Of a DNA stretch of 64,000 nucleotides, positions 1-64,000 are shown in pieces. Under the pieces are notes generated by a model. It saw only the letters and a program-made list of their open reading frames with translations. It had not been told where the DNA came from and did no database searches. Source of the stretch: a bacterium. Lineage in GTDB: Bacteria > Pseudomonadota > Alphaproteobacteria > Rickettsiales > RI-342. The stretch is taken from contig WGMV01000011.1 in the NCBI GenBank assembly GCA_016124905.1, positions 82,673-146,672 on the forward strand, given 5' to 3'. How positions within the stretch are numbered: position 1 is the first letter of the stretch; the number at the start of each line of letters is the position of its first letter. Position numbers and translations under genes: made by a program.

Positions 1-2
1 AC

Positions 3-743
3 AAGTTCGACGACGGCTTCGGCGGCGGCGCCAAACTTGCCGAACAAGCCAAAAAACTGGGCTTCAAGCTGGATCACGTAGCCGCCGTCAATGCCGATGG
101 CAAAACGCCCGAAGGCAAGGATGCCGACGTTCCGGCCAAACTCAAGCCCGTGCTCGGCAAGGTGATGAGCGTGGACCCGTCACAGGGCGGTTTCATTGTC
201 GCTCTGGATGACGGCAGCTATGCCGCCATCGAGGTCACCAACAAGGTGGCAAGCAAAATCCCGCCGATGGACGAGATCAAGGACAAGCTGGTGACGGCGT
301 GGAAAACCTCCCGCGCCGCCGAAGTCGCACAGGAGAAAGCCGCGAAAATCGCCAAGGAATGGGCCAGTGAAAACGGCATCGGCAACATCGCCGCCAAATA
401 CGACCTCACCACCCCACAGGTCATCGCCATCACCCGCAAGGAACCGGATAAATCCGTGCCGCAATCCGTCCAGGGCCAGGCCGTGGAGCTGAAAACCGGC
501 GGCGTTACCCAGCCTCAGCCCACGCCCAAAGGCGACTGGGTGGTTGCCAAGCTGCTGAAGCAGACTGTGCCGCAGAACATTCCGCAGGGGGAAATCCAGA
601 ACGCAGGCAACCAGATGCTGCCGACGCTCTATCAGGATGTGCTGGCCTATTACGAAAAAAGCCTCCGTCAGCATCACAATGTCACCATCAACCTGCCGGA
701 GATGGCCAAACCGCAGCAGGATGAAGCCGGTCAGGATAGCTGA
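3..743 (+). CDS. C-terminal part of a PpiD/SurA-like periplasmic chaperone (peptidyl-prolyl isomerase D family); 5' end lies outside the window
   Basis: Frame 3 is open from the window edge (KFDDGFGGGAKLAEQAKKLGF...) into listed ORF 150..743. Its TGA stop overlaps the trpE ATG (TGATG at 741-745). The family call rests only on residue pattern and on its position upstream of trpE. Confidence 0.5.
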   Translation, partial: KFDDGFGGGAKLAEQAKKLGFKLDHVAAVNADGKTPEGKDADVPAKLKPVLGKVMSVDPSQGGFIVALDDGSYAAIEVTNKVASKIPPMDEIKDKLVTAWKTSRAAEVAQEKAAKIAKEWASENGIGNIAAKYDLTTPQVIAITRKEPDKSVPQSVQGQAVELKTGGVTQPQPTPKGDWVVAKLLKQTVPQNIPQGEIQNAGNQMLPTLYQDVLAYYEKSLRQHHNVTINLPEMAKPQQDEAGQDS

Positions 744-2242
744 TGCATATCCAGCCGGACCATTATAGCTTCAGCCAGACCTACGATGCGGGCAAACCCC
801 AGGTCATCTGGGCGGAACTGCACGCGGACACAGAAACCCCGGTCAGCGCCGCGCTGAAATTGCTTCCGAAGGACGGCTACGGCTTCCTGCTTGAATCCGT
901 CCATGGCGGCGAAACCCGTGGGCGTTACTCCCTGCTCGGCATGGACCCCGACCTGCTCTGGCGTTGCAACGGCAAACTGGCCGAACATGCCGTGCTGGAA
1001 GCGAACAAAGCCCCCGACTGGGTAAAGTCCGACCGCACCGCGCTGGAAGACCTTCGCCATTTCCTCAACGAATCCCGCCTGGAAACCACCCCCGGCCTGC
1101 CCCCATTGCCCACCGCCATGGTCGGCTATCTGGGCTATGAAATGACCGGCCTGGCGGAAAAAATGCCTGAGCCAAAAGACGGTGAGGACATCCCTGATGC
1201 CCTGCTCATGCGCCCGCAATCCATGCTGGTGTTCGATGCCGTCAAAGGCACCATGGTGCTGGGCCGCGTGGTGCGCCCCAGCAAGAATGTGCTGGCCGAG
1301 CAGGCCTATGTGGATGCCAAACAACGGCTGGAAGCCATGGCCGAGCTGCTCTCCACTCCCCTGCCCGCCACCCGCCCTCGCGCCGTCAAGCCGACACCGA
1401 AAGCGAGTGATTCCTTCACCTCCAACATCAGCCGCGCCGGGTTTTACCATATGGTCGAACGCGCCAAGGAATATATCCGCGCGGGCGACATCTTCCAGGT
1501 GGTGCTGAGCCAGCGCTTCACCGCGCCTTTCAAGCAATCCCCCTTCGCCTTCTACCGGGCGCTTCGCCACCTCAACCCCTCGCCCTTCCTGTTCCTGCTG
1601 AACATGGGCGGCTTCCAGCTGGTCGGCTCCAGCCCCGAAATTCTTGTTCGCCTGCGCGATGGCAAGGTCACCGTCCGCCCCATCGCTGGCACCCGGCCCC
1701 GCGGCAAAACCACGGAAGAGGATAACCGCCTGGCCGAGGAACTTTTGGCCGATGAGAAAGAATGCGCCGAACACCGCATGCTGCTGGACCTCGGCCGCAA
1801 CGATGCCGGAAAAGTCTCCAAAGGCGGCACCGTGCAGGTGACCCAGCGCATGATCATCGAGCGCTACTCCCACGTCATGCACGTGGTCTCCAACGTGGAA
1901 GGCGACATCCGCCCGGAATGCGATGCGCTGGACGCCCTGCTGGCAGGCTTCCCCGCAGGCACCGTCAGCGGCGCCCCCAAAATCCGCGCCATGGAAATCA
2001 TCCACGAGCTGGAACCGCAAAAACGCGGCTTCTACGCCGGTGGTGTCGGCTATTTCGCCGCCGACGGCAGCATGGACAGCTGCATCACGCTGCGCACCGC
2101 CCTCATCAAAGACGGAAAAATCCACGTCCAGGCAGGCGGCGGCATCGTGGCCGACAGCACGCCAGACGGCGAATACCAGGAAAGCTACAACAAAGCCAAA
2201 GCCCTCATGGTCGCCGCCGAATCCGCCGCGGAATTCAGCTAA
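743..2242 (+). CDS. trpE: anthranilate synthase component I
   Basis: 499-aa ORF with typical TrpE blocks: FLLESVHGGETRGRYS, GDIFQVVLSQRF, SSPEILVR, IAGTRPRG, LLDLGRNDAGKV, YSHVMHVVSNVEG, GTVSGAPKIRAMEII, RGFYAGGVGY. Confidence 0.95.
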   Translation: MHIQPDHYSFSQTYDAGKPQVIWAELHADTETPVSAALKLLPKDGYGFLLESVHGGETRGRYSLLGMDPDLLWRCNGKLAEHAVLEANKAPDWVKSDRTALEDLRHFLNESRLETTPGLPPLPTAMVGYLGYEMTGLAEKMPEPKDGEDIPDALLMRPQSMLVFDAVKGTMVLGRVVRPSKNVLAEQAYVDAKQRLEAMAELLSTPLPATRPRAVKPTPKASDSFTSNISRAGFYHMVERAKEYIRAGDIFQVVLSQRFTAPFKQSPFAFYRALRHLNPSPFLFLLNMGGFQLVGSSPEILVRLRDGKVTVRPIAGTRPRGKTTEEDNRLAEELLADEKECAEHRMLLDLGRNDAGKVSKGGTVQVTQRMIIERYSHVMHVVSNVEGDIRPECDALDALLAGFPAGTVSGAPKIRAMEIIHELEPQKRGFYAGGVGYFAADGSMDSCITLRTALIKDGKIHVQAGGGIVADSTPDGEYQESYNKAKALMVAAESAAEFS

Positions 2243-2264
2243 CTACTTTTATCCATTTAAAGAA

Positions 2265-2548
2265 ACAGCCGTGAGCGCGCCGCATACGGCGCTGTCTCAT
2301 TGCGAACACCGTGAGCAGGAAACAAAACAAAAGTCACAGCCGTGAGCGCGCCGCGTACGGCGCTGTTTCATTGCGAACTCCGTGAGCAGGAAACAAAACA
2401 AAAGTCACAGCCGTGAGCGCGCCGCATACGGCGCTGTCTCATTGCGAACACCGTGAGCAGGAAACAAAACAAAAGTCACAGCCGTGAGCGCACCGCGTAC
2501 GGCGCTGTTTCATTGCGAACTCCGTGAGCAGGAAACAAAACAAAAGTC
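2265..2548. repeat. tandem repeat, 4 copies of a 71-bp unit in two alternating variants
   Basis: The 'gtgagcgcgc' anchor recurs at 2271, 2342, 2413 and 2484 (period 71). Copies 1 and 3 are identical to each other, as are copies 2 and 4 (variants cat/cgt, gtctc/gtttc, acacc/aactc). Each unit carries a GC-rich hairpin (GCGCCG-cata/cgta-CGGCGC) and an A-rich tail (ggaaacaaaacaaaagtc). Confidence 0.9.
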
Positions 2549-2620
2549 GGAGCGCGCTACGCGCGACGGGGCGCGCCTTATTGGCGCGTGATGCCATGCT
2601 TCGCATGGCCACTCAAAGGA

Positions 2621-2656
2621 GCATTAACAGCGAAACTAAAGTTTCGCTGTTAATGC
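2621..2656 (-). terminator. perfect 17-bp inverted repeat (2-nt centre) overlapping the pelG stop codon; possible end-of-operon hairpin
   Basis: The sequence is gcattaacagcgaaact-aa-agtttcgctgttaatgc. The right arm encodes the last PelG residues (LTAKL) and the TAG stop sits in the loop. There is no clear U-run afterwards, so terminator function is uncertain. Confidence 0.35.
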
Positions 2657-4024
2657 GGGATTGTTCGTCACAAACGCATGGAACGTCACGCGCTTCAGGT
2701 AATTCACCACCACGAATGCGCTCACGCCGAAGGACAGCACGCTGGCGAGGAAGAAGCCCACGCCGTAATAAGTGAAGCCCATATGCATGGAGATGATCGT
2801 CAGCAGCGTGTTGGCAATCGCGAACAGCAGCTGCAACATCACCACCGTCTTACGGTCGTCGAAATAGCTGAGCACGATCATCAGGAACACCGACAGGATC
2901 ATGAAGAAGGTACCGAGCGTACCCACGCGGAAGATACCAATCACCATGTAATCCAGGTTCAGCCATTCGAATATCTTCGGCGCCATCACGAAGCAGAGGA
3001 AGCAGATGCTGCCCTGAAGCACGATGAACCCGCGCGTGTTGTTGAACACGTGAGCTTTCACCTGCTCCTGGTTTTGCTTGATACGCGCCAGGTTGGCATG
3101 CTGCAGCATATCGCGGAAATAGCGCAGATACTTTTTGAAGAAGCTGGTCTCCACGCTGAACACGAACAGCGCCAACGACGGCAGAATGGTGAAGTAAGCA
3201 AGGAACATGCCCACGTCATAGGCCTGGTGATAGATCATCCCGCTCGGGTGCACACCGCGATCCGGAGCAAACCACATGATCCATTTATCGATCCAGATGC
3301 CGTAATTGTAGAGGAAACCGCTCGCGGCCAGCTCCCAGTAACGGCGGAAATATGGCGTGAAGGCGAACAGCTCATTGTTCGGCGCGCCATATTGCATGAA
3401 CACCAGTGCGGTGAGCGGAAACACGATCACCGTCAGACCGATGGTGAAAGACGCCACCATGCCCGCCACGCCATATGTATGGCCGAGCCAGGGCATCAGC
3501 AGCACGGCCAGCGCCATGCCCACGAAATACCAGAAGCTGATGGACCAGTAATCCTTCAGCGAGGCGATGAACACGCACACCACCCACATGCTGGAAACCA
3601 GCATGTAATTGATGATGGCCAGGATGCGCACCGGCGTCTCAAAATCCCAGTAAAACCCATAGAAAAAGATCACAATGGGTAGCTGGATGGCATAGGCAAG
3701 CAACAACGCCCCGATCATGGAGCCCGATAGCGTGTCGAGGTTCTTGTCGTGAATACAATCCGCCAGATACCGCGTCACCGTCATGTAGATCGGCCCGGTA
3801 AACAGCACCGAGAAGGCGAAATTGTAAATGATGATGAGACGGAACGTCTCCACACCCGGCAGGTAATCGAAATCGGAGCTGAGGTAATAGGCGCCATACA
3901 GGGCGAATACCGTCATCAGCCACGGACCGGCGGAAGCGATGGCCGCATGGGTATAGGCCTGCGCCACACCCATAAGGTCATCCTTGCGGGTCAGTTTACG
4001 GAGTACGAAGCCAATACCAGCCAT
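2636..4024 (-). CDS. pelG: Pel polysaccharide biosynthesis membrane protein PelG (MOP/PST-like exporter)
   Basis: 462-aa polytopic membrane protein. The N-terminus MAGIGFVLRKLTRKDDLMGVAQAY...ASAGPW is the characteristic PelG start. It is the last gene of a colinear pel cluster, 1 nt after the pelF stop. Confidence 0.9.
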   Translation of the reverse strand: MAGIGFVLRKLTRKDDLMGVAQAYTHAAIASAGPWLMTVFALYGAYYLSSDFDYLPGVETFRLIIIYNFAFSVLFTGPIYMTVTRYLADCIHDKNLDTLSGSMIGALLLAYAIQLPIVIFFYGFYWDFETPVRILAIINYMLVSSMWVVCVFIASLKDYWSISFWYFVGMALAVLLMPWLGHTYGVAGMVASFTIGLTVIVFPLTALVFMQYGAPNNELFAFTPYFRRYWELAASGFLYNYGIWIDKWIMWFAPDRGVHPSGMIYHQAYDVGMFLAYFTILPSLALFVFSVETSFFKKYLRYFRDMLQHANLARIKQNQEQVKAHVFNNTRGFIVLQGSICFLCFVMAPKIFEWLNLDYMVIGIFRVGTLGTFFMILSVFLMIVLSYFDDRKTVVMLQLLFAIANTLLTIISMHMGFTYYGVGFFLASVLSFGVSAFVVVNYLKRVTFHAFVTNNPALTAKL

Positions 4025-4025
4025 G

Positions 4026-5519
4026 TTACGCCACTTTCCTGATAGTCGGTTTGCTTACCAGATCGCTGTAGAGCTTTTTGTAAGCCTCGATCTGCATATC
4101 CTTGCGGTAATAGGTCTGCACGCGGCGGCGGATGGCCTTGCTCGCTTCATTGTAGCGGTCGGCATCCGTCAGCAGGCTGATGATGGCCTGCGCCGTCTCC
4201 TGGGAGGAAGCCAGACCCGTCACGGCGCCACCGGCGCCTAATGCGGGGTCTTCGTCTTCCGTGCCCATCACCAGCTCGCGGCAGGCGCCCACATCCGTCA
4301 CCACGGAGGGGATACCGGCTGCGCCGGCTTCCAGCAGCACCAGCGGCTGGGCTTCGGAAATGCTGGTCATGACCATCAGGTCGACCATCGGGAGGTATTT
4401 TTCCACTTCCACCTTGCCGGTGAAGGTGATGTTGCCTTCCAGCATAAGGTGGGCGACGAGCTGTTTGCACTCCTCGAAATATTCGGGGTCCTCGTCCGTC
4501 GGGCCGAGGATATAGGCATCCAGGTTCGGGATATGCTGCTTCACCACCGCGCAGGCGCGGATGAAGGTCTTCACGTCCTTAATCGGCACCACACGGCCGA
4601 TGAAGGCCACGGTGGGGCGTTCCGCCGGGCTGTGGCCCAGGCTGCTGTAACGCTGGAAATCGATCCCGTTCGGGATGACCTGAAGCTTGCGCGGGTCCGC
4701 GCCGCCTTCGATCTGCGCGCGCTGATTCCCTTGGAACAGCGTCACGATCGGATCGGCCGCCTCATAGCAGATGTTCGCATAGCTCATGAAAGCATCCATC
4801 CACATCTGGCGCAGGTCCTTGATGGGGCGGTCCATACCCAGGTGAATCGGGGATTCATCGCCGATCCAGTCGGCCATGTTGATCTCGATGCGGCGTTCGT
4901 TGGTATAAATACCATGCTCGGTCAGCGCGCAGCGGCCGCCCGTTTCATGGGCCAGACGCGCGGCCATGATGCCGGCGAAACCCGTGGACAGCGCATGATA
5001 CACCTTGGCCTTCGGCGCATCGGCCAGAAGCAGCGAGAACAACCCACCCATCAGCGAGCGCCAGGACCAGAAAAAGTCCAGGAAGGAGCTCTCCGCATGG
5101 TGCTCTTCGTAAATCTCGGTCATCATTTCCCAGCTTGCCTCGGAATCGAGCAATACATGAGAGCCAATGCCCGGATAAGCGCGGATAAGGTCGATCATCG
5201 CACGCAGATTGTCCATATGGCCCTGGCCGGTGAACATGGCGTCCACATGCGGCTTCATGCGGGCGAACAGGTCGGTCGGCACTTTTTCGGCGCCTTTTGG
5301 CAGCACCTGAAGGCGCACATCCACGATATCCACCACGTTTTTCGGCAGCACGTATTTACGTGCCAGCTCGTCATCCTTCGGCTGGATGCAAAGCAGCGAG
5401 AATTTCGTATCCGGCAGGCTCAGGATCAGGTCATGCACCCAGGCGGAAACACCGCCCACCACATACGGGTAGGTACCTTCCAGAATCAGACAGACATCGG
5501 ACTGAGGGCGCGAGCTCAT
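4026..5519 (-). CDS. pelF: GT4 glycosyltransferase PelF
   Basis: 497 aa. The N-terminal DVCLILEGTYPYVVGGVSAWVHDLI block is typical of PelF, and there is a GT4 EX7E-type region (SISEAQPLVLLEAGAAGIP). It has a 4-nt overlap with the pelE stop. Confidence 0.9.
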   Translation of the reverse strand: MSSRPQSDVCLILEGTYPYVVGGVSAWVHDLILSLPDTKFSLLCIQPKDDELARKYVLPKNVVDIVDVRLQVLPKGAEKVPTDLFARMKPHVDAMFTGQGHMDNLRAMIDLIRAYPGIGSHVLLDSEASWEMMTEIYEEHHAESSFLDFFWSWRSLMGGLFSLLLADAPKAKVYHALSTGFAGIMAARLAHETGGRCALTEHGIYTNERRIEINMADWIGDESPIHLGMDRPIKDLRQMWMDAFMSYANICYEAADPIVTLFQGNQRAQIEGGADPRKLQVIPNGIDFQRYSSLGHSPAERPTVAFIGRVVPIKDVKTFIRACAVVKQHIPNLDAYILGPTDEDPEYFEECKQLVAHLMLEGNITFTGKVEVEKYLPMVDLMVMTSISEAQPLVLLEAGAAGIPSVVTDVGACRELVMGTEDEDPALGAGGAVTGLASSQETAQAIISLLTDADRYNEASKAIRRRVQTYYRKDMQIEAYKKLYSDLVSKPTIRKVA

Positions 5520-6637
5520 GCGACCTTCTCCTTACGGTTATCAATGATGATGGCAGCCCAGCTGCGCACCGTTTCCTTCACCACCATCGGCAGCGTGTCG
5601 ATCGCCTCGATCGAGGCCACATGGCGGCGGGCGAGTTCACCCAGCGCCTTGAAGCGGCCTTTGCGGAAATAGCTTTCCATCAGCCACAGCACCAGCGCGG
5701 GGTTGTAGGTGCCGCGTTGCATGGCGGATTCCAGCCACTCGATGGCCTTGTCATCCTGCCCGCTGCGGGCATAAAGGCGGCCAACGGCCAGCACGGCGCC
5801 CGCATCATTGGGTTCGCGCTCCAGGTAGCGTTGGTAATGTTTCAGGGCTTCCTTGCGGCTTTCCGCCTCGGAATCCACCGAGGTCAGACCCGCATAGGCA
5901 TGTTCGTCATGCAATTGTGCCAGCGCATAATGCAGGCGCGGGTCATTCGGGTGGGTTTTCTCGATATCCTTAAGGAACATCAGGCGCTGCATGAAGCGAT
6001 TTTCGATACTCGCCATGGCGGTGGCGGCCTGAATGCGCACGGAGTTGTTCTCATCCTTCAGCGCAAGCTTCAGCGCGGGCATGAAGGACGGCTGAAAATG
6101 GCGGCCGAGAATGCCGAGCATGTCCTGTTTCTGGCGCACGGTGCCGAGTTGGAGAATCTCACGGAACGGCACCACCGTATATTCCGGCAGCGCGTCCTGC
6201 TGGTAGCGCTCCAGGTAATCGGCCAGCTTCTCGCCTTCCGTCACCAGGTCTTCCGGGAACATGTAGGCAAACCACTCATTGAACGTGCGCGGACGCATCA
6301 CGGTGCGGATCAGCGAGGCCATCACCATGCCCGCGGCACCGAACGGTCCCATCACGCCAATCACCATCGCCAGCAGAATTGGCCCCTGGGACAGACGGCC
6401 CAGTGCCACGCCGCCGCGCGCCATGAAGGCGGCCACGGCCGTCACCGCAATATGCAGCAGTAGCACGAACAGCAACGGGAACGTACCCTTTACGGCCCAG
6501 ACAAAAAGGATGAACTCGACCACGAAGGCGATGACGGACAGCAGCAGGGTGCTGATGCCGGGGCCACCTTCGGGCACGATCATGATGGTGTCATCATCAT
6601 CCTGCTTGGTGAAAAACTGTTCGTGACGCTTCGTCAT
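5516..6637 (-). CDS. pelE: PelE-like inner-membrane TPR protein
   Basis: 373 aa with two N-terminal hydrophobic helices followed by TPR-like helical repeats (..ALKHYQRYLEREPNDAGAVLAVGRLYARSGQDDKAIEWLE..). It occupies the syntenic position between pelD and pelF. Confidence 0.7.
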   Translation of the reverse strand: MTKRHEQFFTKQDDDDTIMIVPEGGPGISTLLLSVIAFVVEFILFVWAVKGTFPLLFVLLLHIAVTAVAAFMARGGVALGRLSQGPILLAMVIGVMGPFGAAGMVMASLIRTVMRPRTFNEWFAYMFPEDLVTEGEKLADYLERYQQDALPEYTVVPFREILQLGTVRQKQDMLGILGRHFQPSFMPALKLALKDENNSVRIQAATAMASIENRFMQRLMFLKDIEKTHPNDPRLHYALAQLHDEHAYAGLTSVDSEAESRKEALKHYQRYLEREPNDAGAVLAVGRLYARSGQDDKAIEWLESAMQRGTYNPALVLWLMESYFRKGRFKALGELARRHVASIEAIDTLPMVVKETVRSWAAIIIDNRKEKVA

Positions 6638-6658
6638 GGGGATATTCTCTTTTATGCG

Positions 6659-8128
6659 TTAAGCGACCTGGCGGGGAGCATGGCGGTAAAGGCTGCGCAC
6701 CTCATGGGCGAAGCGCGGCTTGGAGCCTTTGCGGCCGGTGGCTTTTTTGCCAAGGGCTTTCTGGATTTTGTCCACCACTACATGCGCATTCTGCGCCGGG
6801 GTATAGGGCAGCAGCACCGCATAGTTCCAGTGATTGTCGTTATATTCAAACGCCTGGTCCACCGCGCGGAGGTTGGAGCGAACGGCCTCGCCCAGGGCAA
6901 CAGCGGCCTGCTGCTGGCCTTCGCGGTCCAGTTCATCCACGTTTTCCACACGCACCAGCACCATGCTCACGTCAAAACCGGCACGTTTGCCAAGGGCGGA
7001 AAGGAAATCGCTCTGGCGGCGCAGGAAGGACTGCGACAGCAGCTGGAGCGACGGGTTGATGAGGCTTTCCTTCTTCGCATCCTGATAACGGCGTGCGTTG
7101 GTGTAGGTCGCGCCCACCCATTCGCACAGCATACGGAAGGTTTCCACCGTGGTCAGGTTGATATCAAGGAAGTGGCATTTCTCCACTTTCAGCATGCCGA
7201 TCACCTCACCGGTGTCCTTGTTCAGAACCGGCCCGGCGATCAGGCCTTCATGGCCCAGAATGTCGCGCTGGTCATCATTGATGACGGTCAGGAATTCGCG
7301 CTTGGAAACAACGGCTTCAAACAGCGGGTTCGTGTTGTTGATTACCGGCTGATAAAGGTCGTCATCTTCCCAGTTCTGGGAGATCACCACTTCCAGCTTG
7401 TTATTGTTCAGCAGATACAGCGAGAATTTCTCGGCATGCATCAATGCCTGCACGAACTCGCCCACCGCCATCACCACATCGCGCGGCTCGAGCTTTTCCA
7501 GCTTGTTGGCGGCGGTATAAAGCGACAGACCGCTCTTCATCTGGGAAGCCATCTGCACTTCGAGGTTGTTCTTCACCTTCTCAAGCTGGCGGAAGGACTG
7601 GCTGATGAATTCCTCGCGCTCTTTGGCTTTCTCGTAGAATTCACGCAGCAGGTCGCGCTCGCGGATCTGGCGCAGGCGCAATTCACCCAGCAGCAGCGCG
7701 CTGACGAACCAGAGGATCGGCAACTTGGTCATGGCCAGCAAAAAGTCGTAATCCGTCATGTCCAGCGTCTTGGCCGGCAGGTTGCCGATCAGGAAGGCAA
7801 GCGTTGCAATCGTGGCGGCCAGCAAACCCTCGCTGCTGCCATATTGCGTGGCGATCATCACCACGATGATGAAGAACGGGTGCGGGTTCACATCGGCGAA
7901 TCGGTTGCCATGCCAGAAAAAGTCGATGATCAGCGCGAGCACGAAGAAGATCGCGATCTCAATCACCGCCGAGGTACGGAAGCCGAATATGCGCGGCAGA
8001 TCCTTCTGGGGCAGTTCTTCCTCCGCCTGGTTGGACTGGAAGTGAACCTTGCGGTTCGCCCCAAAATCCGCGGGGAAGACCGAGCTGGACTGCGCGGAAC
8101 CCGGTTTGTTGGAAAAGCTGTTGCTCAT
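6659..8128 (-). CDS. pelD: PelD-like c-di-GMP receptor (TM + GAF + degenerate GGDEF)
   Basis: 489 aa with four N-terminal hydrophobic segments, then a soluble region carrying an RxxD I-site-like motif (LRRQSDF) and no GGDEF catalytic motif. It occupies the pelD position upstream of pelE. Confidence 0.8.
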   Translation of the reverse strand: MSNSFSNKPGSAQSSSVFPADFGANRKVHFQSNQAEEELPQKDLPRIFGFRTSAVIEIAIFFVLALIIDFFWHGNRFADVNPHPFFIIVVMIATQYGSSEGLLAATIATLAFLIGNLPAKTLDMTDYDFLLAMTKLPILWFVSALLLGELRLRQIRERDLLREFYEKAKEREEFISQSFRQLEKVKNNLEVQMASQMKSGLSLYTAANKLEKLEPRDVVMAVGEFVQALMHAEKFSLYLLNNNKLEVVISQNWEDDDLYQPVINNTNPLFEAVVSKREFLTVINDDQRDILGHEGLIAGPVLNKDTGEVIGMLKVEKCHFLDINLTTVETFRMLCEWVGATYTNARRYQDAKKESLINPSLQLLSQSFLRRQSDFLSALGKRAGFDVSMVLVRVENVDELDREGQQQAAVALGEAVRSNLRAVDQAFEYNDNHWNYAVLLPYTPAQNAHVVVDKIQKALGKKATGRKGSKPRFAHEVRSLYRHAPRQVA

Positions 8129-8163
8129 GATCGTCTTCCTTAGGTTTTCGTCTGAAATAAGGG

Positions 8164-11100
8164 TTAGAAACGTTTGGTGATGTAGGCGCCGACGCGATCG
8201 ACACGGTCACCGGTCGCATTGGAGCTGAGGGTGCTGCTGCCGCGAAGCGTGGCGAGCCATTCATCGGTCAGCAGATAATTGAGCTCGCCCCCGGCGAACG
8301 GCCCGTGGCCGCCCAGTCGGTCATAGGCATAACCGCCATAGGCTTCCCACCAGAAATTCTCGTGGCTGATATCGTCGCGCACGTTCAGGGCGAGGGAGTG
8401 AATCTCACGGCTGAAGATCGGCAGCGGACGGAAGCGCGCGCCACCACGGTTGTAGAACTCGGAATCGTCAAACAGGTATTCCCCGTCGAAACCGTAAACC
8501 ACGCGAAGCTCGGGCTTGGTGAACTGCGGCAGGCGATACCCCACCAGCGCGTTCACGCCCATACCGTCGGCCACTTCGTCGTCGCCGCTATCCACGGTAT
8601 AACGCACATAGTTGGTGCCTACGCCGCCGAACCAGTTTTCGCCATAGCGCATATCCTGATACACGCCGTAACGGTCGCGGTTGGCTTCGCTCACGATACC
8701 CTGGCCGAGGATCCAGAACGGCTTGTTATACTCGCCGAAGAATCGCAGGGCGCCGAGGAAACCGGGCACGCTGTAAGCACCTTCCACACCGGCGCCGCTG
8801 TTGCTGCCGATAACGCCGAGCTCGCCCACATTCCCGTTATCGAAAATGTGATGGTAGTAAAGCTCCGCCATCCAGGCATTGTCATCCACATTGCTGACCG
8901 TGCCGTCGAGATTATAGGCATTGTCCATCTTGTAGAAGAAATGGTCGTAGACGAAACCGATCTTGTCGTAATTTTTCAGCAGCTTGTGGCCTTTCACCGT
9001 CGTCATGATACCTTCTTCGGCATCCTGCGTCTGGCGCCATTCCGCACCGGCGGTCAGCTGCGTGCGCTGGCGGTCGTAAATCCGCTTGCGAACGCGGGCA
9101 AGGTCCTTGTTCTCCGGCGCAACGGCGGTGGCGTCATCCAGGCTGCGCAACGCCTGCTGCTGGAAGCCCATGTAGTTGTAGATGCTTGCCTGGCCGATTT
9201 TCGGATAGGGACTGTCGGGATATTCCGCTTCCAGCGCCTTGTATTTGGCAAGCGCCTGCTGGGTCTGGCCGCGGCCCACCATCAGCTCGGCGCGCAGCAG
9301 TTCGATGCGCAGCTTCTGGGAACCGATGGCGCTGCCACCTTGCTCATAATCATCGCCGAGCAGTTGCACCGGCTCCTGCCCATCGGGCAGCGGCGCCAGG
9401 CTGTTGATGAGCCTTTCGGCTTCATTGTATTTCTGCTGCTTGATCAGCACTTCCGCATAGTCACCCGCAACTTCGTAATCATCGGGGTTCTGGCTGTTGA
9501 GCCACTTGTAAATCTCAAGCGCTTCGCCTTCGCGGCCCAGCAGGTAACGGGCCTTGGCTTCCGCCAGCCAGATGTTGCGGTCTTTTTCCTGGGCATTTTC
9601 GATCAGCTCCAGCGTGCGCACAAGATGCTTTTTGGCATTCTCATGCTCTTCGCTGCGCAGATAGATGATGCCGAGGCGCAGATGCACCAGGTAATCCGGG
9701 TCGATGTAATCGCCCTCGCCTGCTTTATCCGACGTCTCTTTCAGGTAACGGTTGTAATAGCTTTTGGCTGCGTCGAAATCGCCTTCAAAGAAGGAGATAT
9801 TGCCGAGCTCCTTCAGCATATACGGCGCAAACGCATCCGTATTCAGCACGCGCTCGAAACCCTCGCGCGCCAGCTTCATCAGGCCTGCGCTGTTGGCGGC
9901 ATTGGCATAGAACGCCACGCGCTCGGGGTTTTTCTCGCGTTCCATCGCCTGACGGAGGATCGGCTCCAGCACGGCTTTGTTTTTCTGGTTCTGCAGCGCG
10001 GTGATGTACATATCCACCGTCTCTTCGCTTTCGCGGGTCAGGTCACGCCCTTGCATCACGTCGGCCACCAGGTCGTTGCGGCGAACGCTCACCAGGTGCT
10101 TCAGCCAGCCGGCGCGGGCTTTGCCTTCGCTGCCATTGGCATTGGCCAGCAGCCAGTTCACGCCTTCCGCCGGGGGTTGCTGGCCCCAAAGAAACACAGT
10201 CTGCTGCACGTCCTTATTGTTCGGCTGGTTTTTCGGGGCTTTCTGCGCCAGTTTAAAGAAGAGCCTGGAAGCCTCGGTCTTCTCGCCCGCATCGGAAAGC
10301 TTATAAGCCAGCACGCGCATTTCGGCATCGTTGGTCGTTTTGGCGGCACGGGCTTTCCACAGCGGCACCAGGTCTTTCTTGATGCCACGCTTCTTCAGCG
10401 CGTCTTCATAGGCAAACAGCCAGTTGCCGCCCTGGTTCACAGCCAGGGATTCGAGATATGGCAGCGCCTTGGACGCATCGCCATGCTTGATGAGCAAACC
10501 GATATAGCCGTTCTTGTCGTTCTGGCTCACGCTCGGGCTTTTGAGGGCGAATTCCGTGAAGGCCACCACATCCTTGGTCTGCTTGGCCTTCAGCGCGTAG
10601 TTCACATAAAGCGGGCCGTATTTGGCCGGGTTTTTGTAAGCCAGCTGTTTCACCATCGGCAGGGCCACGTTGTAAGCGCCCATTTCCAGCAGGTTGTTCA
10701 TGGCAACCTCGCGGTCATCCTGGTCCAGCTTGGGGTCGTTGTAACGGGCGATAAGCAGCTGGATATATTTCTCACGCGCAGCGGCATAGCCGGGGGATTT
10801 CGGTCCCGCGCGCACCACTTTCTGGAGTGCGGCGAAATAGATATCGTTTTTCGCCAGCTGCTCGGAATTATACTTGCCTTCCAGCAGCGCGATCGTCTTG
10901 CCCGCCTCACCTGCACGCAGATAGGCCTGCATCAGGTTGGTCAGGCCAATTTCATCCTGCGGGTAAGCCGCATGGTAACGCTCGGCCACGGCCACCATGA
11001 AATGCGGCTGGTTGGCGGCGGAGGAAACATAATACAGATCAAGCAGAATGCGGTTGCTGGTCGCGGTCGGCTCCTTGTCGAGGAAGGCGAACACTTCCTT

Positions 11101-12540
11101 CTCGCGGCCATTGGCGGCGGAAAGCAACAGCCAGCCGACATTCACCGGCGTGGTCACCTTGTTCAGCTCCATGCGCTTGTTGCGCACATTCTCGGCAAAC
11201 GTGAGGCCCTCTTTCTGAGCGCCGGCCAGAATATAGGCATTGGCCACGCGCGGCATCAGCGGGTCCACCGCTTCGTTATTCACATCAAGGCTGCGCAGCA
11301 CGGCCACGGCGCGGTCATTCATGCCAACGCGTGCCAGAAACACGGCAAAATGCGCGCGCTCGAAATATTCCATCTTGTCGGTATTGATACCGGCTGCGAC
11401 TTTTTGCGCGCCTGCACGGTCGCCGGAGGCAGCCAGCAGGCCCATATGGATCACCTGGTTGCGGGCAAGATATTCATTGCTGAGCTTTTTGCGCAGGAAA
11501 GTGCGAAGCAGCTGGTGACGCTCGTTGAAGCTCAGATCCACCATGTTCAGCACGAGCGGCTTGTTCAGCTGCTCCACATCGATTTTCTCGGCCAGCTCCA
11601 TCACCATGTCTTCATCGCCGAATGCAACGGCGAGTTCGAGATAGGTCGGAAGCAATTGCTGCGGCAACGTACCTTTGCGGTAGAAATCGCCCAGAATCTT
11701 ATAGGCTTCGGCATTATGCGCAATGGCGCGGTGCAGGTTGATATAGGCAACCAGCAAATCCGGATATTGGTCAAACTGGTCCATGTGCGGCTTCAGCATT
11801 GCAATGGCTTCTTCCGTATGGCCGAGCGTCGAGATGGCCGCGGCATAATAAGCCAGGGTCGACGGATCTTTCGTCTTGGCAGCCCAATCCTGGGCCAGCT
11901 TCACCGCTTCATCCACCTGGTTATTGTCCACCAGCAGGCTGAAGAGAAGCTGCGTCTGGTCACGGCCCATGGATTGCGGGTAACGGCTCTTGTAAAGCTT
12001 CATATAGGCCAGCGCGTCGGACTTCTGGTCCATCGACGCCAGCAGTTGCACCAGCGTCAGCAGTTGCGGCTCGGCTTCCTTGCCGCCGTCGGCGAGTTTG
12101 GAAAGCACGTCGATCTGCTGCTGGTAGCTGGCATTGTAATTATAAATACGCGACAATTCGGCCAGGTAGGTTTTCTGGCTGTCCATTTTGGAGAGCTGCT
12201 CGAGGTTGCGCAGGTAATCTTCCGGGCGCTGGGCATATTGGTAATATTGCCCCAGGCGGATGCGCGCATCCACGCTGTTAGGATTTTCCTTAACGTAGGC
12301 TTCCATCACCTCAATGGCTTTGTTCACTTCGCCGTTCTGCAGGTAAAGCTGCGCCAGCGTGCCCACCGTGGTGGTGTCCAGACCGCGCGTCTTGGCGATC
12401 TGCTCGAACCCTTTTTTCGCAGTGTCGTAATCCTTGTCCTTCATGTGCATCAGGGCGAGTTCCTTTTCCTGCGGAAGAAGAAAGAACACGAGCCCTAAAC
12501 CGGCCAGACAGATGAGTAGGATGATGATGTACTGCTTCAT
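8164..12540 (-). CDS. pelB: PelB-like TPR scaffold fused to an outer-membrane beta-barrel porin
   Basis: 1458 aa with an N-terminal membrane anchor (IIILLICLAGLGLVFFLL) and a very long TPR region. The C-terminal part is Gly/Tyr/Asp-rich with alternating strands and ends ...VGAYITKRF (terminal aromatic, typical of OM barrels). Confidence 0.8.
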   Translation of the reverse strand: MKQYIIILLICLAGLGLVFFLLPQEKELALMHMKDKDYDTAKKGFEQIAKTRGLDTTTVGTLAQLYLQNGEVNKAIEVMEAYVKENPNSVDARIRLGQYYQYAQRPEDYLRNLEQLSKMDSQKTYLAELSRIYNYNASYQQQIDVLSKLADGGKEAEPQLLTLVQLLASMDQKSDALAYMKLYKSRYPQSMGRDQTQLLFSLLVDNNQVDEAVKLAQDWAAKTKDPSTLAYYAAAISTLGHTEEAIAMLKPHMDQFDQYPDLLVAYINLHRAIAHNAEAYKILGDFYRKGTLPQQLLPTYLELAVAFGDEDMVMELAEKIDVEQLNKPLVLNMVDLSFNERHQLLRTFLRKKLSNEYLARNQVIHMGLLAASGDRAGAQKVAAGINTDKMEYFERAHFAVFLARVGMNDRAVAVLRSLDVNNEAVDPLMPRVANAYILAGAQKEGLTFAENVRNKRMELNKVTTPVNVGWLLLSAANGREKEVFAFLDKEPTATSNRILLDLYYVSSAANQPHFMVAVAERYHAAYPQDEIGLTNLMQAYLRAGEAGKTIALLEGKYNSEQLAKNDIYFAALQKVVRAGPKSPGYAAAREKYIQLLIARYNDPKLDQDDREVAMNNLLEMGAYNVALPMVKQLAYKNPAKYGPLYVNYALKAKQTKDVVAFTEFALKSPSVSQNDKNGYIGLLIKHGDASKALPYLESLAVNQGGNWLFAYEDALKKRGIKKDLVPLWKARAAKTTNDAEMRVLAYKLSDAGEKTEASRLFFKLAQKAPKNQPNNKDVQQTVFLWGQQPPAEGVNWLLANANGSEGKARAGWLKHLVSVRRNDLVADVMQGRDLTRESEETVDMYITALQNQKNKAVLEPILRQAMEREKNPERVAFYANAANSAGLMKLAREGFERVLNTDAFAPYMLKELGNISFFEGDFDAAKSYYNRYLKETSDKAGEGDYIDPDYLVHLRLGIIYLRSEEHENAKKHLVRTLELIENAQEKDRNIWLAEAKARYLLGREGEALEIYKWLNSQNPDDYEVAGDYAEVLIKQQKYNEAERLINSLAPLPDGQEPVQLLGDDYEQGGSAIGSQKLRIELLRAELMVGRGQTQQALAKYKALEAEYPDSPYPKIGQASIYNYMGFQQQALRSLDDATAVAPENKDLARVRKRIYDRQRTQLTAGAEWRQTQDAEEGIMTTVKGHKLLKNYDKIGFVYDHFFYKMDNAYNLDGTVSNVDDNAWMAELYYHHIFDNGNVGELGVIGSNSGAGVEGAYSVPGFLGALRFFGEYNKPFWILGQGIVSEANRDRYGVYQDMRYGENWFGGVGTNYVRYTVDSGDDEVADGMGVNALVGYRLPQFTKPELRVVYGFDGEYLFDDSEFYNRGGARFRPLPIFSREIHSLALNVRDDISHENFWWEAYGGYAYDRLGGHGPFAGGELNYLLTDEWLATLRGSSTLSSNATGDRVDRVGAYITKRF

Positions 12541-12546
12541 AAGGCC

Positions 12547-14955
12547 TTAGTAAGTTATGGTAACTTTTACAGCTTGGTTCGTTGGAGCTTGCAGTGAGAA
12601 AGTAAAAAATCCGTTGTCCATTAAAGGATTAAGGACCTTTCCTCCCTCGCTACTTACGGTAGCTTTGCCATTTTTTGGCAGTCGCCAGCGCATTGTTCCG
12701 AGTCCGAATCCTTGGGCATAAAACACTAGCTCTGTTTCAGAATTATGAATTCCCCACACTTTCCAACGAGAGTTAATTAAATAAGGTAAATGTGCATACG
12801 CATATTCACCATATAAATCAAGCTTTGTTAACTTTATGACCGGTTCTTCCACCGCCGCATCCAGATAAATATAGAGCGAACCTTGCAGATAACTGTGCCC
12901 CACCACACCTCGGGAATGCTGATAATCTACAGTTTTACCACCTGCCCTGTCGAACCGGATAGTTTGGAGGTCACCGCGCTCTTTTATCAACCATTGGTCT
13001 AGACCGTCGGGAATAATCTGGGTGGTATAAAACCCGTTGGCGATTCTGGAATAATTGGTGGCCGTCACGGGATGGATAAGACTGCGGCGTGCAAAATTAA
13101 GGTTTTCCTTTACCGCGTTCAGGCTGGCCAGCTTCTGGCCGGAGAACATATGGTAATAGATATTGAACGGCTTCACCCGCACCGGCATCTCGGTATTCAT
13201 CACCGTGCGGTACAGGTATTTATAGCCGTAATAGCGCCCCGACCAGTCCCCCGTATAGGTGATCTCGTTACTGCTGGATGAGTAGATCTGTCGCTCCCCT
13301 CCCACCAAACGGCCGATCGGCGCAACCCATACGTAGGAAGGAAATTCCGGGTCAAACCGTGTATCCCCGCCATTCAGGTTCAAAAGTCCCTGGTTGCGCG
13401 CCTTGCGAATGGCGGCCTCAAACGGGCGCGTGTTACCGCTCCACTGCACCAGGCCGATTTGCTTGCCCTTGGGCACGAACTGCTGAATGTAAAAGGCTGC
13501 GCCGCACATTTCCTGGTCGAGGTTAAAGGGCATATTGGCATAAGCGCGCGGAATGTAATAACGCCCGGGAATGGACTTGGCCCCCGGCACGTCGGTCAGC
13601 TCGCTCTGCGCCTTGTTATCGATCTCGCATTGCATGTTCACATTGTGGTCGTCATGGTCATTGCCGATGGAGGTCACCTGCTTGAACAGCTTGCTGGCAA
13701 AATTATCCGCCCAGTGGCCGGAGCTGTAATTCTTGAAATACTGCCGCTCGATATTGGGGTCGTATTTGGCGAAGAAGTCCCAATAGAACGGGTGGCTGTA
13801 GGTATGCGAGGCAGGCTCCACGTTAGGCTGGGCATAGATCTCCCGCGCTACTTCCTGGCTTTCCCGTTTTCCCACCCATGCCGGGTCCAGGTCGGCCGCG
13901 ATGGCCGCCACCGTCACCGGCAGGTCATTGTATTTTTTGATAATTTCCTCAAGCACCACCCGCGCGGCATACGCATGCCTGTCCTTGTAGGCGGGCACGT
14001 CGCTCAGGTTATTCCAGCCGTCGCCGTCAATATGGTGGTAGAAAATCCGCCGCCCTGCCTGGGTGGTAGTATCGGGCTTGGGCAATTCATCCGTGTGGTA
14101 GGCGCGGCGGAAAAACTCAAACGGGTTCACATACCACTGGCGGAATGCCTTCACCTCGTCCTCGTCCTTGGTCTGCTCCAGTTCTGAGAATACTTCATAC
14201 CCTTCCGCCACATAGCTGAAGCGGTCATTCTGCATCACCAGCGTGCTTCGCTTGTCGGTGGCTTCTTTGCTGTCCACGGCCAGGTAGACCTGGCTATCGG
14301 CCTCGGTCACATCCACCCCCTGATAGGATTTGATGACTGGCGGCAATTGACGCTCAAAGCCGAATACCCGCCGGTCCTCATGCACCACTTTCACGTCGTA
14401 GGTCACGGTCACCCAGCGGTCGCGCACATTGATACCGAGCTTGTTAAGCAGCGCATTGATACGCGGAAGCGTCGGCTTATTGCCCTTCCTGTCTTCGAAC
14501 AGAAAGGAATGGCCAAAACTGACGATGGGAATCCCCTTATCCGCCGCCGCCTCGATCCATTTCAGATAGGCCTCGGCATCCGGCACGCGGGAGGCCGGGT
14601 CGAACCATAAAAACACCCCCCTCACCCCGTCGATCGTGTTTAAATCCGGCAGCCCATGCTCAATATCGAAATATTTGACGATCAGGCCGAGGTGGTTCAT
14701 CGGCATTTCCGCCATGCGGTGGGTATAGGTCTCCGCCAGGTCGGGGTTGGCGGTACTCGTGTAAAGCGTCACAATCGTGCGTGGCAGCGGCTTGCCGGGC
14801 GGCAGCTCCATGGCCTTGGCATGCACCGGCGTTACCGGAGCCGCCGTTTTCACCACGGCTTTCTGTTTGGCATGCTTGGCTGCTTCCGCCACGGGCGAAA
14901 GCGCGGCATTCAACATGATAAACGCGCAGAAAATGATCAGCAGCCGCTTTATCAT
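12547..14955 (-). CDS. pelA: PelA-like polysaccharide deacetylase (reductase-like + CE4 deacetylase + C-terminal beta-sandwich), lacking the hydrolase domain
   Basis: 802 aa with its own signal peptide (MIKRLLIIFCAFIMLNAALSPVAEA). It carries the CE4-type metal/catalytic motifs YHHIDGDGW and SHTYSHP. It lies directly upstream of pelB, and its start overlaps the preceding ORF's stop (ATGA at 14952-14955). Confidence 0.75.
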   Translation of the reverse strand: MIKRLLIIFCAFIMLNAALSPVAEAAKHAKQKAVVKTAAPVTPVHAKAMELPPGKPLPRTIVTLYTSTANPDLAETYTHRMAEMPMNHLGLIVKYFDIEHGLPDLNTIDGVRGVFLWFDPASRVPDAEAYLKWIEAAADKGIPIVSFGHSFLFEDRKGNKPTLPRINALLNKLGINVRDRWVTVTYDVKVVHEDRRVFGFERQLPPVIKSYQGVDVTEADSQVYLAVDSKEATDKRSTLVMQNDRFSYVAEGYEVFSELEQTKDEDEVKAFRQWYVNPFEFFRRAYHTDELPKPDTTTQAGRRIFYHHIDGDGWNNLSDVPAYKDRHAYAARVVLEEIIKKYNDLPVTVAAIAADLDPAWVGKRESQEVAREIYAQPNVEPASHTYSHPFYWDFFAKYDPNIERQYFKNYSSGHWADNFASKLFKQVTSIGNDHDDHNVNMQCEIDNKAQSELTDVPGAKSIPGRYYIPRAYANMPFNLDQEMCGAAFYIQQFVPKGKQIGLVQWSGNTRPFEAAIRKARNQGLLNLNGGDTRFDPEFPSYVWVAPIGRLVGGERQIYSSSSNEITYTGDWSGRYYGYKYLYRTVMNTEMPVRVKPFNIYYHMFSGQKLASLNAVKENLNFARRSLIHPVTATNYSRIANGFYTTQIIPDGLDQWLIKERGDLQTIRFDRAGGKTVDYQHSRGVVGHSYLQGSLYIYLDAAVEEPVIKLTKLDLYGEYAYAHLPYLINSRWKVWGIHNSETELVFYAQGFGLGTMRWRLPKNGKATVSSEGGKVLNPLMDNGFFTFSLQAPTNQAVKVTITY

Positions 14956-15881
14956 GGCTTACCCTCCGCTTTCACGGGCACGGCCTGCTGCGCCACGGGG
15001 GTTTCCGGTGGTTCCGGTATAATGCGGTTAAGCTCAACCGTGGCGACATACGGATGGAACCCCTGTGCCCGGTGCGCCGCATAAATTTCGCGGATACCCG
15101 CCGGTTGAGCGGGGTCCCAGTAATCCAGCGTGAATATCTTCAGGTGTGGATAACGCGCCTGCACGGCCTTCAAGTAACTCACCCGCTGTTGATATTCCGC
15201 CGCGGGCACCTTGCTGTAGGTCTTGGTCTTGAAATCATAGGTCGTGTAGAGGCTCTCACCCAGCACGCCGTTAATATCGCCCGCCACTTCAGGCAACACA
15301 TCAAAACCCCGGTTCATCAAAATGAATATCTGCGGATAATGCAGCCTGATCGTGTGGATCAGCCGCACGGCCGCTTCTTTCATGCCCTTGTATTTCGCAG
15401 GCTCCCTCTGTTCCAGGTAGCTGGCATTATCCATCGTATCGATGAAAATGCCGTTCACACCGCGAAACAGCACCTCGGGAATAATCTCCTCCACCACCAG
15501 ACGCGGCCAGTCGGCATTACGCATATCCACCAGGCGGCTTTCGGGCCAGTTGGCGTTCGGCGCAAGCAGCATGCCTGCCTTTTCAGCATCGGCAAAATAC
15601 CAGCGGGTTTCATGCACCTCGCCCAGGCTTACATAACCAAGCACGGTCTTGTTATTATTCACGTAATCGCGCACCGGCAGGTTGCGCACCGTTTCCAGCA
15701 CAATCATCTGATAGGGATTGAACGCGGTGGAAAGCGCCTTCTGTCCGTAATACACCACCCATTTCACCGGTTTGGGCGGTGCGGGCGCATTGGCCGTGCT
15801 GCCGCCTATCGCCCCAAGCAGCAAAAGGGCGGCCAGCACGCCCGAAACGCCTTTTAACAATTTTCCTGCCCGATAAGGCAT
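14952..15881 (-). CDS. pelA: stand-alone PelA-hydrolase-like glycoside hydrolase (GH114/GH166-type TIM barrel, endo-alpha-1,4-polygalactosaminidase-like)
   Basis: 309 aa with a signal peptide (GVLAALLLLGAIGG). The pattern VVYYGQ..., VLGYVSLGEV, GIFIDTMDN resembles the N-terminal hydrolase domain of PelA. A GGAGAG RBS precedes the ATG. It is the first gene of the pel cluster. Confidence 0.7.
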   Translation of the reverse strand: MPYRAGKLLKGVSGVLAALLLLGAIGGSTANAPAPPKPVKWVVYYGQKALSTAFNPYQMIVLETVRNLPVRDYVNNNKTVLGYVSLGEVHETRWYFADAEKAGMLLAPNANWPESRLVDMRNADWPRLVVEEIIPEVLFRGVNGIFIDTMDNASYLEQREPAKYKGMKEAAVRLIHTIRLHYPQIFILMNRGFDVLPEVAGDINGVLGESLYTTYDFKTKTYSKVPAAEYQQRVSYLKAVQARYPHLKIFTLDYWDPAQPAGIREIYAAHRAQGFHPYVATVELNRIIPEPPETPVAQQAVPVKAEGKP

Positions 15882-15982
15882 AGATTTCTCTCCATGCCGC
15901 AGAATTACGCCGAAAGCATGAAGAAAACTTGAAATCTGTCTTTATATAGGCTTAACGGCAGCGCCTTTCTATCCCGGCTGCC

Positions 15983-16013
15983 CAACAAAAAAGGGCGCCC
16001 GGAGGCGCCCTTT
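15983..16013 (-). terminator. rho-independent terminator after the RTX gene
   Basis: On the minus strand the sequence reads aaagggcgcc-tccg-ggcgcccttt followed by TTTGTT, 20 nt after the stop at 16033. It separates the RTX gene from the pel operon. Confidence 0.65.
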
Positions 16014-16032
16014 CGTACCCATAGTGGGAAGC

Positions 16033-17802
16033 TTAGACGAACACGAAGTCGTTGAGCGTCCAGACATGGTCGTTGCCGGTAACGGTATGAGCGCCGTCGG
16101 CATCCGTGTAGGAAACGGAACCATGCGAGGTGATGGCTTCGTATTTGCCGGCATGGTCGTTCCAGAAGTAAACCGTGGAAGTGCCCAGGCCTTTGATATC
16201 GGCGGCTGCATAGCCATCCAGGTAGATTTTTTCGTGGTTCGTGGTGAAATCGCTGATGAGATCCACACCATCGCCTTTGGCGAAGTTGAAGATATCGTCG
16301 CCAGCGCCGCCGGAGACCACATCGCCGATGACGATGGTGTTTTTGCTGGCGCAACCGCAGGAAGCAACCGTGAAGCTGCCGTCGTCGGTACCGCCGACCA
16401 GCGTGTCGCAGTCGGAACCGCCATTGAGCGTGTCGTTGTTTTCGTTACCTTCGATCCAGTCGTTGCCGGTATCACCATAAATGATGTCCTTGCCGGTACC
16501 GCCGAAGAGATTGTCATTATCCTCGTTGCCGTGGATAAAGTCATTGCCTTCGTCACCCGTGATGAGGTCGGTGCCGCAATTACCATACAGGCGGTCGTTT
16601 TCCGTGCCGCCGTAAATGGTATCGTCGCCGTTGCCGCCATAAATGGTGTCGTCGCCGGCGCAGCCGTTCAGCAGGTCGTTGCCGTCTTCACCAAGGATAT
16701 AGTCATTGCCTTGGTTGCCATGGGCTTCGTCATTGCCGATGCCGCCATAGATCTTGTCGTCACCGTCGCCGCCCTGCATGAAGTCATTGCCATCCTGGCC
16801 ATACAGCGTGTCGTTGCCGGCTTCACCGGAGAGGGAGTCATTATCGGCGCCGCCTTCCACCCAGTCATTATCAGCACCGGCCCATACGGTATCGTTACCG
16901 GCATTGCCGAAAATCGTATCGTTGCCAGCGCCGCCTTCAACATAATCATGGCCAGCATCAGCGGAGATCTTATCCGCGCCATCGCCACCATAGATATTAT
17001 CGTTGCCGTTACCGCCCCAGATGGTGTCGTTGCCACTGAAGCCATCGATCGTGTCGTTGCCGTCACCGCCGACGAGGGCATCGTTGCCATTGCCACCGTT
17101 CAGGTAATCATGGCCCGCGTCACCGAAAATGGTGTCGTTTTCGGAACCGCCATAAATGGTGTCATCGCCATTGCCGCCATACAATGTATCGCTGCCGCTT
17201 TCACCTTCAATATAATCGTTACCGTCTTCACCCCAGACCTTGTCATTGTCTTTACCGGCGAACACCCAGTCATTGTCGGCGCCAGCCATGATGGTGTCGT
17301 TGCCGTCATCACCGGTGATAAGGTCGGAACCAGAGCCGCCGCTGACGGAGTCACCGTCGCCACCGGCATAAATCGTGTCATTGCCGCAACCGCCGATCAG
17401 CGTGTCGCAACCGAAGAAGCTGCCGTTGATATAGTCATTGCCATTGCCGGCATCGATGTAGTCATCGCCTTCGTTGCCATCCAGCCAGTCGTTGCCGTCG
17501 CCGCCATAGATGGTGTCGCGGCCGTCGCCACCGTGGATGGTGTCGTTACCGATGTCACCGGCGAAGTAATCATTGCCGGCATTGCCCCACATCAGGTCGT
17601 TGCCTGCGCCGCCCAGCACGATGGCTGCTTTGGCGGAGTTGACGTAGAACACGTCATTGCCCGCGCCGCCGTCCATGTAGTTGTTCTTGCCGTTCATCAA
17701 GCCGGACAGGGAATCGTTACCGGCGGTCCCGCCAATAAGATTATAGGGTGCGCCTGCGCCGAATACGGCGTTGATCAGGGCTTGGTTAACGGTAACAGGC
17801 AT
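16033..17802 (-). CDS. RTX (hemolysin-type calcium-binding repeat) secreted protein
   Basis: 589 aa made almost entirely of tandem GGxGxDxUx nonapeptides (GGAGNDLMWG, GGDGRDTIYGGDGNDWLDG...). There is no N-terminal signal peptide. The C-terminus ...VWTLNDFVFV resembles a T1SS C-terminal signal. Confidence 0.9.
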   Translation of the reverse strand: MPVTVNQALINAVFGAGAPYNLIGGTAGNDSLSGLMNGKNNYMDGGAGNDVFYVNSAKAAIVLGGAGNDLMWGNAGNDYFAGDIGNDTIHGGDGRDTIYGGDGNDWLDGNEGDDYIDAGNGNDYINGSFFGCDTLIGGCGNDTIYAGGDGDSVSGGSGSDLITGDDGNDTIMAGADNDWVFAGKDNDKVWGEDGNDYIEGESGSDTLYGGNGDDTIYGGSENDTIFGDAGHDYLNGGNGNDALVGGDGNDTIDGFSGNDTIWGGNGNDNIYGGDGADKISADAGHDYVEGGAGNDTIFGNAGNDTVWAGADNDWVEGGADNDSLSGEAGNDTLYGQDGNDFMQGGDGDDKIYGGIGNDEAHGNQGNDYILGEDGNDLLNGCAGDDTIYGGNGDDTIYGGTENDRLYGNCGTDLITGDEGNDFIHGNEDNDNLFGGTGKDIIYGDTGNDWIEGNENNDTLNGGSDCDTLVGGTDDGSFTVASCGCASKNTIVIGDVVSGGAGDDIFNFAKGDGVDLISDFTTNHEKIYLDGYAAADIKGLGTSTVYFWNDHAGKYEAITSHGSVSYTDADGAHTVTGNDHVWTLNDFVFV

Positions 17803-17993
17803 GGCGATTCCTCTTCTATATTAAAAAAGTGTTAATTCCTATAACGGAACAATCTCCGGCAGGCAATGGTTTTTTGTGTGAAACTTTTATGTAGGTTCCG
17901 CGGAACACCCGGATTTGGTAAATTCCGGCGCATAAGAAAGTCATTCGTTTTTGCCGTTTTTTAACAAATTCCCCTCCTCAGGCGATGCCCCGC

Positions 17994-18022
17994 TTGACAA
18001 GTTGGCCGACTTGTGGTGATAA
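17994..18022 (+). promoter_or_regulatory. candidate sigma70-type promoter for rpmG
   Basis: TTGACA (17994-17999), a 17-bp spacer, then TGATAA (18017-18022), about 50 nt upstream of the rpmG ATG. Confidence 0.3.
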
Positions 18023-18070
18023 AGCCTCCCTCAATTCTATAAGTTTACGTATCTGCCTCGGGGAATTACC

Positions 18071-18241
18071 ATGGCCAAGAAGAACACCATCAACCTCAAG
18101 CTTACCAGCACGGCTGGCACGGGCTTTTTCTACGTGAAAAAGAAAAACCCGCGCAAACTGACGGAAAAGCTCTCCTTCCGCAAATATGACCCCGTGATCC
18201 GCAAGCACGTGGAATTCAAGGAAGAAAAACTGAAGTCATAG
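18071..18241 (+). CDS. rpmG: 50S ribosomal protein L33
   Basis: 56-aa ORF below the ORF-track length cutoff: [56 protein letters not shown], the canonical L33 sequence pattern. Confidence 0.9.
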
Positions 18242-18250
18242 TAGGCTTCG

Positions 18251-19204
18251 GTGTCGCCCGGCCCATCCAGCACGCCCGCTTCCGTTCGCCTCGGCACACG
18301 TGGCAGCGCGCTTGCATTGACTCAGGCGAACATGGTCAAGGCTCGGCTGGAATCACACTGGCCGGGCCTTTCTGTTCAGCTGGTCATCATCAAAACCAGT
18401 GGCGATGCCAACACAAAAACCCCGCTTTATGCCATCGGCGGCAAGGCCCTCTTCGTCAAGGAGCTGGAAGAAGCGCTGGCGGATGGCCGCATCGACCTGG
18501 CCGTCCATTCCTGCAAGGATGTGCCCGCCTTTATCCCCCCTGGTATGGAAATCACCTGCACCCTCCCGCGTGAGGATGCCCGCGACGCCTTCATTTCCCA
18601 TAAACACGCCTCCCTCGGGGAATTGCCGCAGGGTGCCACAATTGGCAGCTCTTCTCCGCGAAGGGCCGCGCAATTGCTGTATCTACGCCCGGATTTGCAA
18701 ATCGTCCCTTTGCGCGGCAATGTGGACACCCGCCTCAGGAAACTGGAGGAAGAAGGGCTGGACGCCATCATTCTGGCCATGGCGGGCCTTAAGCGCCTCG
18801 GCCTGGCCGATAGGGTGACCGAGGCCGTGGACAAGCAAACCATGCTTCCCTGCGGCGGCCAGGGCGCCATTGCCATCGAGATTCGCGCATCCGACGACGC
18901 CACACGCCGGTTGCTAGGGCCTCTTCACGATGTCGAAACAGGCCTGGCCATCGAAGCGGAACGCGCCTTCCTTGCCGCCATGAACGGCAGTTGCACCACC
19001 CCGCTTGGGGTTTTTGCCACGCGGCTGGCATCCAATGAGCTGGTGCTGGAAGGCCTCCTGGCCGCCCCTAGCGGCGCCTGGCTTGTGCGCCGCAGGCAGG
19101 TTGCACCCATCGCACAGGGCAAAGCCCTTGGCAAAGCGCTGGCGGATGCTATCTTGCACGATGCCTTCACCCAACACGGCTACATTCCGGAGCAAGTCGC
19201 ATGA
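18251..19204 (+). CDS. hemC: hydroxymethylbilane synthase (porphobilinogen deaminase)
   Basis: 317 aa with a GTG start. Shows RLGTRGSALALTQA, IKTSGD, ALxxGxIDLAVHSxKD, RGNVDTRLRKL and GxGALAIE-type blocks. Confidence 0.95.
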   Translation: MSPGPSSTPASVRLGTRGSALALTQANMVKARLESHWPGLSVQLVIIKTSGDANTKTPLYAIGGKALFVKELEEALADGRIDLAVHSCKDVPAFIPPGMEITCTLPREDARDAFISHKHASLGELPQGATIGSSSPRRAAQLLYLRPDLQIVPLRGNVDTRLRKLEEEGLDAIILAMAGLKRLGLADRVTEAVDKQTMLPCGGQGAIAIEIRASDDATRRLLGPLHDVETGLAIEAERAFLAAMNGSCTTPLGVFATRLASNELVLEGLLAAPSGAWLVRRRQVAPIAQGKALGKALADAILHDAFTQHGYIPEQVA

Positions 19205-20091
19205 AAAAAATTCGTAAGGCTGTCTTTCCCGTGGGCGGGCTGGGCACGCGCTTTTTACCCGCCACCAAAACGCTGGCCAAGGAAATGCTGCCCGTGGTGG
19301 ATAAACCCCTGGTGCAATATGCCTTTGAGGAAGCGCGCGACGCTGGCATCGAGCAGTTCATTTTCATCATGGGCCGCAACAAGAACGCTATCAGCAATCA
19401 TTTCGACAATGCCTACGAACTCCAGACCATTCTGGGTGAGAAAAACAAGCGTCAGGAGCTGGAACAGACCATCGGCTGGCTGCCGGAAGCGGGCAACCTT
19501 ATCTTCACCCGCCAGCAGCAGCCGCTCGGCCTCGGCCATGCCGTCTGGTGCGCCCGCCATCTGATTGGCGATGAGCCATTCGCCGTGCTTTTGGCCGACG
19601 ACATGGTGCTGGCCCCGCAGAAACCCTGCCTGAAACAGATGGTGGAAGCCTATGCCGGGCTCAAGGGCGATGGCAACCTAGTGGCTGTTCAGAACGTCTC
19701 CCGCGAGCATACCAGCCGCTACGGCATTCTGGCCACGAAAGATGAAAAGCCCCAGCTCGTCAGCGCATATGACATGGTGGAGAAACCAAAACCCGATAAC
19801 GCCCCCTCCACCCTGGCGGTGATCGGCCGTTATATCCTTCAACCAGATATTTTTGATTACCTGGATAAGCATGAAAAAGGCGCCGGTGGCGAAATCCAGC
19901 TGACGGATGCCATCCGCGCCATGCTGCCCGGCAGCCCGCTTTTCGGCTTCCGCTTCGACGGCATCCGCTACGATTGCGGCAGCAAGGAAGGCTTTCTGGA
20001 AGCCAACATCGCCTATGCGCTGGAGCGCCCCGACCTGCGTGACGCCATGCAGGATATCCTCCGGAAATACGCCCTGGCACAGGCTGCCTGA
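19201..20091 (+). CDS. galU: UTP--glucose-1-phosphate uridylyltransferase
   Basis: 296 aa. Shows [44 protein letters not shown] and VEKP motifs. ATGA overlap with hemC. Confidence 0.95.
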
Positions 20092-20093
20092 CA

Positions 20094-21692
20094 ATGGAGA
20101 TGACCATAGACTGGCTGCATCACCTGACGGACCCCACCGCCCTGGTAGGCCTGTTGACGCTGATTGTGCTGGAAGTGGTGCTCGGCATCGACAATCTGGT
20201 CTTCGTCGCCATTCTGGCGGACAAACTCCCCCCTAATCAGCGCGATAAGGGCCGCATCACCGGCCTCGCCCTGGCGCTGGTGATGCGCATCCTTCTGCTG
20301 GCCAGCATGTCATGGCTGGTCACCCTCACCGAACCGTTCTTCACCTACAAGGAATTCAGCTTCTCCGCGCGGGATCTCATCATGCTGCTCGGCGGCGGTT
20401 TCCTGCTCTTTAAAGCCACCATGGAACTGCACGACCGGCTGGAGGGCGAGCAGTCCGACCATCACGGCAGCGGCGGCCAGCGCGTCTACGCCAGTTTTTC
20501 GGCCATCATCCTCCAGATCGTCATCCTCGATGCCGTTTTCTCCATCGATTCGGTCATCACCGCCATCGGCATGGTCAACCAGCTGCCGCTGATGATCATG
20601 GCCGTGATTATCGCCGTCGGCATCATGATGCTGGCCAGCAAACCGCTCACCCGGTTCGTCAACAGCCACCCCACGGTGGTGATCCTTTGCCTCGGCTTCC
20701 TGCTGATGATCGGCTTCAGTCTCGTGGCGGACGGTTTCGGCTTCCACATTCCCAAGGGCTATCTCTACGCCGCCATCGGCTTTTCCATCCTCATCGAGAT
20801 GTTGAACCAGGTGGCCCGCTTCAATCGCCGCCGCTTCTTCGCCGGTGAGCGCCCATTGCGTGACCGCACGGCCGATGCCGTGCTCCGCATCCTGGGTGGC
20901 CGGGTGGAACCCGCTGTCGTGGGCGACACCATCGCCGACATGGTGCACGAGGATGCCGAACAGCCGCTGTTCGACGCCACCGAGCGCAGCATGATCCATG
21001 GCGTGCTGAAACTGGGCGAACGCTCCGTCCGCAGCCTCATGACGCCCCGGCACGAGGTCGCCTGGGTGGATGTGGCGGAAAACGATACCCTCATTCTCGA
21101 TGAGATGTGCAAATCCCCCTATTCCCGCCTGATTGCGGTGGAAAATGGCGACATCGACAACCCGCTCGGCATCATCAACAAAAAATACGTGCTCTCCGCC
21201 ATCGTCGGCGGCAAAAAAGGCAAGGCGCTGAACTGGAAGGAAATCACCCGCGAGGCGCTCTACCTGCCGGAAAACGTCACCGCGCTGGACGCCATCGAGC
21301 AGATGCGCAAGCACAAGGCGCACATGGCCCTGGTGGTGGATGAATACGGCACCTTCGAAGGGCTGGTAACTGCCACCGACATTCTGGAAGCCATCGCCGG
21401 CGACATGCCCGAGGCCGACAAGCAGGAGGAGCCGCTGGTCATCCCGCAAAAAGACGGCAGCTACCGCGTGGATGGCACCACCGACTTGCCGACCCTGGAA
21501 ACCGCCACCGGCTTCACCCCCGAAATCGACGGAGATTTCCACACGCTCGCGGGCCTGGTGATGCACCTGCTGGGAGAAATCCCCTCCAGCGGCGCCACGC
21601 TGGAACATGCGGGCTACATCATCACCGTGCTGGGCATGGACGGCAGCCGCATCAACGAGCTCAAACTCGCTAAAATGCAGGAAGAATCCTGA
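20094..21692 (+). CDS. TerC-family membrane protein with CBS pair and CorC/HlyC C-terminal domain (YoaE-like)
   Basis: 532 aa. The N-terminal TerC pattern is [16 protein letters not shown]. The remainder is a CBS region ([28 protein letters not shown]) and a transporter-associated C-terminus. Confidence 0.85.
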
Positions 21693-21721
21693 TTACGGCC
21701 TGATTACGGCCTGATTACGGG
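21689..21721. repeat. 3 tandem copies of an 11-bp unit (ctgattacggc)
   Basis: The sequence cctgattacggcctgattacggcctgattacgg starts on the TerC-family gene's stop codon. Confidence 0.8.
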
Positions 21722-21863
21722 AGCTCCCCCCAATCACGCCTCCTTAGCAAAGCTTTACATCGCAGCACTCCCTCTCCCGGTGCGTTTTTATGGGCTGTCA
21801 CCCTATGGTTTATGAAATGCAGGCAAAACCCTTGCCTGCGGCATAAACAACAAGGAGATACCC

Positions 21864-22052
21864 ATGGCCTTCATCACGTCATGTTTCAGCGCCTTCATGG
21901 ATGGCTGGCGCAGCCATCCCAGTAACCTGCAAAAAACGCCCAGCCGTCTGGTTTCGGCGGAGCGTAAAATGCGCAATCGCTTGAGTGAAAAACAAGTCGA
22001 CGAAATGGTTGACGAGAGTTTTCCCGCAAGCGATGCGCCCACCACCTATTAA
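21864..22052 (+). CDS. small hypothetical protein with C-terminal ESFPASDAP motif
   Basis: 62-aa ORF preceded by AAGGAG 7 nt upstream and by a hairpin (gcaggcaa-aaccc-ttgcctgc). An (E/D)SFPASD(P/A) C-terminus recurs in small proteobacterial proteins of unknown function (from memory). Confidence 0.45.
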   Translation: MAFITSCFSAFMDGWRSHPSNLQKTPSRLVSAERKMRNRLSEKQVDEMVDESFPASDAPTTY

Positions 22053-22149
22053 GCATGGGGGGCTGATATGATTTTCGCCCTCTACTATCTGGTGAAATAC
22101 GCCGGAAAATACGTGATTCTTTATGTGCAACGATCCATAGGAGGCTCCT

Positions 22150-22599
22150 ATGACAAGCTGCATCATCCCCTGCCTGCGTTACAAGGACGCACCCGCCGCG
22201 ATCGACTGGCTTGAGGCCGCCTTCGGCTTTCAGCGCCATGCCGTGTATGAAGGCGAGGATGGCATGATACTGCATGCCGAGCTTAGCTACAAAAGCGCCG
22301 ACCACGGACGCGGCATGATCATGCTCGGCTCGGACATGAAACAGGGCGACTACGCCAAATTCACCGCCACGCCTTCACAGGCGGGAGCTAAAAATACCCA
22401 GACGGCCTATATCATCGTGCCGGAAGTGGACGCGCATTACGCCCGCGCCAAGGAAGCCGGGGCGGAAATCATCATCGACATCAAGGATGAAAGCTACGGC
22501 GGCCGCGGCTATACCTGCCGCGATCCGGAAGGCTATGTCTGGAGCTTCGGCAGCTACGACCCGTGGCGCAATGCCGACACCCAAAGCTCCATCCTCTGA
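22150..22599 (+). CDS. VOC (glyoxalase/bleomycin-resistance/PhnB-like) family protein
   Basis: 149 aa. Shows IIPCLRYKDAPAAIDWLEAAFGF...HAEL and YGGRGYTCRDPEGYVWSFGSYDPW. AGGAGG RBS. Confidence 0.8.
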   Translation: MTSCIIPCLRYKDAPAAIDWLEAAFGFQRHAVYEGEDGMILHAELSYKSADHGRGMIMLGSDMKQGDYAKFTATPSQAGAKNTQTAYIIVPEVDAHYARAKEAGAEIIIDIKDESYGGRGYTCRDPEGYVWSFGSYDPWRNADTQSSIL

Positions 22600-23004
22600 T
22601 CAGAAATCCTTCCGCAACCGGCTGGCATTCAACTGCGCCGCCCGGTGAATGGGTTTCATGCCCGCGCTGAACGCATCCATCAGGTGGGATGTCATCTCAG
22701 CCCATTCTTCCCCATGCAACGTCTTGCCATTGAATGCCTGCCCCATCCATTTCAGCTGGGACTGCTGAAGGCTGGAGGCGGATTGCCAATAGGCCTCCCA
22801 AAAGCTTTGCGCCTTTTCCGTCCACATCAGCTGCATCTCGTTCATGTGCCGGGCGGAAGGCACTTCATGTGGGTGCTGCATGCTCTCTGCCATCATGTTG
22901 CTGCGGTAAAAAATCACCTCCGCCGCTTGCAGGCCCATATGCTGCATCTGAAGCATCAGCTTGTAATATTGCAGCATCAAGGAGGTCGTGTGGTAATGCG
23001 GCAT
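22600..23004 (-). CDS. hypothetical helical protein (Met/Gln/Trp-rich)
   Basis: 134-aa ORF with no overlapping competitor that makes sense. The C-terminal KPIHRAAQLNASRLRK resembles a motif in small alphaproteobacterial proteins of unknown function. Function not assigned. Confidence 0.45.
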   Translation of the reverse strand: MPHYHTTSLMLQYYKLMLQMQHMGLQAAEVIFYRSNMMAESMQHPHEVPSARHMNEMQLMWTEKAQSFWEAYWQSASSLQQSQLKWMGQAFNGKTLHGEEWAEMTSHLMDAFSAGMKPIHRAAQLNASRLRKDF

Positions 23005-23012
23005 AATGTCTC

Positions 23013-24056
23013 CTACCAGGCTACGGGCTTGGGATTGCGGGAATCAAAACCCATCTGGTGCCAATAAGGATAGGCGGGGTGCTTATGGCTGGCGGCATCC
23101 AGCCTGGCCACCTGCGCAAGCGTCAGGTTCCAGCCGATTGCGCCGAGATTCTGCTTCAGCTGCTCTTCATTGCGCGCGCCCACCACGATGTTACACACGC
23201 TCGGGCGTTGCAGCAGCCAGTTCAGCGCCACCTGGGAAACCGTTTTGCCGGTCTCTTTGGCCACCTCATCCAGCGCATCCACGACATTGTAGAGATACTC
23301 CTCTTCCACCTGCGGCCCGCCCACATCGCCGCCCTGTGCCAGGCGTCCTTCCTTCGGCGGCTGCCCGCGACGTATCTTGCCGGTCAGGCGTCCCCAGCCA
23401 AGCGGGCTCCACACCATCAGCCCCAGCCCCTGATCAAGGCCAAGCGGCATCAGTTCCCACTCATAATCGCGCCCCACCAGCGAATAATAGCCCTGATAGG
23501 CCACATACCGCCCAAGCCCGTATTTCTCGGACGTCGCCAGCGACTTCATCACATGCCAGCCGGAGAAATTGGAGCAGCCGATATAGCGCACCTTGCCGCT
23601 GATGATCAGATTATCCAGCGCGCTTAAGGTTTCCTCCACCGGCGTCAACGCATCAAACCCGTGCATGAAATACACATCGATATGGTCCGTCCCCAGCCGC
23701 TTAAGGCTGGCTTCGCATGCCTTGATAAGATGATAGCGAGAGGACCCAACATCATTAGGCCTAGCACTCATGGCAAATGTCGCCTTGGTGGAAATCAGCA
23801 GTTCGTCGCGCTTTTTGCCTTTGATGGCCTTGCCGAGAATCTCCTCCGATGCCCCCTCGGAATAGATATCCGCCGTATCGAAGAAATTGACGCCATGCTC
23901 CAGGCACACATCCACCAGCCGGGTGGCCTCTTTCACATCCGTATCGCCCCATTTCTGGAAAAACTCGTTGGACCCGCCGAACGTGCCGGTGCCAAAGCTG
24001 AGAACGGGAACTTTCAGGCCGCTGCGGCCGAGCTGACGGTAGTCCATCCACCTCAC
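23013..24056 (-). CDS. aldo/keto reductase
   Basis: 347 aa. MDYRQLGRSGLKVPVLSFGTGTFGG..., DTADIYSEG and IRYIGCSNF are classic AKR blocks. Confidence 0.9.
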   Translation of the reverse strand: MRWMDYRQLGRSGLKVPVLSFGTGTFGGSNEFFQKWGDTDVKEATRLVDVCLEHGVNFFDTADIYSEGASEEILGKAIKGKKRDELLISTKATFAMSARPNDVGSSRYHLIKACEASLKRLGTDHIDVYFMHGFDALTPVEETLSALDNLIISGKVRYIGCSNFSGWHVMKSLATSEKYGLGRYVAYQGYYSLVGRDYEWELMPLGLDQGLGLMVWSPLGWGRLTGKIRRGQPPKEGRLAQGGDVGGPQVEEEYLYNVVDALDEVAKETGKTVSQVALNWLLQRPSVCNIVVGARNEEQLKQNLGAIGWNLTLAQVARLDAASHKHPAYPYWHQMGFDSRNPKPVAW

Positions 24057-24185
24057 CTTTCATCATGAATGCGATGCCGCAATCTACACCCATTCCAAAC
24101 CCAAAAGCGAGCGGATTATAAGGCCTGCAAACCCGTCCATTTCCATCAATTTTCTTGTCATTTCCTTACCTTTGCCCTAATCGGG

Positions 24186-25151
24186 ATGCTTCACAAAAGG
24201 ATATGTCTCTTGCCTCAGCCCGCCACCGCCTCGTTGCCCGTAACCGGCAGCCCGTTTGAACAGATTTCCAAAACGCTGCTGGAAATATTCCCCGCCCATG
24301 CCCCCCAGGTGGAAAAGCGCATGCAGGCCCCCGCCGCCGAACGCGCGGTGATCGAGGAACTCTCCGCCAATATCCTCGCCATTGCAGGCAATGACGCCAC
24401 GCTCCGCACCTATTGCGAAGATTATAAATGGCTGACCGACCGCATGCTGGAAGAAGAACTCTATTTCCGCCGCCACGGCCGCTACCGCATCGCCACCTTC
24501 GAGCAGGCCGAGAAAGAGGTCTACGCGAACAAGGACTTCATGACCAGATACATGCATGGCGTGCTGTTGAGCCATCTCTTCTGGTCCAACCACACCCAGG
24601 TCATTCAGTATTTGATCGAGACCTTCCTGCCCGGCAACAAGCAGGGCTACCGCCATCTGGAAGTCGGCCCCGGCCACGGGCTGCTGCTGTACCGCGCCGC
24701 CAAAGATCCACGCGCCGCCAGCATCGCCGGCTGGGACGTGAGCGAAACCAGCATGAAAATGACCGAAGCCACGCTGAAGGCCATGGGCGTGCAACGTCCC
24801 ATCACTCTGGAACTGAAAAACCTTTTTGCAAATCCTGTGGGCGAGTTCGATTCCATCGTCTTCTCCGAAGTGCTGGAGCACCTGGAACAACCGGTCGAAG
24901 CGCTGAAGATCCTCGCCAACCTCACCGCACCCGGCGGAAGGCTCTTCATCAACGCCCCTATCAACTCCCCCGCGCCGGACCATATCTACCTCTTCAACAC
25001 GCCGGAGGAATTCATCGACATGGTGAAATCCGTCGGGCTGGAAGTGGAAGACGTCCTCATGGCCCCCGTCATCGGTTCCACGCTGGAGCGTGCCCGCGCC
25101 CTCAAATTCACCATCTCAACCGTCGTCATCGCCAGAAAGCCACAAGCATGA
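24186..25151 (+). CDS. class I SAM-dependent methyltransferase (start uncertain; alternatives 24069 or 24321)
   Basis: Motif I HLEVGPGHGLLL and post-motif FDSIVFSEVLEHLEQP, APGGRLFI. The stop overlaps the ACP start (ATGA at 25148-25151). Confidence 0.8.
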   Translation: MLHKRICLLPQPATASLPVTGSPFEQISKTLLEIFPAHAPQVEKRMQAPAAERAVIEELSANILAIAGNDATLRTYCEDYKWLTDRMLEEELYFRRHGRYRIATFEQAEKEVYANKDFMTRYMHGVLLSHLFWSNHTQVIQYLIETFLPGNKQGYRHLEVGPGHGLLLYRAAKDPRAASIAGWDVSETSMKMTEATLKAMGVQRPITLELKNLFANPVGEFDSIVFSEVLEHLEQPVEALKILANLTAPGGRLFINAPINSPAPDHIYLFNTPEEFIDMVKSVGLEVEDVLMAPVIGSTLERARALKFTISTVVIARKPQA

Positions 25152-25399
25152 GCCAGCAACAGATTTTTGATAAACTGACCGAAATCTTCCGCGTCATGTT
25201 CGACGAATATACCGGCCCGGTGAACGAGCAGCTCACCGCCGAATCCGTCGGCCAGTGGGACAGCCTCTCCCACGTGCAGCTGATTGTGATGATTGAGCAA
25301 AGCTTCGGCATCAGCTTCACCGCCGCCGAACTCAGCGATCTCAAAAATGTCGGCGCGCTGGTTAAGCTGATTGAAAGCAAAACCCGCAAGGCGGCTTAA
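25148..25399 (+). CDS. acyl carrier protein (stand-alone, polysaccharide/lipid-modification type)
   Basis: 83 aa: MSQQQIFDKLTEIFRVMFDE...VGQWDSLSHVQLIVMIEQSFG. The DSLS motif is the phosphopantetheine attachment site. Found in the frame of track ORF 24428..25399. Confidence 0.85.
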   Translation: MSQQQIFDKLTEIFRVMFDEYTGPVNEQLTAESVGQWDSLSHVQLIVMIEQSFGISFTAAELSDLKNVGALVKLIESKTRKAA

Positions 25400-25417
25400 C
25401 TTCAGGTCAAGGTAAGC

Positions 25418-27352
25418 ATGACGTATTTCCCATGGCGTCCCCTGCCTTCCGAAGACTGGCAAACCCGCCTGAACAACGTGGCGGATGCCGCCAAATCCGA
25501 CATCACGCCTGAGCAGGGCAAGCTGCTGGCGCTGGACCTTCGCCGCTTGGCCAACGCACGGCTGGACATGTTCCAGCAGATCAAGCTGGAACAGCTCATG
25601 GCCAGGCTCTGGCCCCAGCGCAAAAACTTCGGCTCGCTACGCCCCGTCAAGCTCGGCATGGCGGGCAACCGTACCCTTAGCTATCTTGCCAATGCACTCC
25701 GCGCCGCCGCCCCAGCCCGCGGCCTGATGGTGGATTGCATTGAAGCCCCCTACGATTCCGCAGCCGCGCTCGCTATGGGCCGTGGCAACGCCTTCGATGG
25801 CGAAGCGGTGGATGCCACCCTGCTGATGCTCGACATCGCCGCCTTTCTTTCTCCCGCTGCATTGCTGGATATTGAGGCAGCCGAGGCCGCCACCGCCCGT
25901 GCGGAGGAATTCCTCCTGCGCCTGGCCGAGGGCATAAAAGCCCAGACCAAGGCGCCCGTCATCATGGCCACCCTGCCGGTGCCGCCCATTCATTCCGTCA
26001 CATCCGTGGATGGCGGCATGGCGGGCAGCACATTGCATTTCATCCACGCCGTCAACCGTCTGATCCATCAGGCGGGCGCGAAAGGAGAATGGATCGTCTG
26101 GGACGTCGCCACCCTCGCCAGCGAAATTGGCACGCGCAACTGGTTCGACATGACGCGCTTCTACCAGGCCAAAACCCCCTTCGCGCTGGAACTCTCCCCC
26201 GTGGTGGCCGACCATCTCTGCCGCCTGCTCGCCGCCATGTTCGGCAAGGCCTCGCGTGCGCTGGTGCTGGATCTCGACAACACCCTATGGGGCGGCGTCA
26301 TCGGTGACGACGGTGTGGAAGGCATCGCCATCGGCAGCGGCTCCGCCACCGGGGAGGCCCATGCCGCGCTCCACCAGCTGGCGCTGGAATACCGCCGCCG
26401 TGGTGTGGTGCTGGCCGTCTGCTCCAAAAATACCGACCACATTGCCCGCGAACCGTTCGAAAAACACCCCGACATGCTCCTGAAGCTGGATCATATCGCC
26501 GTCTTCCAAGCGAATTGGCAGGACAAGGCCACCAACATCCAGGCCATAGCCGAGCAGCTCAGCCTCGGCCTCGAATCCCTCGTCTTCGTCGACGACAACC
26601 CGGCCGAACGCGCCCGCGTGCGGCAGGAATTCCCGCAGGTGCAGGTGCCGGAAGTCGGCGAGAATGCCGCCAACTTCGCCAGCATCCTCGCCATGGCCGG
26701 TTATTTCGAGCATCTGCCGCTGAATAACGACGACCTCAAACGCGCCGAAGCCTATCAGGCCGAAGCCAAACGCGCCGAGATCAAATCCAGGGTCGAGAAT
26801 TACGACGACTACCTCGCCTCCCTGCAGATGAAAATGACCATCCGCCCCTTTGACGAGATCGGCCGCCCGCGCATCGCGCAGCTCATCAACAAATCCAACC
26901 AGTTCAACCTCACCACCCGCCGTTACAACGAAGACCAGATCACCGCCTTCATGCAGGACAAAAACATCCTCGGCTGGCAGGTGCGCCTGAGCGACGCCTT
27001 CGGCGACCACGGCATGATCGGCGTCGTCATCGCCCGCAAGGATAAAAAACACTGGGAGATCGACAGCTGGGTCATGTCCTGCCGGGTGCTGGAACGCGGC
27101 GTGGAACACACCATCATGAACGAGCTCATCGCCGCCGCCCGTGCGGAAGGCGCCGAGAGCATCGACGGCATATACCTTCCCACCGAGCGTAACGGCCTGG
27201 TGAAGGATTTCTACCCCAAACTCTGGGCCGATGCCCCCACCGAAAAACCCGCCGGGCATTACCACCTGCAAACCGATGCCTATACGCCACACAAGACCTT
27301 TATCGATGTCGATAACGGCGCCGCAACGCCTGCATTGAAACATGCTGTTTAG
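25418..27352 (+). CDS. FkbH-like HAD-IIIC family protein (carrier-protein loading enzyme) with C-terminal GNAT-like domain
   Basis: 644 aa. HAD motif I is LVLDLDNTLWGGVIGDDGVEGI, followed by VLAVCSKN and VFVDDNPAER. The C-terminal region WEIDSWVMSCRVLERGVEH is typical of FkbH-like proteins. Confidence 0.85.
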   Translation: MTYFPWRPLPSEDWQTRLNNVADAAKSDITPEQGKLLALDLRRLANARLDMFQQIKLEQLMARLWPQRKNFGSLRPVKLGMAGNRTLSYLANALRAAAPARGLMVDCIEAPYDSAAALAMGRGNAFDGEAVDATLLMLDIAAFLSPAALLDIEAAEAATARAEEFLLRLAEGIKAQTKAPVIMATLPVPPIHSVTSVDGGMAGSTLHFIHAVNRLIHQAGAKGEWIVWDVATLASEIGTRNWFDMTRFYQAKTPFALELSPVVADHLCRLLAAMFGKASRALVLDLDNTLWGGVIGDDGVEGIAIGSGSATGEAHAALHQLALEYRRRGVVLAVCSKNTDHIAREPFEKHPDMLLKLDHIAVFQANWQDKATNIQAIAEQLSLGLESLVFVDDNPAERARVRQEFPQVQVPEVGENAANFASILAMAGYFEHLPLNNDDLKRAEAYQAEAKRAEIKSRVENYDDYLASLQMKMTIRPFDEIGRPRIAQLINKSNQFNLTTRRYNEDQITAFMQDKNILGWQVRLSDAFGDHGMIGVVIARKDKKHWEIDSWVMSCRVLERGVEHTIMNELIAAARAEGAESIDGIYLPTERNGLVKDFYPKLWADAPTEKPAGHYHLQTDAYTPHKTFIDVDNGAATPALKHAV

Positions 27353-28919
27353 TTCTGCTTCCTATATCTTCCTGTTCGTTCCCATTGCGGTGGCGGGCTA
27401 TTTTCTGTTCTACAAGCTCCGCCTCAGTCAAGCAGCACGCCTTTGGCTCTGCCTGGCCAACATCACCTTCTATGCCATTTCCGATCTCACCTTTCTGCCC
27501 TTGATGCTCGGCTCCATCCTGTTCAACTTCACTGCCGTGCATGGCATGAAAAAAACGGAAGGGCGCATCCGCAAAACCCTCTTCATCGGCGCCATCCTGG
27601 TTAATCTGGGCCTGCTGTCACTTTACAAATACACCGATCCCTTTCTGGATTTCCTCAATCACAGCATCAGCACCAATTTCACCCTGCTGAAGCTGGCTTT
27701 CCCGCTCGGCATCTCCTTCTTCACCTTCCAGCAGCTGGCCTACCTGATCGACAGCTTTCAGAACAAGGCGCATGAATATAAATTCATCAATTACGTCATT
27801 TTCGTCACCTTCTTCCCTCACCTGCTTGCCGGGCCGCTGGTCAACCATAAGCAGATCATTCCGCAATTCGCCAGCCCGCGTAACCATTTCATCAAATGGA
27901 ACCACGTCCATCAGGGTTTGATCATTTTCGCCATCGGCCTGTTTAAAAAATCCATCATCGCCGACAGCCTCGCCACCTATGCGGATTTCTTTTTCGACTA
28001 CGGCCCCGATGCAAGCATGCTGGAGGCCTGGGTCGGCTCTCTCTGCTACACGTTTCAGCTTTATTTCGATTTTGCCGGTTATTCCGAAATGGCCGTCGGC
28101 GTGGGGCTGATGTTCAACATCCACCTGCCCATCAACTTCAATTCCCCGATGATTGCGCGCGATATGGTCGGCTTCTGGAGCCGATGGCACATGACCATGA
28201 CCGGCTGGTTCCGCGATTATCTCTTCACACCGCTTTCTTTCTGGATTTTCCGCCGCTGGTTCGCCCCGCTTTCCAAACGCGGCATGAAACCGGCGGATAT
28301 TCATTTCCTGCTTTCCATCCCCATCACCGCCGTCATGTTCACCACCATCGGGCTCTGGCACGAGGGCAGCCTGAAAGCCATTATCTTCGGCCTGTTCAAC
28401 GGCGGCGGTGTGCTGTGGGTGATGCTCTGGAAGCGCATCGGCTTTCGCCTGCCCTACCTGCTGGCCCATGCGCTGACGCTCTTGAGCTTCAACATCGCCT
28501 GCGTCTTTTTCCGCGCCCATAGCCTTGGCCGTGCGGGCAACATCCTGCAATCCATGATGGGCAAATACGCCATCCTGCCCAGCCGCGACGGTTATTTTTT
28601 CGAACGCGTGCCCTATGACACCTGGCTTGATCCGGTGGCGCTCGGCACCTCCACCCACTTCCTTGCCATGCTGGAAAACGGTGCGCTCATCGCCGCCCTG
28701 CTGCTGTGCCTGCACATGCTGCCCCATGCGCTGCAGCTGACGGCCTACATGCCGCTGGAGGCCCACAACCGCGTGCAGCAATGGCTGTATCCGCGCCTTC
28801 GCCCATTCTTCGCCGTCGGCTCATTGCGCGCGGCCATCCTGGCGGGTCTGTTGATTTTCCTCGGCATGGCGGGCGTCTTCATGCACGAAACCTCACCCTT
28901 CATCTATTTCGCCTTCTGA
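27342..28919 (+). CDS. MBOAT family O-acyltransferase (AlgI/DltB-like)
   Basis: 525-aa polytopic protein. N-terminus MLFSSASYIFLFVPIAVAGYF. The invariant-His block is FWSRWHMTMTGWFRDYLFTPL. 11-nt overlap with the preceding gene. Confidence 0.9.
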   Translation: MLFSSASYIFLFVPIAVAGYFLFYKLRLSQAARLWLCLANITFYAISDLTFLPLMLGSILFNFTAVHGMKKTEGRIRKTLFIGAILVNLGLLSLYKYTDPFLDFLNHSISTNFTLLKLAFPLGISFFTFQQLAYLIDSFQNKAHEYKFINYVIFVTFFPHLLAGPLVNHKQIIPQFASPRNHFIKWNHVHQGLIIFAIGLFKKSIIADSLATYADFFFDYGPDASMLEAWVGSLCYTFQLYFDFAGYSEMAVGVGLMFNIHLPINFNSPMIARDMVGFWSRWHMTMTGWFRDYLFTPLSFWIFRRWFAPLSKRGMKPADIHFLLSIPITAVMFTTIGLWHEGSLKAIIFGLFNGGGVLWVMLWKRIGFRLPYLLAHALTLLSFNIACVFFRAHSLGRAGNILQSMMGKYAILPSRDGYFFERVPYDTWLDPVALGTSTHFLAMLENGALIAALLLCLHMLPHALQLTAYMPLEAHNRVQQWLYPRLRPFFAVGSLRAAILAGLLIFLGMAGVFMHETSPFIYFAF

Positions 28920-30088
28920 TGACCAAACCGGCAAAACCAACCGCCAGCAAGCTTCGCCTCTGCATCGCGTTATGCTATGCCATTCCGCTACTGCTGCTCG
29001 GTGTCTGGGGTGCGGGCACCATCTGGCTGGATCCCTTTAACCTCTACCATTGGCGCGCGTCCTACCAATGGCTGAAGCCCGGACTCATCCACAATGTCTC
29101 CTACCTTTTCTGGAACGCCGCTTACGATAAACCCGGCGCCGTATGGGCGCTCGGCGCCAGCAATAACATCATCTTCCGGCCGGAACATTTTCAACGGGCC
29201 TATGGTGATGTGCCCGTGCGCAATTTCTCCATGAACGGCATTACTTTCGGCGAGCTTTCCAAACTCATGGATGCCATGGAAAACGCCGGGCAGCCAAGCT
29301 ATGTCTACCTCTCGCTCGATCTCACCTTTCCCAGCCGTGAAACCACGCTCCGCAAACGCTTTACGGATTTTCTCTACAACCATTCCCTGTGGGATGATTA
29401 CCGTTACTGGTATTCCACCGAGGCACTCACCGGCAGCTATTACCTCCTCACCAGCGGCAAATTATGGGTGCGCAGCAGCGCCTACCCGGAAAAACAATAC
29501 CGCTATCGCGAATCCGGCTACCGCCGCTTCAATTCGCCGGAAAACATCGCCGGCATCGCCGCCTTCATCCAACAACACCCACACCTCACCTTCACCCCGC
29601 CCAAGGTGGATTGCACGGATTATAAAACCGAGCTCGACCGCGTAGAACAATTCGTCAGAACCATGCAGGCACGTGGCACAAAAGTGGACATGCTCTTTCC
29701 GCCCTACGCCTATGCCGTTCAGTCCCTCCGGCGCGACAAGGCACAGGCAAAGTTCAAGAAGGATTTCTATGAAATCCAGATCGGCTATGAACGCTGCTTC
29801 GTCGAGCGCCTGTCGCATTACGAAAACGCCCGCCTGTTCGGCTTTGACGATGTGCAATGGATCACCACCGACCTCGCCAATTACTACGACCCCGTTCACT
29901 ATCACCCTGACAAGGTGGTGAATTACCTGTTCGATGCCATTCACGACAACACCCATCGCCTGACGCCCGGCATGATGCCCGCTTACGAGCAGCGCTTCCT
30001 CAAAGGCTTGAATGCCTATTATGATGGCATCTACAAAGCTCCGCCGGTCAAAGGCCCCAAAGCCGTGGGCTGGGATCTTGTCTATTAA
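28919..30088 (+). CDS. membrane-anchored extracytoplasmic protein, candidate DltD/AlgX/SGNH-like acyl-transfer partner of the MBOAT
   Basis: 389 aa from the ATG overlapping the MBOAT stop (TGATG, 28917-28921). Has an N-terminal TM helix (LCIALCYAIPLLLLGVWGAG). Contains GASNN and C-terminal DPVHYH motifs reminiscent of SGNH Ser and Asp-x-x-His catalytic blocks. The call rests largely on position and topology. Confidence 0.5.
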   Translation: MTKPAKPTASKLRLCIALCYAIPLLLLGVWGAGTIWLDPFNLYHWRASYQWLKPGLIHNVSYLFWNAAYDKPGAVWALGASNNIIFRPEHFQRAYGDVPVRNFSMNGITFGELSKLMDAMENAGQPSYVYLSLDLTFPSRETTLRKRFTDFLYNHSLWDDYRYWYSTEALTGSYYLLTSGKLWVRSSAYPEKQYRYRESGYRRFNSPENIAGIAAFIQQHPHLTFTPPKVDCTDYKTELDRVEQFVRTMQARGTKVDMLFPPYAYAVQSLRRDKAQAKFKKDFYEIQIGYERCFVERLSHYENARLFGFDDVQWITTDLANYYDPVHYHPDKVVNYLFDAIHDNTHRLTPGMMPAYEQRFLKGLNAYYDGIYKAPPVKGPKAVGWDLVY

Positions 30089-30152
30089 ATTCGCATAGAA
30101 AATTAATCCGCTTTTCCTGAAGCTTGATGCAGGATTTATTCAGGAGATAACC

Positions 30153-30638
30153 ATGCTAAGCCAACAGGAAAAAGAAAAACTCTGGTCCCTCATCAAGCCC
30201 ATCAAAACGGGTATGCTCACCACCTGGAACGGCACCTTCGTCCATTCCCGCCCCATGCAGCACGTCAACAAGCAGTTCGATAACGGCTCGCTTTATTATT
30301 TTACCTCCGCCACCCATGGTAAAGCGCAGGAAATCGCCAAATACAACCAGGTTTCCATCAGCTATGCCGATGTGGCGAACGAATCCTATATCTCCCTTTC
30401 CGGCACGGCGGAAATCATCCGCGATAAAGCCCTGATGGATGAATTCTGGAACATGTTCGTGGAAGCCTGGTTTCCCGAAGGCAAGAGCGATCCCGACCTC
30501 GCCCTGCTGAAATTCGACGCCCACCTGGCGGAATACTGGGACGCCCCCTCCAGCACCATGGTGCAATTGTTTCATTTGGCAAAAGCCAAAATCACCGATA
30601 CACCTCCCCAAATGGGCGAACACCGCAAGGCGGGGTGA
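30153..30638 (+). CDS. pyridoxamine 5'-phosphate oxidase-like FMN-binding protein (general stress protein 26 family)
   Basis: 161 aa. Shows EKLWSLIKPIKTGMLTT...HSRPM and LLKFDAHLAEYWD patterns. AGGAGA RBS. Confidence 0.75.
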   Translation: MLSQQEKEKLWSLIKPIKTGMLTTWNGTFVHSRPMQHVNKQFDNGSLYYFTSATHGKAQEIAKYNQVSISYADVANESYISLSGTAEIIRDKALMDEFWNMFVEAWFPEGKSDPDLALLKFDAHLAEYWDAPSSTMVQLFHLAKAKITDTPPQMGEHRKAG

Positions 30639-30641
30639 TAT

Positions 30642-31166
30642 ATGGCTAAAAATCATGGCTGGTTTCAGCGTTTCGCCAAACGAACCGCCAGCTGGACAGG
30701 CAGCCCTTATGCCTTCGCCCTTGCCTTTGGCACCATCGTGACATGGGTAGTTTCCGGCCCGGTATTCGGCTTTTCCGACACCTGGCAGCTGGTCATCAAC
30801 ACCGGCACCACCATCATCACCTTTCTGATGGTGTTCCTCATTCAAAACACCCAGAACCGCGATAGCGTCGCCATCCAACTGAAGCTGGATGAACTGATCC
30901 GCGCCACGAGAGGTGCGCACACAGTCCTGCTGGACCTGGAGGAGTTAAACGAAAAGGAACTGGAAGCGCTGCATGAACGCTATGAGGATATCGCCGAACA
31001 TGCCAGAAACCGCCTGAAGCACGGCCGAAGCGACACCAACATTCCCAACGTTATCCTGGATAAGAACCCCCTCAGGAAAAAAGCGGCCGGCCCGGCTAAA
31101 AAACCAGCCGGCGCTAAACGCTCTGCCCAGAGGCGCGCCCGGAAGCCCAGGCCCATTGGAAGTTAA
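30642..31166 (+). CDS. low-affinity iron permease (Fet4-like) family protein
   Basis: 174 aa. Shows FQRFAKRTASWTGSPYAFALAFGTIVTWVVSGPVFGFSDTWQLVINTGTTIITFLMVFLIQNTQNRD. Confidence 0.75.
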   Translation: MAKNHGWFQRFAKRTASWTGSPYAFALAFGTIVTWVVSGPVFGFSDTWQLVINTGTTIITFLMVFLIQNTQNRDSVAIQLKLDELIRATRGAHTVLLDLEELNEKELEALHERYEDIAEHARNRLKHGRSDTNIPNVILDKNPLRKKAAGPAKKPAGAKRSAQRRARKPRPIGS

Positions 31167-32307
31167 ACCCGCCCAGATGGCCGGTCACATCCACCACTTC
31201 GCCGATGAAATAAAGCCCCGGCACCTGTTTGCTTTCCATAGTCTGCGAGGAAAGCCCGCTTGTATCCACCCCACCCAGCGTGACCTCCGCTGTGCGATAC
31301 CCCTCGGTTCCATTAGGGTATAGCTCCCAGCGTTGAACCCTGTCGGCCAGTTTCTGCAATGCCGCATGCGAAAGATCGGCAAGCCTGGCCCCCTCCATTC
31401 CCTCATCCGCCACCTTGCGCTGCGCCAGCCGCTTCGGCAGATGCTGGGCAAGCACGGTGGCGGGTTCCTGCTTCGGGTTGCCCTGTTTGGCCGCTTTCAG
31501 CAAGGCGCTCAGGTCCTCATCCGGCAACAGGTCAAGGCTTATGGCCTCCCCCTCTTTCCAGTAGGAAGAAATTTGGAGAATGGCCGGCCCGCTCATGCCG
31601 CGGTGGGTAAACAGCACCGCCTCCCGGAATTCGGTTTTCCCCATGCGGGCCGTGGCCACCGGCACCGCCACGCCAGCCAGCCCCTGCACATAATCCAGCA
31701 TGGCGCCTTCAAAGGTCACCGGCACTAGCGCCGCGCGCGTTTCCGTCACCTTGAGGCCGAACTGTCTGGCAACCTCAAACCCAAAACCCGTTGCCCCCAT
31801 TTTGGGAATGGATTTGCCCCCCGTGGCCACCACCAGCGCCCTGCCGGTAAACTGCCCCTGGTTGGTTTCAAGCTCAAAACCGCTCTCGGTTTTGCGGATG
31901 GAGGCCACAGCGGCATGGCGCCGTATTTCCACCTTGCCCGCCGCGCATTCCGCCAGCAGCATGTCGATGATCTGCTGTGAGGAACCATCGCAGAACAACT
32001 GCCCCAACGTCTTTTCATGGTAGGCAATGCCGTGCTTTTCCACCATCCGACAAAAATCCTGCGGTGTATAGCGCTTAAGCGCGGAAACGCAGAAATGCGG
32101 GTTTTCCGACAGGAAATGCTGCGGCGTGGCATGGATATTGGTGAAATTGCACCGCCCCCCGCCGGAGATCCGTATCTTCTCCCCCACCTTGGCCGCATGG
32201 TCCAAAAGCAGCACGCGTTTGCCGCGCTGCCCTGCCGTCAGGGCGCACATCATCCCCGCCGCCCCGGCACCCAGAATCAACACATCATGGTCAAACGCTG
32301 CTGTCAT
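31114..32307 (-). CDS. HI0933/BaiN-like FAD-dependent oxidoreductase (start taken at MTAAFDHDV)
   Basis: Dinucleotide fold DVLILGAGAAGMMCAL..LLLDH..GEKIRISGGGRCNFTN. C-terminal GLYFIGEVVDVTGHLGGFNFQWAWASG. Confidence 0.85.
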   Translation of the reverse strand: MTAAFDHDVLILGAGAAGMMCALTAGQRGKRVLLLDHAAKVGEKIRISGGGRCNFTNIHATPQHFLSENPHFCVSALKRYTPQDFCRMVEKHGIAYHEKTLGQLFCDGSSQQIIDMLLAECAAGKVEIRRHAAVASIRKTESGFELETNQGQFTGRALVVATGGKSIPKMGATGFGFEVARQFGLKVTETRAALVPVTFEGAMLDYVQGLAGVAVPVATARMGKTEFREAVLFTHRGMSGPAILQISSYWKEGEAISLDLLPDEDLSALLKAAKQGNPKQEPATVLAQHLPKRLAQRKVADEGMEGARLADLSHAALQKLADRVQRWELYPNGTEGYRTAEVTLGGVDTSGLSSQTMESKQVPGLYFIGEVVDVTGHLGGFNFQWAWASGRASGQSV

Positions 32308-32375
32308 GCCCCGTGGGTAGCAGAGCTCTTGCGCCGCCGCCATCGCTATCTTCCGCTTGCCGGTGGCATTTATTA

Positions 32376-34127
32376 ATGCTTTTCTGGCAGGCTGAGACAT
32401 TCACCTGCTGCCGGATTTGCCCCATGTTAAGCAACGACATCGCCGCCCTTCGCGTCGGTAATAGCCAATGGCTGGTCGGCATGCCCGGTGTGACGACGTC
32501 CGGCGGTCAGCTGAACATCACCTACAGCTTTGACGCCACCACCCCCAACAACGCCAATTATGCCACCGCCATCGCCGCGCAGGGCCGCACCGTGATGACG
32601 GTTCAGCAGGAAGCTGCCGCCCGCGCCATCCTGGTTGAGCTGGAATCCATCATCAACGTTCATTTTGTGGAAACCGGCACCAACAGCGCCGCCATCAAAT
32701 TCTGGACGGGCGATCTTCCCACCTATGGCTCTCAATGGGGCACCATCGGCATTGCTTACTTCCCAAGCAACAGCGGGTCGGATGTCACGCTGGATAATGT
32801 GGCCGAACGCGCCACAGCCTATGCCGCGGGCAGCTTCAACTATGCCGCCCTCATTCATGAAATGGGGCATGCCATGGGGCTGAGCCATCCCGGCGGTTAC
32901 GGGCCGAATGCCGCCTATAACAGCGATGGCACGGTCATGTCCTACAATGACGGCCATTATTCCACCGATGGCTATGTCAGCGGTTCCTACATCAACAGCG
33001 CTCCCCAGGGATATCAGATATTCGATATCGCCGCTCTTCAGTCCGTTTACGGAGCCAACCGTGCTTACAACGCAACCGATACCACCTACGAGTTCGACGG
33101 CTCGATGTACAAAAAAACCGTCTGGGATGGCGGCGGCATCGACACCTATTCCGTAGCCCCCGCCTTTGCCGGGGCCGTAACGATCGACCTTCGCGCAGGA
33201 CTTGAGAACCGCACTCATCTGGGGCAGACGGATGTCTGGACCGCCTTCAACGCCAACATTGAAAATGCCATCACCCGTGGCGGGGCGGATTCGGTTTTCG
33301 GCAACGACCTTCACAACACCATCAACACCAATGCGGGCAACGATACGGTCTATGCCTATAACGGTAACGATTCCATCTATGCCGGGCTGGGCGACGACTG
33401 GGTGGACGGCGGCAATAACAACGATTTTATCTTTGGCGATGACAATAGCGGCCTTAATGGCGACGACCGGCTGATCGGCAATGCCGGCAACGACACGATC
33501 TACGCCTATGGCGGTAACGACACCGTGAGTGGCAACAACGATAACGACCGCCTCTATGGCATGAATGGCAACGACACCCTCAGCGGCGACGACGGCAATG
33601 ACTGGTTGGAAGGCAATGCCGATAACGACTCCATCAGCGGTGGCTCAGGCGCCGATTCGCTGGTGGGCGGCACAGGCGACGACACCATCAAAGGCGACGA
33701 CGGCAACGATTTTCTCTATGGTGAAGCCGCAACCGACCTGACCGGCGGTAACGACATCATGGTAGGCGGCACCGGTAACGACCGCATGTGGGGCTATGCC
33801 GGAAATGACAGCCTCAACGGCGCGCTGGGCAGCGACGTGCTCTATGGCGGCGCCGACAACGATATGTTTGTGTATAACAGCAAGGCCTTCTCAAATCCGG
33901 TCAATGGCATCGACTGGCTGATGGATTTCAACCCCGCCGATGACCGCATCAACACGGTCGGCCTCGGCTATACGGGCATCGGCACGGCGGCGGCTTTCGG
34001 CACCATGCTGAACTACACCTACCTCGCCGCATCCGGCGTGACGCAGGTAAGCGACTATGGCAGGCATTTCGTGCTCTACCTTGCAGGGCATCTCACGCTG
34101 GATAATACCGATTTCATTTTTTCCTGA
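32376..34127 (+). CDS. serralysin-family (M10B) zinc metalloprotease with C-terminal RTX repeats (alternative start 32424)
   Basis: HEMGHAMGLSH zinc motif, Met-turn GTVMSYN, then GGxGxD nonapeptides. The C-terminus is ...LDNTDFIFS. It is a paralog of 42703..45264. Confidence 0.85.
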   Translation: MLFWQAETFTCCRICPMLSNDIAALRVGNSQWLVGMPGVTTSGGQLNITYSFDATTPNNANYATAIAAQGRTVMTVQQEAAARAILVELESIINVHFVETGTNSAAIKFWTGDLPTYGSQWGTIGIAYFPSNSGSDVTLDNVAERATAYAAGSFNYAALIHEMGHAMGLSHPGGYGPNAAYNSDGTVMSYNDGHYSTDGYVSGSYINSAPQGYQIFDIAALQSVYGANRAYNATDTTYEFDGSMYKKTVWDGGGIDTYSVAPAFAGAVTIDLRAGLENRTHLGQTDVWTAFNANIENAITRGGADSVFGNDLHNTINTNAGNDTVYAYNGNDSIYAGLGDDWVDGGNNNDFIFGDDNSGLNGDDRLIGNAGNDTIYAYGGNDTVSGNNDNDRLYGMNGNDTLSGDDGNDWLEGNADNDSISGGSGADSLVGGTGDDTIKGDDGNDFLYGEAATDLTGGNDIMVGGTGNDRMWGYAGNDSLNGALGSDVLYGGADNDMFVYNSKAFSNPVNGIDWLMDFNPADDRINTVGLGYTGIGTAAAFGTMLNYTYLAASGVTQVSDYGRHFVLYLAGHLTLDNTDFIFS

Positions 34128-34132
34128 GCCAT

Positions 34133-34162
34133 AAAAAAAGCCCGGCCGCAACCGGCCGGGCT
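34133..34162. terminator. bidirectional hairpin terminator between the convergent serralysin and hemerythrin genes
   Basis: The sequence is aaaaaaag-cccggccg-caa-ccggccggg-cttt. The A-run on the plus strand gives a U-run for the minus-strand (hemerythrin) transcript. Confidence 0.65.
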
Positions 34163-34179
34163 TTCAGGGACAAACGGCA

Positions 34180-34638
34180 TTACGCCGCCATTTTCTGCTT
34201 CATCATCTGCTTTTTCATGGCGTCCATCTCTTTGGCAAGCTGGGTGGCCTGCTCATCGGAGAGGTATTTTTTGGCCTTTTCAAACACGTCATTCTCTTCT
34301 TCATCCACATGGTGCGTCACGGAATGTTTGAATTCGCCAAACATTTCAATCCAGGATTCACTTTCCATCGGCTCATTGCTGAGCTTTTCCAGATATTCCC
34401 GAATTTCGTCATGCTCTTCGTCCGCATGTTCCATCTGCTCCTGGACGGATTGCGCACGGGTGGCTTTTTCAATGGCGTTATAAAACGTAGCCTCTTCCGA
34501 ATCGGCATGCAGGGTCAATTCCTGCTTGATCTGGGTAAAGATCAGGCGGCGGGTTTTGACATCCTTGGTGGCCAGCAGCTCTTCCATGAGCTTGGCAACG
34601 GCGCGGTGGTCTTTCTTGAGATAGCTGTAAATATCCAT
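34180..34638 (-). CDS. hemerythrin domain-containing protein
   Basis: 152 aa. Has His/Glu ligand patterns spaced as in HHE cation-binding domains (KKDHRAV, LHADSEE, HADEEHDE, VTHHVDEEE). Confidence 0.85.
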   Translation of the reverse strand: MDIYSYLKKDHRAVAKLMEELLATKDVKTRRLIFTQIKQELTLHADSEEATFYNAIEKATRAQSVQEQMEHADEEHDEIREYLEKLSNEPMESESWIEMFGEFKHSVTHHVDEEENDVFEKAKKYLSDEQATQLAKEMDAMKKQMMKQKMAA

Positions 34639-34740
34639 GTTTCTCTCCTATGGGTATGGAGGCTCACTGTCCCACATCCGGCATCAGCAAAAAATGGCCA
34701 AGCCTGGTGCTACAGGTAAAAAATCACTAAAACACAGCAT

Positions 34741-34759
34741 GTTGCGAATTATTCGCAAC
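34741..34759. promoter_or_regulatory. perfect 19-bp palindrome GTTGCGAAT-T-ATTCGCAAC upstream of the hemerythrin gene
   Basis: 9-bp arms read directly from the sequence. It lies about 100-120 nt upstream of the hemerythrin ATG and 32 nt downstream of the bcr stop. Confidence 0.35.
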
Positions 34760-34790
34760 TGAGCTTTCTTCCAGAAAAATCAAATGGCTG

Positions 34791-35996
34791 CTATTCGCTG
34801 ACCGGGCTGGCCATGGCGCGCCTGCGGCCAAGCCGCACGGTAATAAGGCCAAGCAACGACGTTACACCTAGAATGGCGATGATGGGAAAACTATCGCGTG
34901 AATCGGACAGGCTGATGCCGGTGGAAATCACTGCGCCGGTTCCAAGCTGCAAAAAGCCGAGCAGGGCCGATGCGCTGCCCGCGTTTTTGGAAAAAGGCGC
35001 AAGGGCGATCGCCGCTGCGTTCGGGTAGGTCAGCCCCGTGCAGGACAGGAAGATAAAAAACAGCACCAGCGTGCCCGCCAGCCCGTACCAGCCGGCCGCC
35101 ATTCCAAGCATGAACACGCAGCCCGTTGCCGCCTGTAAGAACAGGATACGGTTGAAGATCGTCTCGCTATCATATTTTTTCAGCAGGTGAGCATTCAATT
35201 GGCTGCCGCCGATAAACCCCATTGCCAGCAGGCCGAATACCATGCTGTAAGCCTGCGCGCTCAAATGAAAATTCTCCATGAAAATAATGGGCGACCCGGC
35301 CACATAAGTGAACAGCCCCGCAAAGGAAAACGCGCCGGACAGGGCATAGGTCGCAAAACGCGGATGTTGCAGAATGGCCAGATACTCGCGCAGAATCGGC
35401 ATCGGCTTGAGGGAGATGTCCGCATCCGGCTGGTGCGTCTCCGGCAGCTGGAACCAGATCAGCGCCACGATCGCCGTCACGATCAGCGCCATCGCAACAA
35501 ACACGGCCTTCCAGCCAAAAGCCAGAATGATGGCCCCACCCACCGTCGGCGCCAGCAGAGGCGAAACGGAAATGAACAGGAACAGGCGCGAAAGGATGCG
35601 CGCGCCTTCATTAACGGGGAATACATCGCGAACCATCGCCAGCGATGCCACCCCCGCCACGCAGCCGCCAATCGCCTGCAGAAAGCGCAGCACGATCAGC
35701 ACCTGGATATTCGGCGCGAACGCGCACAAAATTGATGCCAGCACAAAAAGCCCGAGCCCGCAGATCAGGGGCTTTTTCCGTCCGAACCGGTCCAGCAGCG
35801 GGCCATAGAACACCTGGCCGATCGCCATGCCGATGAAATAGCTCGACAGCGTCAGCGCAATGACCGCGCTCGGCACGTCGAAGTCTTTGGCAATCACCCC
35901 ATAAGCCGGCAGATACATATCAATCGCAAAGGGGCTGATGACGCTCATGGCGCCCAGCAGGAAGATGATGAAAAGATTGGACGGACGTTGTGCCAC
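34791..35996 (-). CDS. Bcr/CflA-family MFS drug-resistance transporter (GTG start at 35996)
   Basis: About 401 aa from a GTG preceded by AGGAATCGCC. Shows LLGAMSVISPFAIDMYLPA, GQVFYGPLLDRFGRKKPL and 12 hydrophobic segments. The 100-codon upstream extension in the ORF track is Arg/Trp-rich and not protein-like. Confidence 0.85.
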   Translation of the reverse strand: MAQRPSNLFIIFLLGAMSVISPFAIDMYLPAYGVIAKDFDVPSAVIALTLSSYFIGMAIGQVFYGPLLDRFGRKKPLICGLGLFVLASILCAFAPNIQVLIVLRFLQAIGGCVAGVASLAMVRDVFPVNEGARILSRLFLFISVSPLLAPTVGGAIILAFGWKAVFVAMALIVTAIVALIWFQLPETHQPDADISLKPMPILREYLAILQHPRFATYALSGAFSFAGLFTYVAGSPIIFMENFHLSAQAYSMVFGLLAMGFIGGSQLNAHLLKKYDSETIFNRILFLQAATGCVFMLGMAAGWYGLAGTLVLFFIFLSCTGLTYPNAAAIALAPFSKNAGSASALLGFLQLGTGAVISTGISLSDSRDSFPIIAILGVTSLLGLITVRLGRRRAMASPVSE

Positions 35997-36181
35997 GGCG
36001 ATTCCTGCAAGCAAAAGGGCAAGCCTTATAGCGCAACACGCCCCGCCAGCATAGCCCCTTATTTGCCAAGCGCGTTGCGTTTCTAATCCTTGCAAGCCTT
36101 TGCGCTTCATGCCAGATTGCCATGGCAGGGTCAGGTGACCGCACTCCCCCGGCATATGTTTTCCATAAAACACGAGCCACC

Positions 36182-37582
36182 ATGCCCAAACGCCTGCTGC
36201 CCGCCACCCTGATCTTCCTGTTGCAGCCCATGCCCCTGTGGGCGGAGGAAACCGCCGCCACCGGCGACGATAAAAAAAATTACTATGTCGAAAGCCCAAG
36301 CTACAGCACGCAACGGGAAAGCGACCCGCCGCGCTATGTCCGCACCCTGAGCGACACCGGCATGGATGCTTTCAAGAATCTTGACTGGCTGGATGCCGGA
36401 CTGGTGCACCGCATGCGCTACGAACACCGCGACAATGACTACCGCCGCCCCGCGGAAAGCGTCGACGATCCCTTCCTGTTCCGTACACGCGCCTATCTGG
36501 GCGTCAAAAACATCGCCGATCCGCTTCGCCTCACCGTGGAATTCACCGATTCCGAACGCACGCATAGCCAATTTGCCCGCGACGACCGCGACGTGAACCA
36601 GGCGGAATTCATCCAGGCCTATGGTGAACTCTATTTCAAGGACGCCCTCGGCGATGACCGCCCGCTCAGCATCCGCGCCGGTCGCATGGCATTTGAGACG
36701 CTGGACCGCCGCCTCATCGCCCGCAACGAATGGCGCAACACCACCAACAGCTTTCAGGGCGTGCGCGCCCTACTCGGGCAGGACAGCAACGACTGGGAGC
36801 TTGAGCTCTTCGCCCTGCAACCCATGCGCCGCCTGCTTTACTCCGTCGACCGTCGCAACGAGGATGTCTGGTTCACCGGCGCCATCGGCCATTGGCGGCA
36901 ATATTCCGATACCATCACCCTGGAGCCTTTCTATTTTCGTCTGGACCAGGGCGATGACAACGGGCTGCCAGAACGCACCATCCATTCACCGGGCCTGCGC
37001 GCTTACGGCTATTTCGGCAAAAGCGGCTTTGATTACGATGCAAGCCTGATCTATCAGTTCGGCGAGAGCGACGGCGATGACGTTGAGGCACTGGGCGCCG
37101 TTGCGGAAATCGGATACCGGTTCGACATGCCGTGGAAGCCTCGCCTCAGCATGAAATACGGCTACGGCAGCGGCGATGAAGACCCCACCGACGATGAGAG
37201 CAACCGCTTTGAGCGCTTCTACGGCTTTGGCCGCCCCTGGTCGGCCAACGATTATTTCCAGTGGGAAAATATCAGCACCCCAAAAGCACGCCTGGAACTG
37301 CAACCCGCCAGGGACACGAAATTCGATGCCGGTTACAGCCTCTACTGGCTGGCCAGCGATACCGACCGCTGGAACAATGCCAACCTGCGTGATTCCAGCG
37401 GTCAAAGCGGCGATTTCATCGGCCAGGAATTCGACATGCGCCTGCGGCAGAAGCTGATGCCCCATGTCGAGGCCACCACCGGCTATGCCTATTTCGAGCC
37501 CGGTGAATTTACCGAAAACACCAGCCGCAACGAGCCGTCGCACTTCTTCTATCTGGAGCTCACCTTCAGTTTGTTTGACTAG
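36182..37582 (+). CDS. alginate-export (AlgE-like) family outer-membrane beta-barrel protein
   Basis: 466 aa from MPKRLLPATLIFLLQPMPLWAEE (signal peptide). Shows alternating beta-strand patterns, RMRYEHRDNDYRR, and many Y/W/D/G-rich strands. Confidence 0.7.
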   Translation: MPKRLLPATLIFLLQPMPLWAEETAATGDDKKNYYVESPSYSTQRESDPPRYVRTLSDTGMDAFKNLDWLDAGLVHRMRYEHRDNDYRRPAESVDDPFLFRTRAYLGVKNIADPLRLTVEFTDSERTHSQFARDDRDVNQAEFIQAYGELYFKDALGDDRPLSIRAGRMAFETLDRRLIARNEWRNTTNSFQGVRALLGQDSNDWELELFALQPMRRLLYSVDRRNEDVWFTGAIGHWRQYSDTITLEPFYFRLDQGDDNGLPERTIHSPGLRAYGYFGKSGFDYDASLIYQFGESDGDDVEALGAVAEIGYRFDMPWKPRLSMKYGYGSGDEDPTDDESNRFERFYGFGRPWSANDYFQWENISTPKARLELQPARDTKFDAGYSLYWLASDTDRWNNANLRDSSGQSGDFIGQEFDMRLRQKLMPHVEATTGYAYFEPGEFTENTSRNEPSHFFYLELTFSLFD

Positions 37583-38990
37583 AGACGGGCGAACCGCCAA
37601 GCGCCACAAACAATCCGGCCGTGTCCATATAGCGCTGGCTGATGGCGCGGCTAAGGCCCAGTTGCGCCTGCGCCAGCTGACGCTGCGCATCCTGTATCTG
37701 CAGCACGCCCGTATTGCCTGCCTCGTAGCTTTTGCGCGAAAGCGCAAGCGATGCCTTGGCCGTATCCAGCGCCTGCTGCTGTGCCGCGATGGCGGCAGCA
37801 TCATGGTCCAGCGCCGTCAGCGCGTCCGCCACCTGGCCGAACGCCGTCAGGATGGTTTGCTTATATTGCGCCAGCGCCTGCTGGTAGGCATGCTCGGCTG
37901 CGCGCTTTTCCGCACTCAACGTTCCTCCGCTGAAAAGCGGCGCGGTCAGCCCCGCCGCCAGCGACCAGGCATTGCTCACGCTCTTGAACAGGTCACCCGG
38001 CGTCAGAGCCTCCTGCATCGTTGAAGCCGACAATCGGATATTCGGATAAAGATTGGCCGTCGCCACGCCGACAGCCGCGCTGGCTGCATGCAGGTTGGCT
38101 TCCGCCGCGCGAATATCCGGCCGCCGGCGCACCAGCTCAGACGGCAGGCTTACCGGCAATTCGCTGGGAAGCGCAAACTGCGAAAGCGCAAATTCCGGCG
38201 GCGTCCAGTCCGCCGGGGCCTGGCCCGCCAGAATGGACAGGGCATGGCGTGCCACGCTCTGCCGTTGGCGCAGTGCTGGCAGCTCCGCCTGCGCATTGTC
38301 CAGCTGACTTTGCGTGGTCAGAATGCTCACCCTGGTTTCCGTACCGATCTCGAATGCCGCCTTTACCAGCTTCAGCGTTTTTTCATCCTCTTCGATGATG
38401 CGCTGGGTGGCGTCGATTTCAGCTTGCGCAGCGGCAATGGCCAGGGCCTGCGTCACCACATTCGCCGTCAGTTCCACATAAGCGGCACCCAGCTCATGCG
38501 CCTGATATTCCGCCATCGCCTGCTGACGCTCCACGCTGCGGCGCTTTCCGCCGAACAAATCCAGATCCCAGCTGAAGGCCGGCCCCGCTTCATAATAGGT
38601 GAAAGGTGGAATGGAAAAATTGGACGAACCAAACATCGCCACGCCGTATTTCTGTCGCCCGGCACTGGCATCCAGCCTGGCCTGAGGCAACAGCCCACCC
38701 TGCTCCGCCTTCACGGCCTCTTCGGCCTGTGCCATGGCTTCACGCGCTGCGGTAATGCTGTAATTCTCCTTCATCGCCCTGGCCATTACCTCATCCAGTT
38801 GCGGCGAGGCAAACAACGTCCACCACTCCGCCTGCACCTGCTTACCCATGGTCACATGCTGGTCCGCCGTCAGCAGGTCGGTCTCAACGGTGTAGCGCTC
38901 CGTTGCCGGAGCATCGGGCGCCTTGAAATCCGGCCCGACGGTACAAGCGCTTAGAAAGGCGGCAAGGCTTATGACAACAGCATGTTTCAT
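37566..38990 (-). CDS. efflux transporter outer-membrane factor lipoprotein, NodT family
   Basis: 474 aa. Lipobox AAFLSAC followed by TVGPDFKAPD. Two OEP repeats. Confidence 0.9.
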   Translation of the reverse strand: MKHAVVISLAAFLSACTVGPDFKAPDAPATERYTVETDLLTADQHVTMGKQVQAEWWTLFASPQLDEVMARAMKENYSITAAREAMAQAEEAVKAEQGGLLPQARLDASAGRQKYGVAMFGSSNFSIPPFTYYEAGPAFSWDLDLFGGKRRSVERQQAMAEYQAHELGAAYVELTANVVTQALAIAAAQAEIDATQRIIEEDEKTLKLVKAAFEIGTETRVSILTTQSQLDNAQAELPALRQRQSVARHALSILAGQAPADWTPPEFALSQFALPSELPVSLPSELVRRRPDIRAAEANLHAASAAVGVATANLYPNIRLSASTMQEALTPGDLFKSVSNAWSLAAGLTAPLFSGGTLSAEKRAAEHAYQQALAQYKQTILTAFGQVADALTALDHDAAAIAAQQQALDTAKASLALSRKSYEAGNTGVLQIQDAQRQLAQAQLGLSRAISQRYMDTAGLFVALGGSPVSSQTN

Positions 38991-38992
38991 AA

Positions 38993-40597
38993 CTACTCCA
39001 TCACGGCGGCATGCTGCGCATTCGGCTTGCGCGCGGGACGGCGCAGCAGCAGCAACAGGGGGATGACGGCAATGGTAATCACCATCATCAATTTAAAGTC
39101 GTTCAGATAGGCGATCATGGCCGCCTGCTTGGTGATCATGCCATCCAGCATGGCCATGCCCGCCCGGCTGCCGGTATCGATATGGTGGGCATCGAATGCC
39201 ATATCGCCCAGATTATAGGGCGTGATATGCTCCGCCATGTAGGCATGCATGCTCTGGGTCTTTTGCGTCAGCATGGTCTGCACCACGGAAATGCCGATGG
39301 CGCTGCCGATATTGCGCAACAGGTTAAAAAATGCCGTGCCCTCGTTGCGCAAATGCACGGGCAAGGTGCCGAATGCCAGCGTGGAAAGCGGCACATAGGA
39401 AAGCCCGATGCCAAACCCCTGCAGAATGCCGGAGCTTATCACCATCCGTTCATCCATCAGCAAATTGAAATGCGTCATCTGCCAAAGGGAGAATGCCGTG
39501 AGGCTGAGGCCGGTGGCCATCACCAGCCGCATATCCACCTTGCCGGTCAACCGTCCCACCAGGATCATGGCAATCATCGTGCCAGCCCCGCGCGGCGCGG
39601 TCACCAGCCCTGTCAGCACCACCGGATACCCCATTTCATGCTGCAGCATCGGCGGCAGCAGCGCGAGCGTGGCGAACAGCACCACCCCCACCACGAAAAT
39701 CAGCACATTCCCGGTCAGGAAATTGCGGTCGGCAAACAACTCGGGGCTGACGAACGGCTTTTGAAACGTCAGCATATGCACCACAAAAAGATAGAAGGCG
39801 ATGGAGGCCACCATGCATTCGATCACGATTTCCGGCGAGCTGAACCAGTCTTTCAGTTCGCCCCGGTCAAGCATCAGCTGCAACGCCCCCAGCGCCAGGC
39901 TCAAGGTGATGAAACCGAAAAAATCGAACCGGCTGATCTGCTTCTTCGTCTCCGGCATAGCGGCAGAAAGCCCAAGAAACGCCAGAATGCCAATGGGCAC
40001 ATTGATATAAAACACCCAGCGCCAGCTGTAATTCTCCGTCAGCCAGCCACCCAGCGCCGGGCCGAGGATGGGCCCCATCGTCACGCCCACGCCCCACATG
40101 GCCATGGCCTTGCCGTAATCCTCCGGCTTGTTGATATCAAACATCACCGCCTGCGAAAGTGGCACCAGCGCCGCGCCGGAGATTCCCTGCAACAGCCGGA
40201 ACAGCACAATCTCGCCAATGCTACCGGCCATACCGCACAGGGCGGAAGCCACGGTGAACCCCACCACGGAAATCAGGAACACCTTTTTACGGCCGAAGCG
40301 CCCCGCCAGCCAGCCCGTCATCGGAATCATGATGGCCGCGGCGATGATGTAGGAGGTCAGCACCCAGCTCATCTGGTCCTGCGTGGCCGAAAGCGTGCCT
40401 TGCATGCGCGGCAATGCCACATTGGCAATGGTGCTGTCGATGGCCTGCATCACGGTGGCCGCCATAACGGAGAAAGTGATGAGCCGGTGGTTCAGTTCAG
40501 GCATCTCCACCGGGCTGCGCGGCGGCTGCTTCGGAAGGGCGCCGATGCCCTCATCCTCCATCATCTGCTCGAGGGATTCCTCTGGTTTACCGGTCAT
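38993..40597 (-). CDS. emrB: DHA2-family MFS efflux permease (EmrB/QacA type)
   Basis: 534 aa with 14 hydrophobic segments. Shows MAATVMQAIDSTIANVALP, GWLAGRFGRKKVF and LLQGISGAAL. Confidence 0.9.
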   Translation of the reverse strand: MTGKPEESLEQMMEDEGIGALPKQPPRSPVEMPELNHRLITFSVMAATVMQAIDSTIANVALPRMQGTLSATQDQMSWVLTSYIIAAAIMIPMTGWLAGRFGRKKVFLISVVGFTVASALCGMAGSIGEIVLFRLLQGISGAALVPLSQAVMFDINKPEDYGKAMAMWGVGVTMGPILGPALGGWLTENYSWRWVFYINVPIGILAFLGLSAAMPETKKQISRFDFFGFITLSLALGALQLMLDRGELKDWFSSPEIVIECMVASIAFYLFVVHMLTFQKPFVSPELFADRNFLTGNVLIFVVGVVLFATLALLPPMLQHEMGYPVVLTGLVTAPRGAGTMIAMILVGRLTGKVDMRLVMATGLSLTAFSLWQMTHFNLLMDERMVISSGILQGFGIGLSYVPLSTLAFGTLPVHLRNEGTAFFNLLRNIGSAIGISVVQTMLTQKTQSMHAYMAEHITPYNLGDMAFDAHHIDTGSRAGMAMLDGMITKQAAMIAYLNDFKLMMVITIAVIPLLLLLRRPARKPNAQHAAVME

Positions 40598-41639
40598 GCC
40601 TGCCGCCCCCGAGACGCGAATATTCCGTATCCACCTCCACCTTGGCGCTCAGCCCGGCATGCAGCGCAACATCCCGGTTCACCTGATCCAGCCGGATGCG
40701 CACCGGCACGCGCTGCACCACCTTCACCCAGTTGCCGGTGGCATTCTCCGGCGGCAGAAGCGAAAAGCTCGACCCCGTTCCCGGGCTGGTGCTTTCCACC
40801 ACGCCCTTGAACTCCTTGCCCGCATAGCTGTCTATTTTCACCACGGCATGCTGGCCGGGGCGCATATGCACAAGCTCGGTCTCTTTGAAATTGGCCTCCA
40901 CCCACACATCGCTGTCCGACATCAGGGAAAAAAGCGGTTTGGCCGCATTGACGTAATTACCGGCCTGCAACTGCTCAACCTTGGCCACAATACCGTCCGA
41001 TGGCGCCGTCACCACCGTGTAGGAAAGATCGAGCTCGGCCCGGTCCAGCGCGGCCTGTGCCTGCTGCACCGTCGGGTGGTCATCCACGGCGATTTCCGGG
41101 GCGCCCCCCAATGCCGCCAATGCATTGGCCTGTTGCTGCTCGGCCGCGGCCAGTTCCTGCTGCGCATGGGTGAGGTCATGGCGCGCCTGGTCCAGTTGCG
41201 CCTTGGAAGAAATCCCCTGTTTGGCCAGCTTCTCCTGGCGGTTCAGTTCGCGCTGCTGGTAGGCTGCCGTGTCCTTCGCCGCCTGCGCGTTCGCCACGCG
41301 TTGAAGATAGGTTGCCTTCATGGCGCCCACATCCAGCTTGGCGCTGGCCAGCTTCGCCTGGGCATCCGCCACGGCAATGACAAATTCCCGGTCATCGAGC
41401 TTGAACAGAAGGTCGCCCTTTCTGACCTTCTGGTTGTCATGCACGGCAACCTCCACCACACGCGCGCTGATATTTGCGCTTACCTGGGTCGTTGCGGCCT
41501 GCACATAGGCATCGTCGGTGGAAATGTAACGCCCGCCGGTAAAATAGATCACGCCCGCAATCAGCAAAAACAACACGGGCCCGCCAATCAGCAATCCGCG
41601 GCGGTTACGCTTCAGCCAGTTGTTTTTGTCATTTTTCAT
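40587..41639 (-). CDS. emrA: HlyD-family membrane fusion protein (EmrA type)
   Basis: 350 aa. Has an N-terminal anchor, then ISTDDAYVQA, a coiled-coil region and GTGSSFSLLPPENATGNWVKVVQRVPVRI. 11-nt overlap with emrB. Confidence 0.9.
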   Translation of the reverse strand: MKNDKNNWLKRNRRGLLIGGPVLFLLIAGVIYFTGGRYISTDDAYVQAATTQVSANISARVVEVAVHDNQKVRKGDLLFKLDDREFVIAVADAQAKLASAKLDVGAMKATYLQRVANAQAAKDTAAYQQRELNRQEKLAKQGISSKAQLDQARHDLTHAQQELAAAEQQQANALAALGGAPEIAVDDHPTVQQAQAALDRAELDLSYTVVTAPSDGIVAKVEQLQAGNYVNAAKPLFSLMSDSDVWVEANFKETELVHMRPGQHAVVKIDSYAGKEFKGVVESTSPGTGSSFSLLPPENATGNWVKVVQRVPVRIRLDQVNRDVALHAGLSAKVEVDTEYSRLGGGRHDR

Positions 41640-41721
41640 GGCACAACTCGTCTACCTTAATGTTTCAGCCAGTGTAACCGCTTGCGGTTCCATTGATAAT
41701 ACCATATAATGCGCATGAACT

Positions 41722-41738
41722 ATTCGTCAGGAACGAAT
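41722..41738. promoter_or_regulatory. dyad ATTCGT-N5-ACGAAT containing a T-N11-A LysR-type motif, abutting the lysR start codon
   Basis: Read directly from the sequence: tATTCGTcaggaACGAATaATG. A second palindrome, AACCGC-TT-GCGGTT, lies about 45 nt upstream in the same emrA/lysR divergent region. Confidence 0.3.
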
Positions 41739-41739
41739 A

Positions 41740-42636
41740 ATGCGCGGCAGCGAATACGCCGAATTGGGCGCTTTTATCGCCATTGCGGACACGGGCGGCT
41801 TTGCCAAGGCATCCCGGCAACTGGGCATTGCCCCCTCAACCTTGAGCCAGACCATACGCTCGCTGGAAGACCGGCTCGGCATTCGCCTGTTTCACCGCAC
41901 CACACGCAGCGTCTCCCTGACCGAAGCGGGCGAACGCCTGCTGGGGCGCATTCGCCCTGCCTTTGCCGAGGTGCAAAGCGCTGTGGATTCCATCAGTTAC
42001 TTTCGTGATACCCCCACCGGCACCTTGCGCCTGAGCATCTCCACCATTCCCGCGCAAATGATCATCGCCCCCATGCTCAAGGGTTTCATGGAAGCCTATC
42101 CTGCCATTACCCTGGATATTGAAGTCAATAACAACATCCGTGACATTGTCTCGGGGCGGTTTGACGCGGGCATCCATTACGGCCGCCGCATCGCGCAGGA
42201 CATGGTGGTGGTTCGCGCCAGCCCCGAATCCCGCGTGATCGCCGTGGCCTCCCCGGCCTATCTCGCCACGCACGGCACGCCGCAAACCCCGCAAGATCTC
42301 CAGCGCCACGCCTGCATCCGCTTCCGCCGCGGAGATGAGTCGCAACCCATGCACTGGGAGTTTGAGCGGCATAAGAAGAAAGTGGAAATTGCCGTAGACG
42401 GCCCCCTTATCGTCAACGATGTGGGCCTGATGATGCAGGCCGCGCGCGATGGTCTGGGCATTGCCTACATGGTGGAGGCCTATATCCGCGAGGATATTGC
42501 CAGAGGTATTCTGGTGCCCCTGCTGCTGGACTGGTCATCCGCCCACCACAGCTATTATCTTTACTATGCCAGCCGCCACCAGTTGCCCGTGCCGCTCAAG
42601 CTTTTCAGCGAGTTTTTGAAGGCAGCGTCCTCATAA
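41740..42636 (+). CDS. LysR-family transcriptional regulator
   Basis: 298 aa. HTH region FIAIADTGGFAKASRQLGIAPSTLSQTIRSLEDRLGIRLFHRTTR plus a LysR substrate-binding domain. Divergent from the emrAB-OMF operon. Confidence 0.9.
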   Translation: MRGSEYAELGAFIAIADTGGFAKASRQLGIAPSTLSQTIRSLEDRLGIRLFHRTTRSVSLTEAGERLLGRIRPAFAEVQSAVDSISYFRDTPTGTLRLSISTIPAQMIIAPMLKGFMEAYPAITLDIEVNNNIRDIVSGRFDAGIHYGRRIAQDMVVVRASPESRVIAVASPAYLATHGTPQTPQDLQRHACIRFRRGDESQPMHWEFERHKKKVEIAVDGPLIVNDVGLMMQAARDGLGIAYMVEAYIREDIARGILVPLLLDWSSAHHSYYLYYASRHQLPVPLKLFSEFLKAASS

Positions 42637-42702
42637 AATCATTTATTAACATCTTTATGAAAACATTAAGGATAAACCGGAATAAAACAGGGAACCGGAT
42701 AA

Positions 42703-45264
42703 ATGTGCATTTTGTGTGGTAAAAACAACCATTATGGCCCGGGAAATCCATATTATAATCTAGTAAGCTCTGAAGGCACGGGGACCACGTCACCATCCAC
42801 CAGCACGCCCCCAGACCGTGACACAAACGACGGCAACTGGAGCAACAGCCCGCAATTTTCTCTGAGCGACGACATCGCCGCATTGCGGATGTACAGTAAC
42901 AAATGGACCGTCGGCATGCCTGGCGTCACCTCCTCCAGCGGCAAAATCAACATCACTTACAGTTTCGACGCCACTACCACCAACCAGGCCAATTACGACA
43001 CCGAAATCGCCGCGCATGGCCGCACGGTCATGACCGCCCAGCAGGAGGCCGCTGCCCGCTCCGTGCTCGCCCAGCTGGAAAGCATCATCAACGTTCATTT
43101 CGTGGAAACCGGCACCAACACCGCGGCCATGAAATTCTGGACCGGCGACCTGGATAATTACGGCTCACAGTGGGGCACCATCGGGGTTGCCTATTTCCCA
43201 AGCTCCAGCGGTACCGACATCACGATGGACAACGTGGCCGAACGCCGTACGGATTATGCCATCGGCAGCTTCAACTACGCGGTGATGACGCATGAAATCG
43301 GCCACGCCATGGGCCTCAGCCACCCCGGCAATGTGGGCGACAACCCCGCCTACACCATGGACGGCACCGTCATGTCCTACAATGGTGGCCAATATGCCAG
43401 CGAGGGCATTGTCAACGGCGCCTATCAGAACAGCGCTCCGCAGGGCTATCAGATTCTGGACATCGCCGCGCTGCAATCGGTCTATGGCGCCAATACCGCC
43501 TACCATTCCGGCAATGATTTCTACATTTTCGACGGCTCAATGTACAAAAAGACCATCTGGGACGGCGGTGGGGTGGACACGTATTCCGTTGCGCAGAACT
43601 ATGTCGGCAACGTCACCATCGACCTGCGCGCCGGTCTCGATAACCGTACTCACCTTGGCCAGACGGACGTATGGACCGCTTACAACGCCAACATCGAAAA
43701 CGCCGTCACGCGTGAAGGCAATGATACGGTTCAGGGCAATGACCTGGCCAACAACATCAACACCAACGGCGGCGATGACGTCATCAACGGCTATGCCGGA
43801 AACGACACGCTCTACGGCGCGGCGGGCAACGACACAATCGACGGCGGCACCAATGCCGACGTGATCTATGGCGACAACCTCGCCGCCACCATCGGCGGCG
43901 CCGACAGCCTGATGGGCAACACGGGCGACGACACCATATACGGCCATATCGGAAACGACACCATCAACGGCAGCGATGGCAACGACTGGCTTGACGGCGG
44001 CGTGGATAACGACCTGCTCTACGGCGGCATCGGCAACGATTCGCTGCGCGGCGCGGCCGGTACCGACACCATCTGGGGCGGCGATGGCAACGACACCATC
44101 GTAGGTGACTTTGCCAGCGACACCGTCCTCGGCCATGATCTGATGTATGGCGAAGGCGGCATCGACATTATCTACGGCTATATCGGTGACGACACGGCCT
44201 TCGGCGGCGACGGCAACGACATCATCTATGGCGGTGTCGGCAATGACAGCCTCTCCGGCGATGCCGGTAACGACAACCTGCAAGGCGAGGCCGGCGACGA
44301 CTGGATCGACGGCGGCATCGGCGCCGACAGCATCTATGGCGGTCTCGGTGCGGATACCCTCCTTGGTGGCGCCGATAACGACTACATCATGGGTGAGCTA
44401 AATAACGACACCACCCCCGGCAATGATTCCATCGACGGCGGCGACGGCAACGACCGCATCTTCGGCCTAGTAGGAGATGATACCCTCCTCGGTGGCCTTG
44501 GCAACGATTCCATCGAAGGCGGTCTCGGCAACGATTCCATCGACGGCGGCGACGGCGCCGACAGCCTCTATGGCGGCCTTGGCCAGGACACGCTCATCGG
44601 CGGCAATGGCGACGACATTCTGCTGGGCGAACTCGGCACCGACCTTACGGGCGGCAACGATTCCATCATGGGTGGCGACGGCAACGACCGTCTCTACGGC
44701 CTGCGCGGGGACGACATCCTGAACGGCGGCCTCGGCAATGACTGGCTCGAAGGCGGCCTCGGCAACGACCTGATGTATGGCGGCGACGGCATCGACACGC
44801 TGATCGGCGGTCAGGGTTCCGACACCATTTATGGCGAAAACGGCAACGACATTCTCTACGGCGAAGCCACTAACGACGTTGCCGGCAGCGCCGATTACCT
44901 CGTCGGTGGCGACGGACACGACACCATCTGGGGTTATTATGGCAACGACACGCTCGTAGGCGGCCTGGGTGTGGACATGCTGATCGGCGGCCAGGGTAAC
45001 GACGTGTTCCTGTTCAACAACATCAATTTCTCCAAAGTCGGCTCCACCGACACCATTAAGGATTTCATCGTCGGCCAGGACCATATCGACCTCACCGGGC
45101 TGGGCTATACCGGCATTTCAACGGCCGCCGCCGTAGGCACCCTGCTGAACTATGTCTATAACGCCGCCTTCAACCTCACCATCATCACCGATGGCCCAGG
45201 CACCGATTTTGCCCTCTACCTCACCGGCAACATTGCGCTGCATAACAGCGATTTCTATTTCTAG
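42703..45264 (+). CDS. serralysin-family (M10B) zinc metalloprotease with a long C-terminal RTX region
   Basis: 853 aa. Shows HEIGHAMGLSH, Met-turn GTVMSYN and extensive GGxGxD repeats. The C-terminus is ...LHNSDFYF. The protease domain is roughly 80% identical at nucleotide level (by eye) to 32.4-33.3 kb. Confidence 0.85.
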   Translation: MCILCGKNNHYGPGNPYYNLVSSEGTGTTSPSTSTPPDRDTNDGNWSNSPQFSLSDDIAALRMYSNKWTVGMPGVTSSSGKINITYSFDATTTNQANYDTEIAAHGRTVMTAQQEAAARSVLAQLESIINVHFVETGTNTAAMKFWTGDLDNYGSQWGTIGVAYFPSSSGTDITMDNVAERRTDYAIGSFNYAVMTHEIGHAMGLSHPGNVGDNPAYTMDGTVMSYNGGQYASEGIVNGAYQNSAPQGYQILDIAALQSVYGANTAYHSGNDFYIFDGSMYKKTIWDGGGVDTYSVAQNYVGNVTIDLRAGLDNRTHLGQTDVWTAYNANIENAVTREGNDTVQGNDLANNINTNGGDDVINGYAGNDTLYGAAGNDTIDGGTNADVIYGDNLAATIGGADSLMGNTGDDTIYGHIGNDTINGSDGNDWLDGGVDNDLLYGGIGNDSLRGAAGTDTIWGGDGNDTIVGDFASDTVLGHDLMYGEGGIDIIYGYIGDDTAFGGDGNDIIYGGVGNDSLSGDAGNDNLQGEAGDDWIDGGIGADSIYGGLGADTLLGGADNDYIMGELNNDTTPGNDSIDGGDGNDRIFGLVGDDTLLGGLGNDSIEGGLGNDSIDGGDGADSLYGGLGQDTLIGGNGDDILLGELGTDLTGGNDSIMGGDGNDRLYGLRGDDILNGGLGNDWLEGGLGNDLMYGGDGIDTLIGGQGSDTIYGENGNDILYGEATNDVAGSADYLVGGDGHDTIWGYYGNDTLVGGLGVDMLIGGQGNDVFLFNNINFSKVGSTDTIKDFIVGQDHIDLTGLGYTGISTAAAVGTLLNYVYNAAFNLTIITDGPGTDFALYLTGNIALHNSDFYF

Positions 45265-45269
45265 ACCGC

Positions 45270-47048
45270 CTAACGCAGCGGCCAGAAATGCATGATCAGC
45301 GGCACCCCCGCCAGCACCACCAGGATGCTGAGCGGCAGCCCGAGCCGCCAGTAATCATTGAACTTATATCCCCCCGGTCCCATCACCAGCGTGTTGGACT
45401 GGTGCCCGATCGGCGTTAGGAAGTCGCATGAAGTGCCAAGCGCCACCGCCATCAAAAACGGATCGGGCTGCAGCCCAAGCTTATGGGCCAGCGTTACGGC
45501 AATGGGCGCCATCAGCAATACGGTTGCGGCATTGTTCAAAAACGGCGTGATCAGCATGGAGGCCACCAGAATCACCGTCAGCATCATCGGCGCGGAGAGC
45601 CCACCCGTGATGGCGGCAATGGCCCCGGCGATGATCTCCGTCCCGCCGGTGGATTGCAGCGCCGCCGTCACCGGTATCATGGCGCCAAGCAATATCAGCA
45701 CCGGCCCGTCAATGGCCGCATACATCTCATTCGGCCGCATGATGCGCAGCAGTGCGATCAGCAGCACGCCTCCCAGAAACGCAATGGAGATCGGCACAAC
45801 ATTCATGATCGTCAATGCCACCGCCGCCGCCAGAATCGCAACGGGCATGAAGGTCTGCCGCTGCCTTCCCAGTTGCAGGCTGCGCTCCGCCAGCGGCAGA
45901 CAGCCCAGTTCGCTCAGGGTCTCGGGCATCGCATCCAGGTTGCCCTGCAGCACCAGCACATCGCCCTTGCGAAAGCGCACCTCGTTCAGCCGGTGCTTCA
46001 GGCTGGTGCCCGCCTGGCGCATGGCCAGCAGGTTGACGCCGAAGCGGGAGCGCAGCCTCGCCCGTTTCGCATTCATGCCGATAAGCTCTGAATCCTCCCG
46101 GATTACCGCCTCGGCAATCCCCACCTCGTCGGAAGTGACGGAAAGCGTCTCCGTCTCTTCGCTTCCCACCAGTTCCGTGCCGGATTTATCCATGAAGCCC
46201 TTCAGCGCCACCGTGTCGCCTTCCACCAGCAGCACATCCCCCTCGGCAATCTTCATGCGAAAGGAAGGAACCAGCCGTTTATAGCTATTGCGGATCAACC
46301 CGACGATGGAGACTTCCTCCTCCACCATGGCTTCCGCCTCCTGCACGGTCTGGCCGATGATGGCGGCTTTTTCCGGCACCGCCAGCTCGCTCACATAATC
46401 CTGAATGGCGAACTGGTCTTCGGCGGAGGGCTTGCCGCGCCGGTCCTTGGGCAGCAGCCGCCAGCCGAAACTGAGATAGATCAGCGAAAGTGCACAAATG
46501 CCAAGCCCGACCGGCGCGAAATCGAACATATGGTAAGGCGCGCCGACCATCTCTGCCCGGATGCGTGAAATCAGCAGATTAGGCGGTGTGCCGATGAGTG
46601 TCACCAGCCCGCCAAGCAGCGAGCCGAACGAAAGCGGCATCAGCAATTCAGACGGCTTTCTATCCACCTTGCGGGCAAAGCTGATGGCAATGGGCAGAAA
46701 CACCGCCAGCGCCCCCACATTGTTCATGAAGGCCGAAAGCACCATCACCATCAGCACCAGCACGGTGATTTGCAAGGACGGCTTTTCCGCAAAGCGCGAA
46801 AGCAATGAAAGCGCGTAATCGATAAAGCCCGACCGGCTGATGGCCGCGCTGATCACCAGAATGGCCGCCACCGTCACCACCACCGGATCGCTGAACCCAC
46901 TGAAAGCCTCTTTTACGGGCACCACGCCCGTCACCACGCTGAGGAACAGCGCCAGCAATGCTACGATGTCATACCGCCACTTGTCCCAAATGAACAAGAT
47001 GATCGCCAGTCCGATTATCCCGAAAACAATCATCTGCTCGGTGGTCAT
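45270..47048 (-). CDS. SLC13/DASS-family anion permease with central TrkA-C (RCK_C) domains
   Basis: 592 aa from MTTEQMIVFGIIGLAIILFIWDKWRYDIVAL. Two soluble RCK_C-like inserts (..GQTVQEAE..VSIVGLIR.., ..GMNAKRARLRSRFGVNLLAMRQ..) sit between the membrane halves. Confidence 0.85.
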   Translation of the reverse strand: MTTEQMIVFGIIGLAIILFIWDKWRYDIVALLALFLSVVTGVVPVKEAFSGFSDPVVVTVAAILVISAAISRSGFIDYALSLLSRFAEKPSLQITVLVLMVMVLSAFMNNVGALAVFLPIAISFARKVDRKPSELLMPLSFGSLLGGLVTLIGTPPNLLISRIRAEMVGAPYHMFDFAPVGLGICALSLIYLSFGWRLLPKDRRGKPSAEDQFAIQDYVSELAVPEKAAIIGQTVQEAEAMVEEEVSIVGLIRNSYKRLVPSFRMKIAEGDVLLVEGDTVALKGFMDKSGTELVGSEETETLSVTSDEVGIAEAVIREDSELIGMNAKRARLRSRFGVNLLAMRQAGTSLKHRLNEVRFRKGDVLVLQGNLDAMPETLSELGCLPLAERSLQLGRQRQTFMPVAILAAAVALTIMNVVPISIAFLGGVLLIALLRIMRPNEMYAAIDGPVLILLGAMIPVTAALQSTGGTEIIAGAIAAITGGLSAPMMLTVILVASMLITPFLNNAATVLLMAPIAVTLAHKLGLQPDPFLMAVALGTSCDFLTPIGHQSNTLVMGPGGYKFNDYWRLGLPLSILVVLAGVPLIMHFWPLR

Positions 47049-47136
47049 AAGAGTCTGCGCCCTTTTCCAATGGTTTATGCAACCAAGCGGATACAGAGGC
47101 GCACATAAGCGGGCAATGTGTTTGGATAAACGGCCT

Positions 47137-47700
47137 TCAGCCCCTGGCCTTGAAGCACCCGGCCATATGGTCATCCACCATGCCGATGGCCTGCATATAG
47201 GCATAGATGATGGTGGAGCCGACAAAGCTCATCCCGCGTTTCTTGAGGTCCTTGGAAATCGCGTCGGATTCCGCCGTGCGGGTGGGCACCTCTTTCATGC
47301 TTTGCGGCCGGTTCACCTTTGTCTTACCGCTGACAAACCGCCACAGATAGGCATCGAATGAGCCGAACTCCTGTTGAATTTCCAGAAACACCCGCGCATT
47401 CTTCCGTGTGGAAAACACCTTCAGCCGGTTGCGGATAATATCCCCCGTCGCCAGCACCTCCTCCAGCTCCGCATCCGTCATCGCCGCCACCTTCGCCACG
47501 TCAAACCCTTTAAACGCCGCGCGATACCCTTCCCTCCGCTTCAGGATCGTATACCAGCTCAACCCCGCCTGCGCCCCTTCGAGGATCAGCATCTCAAACA
47601 GCACCCGGTCGTCATGCACCGGCACGCCCCATTCCGTATCGTGATAATGGGCATAATCCTCCTTGCCTTGCGGCAACCAGGCGCAGCGGGTTTTGGTCAT
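47137..47700 (-). CDS. tag: DNA-3-methyladenine glycosylase I
   Basis: 187 aa. Shows RCAWL..YHDTEWGVPVHDDRVLFEMLILEGAQAGLSW and YAYMQAIGMVDDH. Confidence 0.95.
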   Translation of the reverse strand: MTKTRCAWLPQGKEDYAHYHDTEWGVPVHDDRVLFEMLILEGAQAGLSWYTILKRREGYRAAFKGFDVAKVAAMTDAELEEVLATGDIIRNRLKVFSTRKNARVFLEIQQEFGSFDAYLWRFVSGKTKVNRPQSMKEVPTRTAESDAISKDLKKRGMSFVGSTIIYAYMQAIGMVDDHMAGCFKARG

Positions 47701-47707
47701 ATAGCGC

Positions 47708-48832
47708 TCATGGCAATACAGGATACCAGCCTAGCGTAGCGTTATTGATATAAGAACAGACAGTTTTAAACGGCTTATCACCCGATAAAGGGAAAAGTTC
47801 ACGAATTGCTCCTCTGTTTTTCTTTCTTTCCAGGTAATACTGCCCTTCAGCGGTTAGGATATCAAGATGATCGCCGCAATTTGCACTGCTTAATAAATTA
47901 GCTAGTTGTTTTTGAAAATCATTGGCAGGAATGGCTTCTCGGTTCTCTTTATCAAGCAAATTAATAGTGTTAATACTACAGCCACACCCCGCTCCAGAAT
48001 CTGCAGAACCTTTCGCAACCCTGATACCTCCGCCAATATCTAGATCAACCGCCCGATTTAGGTCGGCATTGTAAGTGCCACCGCGAATTGATTGTGATCC
48101 GATAGGAAGAGAGTTTGGGCTACCATTGCGTTGGCGTTCAGGAAAAACACTGGTAAGTTTCATATCGTTTAATCTTTTGCATGCGGTCGAGTTGGCTACA
48201 GCATATCTTGAGTAATATTTCTCAGGATAAACACCATAAGATTCACATACGCTAATTGCGGTTCCACCGGGATGCGCTTCATAAAGCTCCGTCACAGTGT
48301 TTCGAAACCTTAACCTTGCCTTCTCATGGGCAGACATTCCTTTCCAGGCAGGAAAATCATCCTCAATATCTAACTGACGTTTTGTCAGAAAATAAATCTT
48401 GCTTCCTCGTTGAACGATAGAAATGCCGCTTCCAAAGGTGCAGCCATTATAGCTGCAATTAAATGAATAGGGCTTCGCGGGTTTATCACCCTCTTTATAG
48501 ACCACATCATAACCATGGCATGTTCCCCTTCCATCATCAGGAACCACTTCGATAGTAGCGACTCTCTTATCAGGCGTTTGCACTTCAATTTTTTGTTTTT
48601 GATTTTCTGCAAAAAATAATTCTAGCTCTGGGTCATGAGCAATCCGATTACACAAATTTTTCGGATCTTTTTTTGCTTTCTCCAATTCCGTTTGTTCTTT
48701 TGCCTCTTTATCTTCTGAGGCATTAATGATTGCCATCATGTTTTTTATGCGATCTTGCTCGGCCTCAACCGGCTTAGAACTGGCCATAACCACGCAGCTC
48801 AAAATGGCAAACAACCAACAACTTCTTTTCAT
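47708..48832 (-). CDS. orphan secreted Cys-rich protein, AT-rich gene (no family recognised)
   Basis: 374 aa from MKRSCWLFAILSCVVMASSKPVEA (signal peptide). The mature part has at least 12 Cys. The whole gene is visibly AT-rich (about 40% GC by eye) against flanks of about 60%. Confidence 0.6.
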   Translation of the reverse strand: MKRSCWLFAILSCVVMASSKPVEAEQDRIKNMMAIINASEDKEAKEQTELEKAKKDPKNLCNRIAHDPELELFFAENQKQKIEVQTPDKRVATIEVVPDDGRGTCHGYDVVYKEGDKPAKPYSFNCSYNGCTFGSGISIVQRGSKIYFLTKRQLDIEDDFPAWKGMSAHEKARLRFRNTVTELYEAHPGGTAISVCESYGVYPEKYYSRYAVANSTACKRLNDMKLTSVFPERQRNGSPNSLPIGSQSIRGGTYNADLNRAVDLDIGGGIRVAKGSADSGAGCGCSINTINLLDKENREAIPANDFQKQLANLLSSANCGDHLDILTAEGQYYLERKKNRGAIRELFPLSGDKPFKTVCSYINNATLGWYPVLP

Positions 48833-48938
48833 ATGCCACCTATCTGTTTGGAAACAATTTAACGCCAAACCTAAACAAGCGGTAGCAAAACTTGACTGGG
48901 AATTAGGTAATACACCTAATCACGCGCAGCGTGTCTTC

Positions 48939-50828
48939 TCACTCATGGTCGGGCTCCTTCAGGTCCGCGTCGATACCCTTAGCCTGCGTCATGCGCAAGG
49001 CATTGGCGATGGCCATCGCATCGATCAGCTCCTGCAGCAGCGCCCCCATTACCGGGGTGATTACCCCCGCCGCGGCAAACAGCATGGCCACCACACTGAG
49101 CGCCATGCCGCCAATCGCGCTTTGCAGCACGATGCGCCGCATGGCGGCGGAAAGATGCAGCAGTTCATCCACCTTCACCAGCGAGTTCTCCATGATCACC
49201 GCCCCCGCCGCCCCCGCCGTAACGGAACTATGCTGCCCAAAAGCGATGCCCACCGTGGCGGAGGCCAGCGCGGGCGCGTCATTAATGCCATCCCCCATAA
49301 AGAGCGTCGGCGCCTTGCCCGCCTCCTCACGCACAATCGCCACCTTCTGCTCCGGGCTTTGGGATGCGCGCATTTCTCGGATGCCCAATTGCTCCGCCAG
49401 GTATTTCACCTCGGATTCCCTGTCGCCCGAAACCAGCATCACCTTGCTGAACTGGTGCGAAGGCGCAAGATGGTGGATGAAGGATTTTCCGTTCGCCCTC
49501 GGTGCATCGCGAAACCGCAGCGTCGCCGCATATTTCCCATCTTTAAGAATGATGCATTCCAACCCTGCGGCATTGGGGGGCAGGATAGCCTCCAGCGCCG
49601 GTTGCTGTTGCAGCAATTTCCTCCGATGCGTCACGCGGATCTCGTGCCCGTTAACCCTGCCACTCAACCCCTGCCCCGGCTTTTCGGAAACCTCAACGGC
49701 CTCCATCACCGCCAGCCCCTTGGCCTCCGCCGCCTGCAGGATGGCGCTGGCAAGCGGATGTTTGGAATAATGCTCAAGACTCGCCGCCAGTTGCAGGATG
49801 TCCTGTTCATTCTCCCCAGCGGCCACGATCACTTCCGTCAGCTTCGGCCGCCCATAGGTCAGGGTGCCGGTTTTGTCGAAAATGGCGGTGCGGCAGGTGG
49901 GCAGCCGTTCCAGCACCGTGGGGTCGCGGATGACGATGCCCCGCCTGGCCGCCATGGAAATGGCGCTGATAAGCGTGATGGGAATGGCGATCAGCAGCGG
50001 GCAAGGCGTGGCCACCACCAGCACGGCGAGAAAGCGCGTTACATCCCCCGTCAGCCAATAGGCGCCGATGGCCAGCATCAGCGCCAGCGGGGCGAACACC
50101 GCGCCGATCATGTCCCCCAGCCGCCGCATGGTGGGGCGCTTCTGCTCGGCCTCGCCCATCACCTGCATGATCTGGGCATAGCGGGAATCCTCCGCCAGCT
50201 TTTCCGCGCGGATCACCAGCACCGCCTCGCCGTTGATGGCGCCGGAAAGCACCTCCGCCCCCGGCGCCTTGGACATGCGATACGGCTCCCCCGTCAGGTA
50301 GGATTCATCCATGGAGCCGTTACCTTCCAGCACCACGCCGTCCACGGTTGCGGTTTCATGCGGAAACACCACCACCTCATCCCCGATGCCGATGGCACGC
50401 AGCGGCACATCCTCCATACTGCCGTCGGCCAGCCTGCGGTGGGCGATGCTGGGCATACGCTCCGCCAGCGCATGCAGCACGGAGGACGCCTTGCGCATGG
50501 CATAGCCCTCCAGCGCCTGCCCGCCGCAAAGCATGAGGACAATCAGCACCGCCGCCAGATATTCCCCGAGCCATGCGGCCGTCACCAGCGCCAGCGCGGC
50601 CAGCAGGTCCGCCCCCCAGTCGCCCCGCAGCAATTTGCGGATGATCTGCGCAACCAGCGGCACGCCGCCCACCACCATGGCCAGCAGCAGCGGCCATGAG
50701 TTTTCCCACCCGGCCCAGCGCAGCAGAAAATGCAGCGCAATAGCCAGCAGCGAAAGCGCCATCAGCCACCATTCCCAACGAACGGCAACCCCTCTGGCGC
50801 AAGCAGCAAACGAACGGAACCTTTCCAT
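48939..50828 (-). CDS. heavy-metal P1B-type ATPase with TPCP membrane motif (P1B-5-like), no N-terminal metal-binding domain
   Basis: 629 aa. Shows DKTGTLT, GDGINDAPAL and TM motif VVATPCPLLIAIP (TPCP rather than CPC/SPC). The last TM carries LLQELID. The protein begins directly with TM helices. Confidence 0.88.
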   Translation of the reverse strand: MERFRSFAACARGVAVRWEWWLMALSLLAIALHFLLRWAGWENSWPLLLAMVVGGVPLVAQIIRKLLRGDWGADLLAALALVTAAWLGEYLAAVLIVLMLCGGQALEGYAMRKASSVLHALAERMPSIAHRRLADGSMEDVPLRAIGIGDEVVVFPHETATVDGVVLEGNGSMDESYLTGEPYRMSKAPGAEVLSGAINGEAVLVIRAEKLAEDSRYAQIMQVMGEAEQKRPTMRRLGDMIGAVFAPLALMLAIGAYWLTGDVTRFLAVLVVATPCPLLIAIPITLISAISMAARRGIVIRDPTVLERLPTCRTAIFDKTGTLTYGRPKLTEVIVAAGENEQDILQLAASLEHYSKHPLASAILQAAEAKGLAVMEAVEVSEKPGQGLSGRVNGHEIRVTHRRKLLQQQPALEAILPPNAAGLECIILKDGKYAATLRFRDAPRANGKSFIHHLAPSHQFSKVMLVSGDRESEVKYLAEQLGIREMRASQSPEQKVAIVREEAGKAPTLFMGDGINDAPALASATVGIAFGQHSSVTAGAAGAVIMENSLVKVDELLHLSAAMRRIVLQSAIGGMALSVVAMLFAAAGVITPVMGALLQELIDAMAIANALRMTQAKGIDADLKEPDHE

Positions 50829-50887
50829 CCGCCCAGCTTACACCGCTTTGCGAAAAATGAACGCCTAAAACCTGTGCCTAAAACCTG

Positions 50888-51622
50888 TTAGGCCTTCATC
50901 AGCATCCAAAGCCCCATGCCGATCATCATGAGGTTTTCGGTGAGCGACACAAAACCCAGTGGCACCTTGCTGCCGCCGCCCACGCAGGCGCATTTCAGCT
51001 CCCGCTTGTCGATATAAACGGCCTTGAACACCGACACCGCCCCCACCGCCCCGATGAACAGCGCCACGGGCACGGAAAGCCACGTCAGCGCGTGGGCCAC
51101 CATCAGCACCCCGGCCAGCCCTTCCAGATAGGGGTAGAGATAGGCATAGGGCACCCATTTTCTTCCCAGCAGGTCATAGCCCAGAAACATGGTGGAGAAT
51201 GTCTCGACATCCTGAAGCTTCAGCATCGCCAGCATGCACATGCTGAAGGCGATGAACCACTCCACCGCGCGGGGTGTGAGGAAGGTTCCGAACATCGCAT
51301 GGCTCACCGCCAGCGCCAGCAGCGCCGCCATGGCAAACACGGCCACCACCGGGCGGTAACGGGTGGCATCGGCATCCGGCAGGGGTTTGCCGAAATACCG
51401 CCGCACATCCGTATACCCGCCGATGCGCTCCCCGTCGATGAAGGTCTGCGGCGTGGTTTCCACCCCATGCGTCTGCTTGAAGGCATCCGTCTCCTCTCGT
51501 GTGGTGAGCCAGCGGTCCTCCACCTCGTAGCCTTCCTTTTTCAGCCAGTATTTGGATTTGATGCCATAGGGGCAGATGTGTTTTTCCATCACCATGCGGT
51601 AAAGCGTCGCCAGCTTGCTCAT
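50888..51622 (-). CDS. glutaredoxin-like domain fused to a MauE/DoxX-like membrane domain
   Basis: 244 aa from MSKLATLYRMVMEKHICPYGIKSKYWL...TFIDGERIGGYTDV (Grx fold with a CPYG site), then 4-5 hydrophobic helices. An AGGAGG RBS sits 5 nt upstream. The longer ORF-track N-terminus is not protein-like. Confidence 0.7.
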   Translation of the reverse strand: MSKLATLYRMVMEKHICPYGIKSKYWLKKEGYEVEDRWLTTREETDAFKQTHGVETTPQTFIDGERIGGYTDVRRYFGKPLPDADATRYRPVVAVFAMAALLALAVSHAMFGTFLTPRAVEWFIAFSMCMLAMLKLQDVETFSTMFLGYDLLGRKWVPYAYLYPYLEGLAGVLMVAHALTWLSVPVALFIGAVGAVSVFKAVYIDKRELKCACVGGGSKVPLGFVSLTENLMMIGMGLWMLMKA

Positions 51623-51705
51623 CGTCACCTCCTGCGCTGCAAAAACAGGAGCATACCCGTTCTTATGTAAGGATGCCGTTCGGGATAACCCACCTACCAG
51701 CCGGG

Positions 51706-51960
51706 CTAGGCACCGTTCTTTTCCCGGTGCGGGCACCCCGGCCAGCAGCAGGGCCGCCGCTTGCCGTCGGCGAGGTTCTCGCGCGCCCATTCCACTCGTT
51801 TGTTTCGGGTCTCCGCCTTTTTGGCGGATGTCACCCAGCAGATCCATTCGTTGCGCGCCAGCGGCGTAATATCTTTCCATGTGCTCAGCGCGGCTGGGTC
51901 GCCCATCAGCTTATCGCGCAAATCATCTGGCATGGAATGAACGGTACCGGCTGCAATCAT
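51706..51960 (-). CDS. YdeI/OmpD-associated family small protein
   Basis: 84 aa. Shows PDDLRDKLMGDPAALSTWKDITPLARNEWICWVTSAKKAETRNKRV. Confidence 0.6.
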   Translation of the reverse strand: MIAAGTVHSMPDDLRDKLMGDPAALSTWKDITPLARNEWICWVTSAKKAETRNKRVEWARENLADGKRRPCCWPGCPHREKNGA

Positions 51961-52104
51961 GCAAAACCTCTGGTTTCCTGAATCCTAACATCATCACCCT
52001 AGCTGCGAAAGCCTGCTTTATTAGAACCGCTCTAACCATCAATTTATGATTTTTGCCCTGTCGGAACATCGTTAAAAAACCCGCTCCCTGCCCATAGTGG
52101 GCGG

Positions 52105-52776
52105 ATGGAACACACCCAACACATCTCGCCCGATTCGATTAAGCACATGGTCGCCCTGCCGGATTTCCCCTGCATGATGGCCAAGACCGTGTTCAGCCAC
52201 AACCATGCCCACCGCATTGCCTGCGCGGATATGGCGGACCTCTCCACCCCTGCCATTGCCGATACCCTGCAACGCATCTACACCGCGCTGGAAGCGATCA
52301 AGGGCGAAACGCGCGGCTACCACAGCATCATCCTGGAATTCGCCACGCCCGCCATCCGTTGCGAGCATCAGTTCGAGACGCTGCTATGGGCCTACCTCCA
52401 GGCCTTGCACGATATGGACAGCAAAACCTACCAATGGGATTCCACCGTGGAATCCGACCCCCACTCCGCGGGTTACAGCTTCAGCCTGCATGAGGAAGCT
52501 TTCTACATCATCGGCATGCACCCCCTGGCCAGCCGCAAGGCCCGGCGGACGGACAAGCCGACCCTCGTCTTCAACCTGCACTCGCAGTTCGAAAAGCTCC
52601 GCCAGATGGGCACCTACACCAAAGTGCGCGATAAAATCCGCGCGCGTGACGTCGCCTATTCCGGCAGCACCAACCCCATGCTGGAGGATTTCGGCGCCTC
52701 CTCCGAAGCCGCGCAATATAGCGGCCGCCATTTCGACAAGGAAACCTGGACATGCCCCTTCAAGCCCAACCGCTAG
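52105..52776 (+). CDS. YqcI/YcgG family protein (family of the heme-dependent N-hydroxylase GntA)
   Basis: 223 aa. Shows FPCMMAKTVF, FETLLWAYLQALHDMD, FSLHEEAFYIIGMHPLASRKARR and LVFNLHSQFEKLRQMGTY..VRDKIRARD. Confidence 0.8.
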   Translation: MEHTQHISPDSIKHMVALPDFPCMMAKTVFSHNHAHRIACADMADLSTPAIADTLQRIYTALEAIKGETRGYHSIILEFATPAIRCEHQFETLLWAYLQALHDMDSKTYQWDSTVESDPHSAGYSFSLHEEAFYIIGMHPLASRKARRTDKPTLVFNLHSQFEKLRQMGTYTKVRDKIRARDVAYSGSTNPMLEDFGASSEAAQYSGRHFDKETWTCPFKPNR

Positions 52777-53381
52777 AATCCCCCGCCCTCACCATCATCC
52801 CCCCGCGCAGCGGCGCATCGCTCACGCTGAAAAAGGGCGAATACCTCACTATCACGGATATCGAGGGCGAACAGGTGGCCGATCTGCTCTGCTACAATGC
52901 CGACGACACGGGGGAATACCTCTCCTCCGGCCGCACGCTGGATTATGCCGAGACGCTCTTCCTCACCACCGGCCACCCTCTTTATTCCAACCGCAGCAAC
53001 ATCATGTTCACCATCGTGCGGGACGATGTGGGCCGGCATGATTTCCTGCTCACCCCCTGCAGCAGGGACACGTTCCGCATCATCTACGGCCACGAGCACC
53101 CGCACCGGGGCTGCCACGGCAACCTGTGCCAGGCCCTCGCCCCTTATGGCATCGAAAGCGACGACATTCCCGTCACCTTCAACGTCTTCATGCATGTGGA
53201 TGTGAACGGCGAGACCGGCCGCATCAAGGTGCTGCCCCCCAAAAGCAAAGCAGGCGACAGCCTCACCCTCCGCGCGGAGATGGACCTGATCGTCGGCCTC
53301 ACCGCCTGCTCCGCCGAACAATCCAACAATGGCCGCTTCAAACCCATCGGCTACACCACATCCAAGGCCGCCCCGTTCTAA
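52752..53381 (+). CDS. DUF1989 / urea-carboxylase-associated family protein
   Basis: 209 aa. Shows IPPRSGASLTLKKGEYLTITDIEGEQVADLLCY, HDFLLTPCS, NVFMHVDVN and LRAEMDLIVGLTACS. It overlaps the previous gene by 25 nt. Confidence 0.8.
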   Translation: MPLQAQPLESPALTIIPPRSGASLTLKKGEYLTITDIEGEQVADLLCYNADDTGEYLSSGRTLDYAETLFLTTGHPLYSNRSNIMFTIVRDDVGRHDFLLTPCSRDTFRIIYGHEHPHRGCHGNLCQALAPYGIESDDIPVTFNVFMHVDVNGETGRIKVLPPKSKAGDSLTLRAEMDLIVGLTACSAEQSNNGRFKPIGYTTSKAAPF

Positions 53382-53417
53382 CACCACCGTCATTCCCGTA
53401 AAGGACGCCACCATCCC

Positions 53418-53445
53418 CGTCATTCCGGCGAAGGCCGGAATCCAG
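53418..53445. repeat. palindromic repeat element copy A (cgtcATTCCGGC-gaag-GCCGGAATccag), with a degenerate half-copy at 53388-53404
   Basis: Read directly from the sequence. It translates to the 'IPAKAGIQ / FAGMT' pseudo-peptides seen in the ORF track. Confidence 0.85.
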
Positions 53446-53484
53446 CCCCTCTGTTGGATATAACTTGCATCCATCGCTGCTATC

Positions 53485-53503
53485 GTTTATACATTGTATA
53501 AAC
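53485..53503. promoter_or_regulatory. perfect 19-bp palindrome GTTTATACA-T-TGTATAAAC just upstream of mazE (likely MazE/MazEF operator)
   Basis: The palindrome ends 11 nt before the mazE ATG region and is followed by a GAGG RBS. Confidence 0.5.
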
Positions 53504-53514
53504 ACGAGGTCATC

Positions 53515-53760
53515 ATGCAAGCCGAACTCAACAAATGGGGCAATAGCCTGGCCATTCGCATCCCCAGCCAGATGGCGAAGGAATTGGGCATCTCGCAGGG
53601 AAGCCTTGCGGATATTACGCTGGATAACGGTCGTATTGTCGTCACTCCGGCAAAACGCAAACCCAGCCTGAAGCATTTGCTTGCCTCCATGAAAACCACC
53701 GGCAAGGAACAGGAAATCCCAGCTGGGGGTGAAATGGGTAACGAGGCGGCTGAATGGTAA
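53515..53760 (+). CDS. mazE: AbrB/MazE/SpoVT-family antitoxin
   Basis: 81 aa. Shows MQAELNKWGNSLAIRIPSQMAKELGISQGSLADITLDNGRIVVTP. It overlaps mazF by 7 nt. Confidence 0.85.
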   Translation: MQAELNKWGNSLAIRIPSQMAKELGISQGSLADITLDNGRIVVTPAKRKPSLKHLLASMKTTGKEQEIPAGGEMGNEAAEW

Positions 53761-54098
53761 AGCAGCCCCATTGCCCCGATAAGGGCGATTTGATCTGGAT
53801 CGATTTCGATCCCCAATCGGGCAAAGAAATCATGAAGCGCAGGCCCGCTCTGGTGCTGACACCCAAAGCTTATAACCGCATCTCCGGCCTTTGCCTTCTC
53901 TGCCCCATCACCTCACAACTCAAGGGGCATGATTTTGAAATCCCGGTTGCCATCGATAAAAAAAGGGGGGGCATCAAATCCGACCAGATAAAATCCTTCG
54001 ACTGGCACATCCGCAAAGCGGATTTCATCGCCAAAGCCCCCCGAAAAACCCTGCAAGCCGTACTGGATAACGTGCAGGCCCTGTTGTTCGAGGCATAA
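53754..54098 (+). CDS. mazF: MazF/PemK-family endoribonuclease toxin
   Basis: 114 aa. Shows PDKGDLIWIDFDPQSGKEIMKRRPALVLTPKAYN...LCLLCPITSQLKG. Confidence 0.9.
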   Translation: MVKQPHCPDKGDLIWIDFDPQSGKEIMKRRPALVLTPKAYNRISGLCLLCPITSQLKGHDFEIPVAIDKKRGGIKSDQIKSFDWHIRKADFIAKAPRKTLQAVLDNVQALLFEA

Positions 54099-54123
54099 TC
54101 CCTCTACATCACCCACCCCTCTG

Positions 54124-54151
54124 CCATTGCCGCGAAAGCTGGAATCCAGCC
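54124..54151. repeat. palindromic repeat element copy B1 (degenerate: ccATTGCCGC-gaaa-GCTGGAATccagcc)
   Basis: Read directly from the sequence. It lies 26 nt after the mazF stop. Confidence 0.7.
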
Positions 54152-54164
54152 CTCCCCTCCCCGC

Positions 54165-54228
54165 CATTCCGGCACAGGCCGGAATCCAGTCTCTTCGCAA
54201 AGCCACACCCCGGCAAAGCTGGGGTGAC
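54165..54228. repeat. palindromic repeat element copy B2 with extended tail (cATTCCGGC-acag-GCCGGAATccagtctcttcgcaaagccacacc..agctggggtgac)
   Basis: Both the core and the roughly 40-nt tail are alignable with copy C at 54741-54808. Confidence 0.8.
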
Positions 54229-54488
54229 CACTCCCCCACCCACGCGCACCCATCCTGCCCGATTGCAAAAGCCCCGCATTCTGCTACCCTGCCCCTGCGT
54301 CTAGAAAACGCAAGTATAACCGTCCACCGCTCACGACAGGGCGGGTTTTTTGTGCCCGCAGCTTAGGCTGCGCCCGGCGCAAAATCTCCTATGTCGGGAG
54401 TGTGGTGCGATACAATACCCGCAAGGGGAAACCATCACACACGCGTTATACCGTGTTTTCTAGACTCCCGACACTTGAGGAGGAAAAC

Positions 54489-54716
54489 ATGCACTACACC
54501 ACCCACCTGCTGCGCCACATGCGAGCCACCATCGGCCAAAACATCCGCCACCACCGCACCCAACAAAAAATGCCCCTCCACAAACTCTCCCGTCTAACCG
54601 GTATCCCGGAGCGGCTGCTGGACCATTATGAGCTGGGGAAGAATGAGATTAGGCTGGATGAGATGCTCAAGATTGCTTGCGTCCTACAAATAGAAACCCA
54701 AGGGCTCATGATATAG
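54489..54716 (+). CDS. XRE-family helix-turn-helix transcriptional regulator
   Basis: 75 aa from an ATG preceded by GAGGAGG. Shows IGQNIRHHRTQQKMPLHKLSRLTGIPERLLDHYELGKNEIRLDEMLKIACVLQ. Confidence 0.75.
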   Translation: MHYTTHLLRHMRATIGQNIRHHRTQQKMPLHKLSRLTGIPERLLDHYELGKNEIRLDEMLKIACVLQIETQGLMI

Positions 54717-54740
54717 CCCTCGCCCCAGCCACACCCCCGC

Positions 54741-54808
54741 CGTCATTCCAGCGAAGGCTGGAATCCAGTCCTTTCACAATAACTACACCTCAGCTTAGCT
54801 GGGGTGAC
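54741..54808. repeat. palindromic repeat element copy C (core cgtcATTCCAGC-gaag-GCTGGAATccag 54741-54768, plus tail)
   Basis: The core is the exact reverse complement of copy D. The tail (tcctttcacaataactacacctcagcttagctggggtgac) parallels the tail of copy B2. Confidence 0.85.
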
Positions 54809-54884
54809 AACAGAAACTAGCCTCTATTGCTGCCCAAAACCCAATTCAGGAAGCAAGAAAACCAGAGGCTCATAAGCTAAGAAA

Positions 54885-54912
54885 CTGGATTCCAGCCTTC
54901 GCTGGAATGACG
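54885..54912. repeat. palindromic repeat element copy D, inverted orientation (ctggATTCCAGC-cttc-GCTGGAATgacg)
   Basis: A perfect 28-nt reverse complement of 54741-54768. Copies C and D bracket 116 bp in MITE-like fashion. Confidence 0.85.
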
Positions 54913-55147
54913 ACTAGAAAAGTTAGCCGTCTCTGGCCATTTATGAACATACAGACCAGCTTACAAGTCCACCGGCACTTTCACTTAGCTCAGGCGCTTG
55001 GAGGCTTACTTGTTCTCGTTGCTGGATACGCTTACCTTTCTGATAAAAAGCATATTCAAGAGCAGATTCGCACGTTAACGGAGCGTCTTGGCAAATTAGA
55101 AAAGTAGGGCTTCACCATGGCTAATGTTTATAACTGTACTGACAGCC

Positions 55148-55621
55148 CTACCCCCTAACCGCCGCCTCAATCCCCGCCACATCGATCTTCCTCATCGGCA
55201 TCATCGCCGCAAACGCCCGTTTGGCCACCTCGCCGCCCTGCGCCATGGCATCGGTCAGCACGCGGGGGGTGATCTGCCAGGAGAGGCCCCATTTATCCTT
55301 GCACCAGCCGCACTGGCTCTCCTGCCCGTCATTGCCCACGATGGCGTTCCAGTAGCGGTCGGTCTCCGCCTGGTCTTCGGTGGCGATCTGGAAGGAGAAT
55401 GCCTCGCTATGCTTGAAGATATCCCCGCCATTGAGGCCTATGCAGGGCACGCCGCACACGGTGAATTCCACCGTCAGCACCTGCCCCGCCTTGCCGCCGG
55501 GATAATCCGCCGGCGCGCGGTGTACCTTCACCACCTTGCTGTCGGGGAACACACCGGCATAAAAATTCGCCGCCTCTTCCGCATCATGGTTGTACCAAAG
55601 GCAGAGCGTGTTCTTGTTCAT
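55148..55621 (-). CDS. VOC/PhnB-like protein (3-demethylubiquinone-9 methyltransferase-domain family)
   Basis: 157 aa from MNKNTLCLWYNHDAEEAANFYAGVFPDSKV...FTVCGVPCIGLNGG...SFQIATEDQAETDRYWNAIV...CGWCKDKWGLSWQITP. AGGAG RBS. Confidence 0.8.
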   Translation of the reverse strand: MNKNTLCLWYNHDAEEAANFYAGVFPDSKVVKVHRAPADYPGGKAGQVLTVEFTVCGVPCIGLNGGDIFKHSEAFSFQIATEDQAETDRYWNAIVGNDGQESQCGWCKDKWGLSWQITPRVLTDAMAQGGEVAKRAFAAMMPMRKIDVAGIEAAVRG

Positions 55622-55732
55622 GGCGGTCTCCTTTTCACACCGGTAGCGCAGGCTAGCTGCTTTCGTCCATGAATCCAATATCAAACACTAGCCCCGGGCC
55701 GTGCCATCCGCTATAAAGCGCCCGTAACGGAA

Positions 55733-55822
55733 GGATGGGTGGCCGAGTGGTTTAAGGCACCGGTCTTGAAAACCGGCGTGGGTGCAAGCTCACCGTGGGT
55801 TCGAATCCCACCCCATCCGCCA
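55733..55822 (+). tRNA. tRNA-Ser (anticodon UGA)
   Basis: Cloverleaf read by hand. Acceptor stem GGATGGG/CCCATCC, anticodon stem CCGGT/ACCGG with loop CT-TGA-AA, long variable arm, T-arm GTGGG-TTCGAAT-CCCAC, discriminator G and encoded CCA. Confidence 0.93.
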
Positions 55823-55825
55823 TAG

Positions 55826-56314
55826 TTAAGCTCTGCACGATTCCAGCTCCAGCAGATAGGCCTTGGCCTTCAGCCCGCCCGCAAAACCGGTGAGCCTGCC
55901 ATTGGCGCCGATCACCCGGTGGCACGGCGCGACGATGGAAATGGGGTTTCTGGAATTGGCCATACCCACGGCGCGCGCGCTGTTCGGCTGGCCCATCTGC
56001 CGGGCAATCTGCCCATAGCTGCGCGTTTCGCCGTAAGGAATGGCGAGCAGCGCGTTCCACACCCGGCGGCTGAACTCATTGCCGGTGAAATCCAGCGGCA
56101 GGTCGAACGCCTTGCGCTCCCCGGCGAAATATTCCTTCAACTGCGCTTCCGCTTGCAGCAGGAGGGGATGGTGCCGGTCTTCCCGCGCGGCCTGCACATG
56201 GGGCACGCGCTGGGGCGCGTCCTGCTCCCATAAAATAGCGGCCAGGCCGTTGTCGCCGGTAATCAGCTTCAATTCCCCCACGGGGGATTGCATCCTGTTG
56301 AATCGATAACCCAT
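55826..56314 (-). CDS. ogt: methylated-DNA--protein-cysteine methyltransferase
   Basis: 162 aa from MGYRFNRMQSPVGELKLI. Active-site block is IVAPCHRVIGANGRLTGFAGG. Shows TRSYGQIA. Confidence 0.9.
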   Translation of the reverse strand: MGYRFNRMQSPVGELKLITGDNGLAAILWEQDAPQRVPHVQAAREDRHHPLLLQAEAQLKEYFAGERKAFDLPLDFTGNEFSRRVWNALLAIPYGETRSYGQIARQMGQPNSARAVGMANSRNPISIVAPCHRVIGANGRLTGFAGGLKAKAYLLELESCRA

Positions 56315-56367
56315 GGCGTTTCCTTTCAGACGGTTCGCACCATCCATGCCAGCCCGGGCAAACATTA

Positions 56368-56421
56368 CTCGCCATTTTCGGACATGGCCATTAGATTAAC
56401 CCCATGTCCGAAAATGGCGAG
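56368..56421. promoter_or_regulatory. perfect 20-bp inverted repeat (14-nt spacer) centred in the ogt / ada-alkA divergent promoter region
   Basis: Left arm ctcgccattttcggacatgg (56368-56387) and right arm ccatgtccgaaaatggcgag (56402-56421). Each arm contains an AAAATGGCGA segment facing one of the two genes. Confidence 0.45.
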
Positions 56422-56469
56422 CGAAGGCCGCACCCCCTGCTAAACCGGCCAAAAGATTCAGGAACCCCC

Positions 56470-57921
56470 ATGATAGAGCCAGCCATTGCCTATGACGCAT
56501 TGACCTCGCGCGATCCTCGCTTCGACGGCATCTTCTTTGTCGGCGTTACGTCCACGGGCATTTACTGCCGCCCGGTTTGCCCGGTCAAAACCCCGCAGCA
56601 AAAAAACTGCCGCTTTTTCAGCACGCCCGAATCCGCTGAGAAAGCGGGCTTTCGCCCCTGCCTGCGCTGCAGGCCGGAACTCGCCCCCGGCGTCGCCCCC
56701 GTGGACGATGCCATGCGCATCGCCCATCTTCTTGCTCACCGTGTGAACCAGGGCATGATGGACGGCACCGGCAGGCTGGAGGAAATCGCCGCCCAGTTTG
56801 AACTGAGCCCACGCCAGCTTCGGCGCATCATCACCAGCCAGCTTGGCGTATCGCCCATCGAACTGCTGCAGACCCGCCGCCTGCTGCTGGCCAAACAATT
56901 GCTCACCGAAACAGGCCTGCCCGTTACGGAAATCGCCTTTGCCAGCGGTTTTTCCAGCCTGCGGCGCTTTAACGATGCCTTTCGCACGCATTACGGCATG
57001 CCCCCCACGCGGCTGCGAAAAGAAGCCGCCAGCCACGCGCCCTCAAGCACAACGAACAGCTCCACCCTGCAACTCACCTACCGCCCGCCATATGACTGGG
57101 CCTCCATGCTGGAATTTCTTCAGGCACGCGCGCTCAGGGGCATTGAGCACATCACCGGGCAAAGCTATGCGCGCACCGTCAGGGTGGGCGAGCACAAAGG
57201 CTGGATCAAGGTGACGCACAAGCCGGAGAAACATGCGCTCATGGTGGAATTCACCCATTCCCTGCTGCCGGTGCTGCCCAACCTCCTTCGCTGTCTGCGC
57301 AACCTGTTTGATCTGGACGCGCGGCCGGATGTCATTTCCGCGCATCTCATGAAAGACAGCCTGCTGAAAAACACGGTGATGGCCCACCCGGGGCTGCGCG
57401 TGCCCGGTGCGTTTGACGGGTTTGAAATGGCCGTGCGCGCCATCCTCGGCCAGCAGATAACCGTGAAAGCGGCAACCACCATCGCTTGCCGTATGGCTGA
57501 AGCCTTTGGCGAAAGGGCTGAAACCCCATGGCCGGAACTGTCTCGCCTGTCCCCCACGGCAGAACGCATGGCCGCTGCCTCGGAAGAGGCAATCACCTCC
57601 CTTGGCATCATCGGTGCCCGCGCCAGAAGCATCATTGCCCTGGCCAAAGCACAGCTGGCTGGCCATGTGCGGCTGGAAGCTGGCATTCACCCGGATAACG
57701 CCATCCGTTACCTGACCACCCTGCCCGGCATAGGCCAATGGACGGCGCATTACATCGCCATGCGCGGCCTGCGCTGGCCGGATGCCTTTCCTAAGGAAGA
57801 CATCGCCCTGCGCAAGGGCCTGGGCGGCATGACGGCGAAACAGGCGGAGGAACGGTCTCAGCCGTGGCGCCCATGGCGAAGCTATGCCGTGCTTCACCTC
57901 TGGAAAAGCATGACCGCCTAG
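56470..57921 (+). CDS. bifunctional Ada-type regulator (Zn methylphosphotriester domain + AraC HTH) fused to AlkA-like DNA-3-methyladenine glycosylase II
   Basis: 483 aa from MIEPAIAYDALTSRDPRFDGIFFVGVTSTGIYCRPVCP...GFRPCLRCRP (Ada Cys4 Zn site). Has an AraC HTH (FASGFSSLRRFNDAFR) and a C-terminal HhH-GPD glycosylase (LPGIGQWTAHYIAMRGL..PDAFP.EDIAL). Confidence 0.85.
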   Translation: MIEPAIAYDALTSRDPRFDGIFFVGVTSTGIYCRPVCPVKTPQQKNCRFFSTPESAEKAGFRPCLRCRPELAPGVAPVDDAMRIAHLLAHRVNQGMMDGTGRLEEIAAQFELSPRQLRRIITSQLGVSPIELLQTRRLLLAKQLLTETGLPVTEIAFASGFSSLRRFNDAFRTHYGMPPTRLRKEAASHAPSSTTNSSTLQLTYRPPYDWASMLEFLQARALRGIEHITGQSYARTVRVGEHKGWIKVTHKPEKHALMVEFTHSLLPVLPNLLRCLRNLFDLDARPDVISAHLMKDSLLKNTVMAHPGLRVPGAFDGFEMAVRAILGQQITVKAATTIACRMAEAFGERAETPWPELSRLSPTAERMAAASEEAITSLGIIGARARSIIALAKAQLAGHVRLEAGIHPDNAIRYLTTLPGIGQWTAHYIAMRGLRWPDAFPKEDIALRKGLGGMTAKQAEERSQPWRPWRSYAVLHLWKSMTA

Positions 57922-58298
57922 CCGTTCACCAGGCTGAGGATATTGCCTTCGGGGTCTGTGAACCAGGCAATCTGCATATGGTCGTCATCCGCCACATGCA
58001 CATCGCCCTTCAAGGTCAATCCGGGCATGGTATAATGCTTGAACTCAACCCCTAGGGCCTTCAGTTGCTTCGCGGTTTTTTCCACGTCCTTCACCGGCCA
58101 GCTCACATTTGTGGCTTTGTTCGTGCCTGCATAAGCCGATTTATACACGAAGATGCTGGTGCCTCCGCTTTGAAACACAAGCACCGTATCCTTCACCTGT
58201 TCCAGCAGTTTGAGACCCAGCTTTCCTTCATAAAAATCGCGCGCCCTGTCCAGGTCCTTCACTGCGATGTTAGCTACCGCATCCTCTGTTCCCAGCAT
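57918..58298 (-). CDS. VOC/glyoxalase family protein
   Basis: 126 aa. Shows IAVKDLDRARDFYEGKLGLKLL...AWFTDPEGNILSL. Confidence 0.75.
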   Translation of the reverse strand: MLGTEDAVANIAVKDLDRARDFYEGKLGLKLLEQVKDTVLVFQSGGTSIFVYKSAYAGTNKATNVSWPVKDVEKTAKQLKALGVEFKHYTMPGLTLKGDVHVADDDHMQIAWFTDPEGNILSLVNG

Positions 58299-58361
58299 CC
58301 CGCTCTCCTGTCAAAAACCGCATCAAAACATTGGGTGAATAAATTAGCCATACAAAGCGCC

Positions 58362-58724
58362 TCAGGCCGCGGCCGCATCGGCCTTCGTTTTATATTGCTC
58401 ATAGGCCATGATGGCGTCGGCCGCATACATGAGCGACGGCCCGCCCCCCATATACACCGCCATACCCAGGGTTTCCTCCACCTCTTCACGTGTTGCGCCA
58501 AGGCGCACGAGGGCTTCGGTATGAAAGCCGATACAGCCGTCGCAACGGGTGGATACTCCGATAGCCAGCGCGATCAGCTCTTTGGTTTTTTTATCCAGCG
58601 CCCCATCCTTGGTGGCCGCCTGCGCCATGGCGGAAAAACCCTGCATGGTCTCGGCAATATCCTTGCGCAGCGCTTTCATGTTGGCGGAAATCCTTGCGGT
58701 AATTTCGGGATAGCTCTTGCTCAT
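58362..58724 (-). CDS. carboxymuconolactone decarboxylase (AhpD-like) family protein
   Basis: 120 aa from an ATG preceded by CAGGAG. Shows KTKELIALAIGVSTRCDGCIGFHTEALVRLGATREEVEETLGMAV (CxxC AhpD-type motif). Confidence 0.85.
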   Translation of the reverse strand: MSKSYPEITARISANMKALRKDIAETMQGFSAMAQAATKDGALDKKTKELIALAIGVSTRCDGCIGFHTEALVRLGATREEVEETLGMAVYMGGGPSLMYAADAIMAYEQYKTKADAAAA

Positions 58725-58760
58725 CTTTTTCTCCTGTAAACATGTGAATTCCACTTGCTT

Positions 58761-58780
58761 ATATTAGCATAATCTAATAT
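58761..58780. promoter_or_regulatory. operator-like palindrome ATATTAG-N6-CTAATAT in the ahpD-like/arsR divergent region
   Basis: Read directly from the sequence, 10 nt upstream of the arsR-family ATG. A near-identical site is at 59111-59130. Confidence 0.5.
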
Positions 58781-58789
58781 ATTGTCAAC

Positions 58790-59107
58790 ATGAACAGCAA
58801 ACACACCTCCATGCCTCTGGAAACCATGCAGCGCAACGCCGCCAGGGCGGAAGCCATGCTCAAGCAAATGGCCAACCGTCACAGGCTGCTGGTGCTGTGC
58901 AACCTTGTTACGGGGGAAAAAACCGTTTCAGAGCTCATGGAAATGCTGGGTATATCTCAATCCGCCCTGTCTCAGCATTTATCCAAAATGCGTGCCGCTG
59001 GTTTGGTGAATGCTGAAAAGCGAGGCCAGCAGGTTTATTATCGCATCAGCAGCGTGGAGGCTCAGGCCCTGCTCTCCACCCTGTATCTCATGTTCTGCAA
59101 TGAATAG
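58790..59107 (+). CDS. ArsR/SmtB-family regulator, YgaV/BigR-like (two conserved Cys)
   Basis: 105 aa. Shows LKQMANRHRLLVLCNLVTGEKTVSELMEMLGISQSALSQHLSKMRAAGLV..EKRGQQVYYRI. Cys in LVLC and in the C-terminal MFCNE. It is followed by a rhodanese gene, as in ygaVP. Confidence 0.88.
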   Translation: MNSKHTSMPLETMQRNAARAEAMLKQMANRHRLLVLCNLVTGEKTVSELMEMLGISQSALSQHLSKMRAAGLVNAEKRGQQVYYRISSVEAQALLSTLYLMFCNE

Positions 59108-59110
59108 AAT

Positions 59111-59130
59111 ATATTAGAAATACCTAATAA
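59111..59130. promoter_or_regulatory. second ATATTAG-N6-CTAATAa palindrome, between the arsR-family gene and the rhodanese gene
   Basis: Read directly from the sequence, 15 nt upstream of the rhodanese ATG. Confidence 0.5.
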
Positions 59131-59144
59131 ATCAGGAGTTAACC

Positions 59145-59693
59145 ATGCCCATGAAAACCATCGACGCCGCCACGCTCAAACAATGGCTCGACAAGGGGGA
59201 AGCCCTGCTGCTGGATGTGCGCGAGCCAGCGGAACATGCCGCCTGCTGCATCGACAACGCACACCTGATGCCACTTGGTAAACTCAGCAAACAAAGCCTG
59301 AACCTGAAAGAAGGACAACGCCTCGTCATCCATTGCCAGCGCGGCGGGCGCGGCACTTCCGCCTGCGAGAGGCTGCTGGCGGAAGACCCTTCGCTCGAGA
59401 TTTATAATCTGGAAGGCGGCATCCAGGCATGGCAGAGCGCCGGTCTGCCGATAAAAACCTCGGGCAGGCGTATCCTGCCGCTCGACAGACAGGTTCAGCT
59501 CACCATCGGCCTATGCGTATTAACAGGGAGCATCCTCGGGTATGTCGTGAGTCCGCTCTTTTTCCTGTTCACCGGTTTTTTCGGCGCGGGCCTCACCTTT
59601 GCAGGCCTTACCGGCTTTTGTGGCCTGGCCATGATCATGGCCAGAATGCCCTGGAACCAGCAGGGCAGAAGCAACCGCTGCTGCGCAACCTAA
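59145..59693 (+). CDS. rhodanese-domain protein with C-terminal membrane (DUF2892-like) domain, YgaP-like
   Basis: 182 aa. Shows LLLDVREPAEH, active-site loop IHCQRGGRG, and two C-terminal hydrophobic helices. Confidence 0.85.
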   Translation: MPMKTIDAATLKQWLDKGEALLLDVREPAEHAACCIDNAHLMPLGKLSKQSLNLKEGQRLVIHCQRGGRGTSACERLLAEDPSLEIYNLEGGIQAWQSAGLPIKTSGRRILPLDRQVQLTIGLCVLTGSILGYVVSPLFFLFTGFFGAGLTFAGLTGFCGLAMIMARMPWNQQGRSNRCCAT

Positions 59694-59759
59694 ACCGAAC
59701 ATGACGGCGAAGTTAGGTTAAAGCCGCCTTTGCCTATCGCTGCCTTACACGCATTTCCC

Positions 59760-59799
59760 TAGGTTCCATGTGTTTGAAAACGTAAACACAAGGAACCTA
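59760..59799 (+). promoter_or_regulatory. 16-nt-arm hairpin (15 pairs, one A-A mismatch) that sequesters the Shine-Dalgarno of the downstream gene
   Basis: The sequence is taggttccatgtgttt-gaaaacgt-aaacacaaggaaccta. The SD AAGGAA (59790-59795) lies in the 3' arm and the ATG is at 59802. Confidence 0.45.
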
Positions 59800-59801
59800 C
59801 C

Positions 59802-60128
59802 ATGAAAAAACTCATCAGCATGCTGGCGCTGTCAGCCTTCGTTGCCGCCCCCGCTTTCGCAATCGATGCAACCGCCACAACGAACACCGATGTCTCCACC
59901 GGTGTAAACACCTCGCAGGATTCGGGCATTTCCCTGTCGGGTAAGGCCAAGGTCCTTCCCCATGCGTCCGTTTCCACTGGCGATAACACCGCCACCACGG
60001 ATGTAAGAACCTCGGTCGATGCGGACAATAGCGCAGCGGCTGCACGCTCCGATACGACGGTGGAAAATAAAAGCTACCACAGCATGAATGGCAAAGGCCA
60101 TAAATACGGCCATGACCGCCGCGACTAA
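59802..60128 (+). CDS. small secreted Thr/Ser/Asp-rich protein, unknown function
   Basis: 108 aa. Has a signal peptide MKKLISMLALSAFVAAPAFA, an SD at the correct spacing, and a strong terminator downstream. Confidence 0.55.
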   Translation: MKKLISMLALSAFVAAPAFAIDATATTNTDVSTGVNTSQDSGISLSGKAKVLPHASVSTGDNTATTDVRTSVDADNSAAAARSDTTVENKSYHSMNGKGHKYGHDRRD

Positions 60129-60160
60129 AAACCACGACTAAAAAATAACAGGACAGAATT

Positions 60161-60189
60161 GGGGGATGCTTCGCGCATCCCCTTTTTTT
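60161..60189 (+). terminator. rho-independent terminator
   Basis: The sequence is gggggatgc-ttcgc-gcatcccc followed by TTTTTTT. Confidence 0.75.
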
Positions 60190-60191
60190 GC

Positions 60192-60410
60192 CTAATTAAG
60201 CAACCCGTCCTTACGCTGGCGCTCTTCTTCCTGCAGGTGTTCCTTCACGGCCACCACCACGCCCACCAGCGCGGCCAGCACGAAGCAGCTGATGAGGATT
60301 TTCCACACCGTCGCATCTGTGAACAGGTCAAACCACAGGGATGCCAGGAACGTCAGCGCCGCCACCGCGGCAATGCCGATGATACTGTACATGCAATAAC
60401 GCTTGAGCAT
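60192..60410 (-). CDS. small two-helix membrane protein, unknown function
   Basis: 72 aa with two hydrophobic helices (IIGIAAVAALTFLASLWF, ILISCFVLAALVGVVVAV). It is spaced 10 nt after the upstream DUF4177-like ORF. Confidence 0.4.
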   Translation of the reverse strand: MLKRYCMYSIIGIAAVAALTFLASLWFDLFTDATVWKILISCFVLAALVGVVVAVKEHLQEEERQRKDGLLN

Positions 60411-60420
60411 ACCCCCTCCT

Positions 60421-60639
60421 TTAAGCCGCGTCGCGCTCCAGAATCACCATGAATGCCTCACGCGCGAAAAACAGCAATTCCCTTCGGCGCTCACGCTCCA
60501 TGGTCACCACACGCCAACCCTGCCTTGCATGGTTATTGAGAAATTCGGAAAACCGCTCCGGGTTCACTTTCGATTCCCGCAGGATGATCGATCCCAGAAG
60601 CGACTCGCGGTAGATAATCACCCTGTATTCTTTCATCAT
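60421..60639 (-). CDS. DUF4177-like small protein
   Basis: 72 aa. Shows KEYRVIIYRES.....FSEFLNNHARQGWRVVTM, the pattern typical of DUF4177. Confidence 0.5.
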   Translation of the reverse strand: MMKEYRVIIYRESLLGSIILRESKVNPERFSEFLNNHARQGWRVVTMERERRRELLFFAREAFMVILERDAA

Positions 60640-60675
60640 GCATTCTCGCTCACAATGCGCATCGCCGCGCAGGCG

Positions 60676-62115
60676 CTAATAGCCCGTCATCATCCTGTCG
60701 ACCAGCTGCTTCACCGTGGGGATAAAACCATTCGCGTAAAACGGATCATCCGCAAACCGGAAGGCATTATGACCGGAGAACATCAGCTGATCCTCAATAT
60801 CCTTGTCGGAATGCGCGATGTGCTGAAGCGTTTTTTGAATGCAGTAGCTGCGGGGATCAGCCTTGCGGCCGGTGGTGCCTTCCTCGTTCTGCGCCCAGTT
60901 ACTGAAGCGGCACATGCTGAGGCAACCCATGCACTCGATCTGGTCGGTAACGATCTGGTTCTCTTTGCTTTCGGTAATGAAAATGACGGTATCGTCCGGC
61001 GTTTTCATCATATGGTCAAAACCTGCCGCAATCCATGCCTCGGTCTTCGGCTTATCCTCGGGCTTCACATAGATGGGCCGCTTGCGCGGGCCGAATAGCA
61101 ACGTCTCGCTGAATTCGGCATTTTGCTCGGTAACGAAGGGAATCTGCCGCTCGGAACGGGCATAAAGCTCGTCGATGAAATCATTGCGCACGGCGGAGGA
61201 ATAAAAACCCGTCGGGCTGAACTGGTTCAACGCCACATCGCCGGGTTTCAGCGTCAGCAGCCGCTGTTTCCACTTGTCGGAAATGGGGCTTTCCTTTGTC
61301 AGCAGCGGGCGCGTGCCGAACTGAAAGGCAATGGGGCCGATTTCCGGATTATCCAGCCAATGCTCCCATTCGGCGATGTGCCACACGCCGCCCGCCATGA
61401 TGATCGGCACGTCCTTGAGGCCAACCTCGTTCATGAACTGACGGATCTCCAGCACACGTGGGTAAGGGTCTTCCGGCAGCAGCGGGTCCTCGGCGTTGGA
61501 AAGGCCATTATGCCCGCCCGCTTTCCAGGGGTCTTCATACACCACCCCGCCCAGCAGCTTGGAGCGCTTGCTGAACGAGCGCTTCCAAAGCGCGCGGAAC
61601 GCCCGCATGGAAGAGACGATCGGGTAGTAATAGACATTGTAATGCTCGGCGATCTCGGCGACCTTGTACGGCATGCCCGCCCCGCAGGTAATGCCGTGGA
61701 TGAGTCCTTTGGTGCGGTCCATGATGCCTTCGACAATGGCTTCCACCCCGCCCATTTCCCACAGCACGTTCATGTGGATGCGGCCTTCGCCGCCGGACAC
61801 GTCATGCGCGATCCGCGCCTGCGTCACCCCGCCGCGGATGCCGTATTCGATCAGCTCCAGGTGGCGCTCGCGGCGCGTCTTGCCCTGATAGTTCTGCGGC
61901 AGGATATTGCCCTGCTCGTCGTAACTGTCGGCATTCACGCCGGAAAACGTTCCCACCGCGCCGGCCGCGGCAAACGCGCCGGAGCTCTCGCCATTGGTCA
62001 CGGCAATGCCCTTGCCCCCTTCGATCAGGGGATGCACTTCCTTGCCGGAAATAATGACGGGTTTGATTTTAGTAGCGTTGAAAGGCTGCACGGCTGTAAG
62101 CAAAGTCTGCACCAT
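60676..62115 (-). CDS. nitronate monooxygenase / NAD(P)H-dependent flavin oxidoreductase family protein (long form)
   Basis: 479 aa. Shows PLIEGGKGIAVTNGESSGAFAAAGAVGTFSG, ITCGAGMP and PIIMAGGVW. Confidence 0.7.
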   Translation of the reverse strand: MVQTLLTAVQPFNATKIKPVIISGKEVHPLIEGGKGIAVTNGESSGAFAAAGAVGTFSGVNADSYDEQGNILPQNYQGKTRRERHLELIEYGIRGGVTQARIAHDVSGGEGRIHMNVLWEMGGVEAIVEGIMDRTKGLIHGITCGAGMPYKVAEIAEHYNVYYYPIVSSMRAFRALWKRSFSKRSKLLGGVVYEDPWKAGGHNGLSNAEDPLLPEDPYPRVLEIRQFMNEVGLKDVPIIMAGGVWHIAEWEHWLDNPEIGPIAFQFGTRPLLTKESPISDKWKQRLLTLKPGDVALNQFSPTGFYSSAVRNDFIDELYARSERQIPFVTEQNAEFSETLLFGPRKRPIYVKPEDKPKTEAWIAAGFDHMMKTPDDTVIFITESKENQIVTDQIECMGCLSMCRFSNWAQNEEGTTGRKADPRSYCIQKTLQHIAHSDKDIEDQLMFSGHNAFRFADDPFYANGFIPTVKQLVDRMMTGY

Positions 62116-62258
62116 TGAATACTCTAAGTCTGCGAGGACATGAGCATAAGCATTCTGGTGATTATCGCAAGCTGATTAACGGTTTTCTGCTATTGCGCAG
62201 CCCGCCTCACCTGTGAATGCAACAATAGGTCACGCTGGCGTTACAAAGCAAACATAGA

Positions 62259-64000: not shown

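Follow-up and report, generated by a model that had tools for sequence, protein, structure and literature searches.

A complete pel operon without pelC in an uncultured Rickettsiales-labelled bacterium suggests Pel export without the PelC ring

In Pseudomonas aeruginosa all seven pel genes are needed for biofilm based on the Pel polysaccharide (PMC10269871), and the ring of PelC is presented as both unique to Pel secretion and essential for it in the paper of 2025 on the PelBC structure (PMC12141448). How might Pel leave a cell whose pel locus contains no pelC? The question is raised by a stretch of 64,000 nucleotides (the window) from an uncultured MAG of a lineage labelled Rickettsiales. The initial annotation of the window had described a pel cluster with no pelC at its canonical position and an enlarged PelB, and had offered three explanations: PelC may be encoded elsewhere, its funnel function may have been absorbed by the longer PelB, or Pel may be exported by a PelC-independent route. 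It had recommended a genome-wide HMM search for PelC, a structure prediction of PelB and a survey of related pel loci, the results of which are given here.

The minus strand from 2636 to 15881 codes for PelA-hydrolase, PelA-deacetylase, PelB, PelD, PelE, PelF and PelG. The reading frames lie exactly at the positions and in the order first described, and all seven are intact and have strong family matches:

14952..15881, minus strand: pelA_h, 309 amino acids, secreted GH114 glycoside hydrolase, the hydrolase half of PelA as a separate gene (Pfam PF03537 GH114, E 3.2e-17)
12547..14955, minus strand: pelA_d, 802 amino acids, the remaining PelA with reductase-like, deacetylase and C-terminal jelly-roll regions (phmmer against PDB 9cgy PelA, E 6.9e-54)
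8164..12540, minus strand: pelB, 1458 amino acids in a single reading frame, with one membrane helix at the N-terminus, a long TPR solenoid and an outer-membrane barrel at the C-terminus (many TPR Pfam families, AlphaFold, Foldseek)
9067..12468, minus strand: TPR-like solenoid of PelB, residues about 25-1158, all-helical with roughly 33 helix pairs (AlphaFold and Foldseek)
8170..9060, minus strand: barrel of PelB, residues 1161-1457, 16-stranded beta-barrel ending in KRF (DSSP of the AlphaFold model)
8129..8163, minus strand: pelB-pelD spacer, 35 nt including the Shine-Dalgarno sequence AGGAAG, the canonical pelC position (read directly from the sequence)
6659..8128, minus strand: pelD, 489 amino acids, inner-membrane GAF-domain protein and presumed c-di-GMP receptor (Pfam GAF_3, E 6e-8)
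5516..6637, minus strand: pelE, 373 amino acids, membrane protein with a C-terminal TPR (TPR Pfam matches at residues 261-319; position conserved in relatives)
4026..5519, minus strand: pelF, 497 amino acids, GT4 glycosyltransferase (full-length match to the NCBIfam equivalog NF038011 with 488.4 bits, cut-off 100; DUF3492 and Glycos_transf_1)
2636..4024, minus strand: pelG, 462 amino acids, polytopic inner-membrane protein (match to Pfam PF16933 over profile positions 1-452 of 452 with 396 bits, cut-off 29)

Both the hydrolase (GH114) and the deacetylase features of PelA were thus matched, in two genes rather than one, which overlap by 4 nt. Residues 57-701 of PelA_d align by phmmer with chain residues 255-812 of P. 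aeruginosa PelA (9cgy), and the deacetylase motifs HIDGDG (308) and SHTYSHPF (383) are retained. Orthologues of pelA_h occupy the equivalent position in relatives' loci. In PelD the GAF_3 domain scores 33.5 bits against a cut-off of 27, and a motif search located RQSD (RxxD) at residues 371-374, a putative equivalent of P. aeruginosa R367/D370 at which c-di-GMP may bind. An Rfam search of positions 1-20000 yielded no riboswitch or other RNA family, and a promoter and terminator scan performed no better than on shuffles.

The pelB frame ends ITKRF-TAA with the stop codon at 8164-8166, and AGGAAG stands 6 nt ahead of the pelD ATG at 8128. The 35-nt gap without a PelC-size reading frame is therefore as initially reported, and there is no room for any gene between pelB and pelD. 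All junctions read in relatives' loci (13 of 13) measure at most 66 nt. The pelB-pelD gaps of four loci (L054, L060, L096 and L100) were inspected for a divergent PelC and turned out to contain either non-coding DNA or, where PelB is split, its porin half.

As Pfam and NCBIfam apparently contain no dedicated PelC model, a PelC profile (A2) was built in this analysis. It recovered the control structures of P. aeruginosa PelC (9h80_C, E 4e-20; 5t11, E 6e-20) and Geobacter PelC (5t0z, E 8e-16), detected PelC of Gamma-, Beta- and Alphaproteobacteria and Geobacter at E 1e-16 to 1e-67, and reached even GNA1162 at 7e-7. In an even draw of 401 genomes of the phylum, 25 from other orders were pel-positive, and the profile located PelC 4-6 kb from pelG in every one of them. 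Searched against the whole genome including the window (2.36 Mb, 95% complete, 47 contigs), the same profile gave no match, the best six-frame E-values being 1.3-2.2, and a broader profile of 204 sequences found none in this genome either. Pfam PF05643 (GNA1162-like) matched neither this genome nor the control genomes. The order itself contributed 15 genomes with a pel locus, of which 14, among them 100%-complete assemblies in 1-10 contigs, were without a match; the exception has one weak 34-bit partial match on a different contig. Because a profile validated in 25 of 25 control genomes finds no PelC in this genome or in 14 of 15 genomes of the order, the searches show, within the reach of sequence profiles, that PelC is absent from the genome and from the order rather than encoded elsewhere, and the first of the three initial explanations is refuted.

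The relatives' loci were gathered with a PelF alignment; PelD alone as query found no relatives, and PelD orthologues are present in all related loci. The architecture without pelC recurs in many of the order's families and also in further phyla. Outside the order, PelC-free loci occur in genomes labelled Chlamydiota, other Alphaproteobacteria, Gamma- and Betaproteobacteria, Acidobacteriota and Nitrospinota. Of these 25 PelC-free genomes 18 lack any PelC-like match and seven have only partial matches of 22-42 bits in unlinked, larger frames. Although PelB identities are only 20-37%, each of the 39 PelC-free loci (39 of 39) has kept PelB, PelD, PelE and PelF as open frames, which argues for purifying selection. 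In a PelF tree the window belongs to a clade distinct from that of nine sampled canonical loci (SH-aLRT 100), and the tree, whose backbone is poorly supported, requires at least five changes of PelC, be they gains or losses, on well-supported branches. The PelC-free layout is a common but little-described variant and not a one-off oddity; in the searchable open literature, pel operons of Gram-negative bacteria without PelC were nowhere explicitly described.

With a probability of roughly 0.7, the locus would be a complete Pel operon that is kept by selection and differs in type from that of Pseudomonas, with PelA present as two secreted proteins and export proceeding without a PelC ring. The polymer would be synthesized at the inner membrane by PelD, PelE, PelF and PelG, with regulation by c-di-GMP through PelD being likely, and would be deacetylated by PelA_d and trimmed by PelA_h. 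The chain would pass along the very long TPR solenoid of PelB into PelB's own 16-stranded barrel and exit the cell without the lipoprotein ring, PelB acting like BcsC for cellulose and PgaA for PNAG. We infer that the system is probably active and that PelB alone may suffice for Pel export. Of the three initial explanations the PelC-independent route is the only one left standing, and conservation together with analogy makes it the best reading.

The alternative that survives best is that a factor of the outer membrane or periplasm, not homologous to PelC and with its gene elsewhere in the genome, stands in for PelC, so that export would not be accessory-free. Analogues of this kind are invisible to sequence searches, and in the only system studied PelC is presented as indispensable (PMC12141448). 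Against such a factor, the only non-pel family conserved in or beside the 39 PelC-free loci is a PelX-like NAD epimerase, synthase-dependent systems normally encode their export accessories in the operon, and one and the same unlinked substitute would need to accompany the operon through several phyla; we consider it unlikely. Much less probable still is a PelC that is present and was missed, through divergence or because its gene is in the part of the genome, roughly 5%, that is missing from the 47 contigs. PelC is indeed a small and fast-evolving protein, and with a single sequence as query P. aeruginosa PelC was reached only at E 6e-6. The wide reach of profile A2, the equally empty result of the 204-sequence profile, the lack of space at the canonical position and the absence from 14 of 15 pel-positive genomes of the order, several of which are complete, all speak against this.

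A built-in, PelC-like funnel in PelB would require that the extra residues form it. P. aeruginosa PelB is, as we assume from the initial annotation, about 1190 amino acids long, which leaves roughly 265 extra residues in the 1458-residue PelB of the window. Residue numbers up to 1190 are given for the P. aeruginosa protein in PMC12141448, consistent with that length. All the extra length falls within the solenoid region. The AlphaFold model of residues 1-830 (pLDDT 92) contains helices only and matches only long TPR solenoids in Foldseek, and in a second model (pLDDT 87) residues 800-1158 again form only helices. The extra residues are thus predicted to form TPR-like solenoid; the initial annotation had regarded this outcome, coupled with a PelC ortholog in the genome, as speaking against its proposals, and the helices were found while the ortholog was not. 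In the pelC-containing loci read, PelB comprises 1094-1394 amino acids as one reading frame and 1246-1852 summed over split frames, and since this range spans 1094-1852 the window's PelB is unremarkable among them: it is enlarged in comparison with P. aeruginosa only. As no alpha/beta domain precedes the barrel, hhalign gives PelC versus PelB a probability of 0.04% and PelB length does not track PelC, absorption of the funnel is unsupported and highly improbable. An apparent single PelB-PelC frame of 1500 residues in one locus (L118), from a high-GC genome, was recognized as a shadow frame rich in Pro, Arg and Gly upstream of a normal pelC, the real PelB there having 1329 amino acids.

Charges of the periplasmic turns and extracellular loops of the barrel revealed no pattern separating PelC-free from PelC-containing PelBs. 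Net charges of the aligned periplasmic turns were -1.6 in PelC-free, -4.2 in type-2 PelC-containing (see below) and +1.6 in canonical proteins, in an alignment of only about 20% identity. Lumen-facing positions of strands 11-14 carry eight acidic and three basic residues, which is like the description for P. aeruginosa but is based on a crude in/out assignment.

A remnant locus that is in decay or no longer exports Pel, as might be suspected in a small genome (2.36 Mb) of a Rickettsiales-labelled lineage where gene loss is common, can practically be dismissed in view of seven full-length genes with conserved motifs and coupled starts and of an architecture retained in many families and other phyla.

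Beyond this genome, we lean slightly towards the view that, in a large clade of pel loci which includes Rickettsiales-labelled Alphaproteobacteria, Chlamydiota, Acidobacteriota and others, PelB alone may carry out the whole outer-membrane export of Pel, that PelC may be a lineage-restricted add-on, and that Pseudomonas would need it only because of its canonical PelB/PelA architecture, not for Pel export as such. As the PelC ring and all seven genes are reported as required in P. aeruginosa, self-sufficiency of PelB would contradict the only experimental model. The need for the ring "remains puzzling", in the words of PMC12141448, since BcsC and PgaA manage without one. Natural Pel systems with PelA, PelB and PelD-G but genome-wide without PelC offer a direct comparative handle on this puzzle, from which it can be asked which features of PelB allow it to do without the ring and whether the role of PelC lies in positioning PelB or in docking PelA. 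Annotation rules that insist on pelC will report too few pel loci among environmental Alphaproteobacteria, Chlamydiota and Acidobacteriota.

The closest studied system is pelABCDEFG of P. aeruginosa with its PelBC complex (PDB 9h80; PMC12141448), with which the locus shares homologous PelA domains, PelB, PelD, PelE, PelF and PelG as well as their order. In both PelBs a TPR scaffold is joined to a 16-stranded barrel, and the short helix in the beta7-8 loop and the long loop between beta11 and beta12 in the window's barrel model stand at the positions of Plug-I and Plug-O (plug names from the same text). The window genome differs by having no PelC, a PelA split into two genes and a PelB helical region about 280 residues longer. 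The canonical complex carries a dodecameric PelC lipoprotein ring on PelB, a feature not found at the window locus, and basic residues on the periplasmic rim of the barrel dock PelC Asp-119.

The best matches of PelB in Foldseek are BcsC (9b8a, E 1e-13, and 6tzk) and PgaA (4y25, TM 0.68), and the PelB chain 9h80_M was also matched (TM 0.74, rmsd 4.9 Å). BcsC and PgaA, which work without a lipoprotein ring according to PMC12141448, would share with the modelled PelB a single polypeptide in which a periplasmic TPR solenoid is fused to a 16-stranded barrel. They belong, however, to other synthase systems (BcsA/B and PgaC/D) with other polymers, their identity to PelB is about 13%, and no Bcs or Pga family reached the cut-off at the window locus. 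The likeness, consisting of fold resemblance and absence of PelC, is a functional analogy and not membership in a homologous family.

The type-2 pel loci (for example Thalassobaculum L090 and Magnetococcus L070) belong to the window's PelF clade, have PelA split likewise and a comparable total PelB length, but contain a bona fide pelC between pelB and pelD. Their PelB consists of a TPR gene and a porin gene, and the porin starts with a beta-rich domain of about 85 amino acids which is absent from the window's PelB. Gram-positive pel loci (Bacillus cereus pelDEA_DAFG; PMC7112168) resemble the window in being without pelC and in distributing the functions of PelA over separate proteins. Having no outer membrane, these bacteria are also without PelB, whereas the window retains a full outer-membrane exporter.

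Seven reading frames on the minus strand make up the pel cluster, lying exactly where the initial annotation had placed them, and their genes for synthesis (PelDEFG), modification (the hydrolase and deacetylase parts of PelA, encoded separately by pelA_h and pelA_d) and export (PelB) form a complete set without PelC.

Products of the pel cluster and the adjoining reading frame
2636-15881, minus strand, pel cluster, encoding:
PelA hydrolase, 309 aa, GH114 (E 3e-17)
PelA remainder (pelA_d), 802 aa, no Pfam match, P. aeruginosa PelA structure 9cgy (E 7e-54)
PelB, 1458 aa, many TPR families
PelD, 489 aa, GAF_3
PelE, 373 aa, TPR
PelF, 497 aa, NF038011 (488 bits, cut-off 100)
PelG, 462 aa, PF16933 (396 bits)
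16033-17802, minus strand, RTX repeat protein, 589 aa, HemolysinCabind in 19 stretches, nearly all RTX nonapeptide repeats

As its alignment with 9cgy spans chain residues ~255-812, the 802 amino acids protein is PelA without the hydrolase domain, and the deacetylase blocks HIDGDG and SHTYSHPF are kept. Between two aligned deacetylase blocks it is about 58 residues longer than P. aeruginosa PelA (window 13525-13776, residues ~394-477), residues 393-478 corresponding to chain residues 562-589 of 9cgy. The gap from pelA_d to pelB is 6 nucleotides. pelB ends in ...ITKRF and a TAA codon, and 35 nucleotides containing AGGAAG lead to the ATG of pelD. A convergent trpE flanks the cluster downstream, and upstream the RTX protein, encoded on the same strand, ends 152 nucleotides ahead of pelA_h. 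The GC content is 0.50 in 12001-13000 compared to 0.55-0.61 elsewhere in the operon, a dip which runs from the 3' end of pelA_d into the first part of pelB (window 12547-13000).

As Pfam and NCBIfam yielded no PelC-specific model, a PelC profile was built. A search of public genomes with a PelF alignment gave 80 pel loci, ten of which contain a lipoprotein gene of about 190 amino acids between pelB and pelD or pelF, and one of these ten lipoproteins matches the solved PelC structures 5t0z, 5t11, and 9h80_C. The profile A2, an alignment of 11 sequences, recognized PelC of P. aeruginosa over its full length (E 4e-20) as well as those of Paraburkholderia (E 6e-20) and Geobacter (8e-16); a broader profile of 204 sequences drew on the top 150 among 5966 library matches. 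For control, 401 genomes spread evenly over the phylum were sampled, with pelG above cut-off in 28. A PelC match of 59-227 bits on the same contig, 4-6 kb from pelG, was found in all 25 pelG-positive genomes of other orders, and in neither of the two from the window's own order, both 100% complete. In a Chromatiales-labelled locus, pelC is present as two tandem paralogues separating pelB from pelD (L107:5820-7120).

Run over the entire assembly (2.36 Mb, 95% complete) in six-frame translation, both profiles found no PelC (best E 1.3-2.2), which bears out its absence from the window and extends this to the genome. Among the 41 closest genomes of the same order 13 have pel, and 12 of these lack a PelC match; the remaining one has a 34-bit partial match, located on a different contig from pel. 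This sole match in the order (locus L114, G013:C10:259243-259557; profile positions 46-139, 245-aa frame) is probably a generic TolB_N/LpoB-like lipoprotein. With an empty genome search and 12 relatives likewise without a match, the suggestion that PelC is encoded elsewhere was refuted. Because the control recovered PelC throughout while the genome and its relatives in the order gave none, PelC is absent from the lineage rather than concealed by an assembly gap. Whole-genome searches of 25 genomes with PelC-free loci beyond the order detected no PelC-like match in 18, and only partial matches of 22-42 bits inside larger unlinked frames in the other seven.

The layout recurs in pel-positive relatives of the same order: in every locus that reaches the pelB-pelD junction, pelD comes straight after pelB (after its porin-encoding half where pelB is split), with spacers of at most 66 nucleotides. 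The commonest order is pelA_h-pelA_d-pelB-pelDEFG; in a few loci one pelA gene is missing from the fetched stretch or pelB consists of two reading frames. In the wider set, a single-frame PelB of 1284-1530 amino acids directly precedes pelD in alphaproteobacterial MAGs, both Rickettsiales-labelled and others, and in Chlamydiota and Acidobacteriota. Loci with a split PelB and no pelC come from Nitrospinota, Gamma- and Betaproteobacteria, and one MAG labelled Lambdaproteobacteria. The PelC-free gene set has been retained whole in many families and phyla. Clustering of all reading frames from 39 PelC-free loci revealed no conserved extra gene besides an NAD-dependent sugar epimerase (PF01370, E 1e-51 to 1e-57), located directly upstream of pelA_h in 16 of them (L020:13341-14258, L022:5355-6290, and 14 others), which is probably PelX and is missing from the window, where pel has no such neighbour. 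A large PelC-free subclade is ordered epimerase-pelA_h-pelB-pelDEFG (L034, L039-L042, L044, L045, L047, L049, L056, L099), and no pelA deacetylase gene was found in its fetched stretches of up to ~21 kb. A further full-length homologue of PelG (392 bits) is present in a same-family genome (L026, G004:C81:2700-22600), with no other pel genes detected in 18 kb upstream.

In a PelF tree of 109 rows nine canonical PelC-containing loci, of the P. aeruginosa type, are split with an SH-aLRT of 100 from a 100-row clade including the window. All PelC-containing loci of this clade fall into a single subclade of 40 rows, in which PelC-free loci are intermixed with them. The window is located at the unresolved base, beside two all-PelC-free clades, one of 21 rows including Chlamydiota and one of 35 rows of Rickettsiales-labelled MAGs. 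Well-supported branches require the PelC state to have changed at least five times, whether by loss or by gain. The operon classification by Bundalovic-Torma et al. deals with pelB fission, pelA rearrangements, and the greater divergence of PelB and PelC, and the passages retrieved from it contain no description of Gram-negative PelC-free loci (PMC7112194). The epsSMASH preprint reports 'pel-like' clusters and does not address pelC, and literature phrase searches on loci lacking pelC returned nothing relevant.

It had also been proposed that the enlarged PelB has absorbed the PelC funnel. The model of residues 1-830 (28-sequence alignment, pLDDT 92) consists of an N-terminal membrane helix (residues 2-20) and some 50 short helices without any strand, for which all Foldseek matches were long TPR solenoids, IFT-A, Ski3, Ctr9, and Naa15 among them. 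In the model of residues 800-1458 (29 sequences, pLDDT 87) helices continue up to residue ~1158, followed by 16 beta-strands (1161-1457). As only helices precede the barrel, Foldseek found TPR solenoids, and hhalign of the PelC profile with the PelB family alignment gave a probability of 0.04%, the extra ~280 residues are, as modelled, further TPR-like repeats, which argues against an absorbed PelC. The extra residues are there, but the size is ordinary: PelB of pelC-containing loci has 1094-1394 amino acids as one reading frame (nine canonical loci) and 1246-1852 summed over split frames, and its length is not tied to the presence of PelC. Most alphaproteobacterial PelC-free PelBs, including L034:5185-7419, carry a beta-rich-looking insert of about 85 amino acids (motif ...GYDSL.I.A.PGY...) after the TPR solenoid and ahead of the few final TPRs that precede the barrel, the exact point where split PelBs divide into two genes; it is also seen at the N-terminus of split porin frames (L054:5223-6929, L060:5679-7205, L070:5187-6782). 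It is absent from Chlamydiota and Acidobacteriota PelBs, from the nearest relative L036, and from the window, where an acidic loop of 20 residues (~1051-1070, low confidence) takes its place.

Of the three readings in the initial annotation only PelC-independent export is left standing. The export route itself is one we infer: the Pel chain would run along the TPR solenoid of PelB and enter the barrel of the same protein, with no lipoprotein ring involved. Suggested roles of PelC are positioning of the TPRs or docking of bifunctional PelA (PMC12141448). A split PelA as the cause of PelC loss was rejected, since PelC-containing type-2 loci, such as those of Thalassobaculum and Magnetococcus, also split PelA. 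Comparison of PelC-free with PelC-containing PelBs revealed no barrel-rim signature of PelC independence. PelB of the window has a short helix within its beta7-8 loop and a long loop joining beta11 to beta12, where Plug-I and Plug-O lie in P. aeruginosa PelB (PMC12141448). The best structural matches of residues 800-1458 were BcsC (9b8a, E 1e-13), PelB of the PelBC complex (9h80_M, TM 0.74, rmsd 4.9 Å), and PgaA (4y25, TM 0.68). No lipoprotein is required by BcsC or PgaA, and the need for PelC has been called puzzling (PMC12141448); PelB of the window may resemble these two porins in exporting its polymer without a lipoprotein ring.

Follow-up and report, generated by a model that had tools for sequence, protein, structure and literature searches.

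Five open reading frames, whose coordinates were checked, occupy positions 24186-30088 of the window (the whole 64,000-nt stretch of DNA that was analysed). All lie on the plus strand and overlap or nearly abut. They encode a methyltransferase (MT; 24186-25151, 321 aa), an acyl carrier protein (ACP; 25148-25399, 83 aa), an FkbH-like protein (25418-27352, 644 aa), an MBOAT (27342-28919, 525 aa) and a fifth protein (28919-30088, 389 aa). A longer version of the MT reading frame, starting at 24069, is also possible. Consecutive genes are joined by an ATGA overlap (25148-25151), an 18-nt gap (25400-25417), an 11-nt overlap (27342-27352) and a TGATG junction (28917-28921). The five same-strand genes and four junctions described in an earlier note on this DNA all matched the sequence, and the motifs listed there were recovered without exception (HLEVGPGHG, SEVLEHLEQP, WDSLS, DLDNTLWGG, FWSRWHMTMTGWFRDYLF, LGASNN and DPVHYH). 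A Pel locus on the minus strand (2636-15881), which runs from pelG to a GH114 pelA-like gene, ends 8.3 kb upstream of the operon, in agreement with the approximately 9 kb given previously. Together with genes for an outer-membrane efflux protein (OEP) and an AlgE-type porin, which the window also encodes, this locus indicated a Gram-negative-type host.

Profile searches confirmed the domain calls of the earlier note for the MT, ACP, FkbH-like protein and MBOAT. The MT is a class I SAM methyltransferase (Methyltransf_23, E = 3e-13; range for Methyltransf_23/12/11, 3e-13 to 8e-10), with a catalytic domain at approximately residues 135-260, an N-terminal extension of about 130 aa and no transmembrane (TM) segment detectable in its sequence. 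The ACP matched the PP-binding profile (E = 3e-6; 27.8 bits vs a cutoff of 20.8), scored under the cutoff of every AcpP/DltC equivalog model and gave 2lml, a 'putative ACP', as its best PDB match (E = 6e-14). Its predicted phosphopantetheine site is Ser39 within WDSLS (nt 25262-25264). It is a dedicated stand-alone acyl carrier protein, and ACPs with 40-55% identity and a conserved DSL were present in every related cassette. Orthologues of the MT were always found directly upstream of, and adjacent to, the ACP gene, with 47-54% identity in loci L017, L019, L020, L021, L024 and L025 and 92% identity in L002. In L025, an MT-ACP-MaoC-FkbH module, the MT remained with the ACP and FkbH genes even without an MBOAT. 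The MT, sometimes accompanied by a MaoC dehydratase, is a recurrent ACP-adjacent add-on, and we propose that it acts as a cytoplasmic tailoring enzyme for an ACP-bound C3 unit. A dehydratase gene is absent from the operon in the window.

The FkbH-like protein is a full-length FkbH that matched TIGR01686 with 306.6 bits, vs a cutoff of 146.65, and TIGR01681 (HAD-IIIC) with 61 bits; in the PDB it matched 3slr, the N-terminal and HAD domains of BF1531 (E = 1.6e-53). An FkbH_N-like N-terminal domain is followed by a HAD-IIIC phosphatase domain, in which DLDNTLWGG and D285/D287 lie, and by a C-terminal domain that bears Cys555 (SCRV). A search for TM segments yielded none except one hydrophobic core stretch. 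In an alignment with one homologue from a Streptomyces FabH-FkbH-ACP operon (tetronate-type) and one from a B. cereus NRPS/PKS cluster (zwittermicin-like), the protein kept the invariants D285/D287, S336-K337, K370, D392-D393 and S554-C555-R556. The HAD aspartates and the SCR cysteine, whose loss would have spoken against the reading in the earlier note, are therefore all retained. It also shares the long-form architecture of the Streptomyces FabH-FkbH-ACP operon protein. Identity of the alphaproteobacterial clade to the compared PKS-cluster FkbH homologues was only 24-30%, which weakens a direct transfer of function. To our knowledge, 1,3-bisphosphoglycerate (1,3-BPG) is the substrate of every characterised member of the FkbH-like family. 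For PKS pathways, the conversion of 1,3-BPG to glyceryl-ACP by FkbH and a stand-alone ACP is established (PMC7489565).

The MBOAT matched PF03062 (E = 6e-15; 55.8 bits) and scored 146.6 bits against TIGR04091 (DltB), under the cutoff of 375. Its closest solved relative is DltB (6bug; E = 6.5e-22), aligned over residues 9-365, a DltB-like core that contains H283 and the invariant H340. A C-terminal extension of about 160 residues beyond this core, with additional TM helices (hydrophobic segments at 370-391, 439-468 and 488-517), ends in the hexapeptide FIYFAF (residues 520-525; nt 28899-28916, plus strand). This hexapeptide matches FXYXXF, which has been defined and functionally described as an acyl-shuttle motif (PMC12148441). 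Within 23.9-30.4 kb, the MBOAT is the sole ORF that ends in FXYXXF, and 21 of 21 related MBOATs share this C-terminus; H340, F520, Y522 and F525 were invariant in an alignment of 10 MBOATs. Tyr522 is predicted to carry the acyl-Tyr intermediate. The position of the motif at the C-terminus identified the protein as PatA/AlgI-type rather than DltB-type and, as the motif is fused to the MBOAT, a separate DltX would not be needed. The previous MBOAT assignment was upheld, whereas a DltB-type architecture was not. Non-Dlt MBOAT/SGNH pathways are stated in published work to use acyl-CoA as donor and no carrier proteins (PMC12148441), which speaks against a carrier-dependent route; with its non-Dlt architecture, the MBOAT sequence is compatible with use of acyl-CoA.

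The fifth protein is a single-pass (TM 9-37), extracytoplasmic protein without a match in searches of Pfam, NCBIfam and PDB sequences. Its family comprises 277 representative clusters. Among 108 aligned family members, only G79, S81 and H327 were invariant, while D324 was at least 90% conserved, and Ser81 (LGASNN), Asp324 and His327 (DPVH) are the predicted catalytic triad. An AlphaFold (AF2) model had a pLDDT of 91.1 and a pTM of 0.89, and every one of the top 23 Foldseek matches of this model was an SGNH fold, with DltD (6pfx) and PatB (8tlb/7tjb) among them. Of the earlier description of the last gene as DltD-like, the modelled SGNH/DltD-like fold and a conserved Ser...Asp-x-x-His pattern held, although the protein does not belong to the DltD family by sequence. 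We propose that it is the terminal transferase to the acceptor.

Genes for MBOAT, SGNH partner, ACP and FkbH lay side by side in all of the approximately 20 independent loci with a close fifth-protein homologue, which places the four-gene arrangement far beyond chance. Hosts included Rhizobiaceae, Erythrobacteraceae, Rhizomicrobium and a gammaproteobacterial genome, and thus two proteobacterial classes. Genome loci found via the partner contained all four genes in 10 of 10 cases, and the set was also present on S. meliloti pSymB, in Qipengyuania, in an 87%-identical relative, on four metagenomic/MAG contigs and in a gammaproteobacterial MAG. Gene order varied, with at least four different orders. 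The neighbourhood is therefore conserved across distant lineages, with the MT as an optional member, and the system is not a peculiarity of this genome but a widespread, modular one. No adenylation enzyme was found in any of the cassette loci examined, nor was a ketosynthase, condensation enzyme or other consumer of glyceryl-ACP. RefSeq names of the S. meliloti genes are generic ('MBOAT family / TonB-dependent receptor / acyl carrier protein / HAD family hydrolase') and the literature searched held no paper that links FkbH to an MBOAT pathway, so that homologous operons are not assigned to a known route.

These results are best explained, with a probability of about 0.68, by a carrier-protein-dependent MBOAT-SGNH acylation system that draws on a C3 acyl group derived from glycolysis as donor, instead of D-alanine or acetyl-CoA. 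Based on FkbH family membership and conserved residues, the FkbH-like protein would take 1,3-BPG, remove the 3-phosphate with its HAD domain, hold the glyceryl group on Cys555 and load it onto the ACP's phosphopantetheine arm. The fixed position of the MT beside the ACP in many loci suggests that this enzyme may then O-methylate the ACP-bound glycerate in the cytoplasm. If DltB/DltC are taken as guide for the donor, and PatA for the fused motif, the MBOAT would receive the acyl group of acyl-ACP on the cytoplasmic side and pass it to Tyr522 of its own FIYFAF at the outer face. From there it could move to Ser81 of the membrane-anchored SGNH partner and form an ester with a hydroxyl group of an extracytoplasmic acceptor, probably a glycan. 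As judged from sequence, the cargo would be glyceryl or O-methylglyceryl. The Dlt-like operon logic suggested before is supported: the FkbH, ACP, MBOAT and SGNH-fold partner stand, and a DltB-type MBOAT does not. Pel, then named as a candidate, is unlikely to be the specific acceptor, given that the cassette is also found without Pel in other places.

The operon resembles the Dlt system for teichoic-acid D-alanylation (DltA-DltC-DltB-DltX-DltD) in its small dedicated carrier, its MBOAT core and its partner, a single-pass protein of about 390 aa with an SGNH fold, which in the model aligns with DltD over its full length. It differs in that an FkbH/HAD loader replaces the adenylating ligase, in its Gram-negative-type host and in its predicted cargo, an uncharged or hydroxylated C3 acyl rather than a cationic amino acid. 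With the O-acetylation systems PatA/PatB, AlgI/AlgJ/AlgX and WssH-type it shares an MBOAT (about 480-525 aa) with FXYXXF at its end and a separate extracytoplasmic SGNH transferase; those systems are reported to use acetyl-CoA without a carrier (PMC12148441), whereas the pair studied here is co-inherited with a dedicated ACP and loader. As in glyceryl-ACP supply by FkbH/FkbJ for PKS (OzmB, ZmaN, tetronate 'glycerate-utilisation' operons), a TIGR01686 enzyme, long-form as in a Streptomyces FabH-FkbH-ACP operon, lies beside a stand-alone ACP, and the MT parallels the O-methyltransferase FkbG of the methoxymalonyl-ACP pathway. However, the MT is of the Methyltransf_23 and not the FkbG type, a FabH-like enzyme, NRPS/PKS consumer and FkbK/FkbI dehydrogenases are missing from the operon, and its predicted consumer is a membrane acyltransferase. 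A methylated glycerate acyl on a surface glycan, as predicted here, occurs as di-O-methylglyceroyl in the flagellin glycan of Campylobacter jejuni, whose corresponding region has genes for an additional ACP, for a HAD hydrolase and for a SAM methyltransferase. There, the group is attached in the cytoplasm to a nucleotide sugar, as an amide, and an MBOAT/SGNH pair is not known to be involved.

There is a small but appreciable chance that the same relay carries another cargo, with the FkbH-like protein loading a non-glycerate acyl phosphate or phospho-hydroxy acid, or with the final cargo transformed further, so that no glycerate-type ester results. The low identity to PKS-cluster FkbH proteins is consistent with this possibility, as is the MaoC dehydratase in related cassettes, which shows that the ACP-bound unit undergoes chemical editing; dehydration of glyceryl-ACP would yield a pyruvoyl or 2-methoxyacryloyl unit. 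Against it stand a TIGR01686 score of twice the cutoff, retention of all invariants shared with those homologues, the assignment of 1,3-BPG as substrate in the PKS literature (PMC7489565) and the lack of a dehydratase in the window operon.

It is similarly doubtful, and slightly less probable, that the MBOAT-SGNH pair is a lipid or natural-product tailoring device that acts not on a polymer but on a lipid of the membrane, a glycolipid or a small metabolite that is secreted. No acceptor pathway was consistently found beside the cassette and most loci lay amid housekeeping genes, without adjacent polysaccharide genes, which counts against a polymer acceptor. Among the genes of locus L024 are those for radical-SAM and B12-rSAM enzymes, for an amidohydrolase and for an ABC exporter, as is typical of clusters for specialised metabolites or glycolipids, and cyanobacterial MBOATs acylate natural-product sugars (PMC13122637). 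However, FXYXXF with a TM-anchored SGNH protein is a polymer-acylation device in all characterised bacterial cases (PMC12148441), and glycan-type neighbours were present in L017 (Wzx, AT3), L021 (a GT2) and L024 (GT4, two GT2s, the ABC exporter, PIG-L).

That the operon joins two unrelated units, an acetyl-CoA-dependent O-acetylation pair (PatAB/AlgIJ-like) and a separate cytoplasmic MT-ACP-FkbH pathway, appears improbable. The acyl-CoA-type architecture of the MBOAT, the pairing of a distant partner-family member with a plain MBOAT without ACP or FkbH in L027, which also weighs against the preferred relay, and the MBOAT-free module in L025 would fit such a split. It is contradicted by the contiguity of the four genes in about 20 of 20 close-partner loci despite reordering and in two classes, by the gene overlaps in the window and by the missing glyceryl-ACP consumer. 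A divergent canonical Dlt (D-alanylation) system, to which DltB as best solved relative and a weak DltC match could point, was refuted by profile membership tests, with DltB, DltC and DltD models all under cutoff or absent, no DltA/adenylation gene and no DltX beside an MBOAT with a fused shuttle motif, and its probability is negligible.

If the C3-acyl relay proposed here is correct, a C3 acyl group that is carried on a small carrier protein and crosses the inner membrane to decorate a surface polymer would represent a previously undescribed donor route for such machinery.

The operon at 24186-30088 comprises five plus-strand genes, and profile searches bore out the identities that an earlier note had read from the sequence for the first four of them. 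A methyltransferase gene (MT, 24186-25151; Methyltransf_23/12/11) is followed by genes for an 83-aa carrier protein (25148-25399; PP-binding), a 644-aa FkbH-like protein (25418-27352; TIGR01686 FkbH and HAD-IIIC TIGR01681) and a 525-aa MBOAT (27342-28919; PF03062, with DltB as best NCBIfam model). The 389-aa product of the fifth gene (28919-30088), here called the partner, gave no match in Pfam or NCBIfam when searched as a single sequence. Inspection of the sequence recovered all quoted motifs as well as the gene junctions described in that note (an ATGA overlap, an 18-nt gap, an 11-nt overlap and a TGATG overlap). Promoter, terminator and Rfam scans yielded nothing informative around the operon.

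The FkbH-like protein scored 306.6 bits against TIGR01686 (curated cutoff 146.65), which makes it a member of that family, and 61 against the HAD-IIIC model TIGR01681 (cutoff 35.75). Its N-terminal and HAD domains matched 3slr, a structural-genomics entry for the uncharacterised protein BF1531 of B. fragilis (E 1.6e-53). It was aligned with five homologues: two from related MBOAT-containing gene cassettes, one from a C. perfringens plasmid, a 642-aa Streptomyces protein whose gene lies between those for a FabH-like ketosynthase and an ACP (the tetronate 'glycerate-utilisation' arrangement), and the short FkbH of a B. cereus NRPS/PKS (zwittermicin-like) cluster. Invariant residues (D285, D287, S336, K337, N338, K370, D392, D393, S554, C555, R556, R560, G561 and N592) included the catalytic motifs of the HAD domain and the SCR block with its cysteine, and the HAD residues and S554-C555-R556 were also kept in all cassette homologues. 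The catalytic Asp and Cys residues on which the proposed loading function depended are present (D285/D287 and C555); from the OzmB literature, we take the C-terminal Cys to be the carrier of the glyceryl intermediate. In polyketide synthases, FkbH-like enzymes acting with stand-alone ACPs have been assigned the role of making glyceryl-ACP out of 1,3-bisphosphoglycerate (PMC7489565). A dedicated stand-alone ACP is encoded alongside the FkbH-like protein in the window, its gene lying 18 nt upstream, and all loci have an adjacent ACP. No AcpP or DltC equivalog model reached its cutoff with this protein (19.8 for DltC NF003464, cutoff 68), which therefore represents a specialised ACP.

Thousands of homologues of the FkbH-like protein were found. 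Those with approximately 50% identity were mainly alphaproteobacterial and included proteins from S. meliloti (a 473-member cluster), Qipengyuania, Citromicrobium, Labrys and Rhizomicrobium. FkbH-like proteins with 35-43% identity to that of the window were encoded on two unannotated human-faecal 'Bacteriophage sp.' contigs (MT835480.1, 71764-73146; MT839313.1, 3-872). On the C. perfringens plasmid pZ1322WCP0016-2 (L015, 5835-8116), genes for a VOC protein, an ACP and a HAD-IIIC/FkbH-like protein lie downstream of a radical-SAM gene, two ABC transporters and a nucleotidyltransferase, a non-PKS setting for an FkbH-ACP pair on a Gram-positive plasmid. A link with VOC/glyoxalase proteins was considered and rejected: the VOC genes of the window (22150-22599), S. 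meliloti and the C. perfringens plasmid were mutually unrelated by BLAST, and such genes were missing from the other loci, including that of a close, 87%-identical relative (L002).

The closest solved relative of the MBOAT was DltB (6bug; E 6.5e-22, residues 9-365), with both conserved histidine blocks aligned. Among ten related MBOATs, H340 was invariant and H283 at least 90% conserved. Relative to DltB, the protein carries about 160 additional residues with hydrophobic segments at 370-391, 439-468 and 488-517, and its C-terminus, FIYFAF, fits the FXYXXF acyl-shuttle motif, which was found at the C-terminus of all 21 related MBOATs collected. Apart from the MBOAT, no ORF in the 23.9-30.4 kb interval ended in this motif. 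According to a 2025 JBC paper on PatA/PatB, the FXYXXF 'acyl shuttle' motif is located on the microprotein DltX in Dlt systems and, in every other bacterial MBOAT pathway, forms part of the MBOAT itself, at its C-terminus, on two extra TM helices; the Tyr of the motif is the site of a covalent acyl intermediate that is subsequently used by the SGNH partner (PMC12148441). By its sequence features, the window protein is a PatA/AlgI-type MBOAT with a fused, predicted shuttle motif.

The last gene had been called DltD-like in the earlier note. This description holds for fold, topology and catalytic residues and does not extend to sequence, by which the protein is not DltD proper. The partner has a single N-terminal hydrophobic helix (TM residues 9-37). 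Word-indexed searches at first returned only the protein itself and one 57%-identical relative, and later 15 proteins; an exhaustive HMMER search of 1.84 billion representatives yielded 277 clusters at E <= 1e-3. One distant member (P0257) is located on a 1.6-kb contig that offers no gene context. In an alignment of 108 diverse full-length members, G79, S81 and H327 were the only invariant columns, while D38, P39 and D324 were at least 90% conserved. These columns include the SGNH/DltD signature, G-x-S soon after the membrane anchor and D-x-x-H close to the C-terminus, and the partner carries a predicted Ser/Asp/His triad, S81/D324/H327.

Attempts to tie the partner to DltD, AlgX or PatB by sequence gave nothing significant in Pfam, NCBIfam or PDB. 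Profiles built from 12 and from 108 sequences had no significant PDB matches, and 13 individually scanned family members had no significant Pfam match. When all 108 members were scanned, DltD (PF04914) matched none, while weak matches were found to ALGX in two (best 0.008) and to DUF1574 in one (0.08). Since the DltD and AlgX/AlgJ models (PF04914, PF16822) gave no significant match, the partner was assigned to an unmodelled SGNH family. Only fold comparison succeeded. A poor first AF2 model from 12 sequences (pLDDT 60) was superseded by one based on the 108-sequence alignment (pLDDT 91.1, pTM 0.89), for which the best 23 Foldseek matches in PDB were all SGNH-fold proteins. These matches included PAF-acetylhydrolases (TM 0.60-0.64, normalised to target), the D-alanyl transferase DltD (6pfx; 390 aligned columns, probability 0.99) and the peptidoglycan O-acetyltransferase PatB of C. 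jejuni and N. gonorrhoeae (8tlb, 7tjb; probability 1.00). An SGNH/DltD-like fold, as expected for the last gene, was thus found at the level of predicted structure. RefSeq and UniRef name the S. meliloti partner and its cluster 'TonB-dependent receptor' (L004 5423-6652, on pSymB, CP140948; cluster P0123, 315 members). As the protein is approximately 400 aa long, with one TM helix and an SGNH fold, this name looks like a propagated mis-annotation.

Comparison of gene neighbourhoods across genomes, as proposed in the earlier note, indicated that the core set of MBOAT, partner, ACP and FkbH-like genes recurs widely and is modular rather than specific to the window. In S. meliloti pSymB and Qipengyuania, an MBOAT and an unannotated protein of 363-409 aa are encoded together with an 81-83 aa ACP and an FkbH; the unannotated proteins are homologues of the window partner (E 1e-29 and 1e-22, respectively). 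The pSymB cassette occurs in about 40 Sinorhizobium meliloti isolates. A scan of a genome collection, seeded with the partner family, recovered MBOAT-partner-ACP-FkbH in ten of ten loci, from Rhizobiales, Ensifer, two Sinorhizobium species, Rhizobium, Erythrobacter, Aurantiacibacter, Qipengyuania and a Sphingomonadales genome. The cassette genes were contiguous in every locus examined, and ACP and loader were co-inherited with the MBOAT-partner pair in all of approximately 20 loci. No adenylation enzyme, ketosynthase or condensation enzyme was present in any cassette locus examined.

The arrangement of the genes varied among loci. L002 shares the five-gene order of the window and its left-hand synteny, while two further loci (L017 and L020) have the order MBOAT-partner-MT-ACP-FkbH. 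In another (L021), MT-ACP-MaoC-FkbH is divergent from MBOAT-partner, and a gammaproteobacterial genome (L024) carries the full set plus a MaoC homologue. A 48-aa ORF between ACP and FkbH in L017 (9352-9498) lacks FXYXXF and has no counterpart in the window. The methyltransferases are orthologous among cassettes (47-54% identity over about 300 residues, including an N-terminal extension) and are always encoded directly upstream of the ACP. MaoC proteins, which are 50-60% identical to one another, were present only alongside an MT. The system thus comes in three grades: the core, the core with MT, as in the window, and the core with MT and dehydratase. A Rhizomicrobium MAG contig (L019, 4103-14571) carries two tandem sets, MBOAT-partner-MT-ACP-MaoC and MBOAT-partner-ACP-FkbH, the latter also with an unannotated 397-aa protein; the two partners are 61% identical. 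Here, one FkbH may supply both ACPs, for two decorations tailored in different ways.

Two loci indicated that parts of the system are separable. In L027, a distant partner-family member accompanies a plain MBOAT of 476 aa whose C-terminus reads FIYFQF; ACP, FkbH and MT genes are absent from the vicinity. Conversely, a Labrys neptuniae locus (L025, CDRMMP010000001, 6649-10929) contains MT-ACP-MaoC-FkbH without MBOAT or partner and adjoins a gene for a hexapeptide-repeat acyltransferase. The module is bordered at one end by genes for phage portal, terminase and Mu-F and at the opposite end by those for DnaB and HTH; it looks like part of a prophage, and it may represent a prophage-borne surface-glycan (seroconversion) module with the same C3 cargo.

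MBOAT-SGNH pairs are a general bacterial machinery for acylation of peptidoglycan, teichoic acids, alginate and cellulose. The window operon has the architecture of the PatAB and AlgIJ systems, with a catalytic His and C-terminal FXYXXF in the MBOAT, extra hydrophobic segments after residue 365, and an adjacent extracytoplasmic SGNH-fold partner with a predicted Ser/Asp/His triad. Those systems are reported to use an acyl-CoA donor and no carrier protein, whereas the operon encodes a dedicated ACP and a putative loader. A carrier protein is a feature of Dlt D-alanylation. However, no DltA or AMP-binding gene was found in the operon or related loci, the MBOAT scored 146.6 bits against the DltB model TIGR04091 (cutoff 375), and FXYXXF is located on the MBOAT itself rather than on a separate DltX microprotein. 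In the methoxymalonyl-ACP pathway (FkbG/H/I/J/K), the dehydrogenases FkbK and FkbI oxidise glyceryl-ACP to hydroxymalonyl-ACP, but neither the operon nor any cassette locus encodes a dehydrogenase. The window system, as predicted from its genes, has the architecture of PatA/AlgI and, like Dlt, would rely on a carrier protein of its own, and the operon is best classed as a putative MBOAT-SGNH envelope acylation system with a C3 donor supplied by FkbH and ACP. The overall interpretation reached earlier is supported, with refinements concerning MBOAT type, partner family, spread and modularity, and the role of Pel.

Gene content, domain identities, conserved catalytic residues, the SGNH fold and co-inheritance, as demonstrated here, provide the frame for a proposed sequence of reactions. 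FkbH would load glyceryl on the ACP from 1,3-bisphosphoglycerate, after which the cytoplasmic MT would O-methylate the ACP-tethered glycerate. FkbG-type enzymes offer a precedent for O-methylating this unit, although its timing relative to oxidation is debated (PMC7489565). The MBOAT would next move the acyl group to its own Tyr522, and the partner would receive it on Ser81 and esterify an extracytoplasmic acceptor. In MaoC-bearing loci, dehydration might yield a pyruvoyl or 2-methoxyacryloyl unit.

The Pel polymer had been named as a nearby candidate acceptor. A complete Pel-type locus is indeed present on the minus strand (2636-15881), its end lying 8.3 kb upstream of the operon, but it is not specifically implicated: housekeeping genes lie between Pel and the operon, and Pel is missing from cassette neighbourhoods outside the clade of the window. 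The locus encodes PelG (396 bits), PelF (DUF3492 and GT4), a TPR PelE-like and a GAF PelD-like protein, a TPR PelB-like protein that is unusually long at 1458 aa, an 802-aa protein without Pfam match and, separately, a 309-aa GH114-only PelA-like protein, so that the multidomain PelA seems to have been split or replaced. Between Pel and the operon, a GalU-type NTP transferase and a TerC/CBS protein were identified by sequence, matching the L002 annotation at these positions; the syntenic L002 additionally lists a porphobilinogen-deaminase gene in this interval. Elsewhere, the cassette is surrounded by either housekeeping genes or glycan-type loci, the latter with Wzx and AT3 genes (L017), GT2 and GDSL genes (L021), GT4, two GT2s, an ABC exporter and PIG-L (L024), or, in S. 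meliloti, GT4 and methyltransferases within a few kb. A glycan acceptor is the most economical reading. The L-glycerate ester carried by gellan and other sphingans was considered as a possible product of the cassette; a literature search found no named glyceryl transferase.

Downstream of the operon, the window contains unrelated genes for a PNPOx-like protein, an iron permease, RTX metalloproteases, an orphan AlgE-type porin and an efflux system. The outer-membrane porin gene (36122-37582, plus strand; Pfam Alginate_exp, 339.6 bits) has no other alginate genes nearby and is followed, on the opposite strand, by the OEP/MFS/HlyD efflux operon. Three proteins with RTX calcium-binding repeats are encoded within 30 kb (16033-17802, minus strand; 32313-34127 and 42703-45264, plus strand), one with 19 repeat matches and no other domain and two carrying an M10 (serralysin/matrixin-like) protease domain; in S. 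meliloti, a 'calcium-binding protein' gene (L004 10041-11645) lies 1.2 kb downstream of the cassette. An Rfam sRNA-Xcc1 match at gathering score (53.4 versus 53; 54393-54480, plus strand) is located 1.3 kb upstream of tRNA-Ser(TGA) (55733-55822, plus strand), a pairing that can mark an integration hotspot or mobile element.

Homologous operons carried no prior functional assignment, with RefSeq naming the S. meliloti genes only generically, and no description of an FkbH-MBOAT relay was found in the open-access PMC and bioRxiv literature. There, FkbH and MBOAT were co-mentioned only in two papers on cyanobacterial aeruginosin/suomilide clusters, in which the enzymes act in unrelated steps, and FkbH with 'exopolysaccharide' only in a bioinformatics method paper. 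A broader search on FkbH, AlgI, DltB, O-acyltransferase and ACP returned no FkbH among the best 20 of 27 matches.

Acylations by MBOAT-SGNH pairs control resistance to antimicrobial peptides and lysozyme, biofilm properties, and recognition by phages and the immune system. In current models the donor is D-alanyl-DltC in Dlt and acyl-CoA in all other systems; a PatA-type MBOAT served by an ACP and FkbH loader of its own would make a third donor type. We estimate at roughly one in two the probability that these cassettes represent such a widespread third donor mode, in which a portable FkbH-ACP cargo module, optionally with MT and MaoC, uses a glycolytic intermediate to make C3 thioesters (glyceryl, O-methylglyceryl or dehydrated) and plugs into PatA-type MBOAT/SGNH pairs or a prophage cytoplasmic hexapeptide acyltransferase, giving a new ester class on bacterial surface polymers. 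If true, this would contradict the statement that a carrier protein is exclusive to Dlt and could reveal the long-missing kind of enzyme that places glycerate esters on exopolysaccharides. The cassette leads to the prediction that surface polymers bear C3 esters, hydroxylated or methoxylated, a chemistry to which no transferase system was found to have been assigned, and it ties a natural-product extender-unit enzyme to envelope biogenesis. As the S. meliloti isolates that carry it are genetically tractable, this prediction is directly testable, and the cassette may be relevant to symbiosis and to the engineering of polysaccharide properties.
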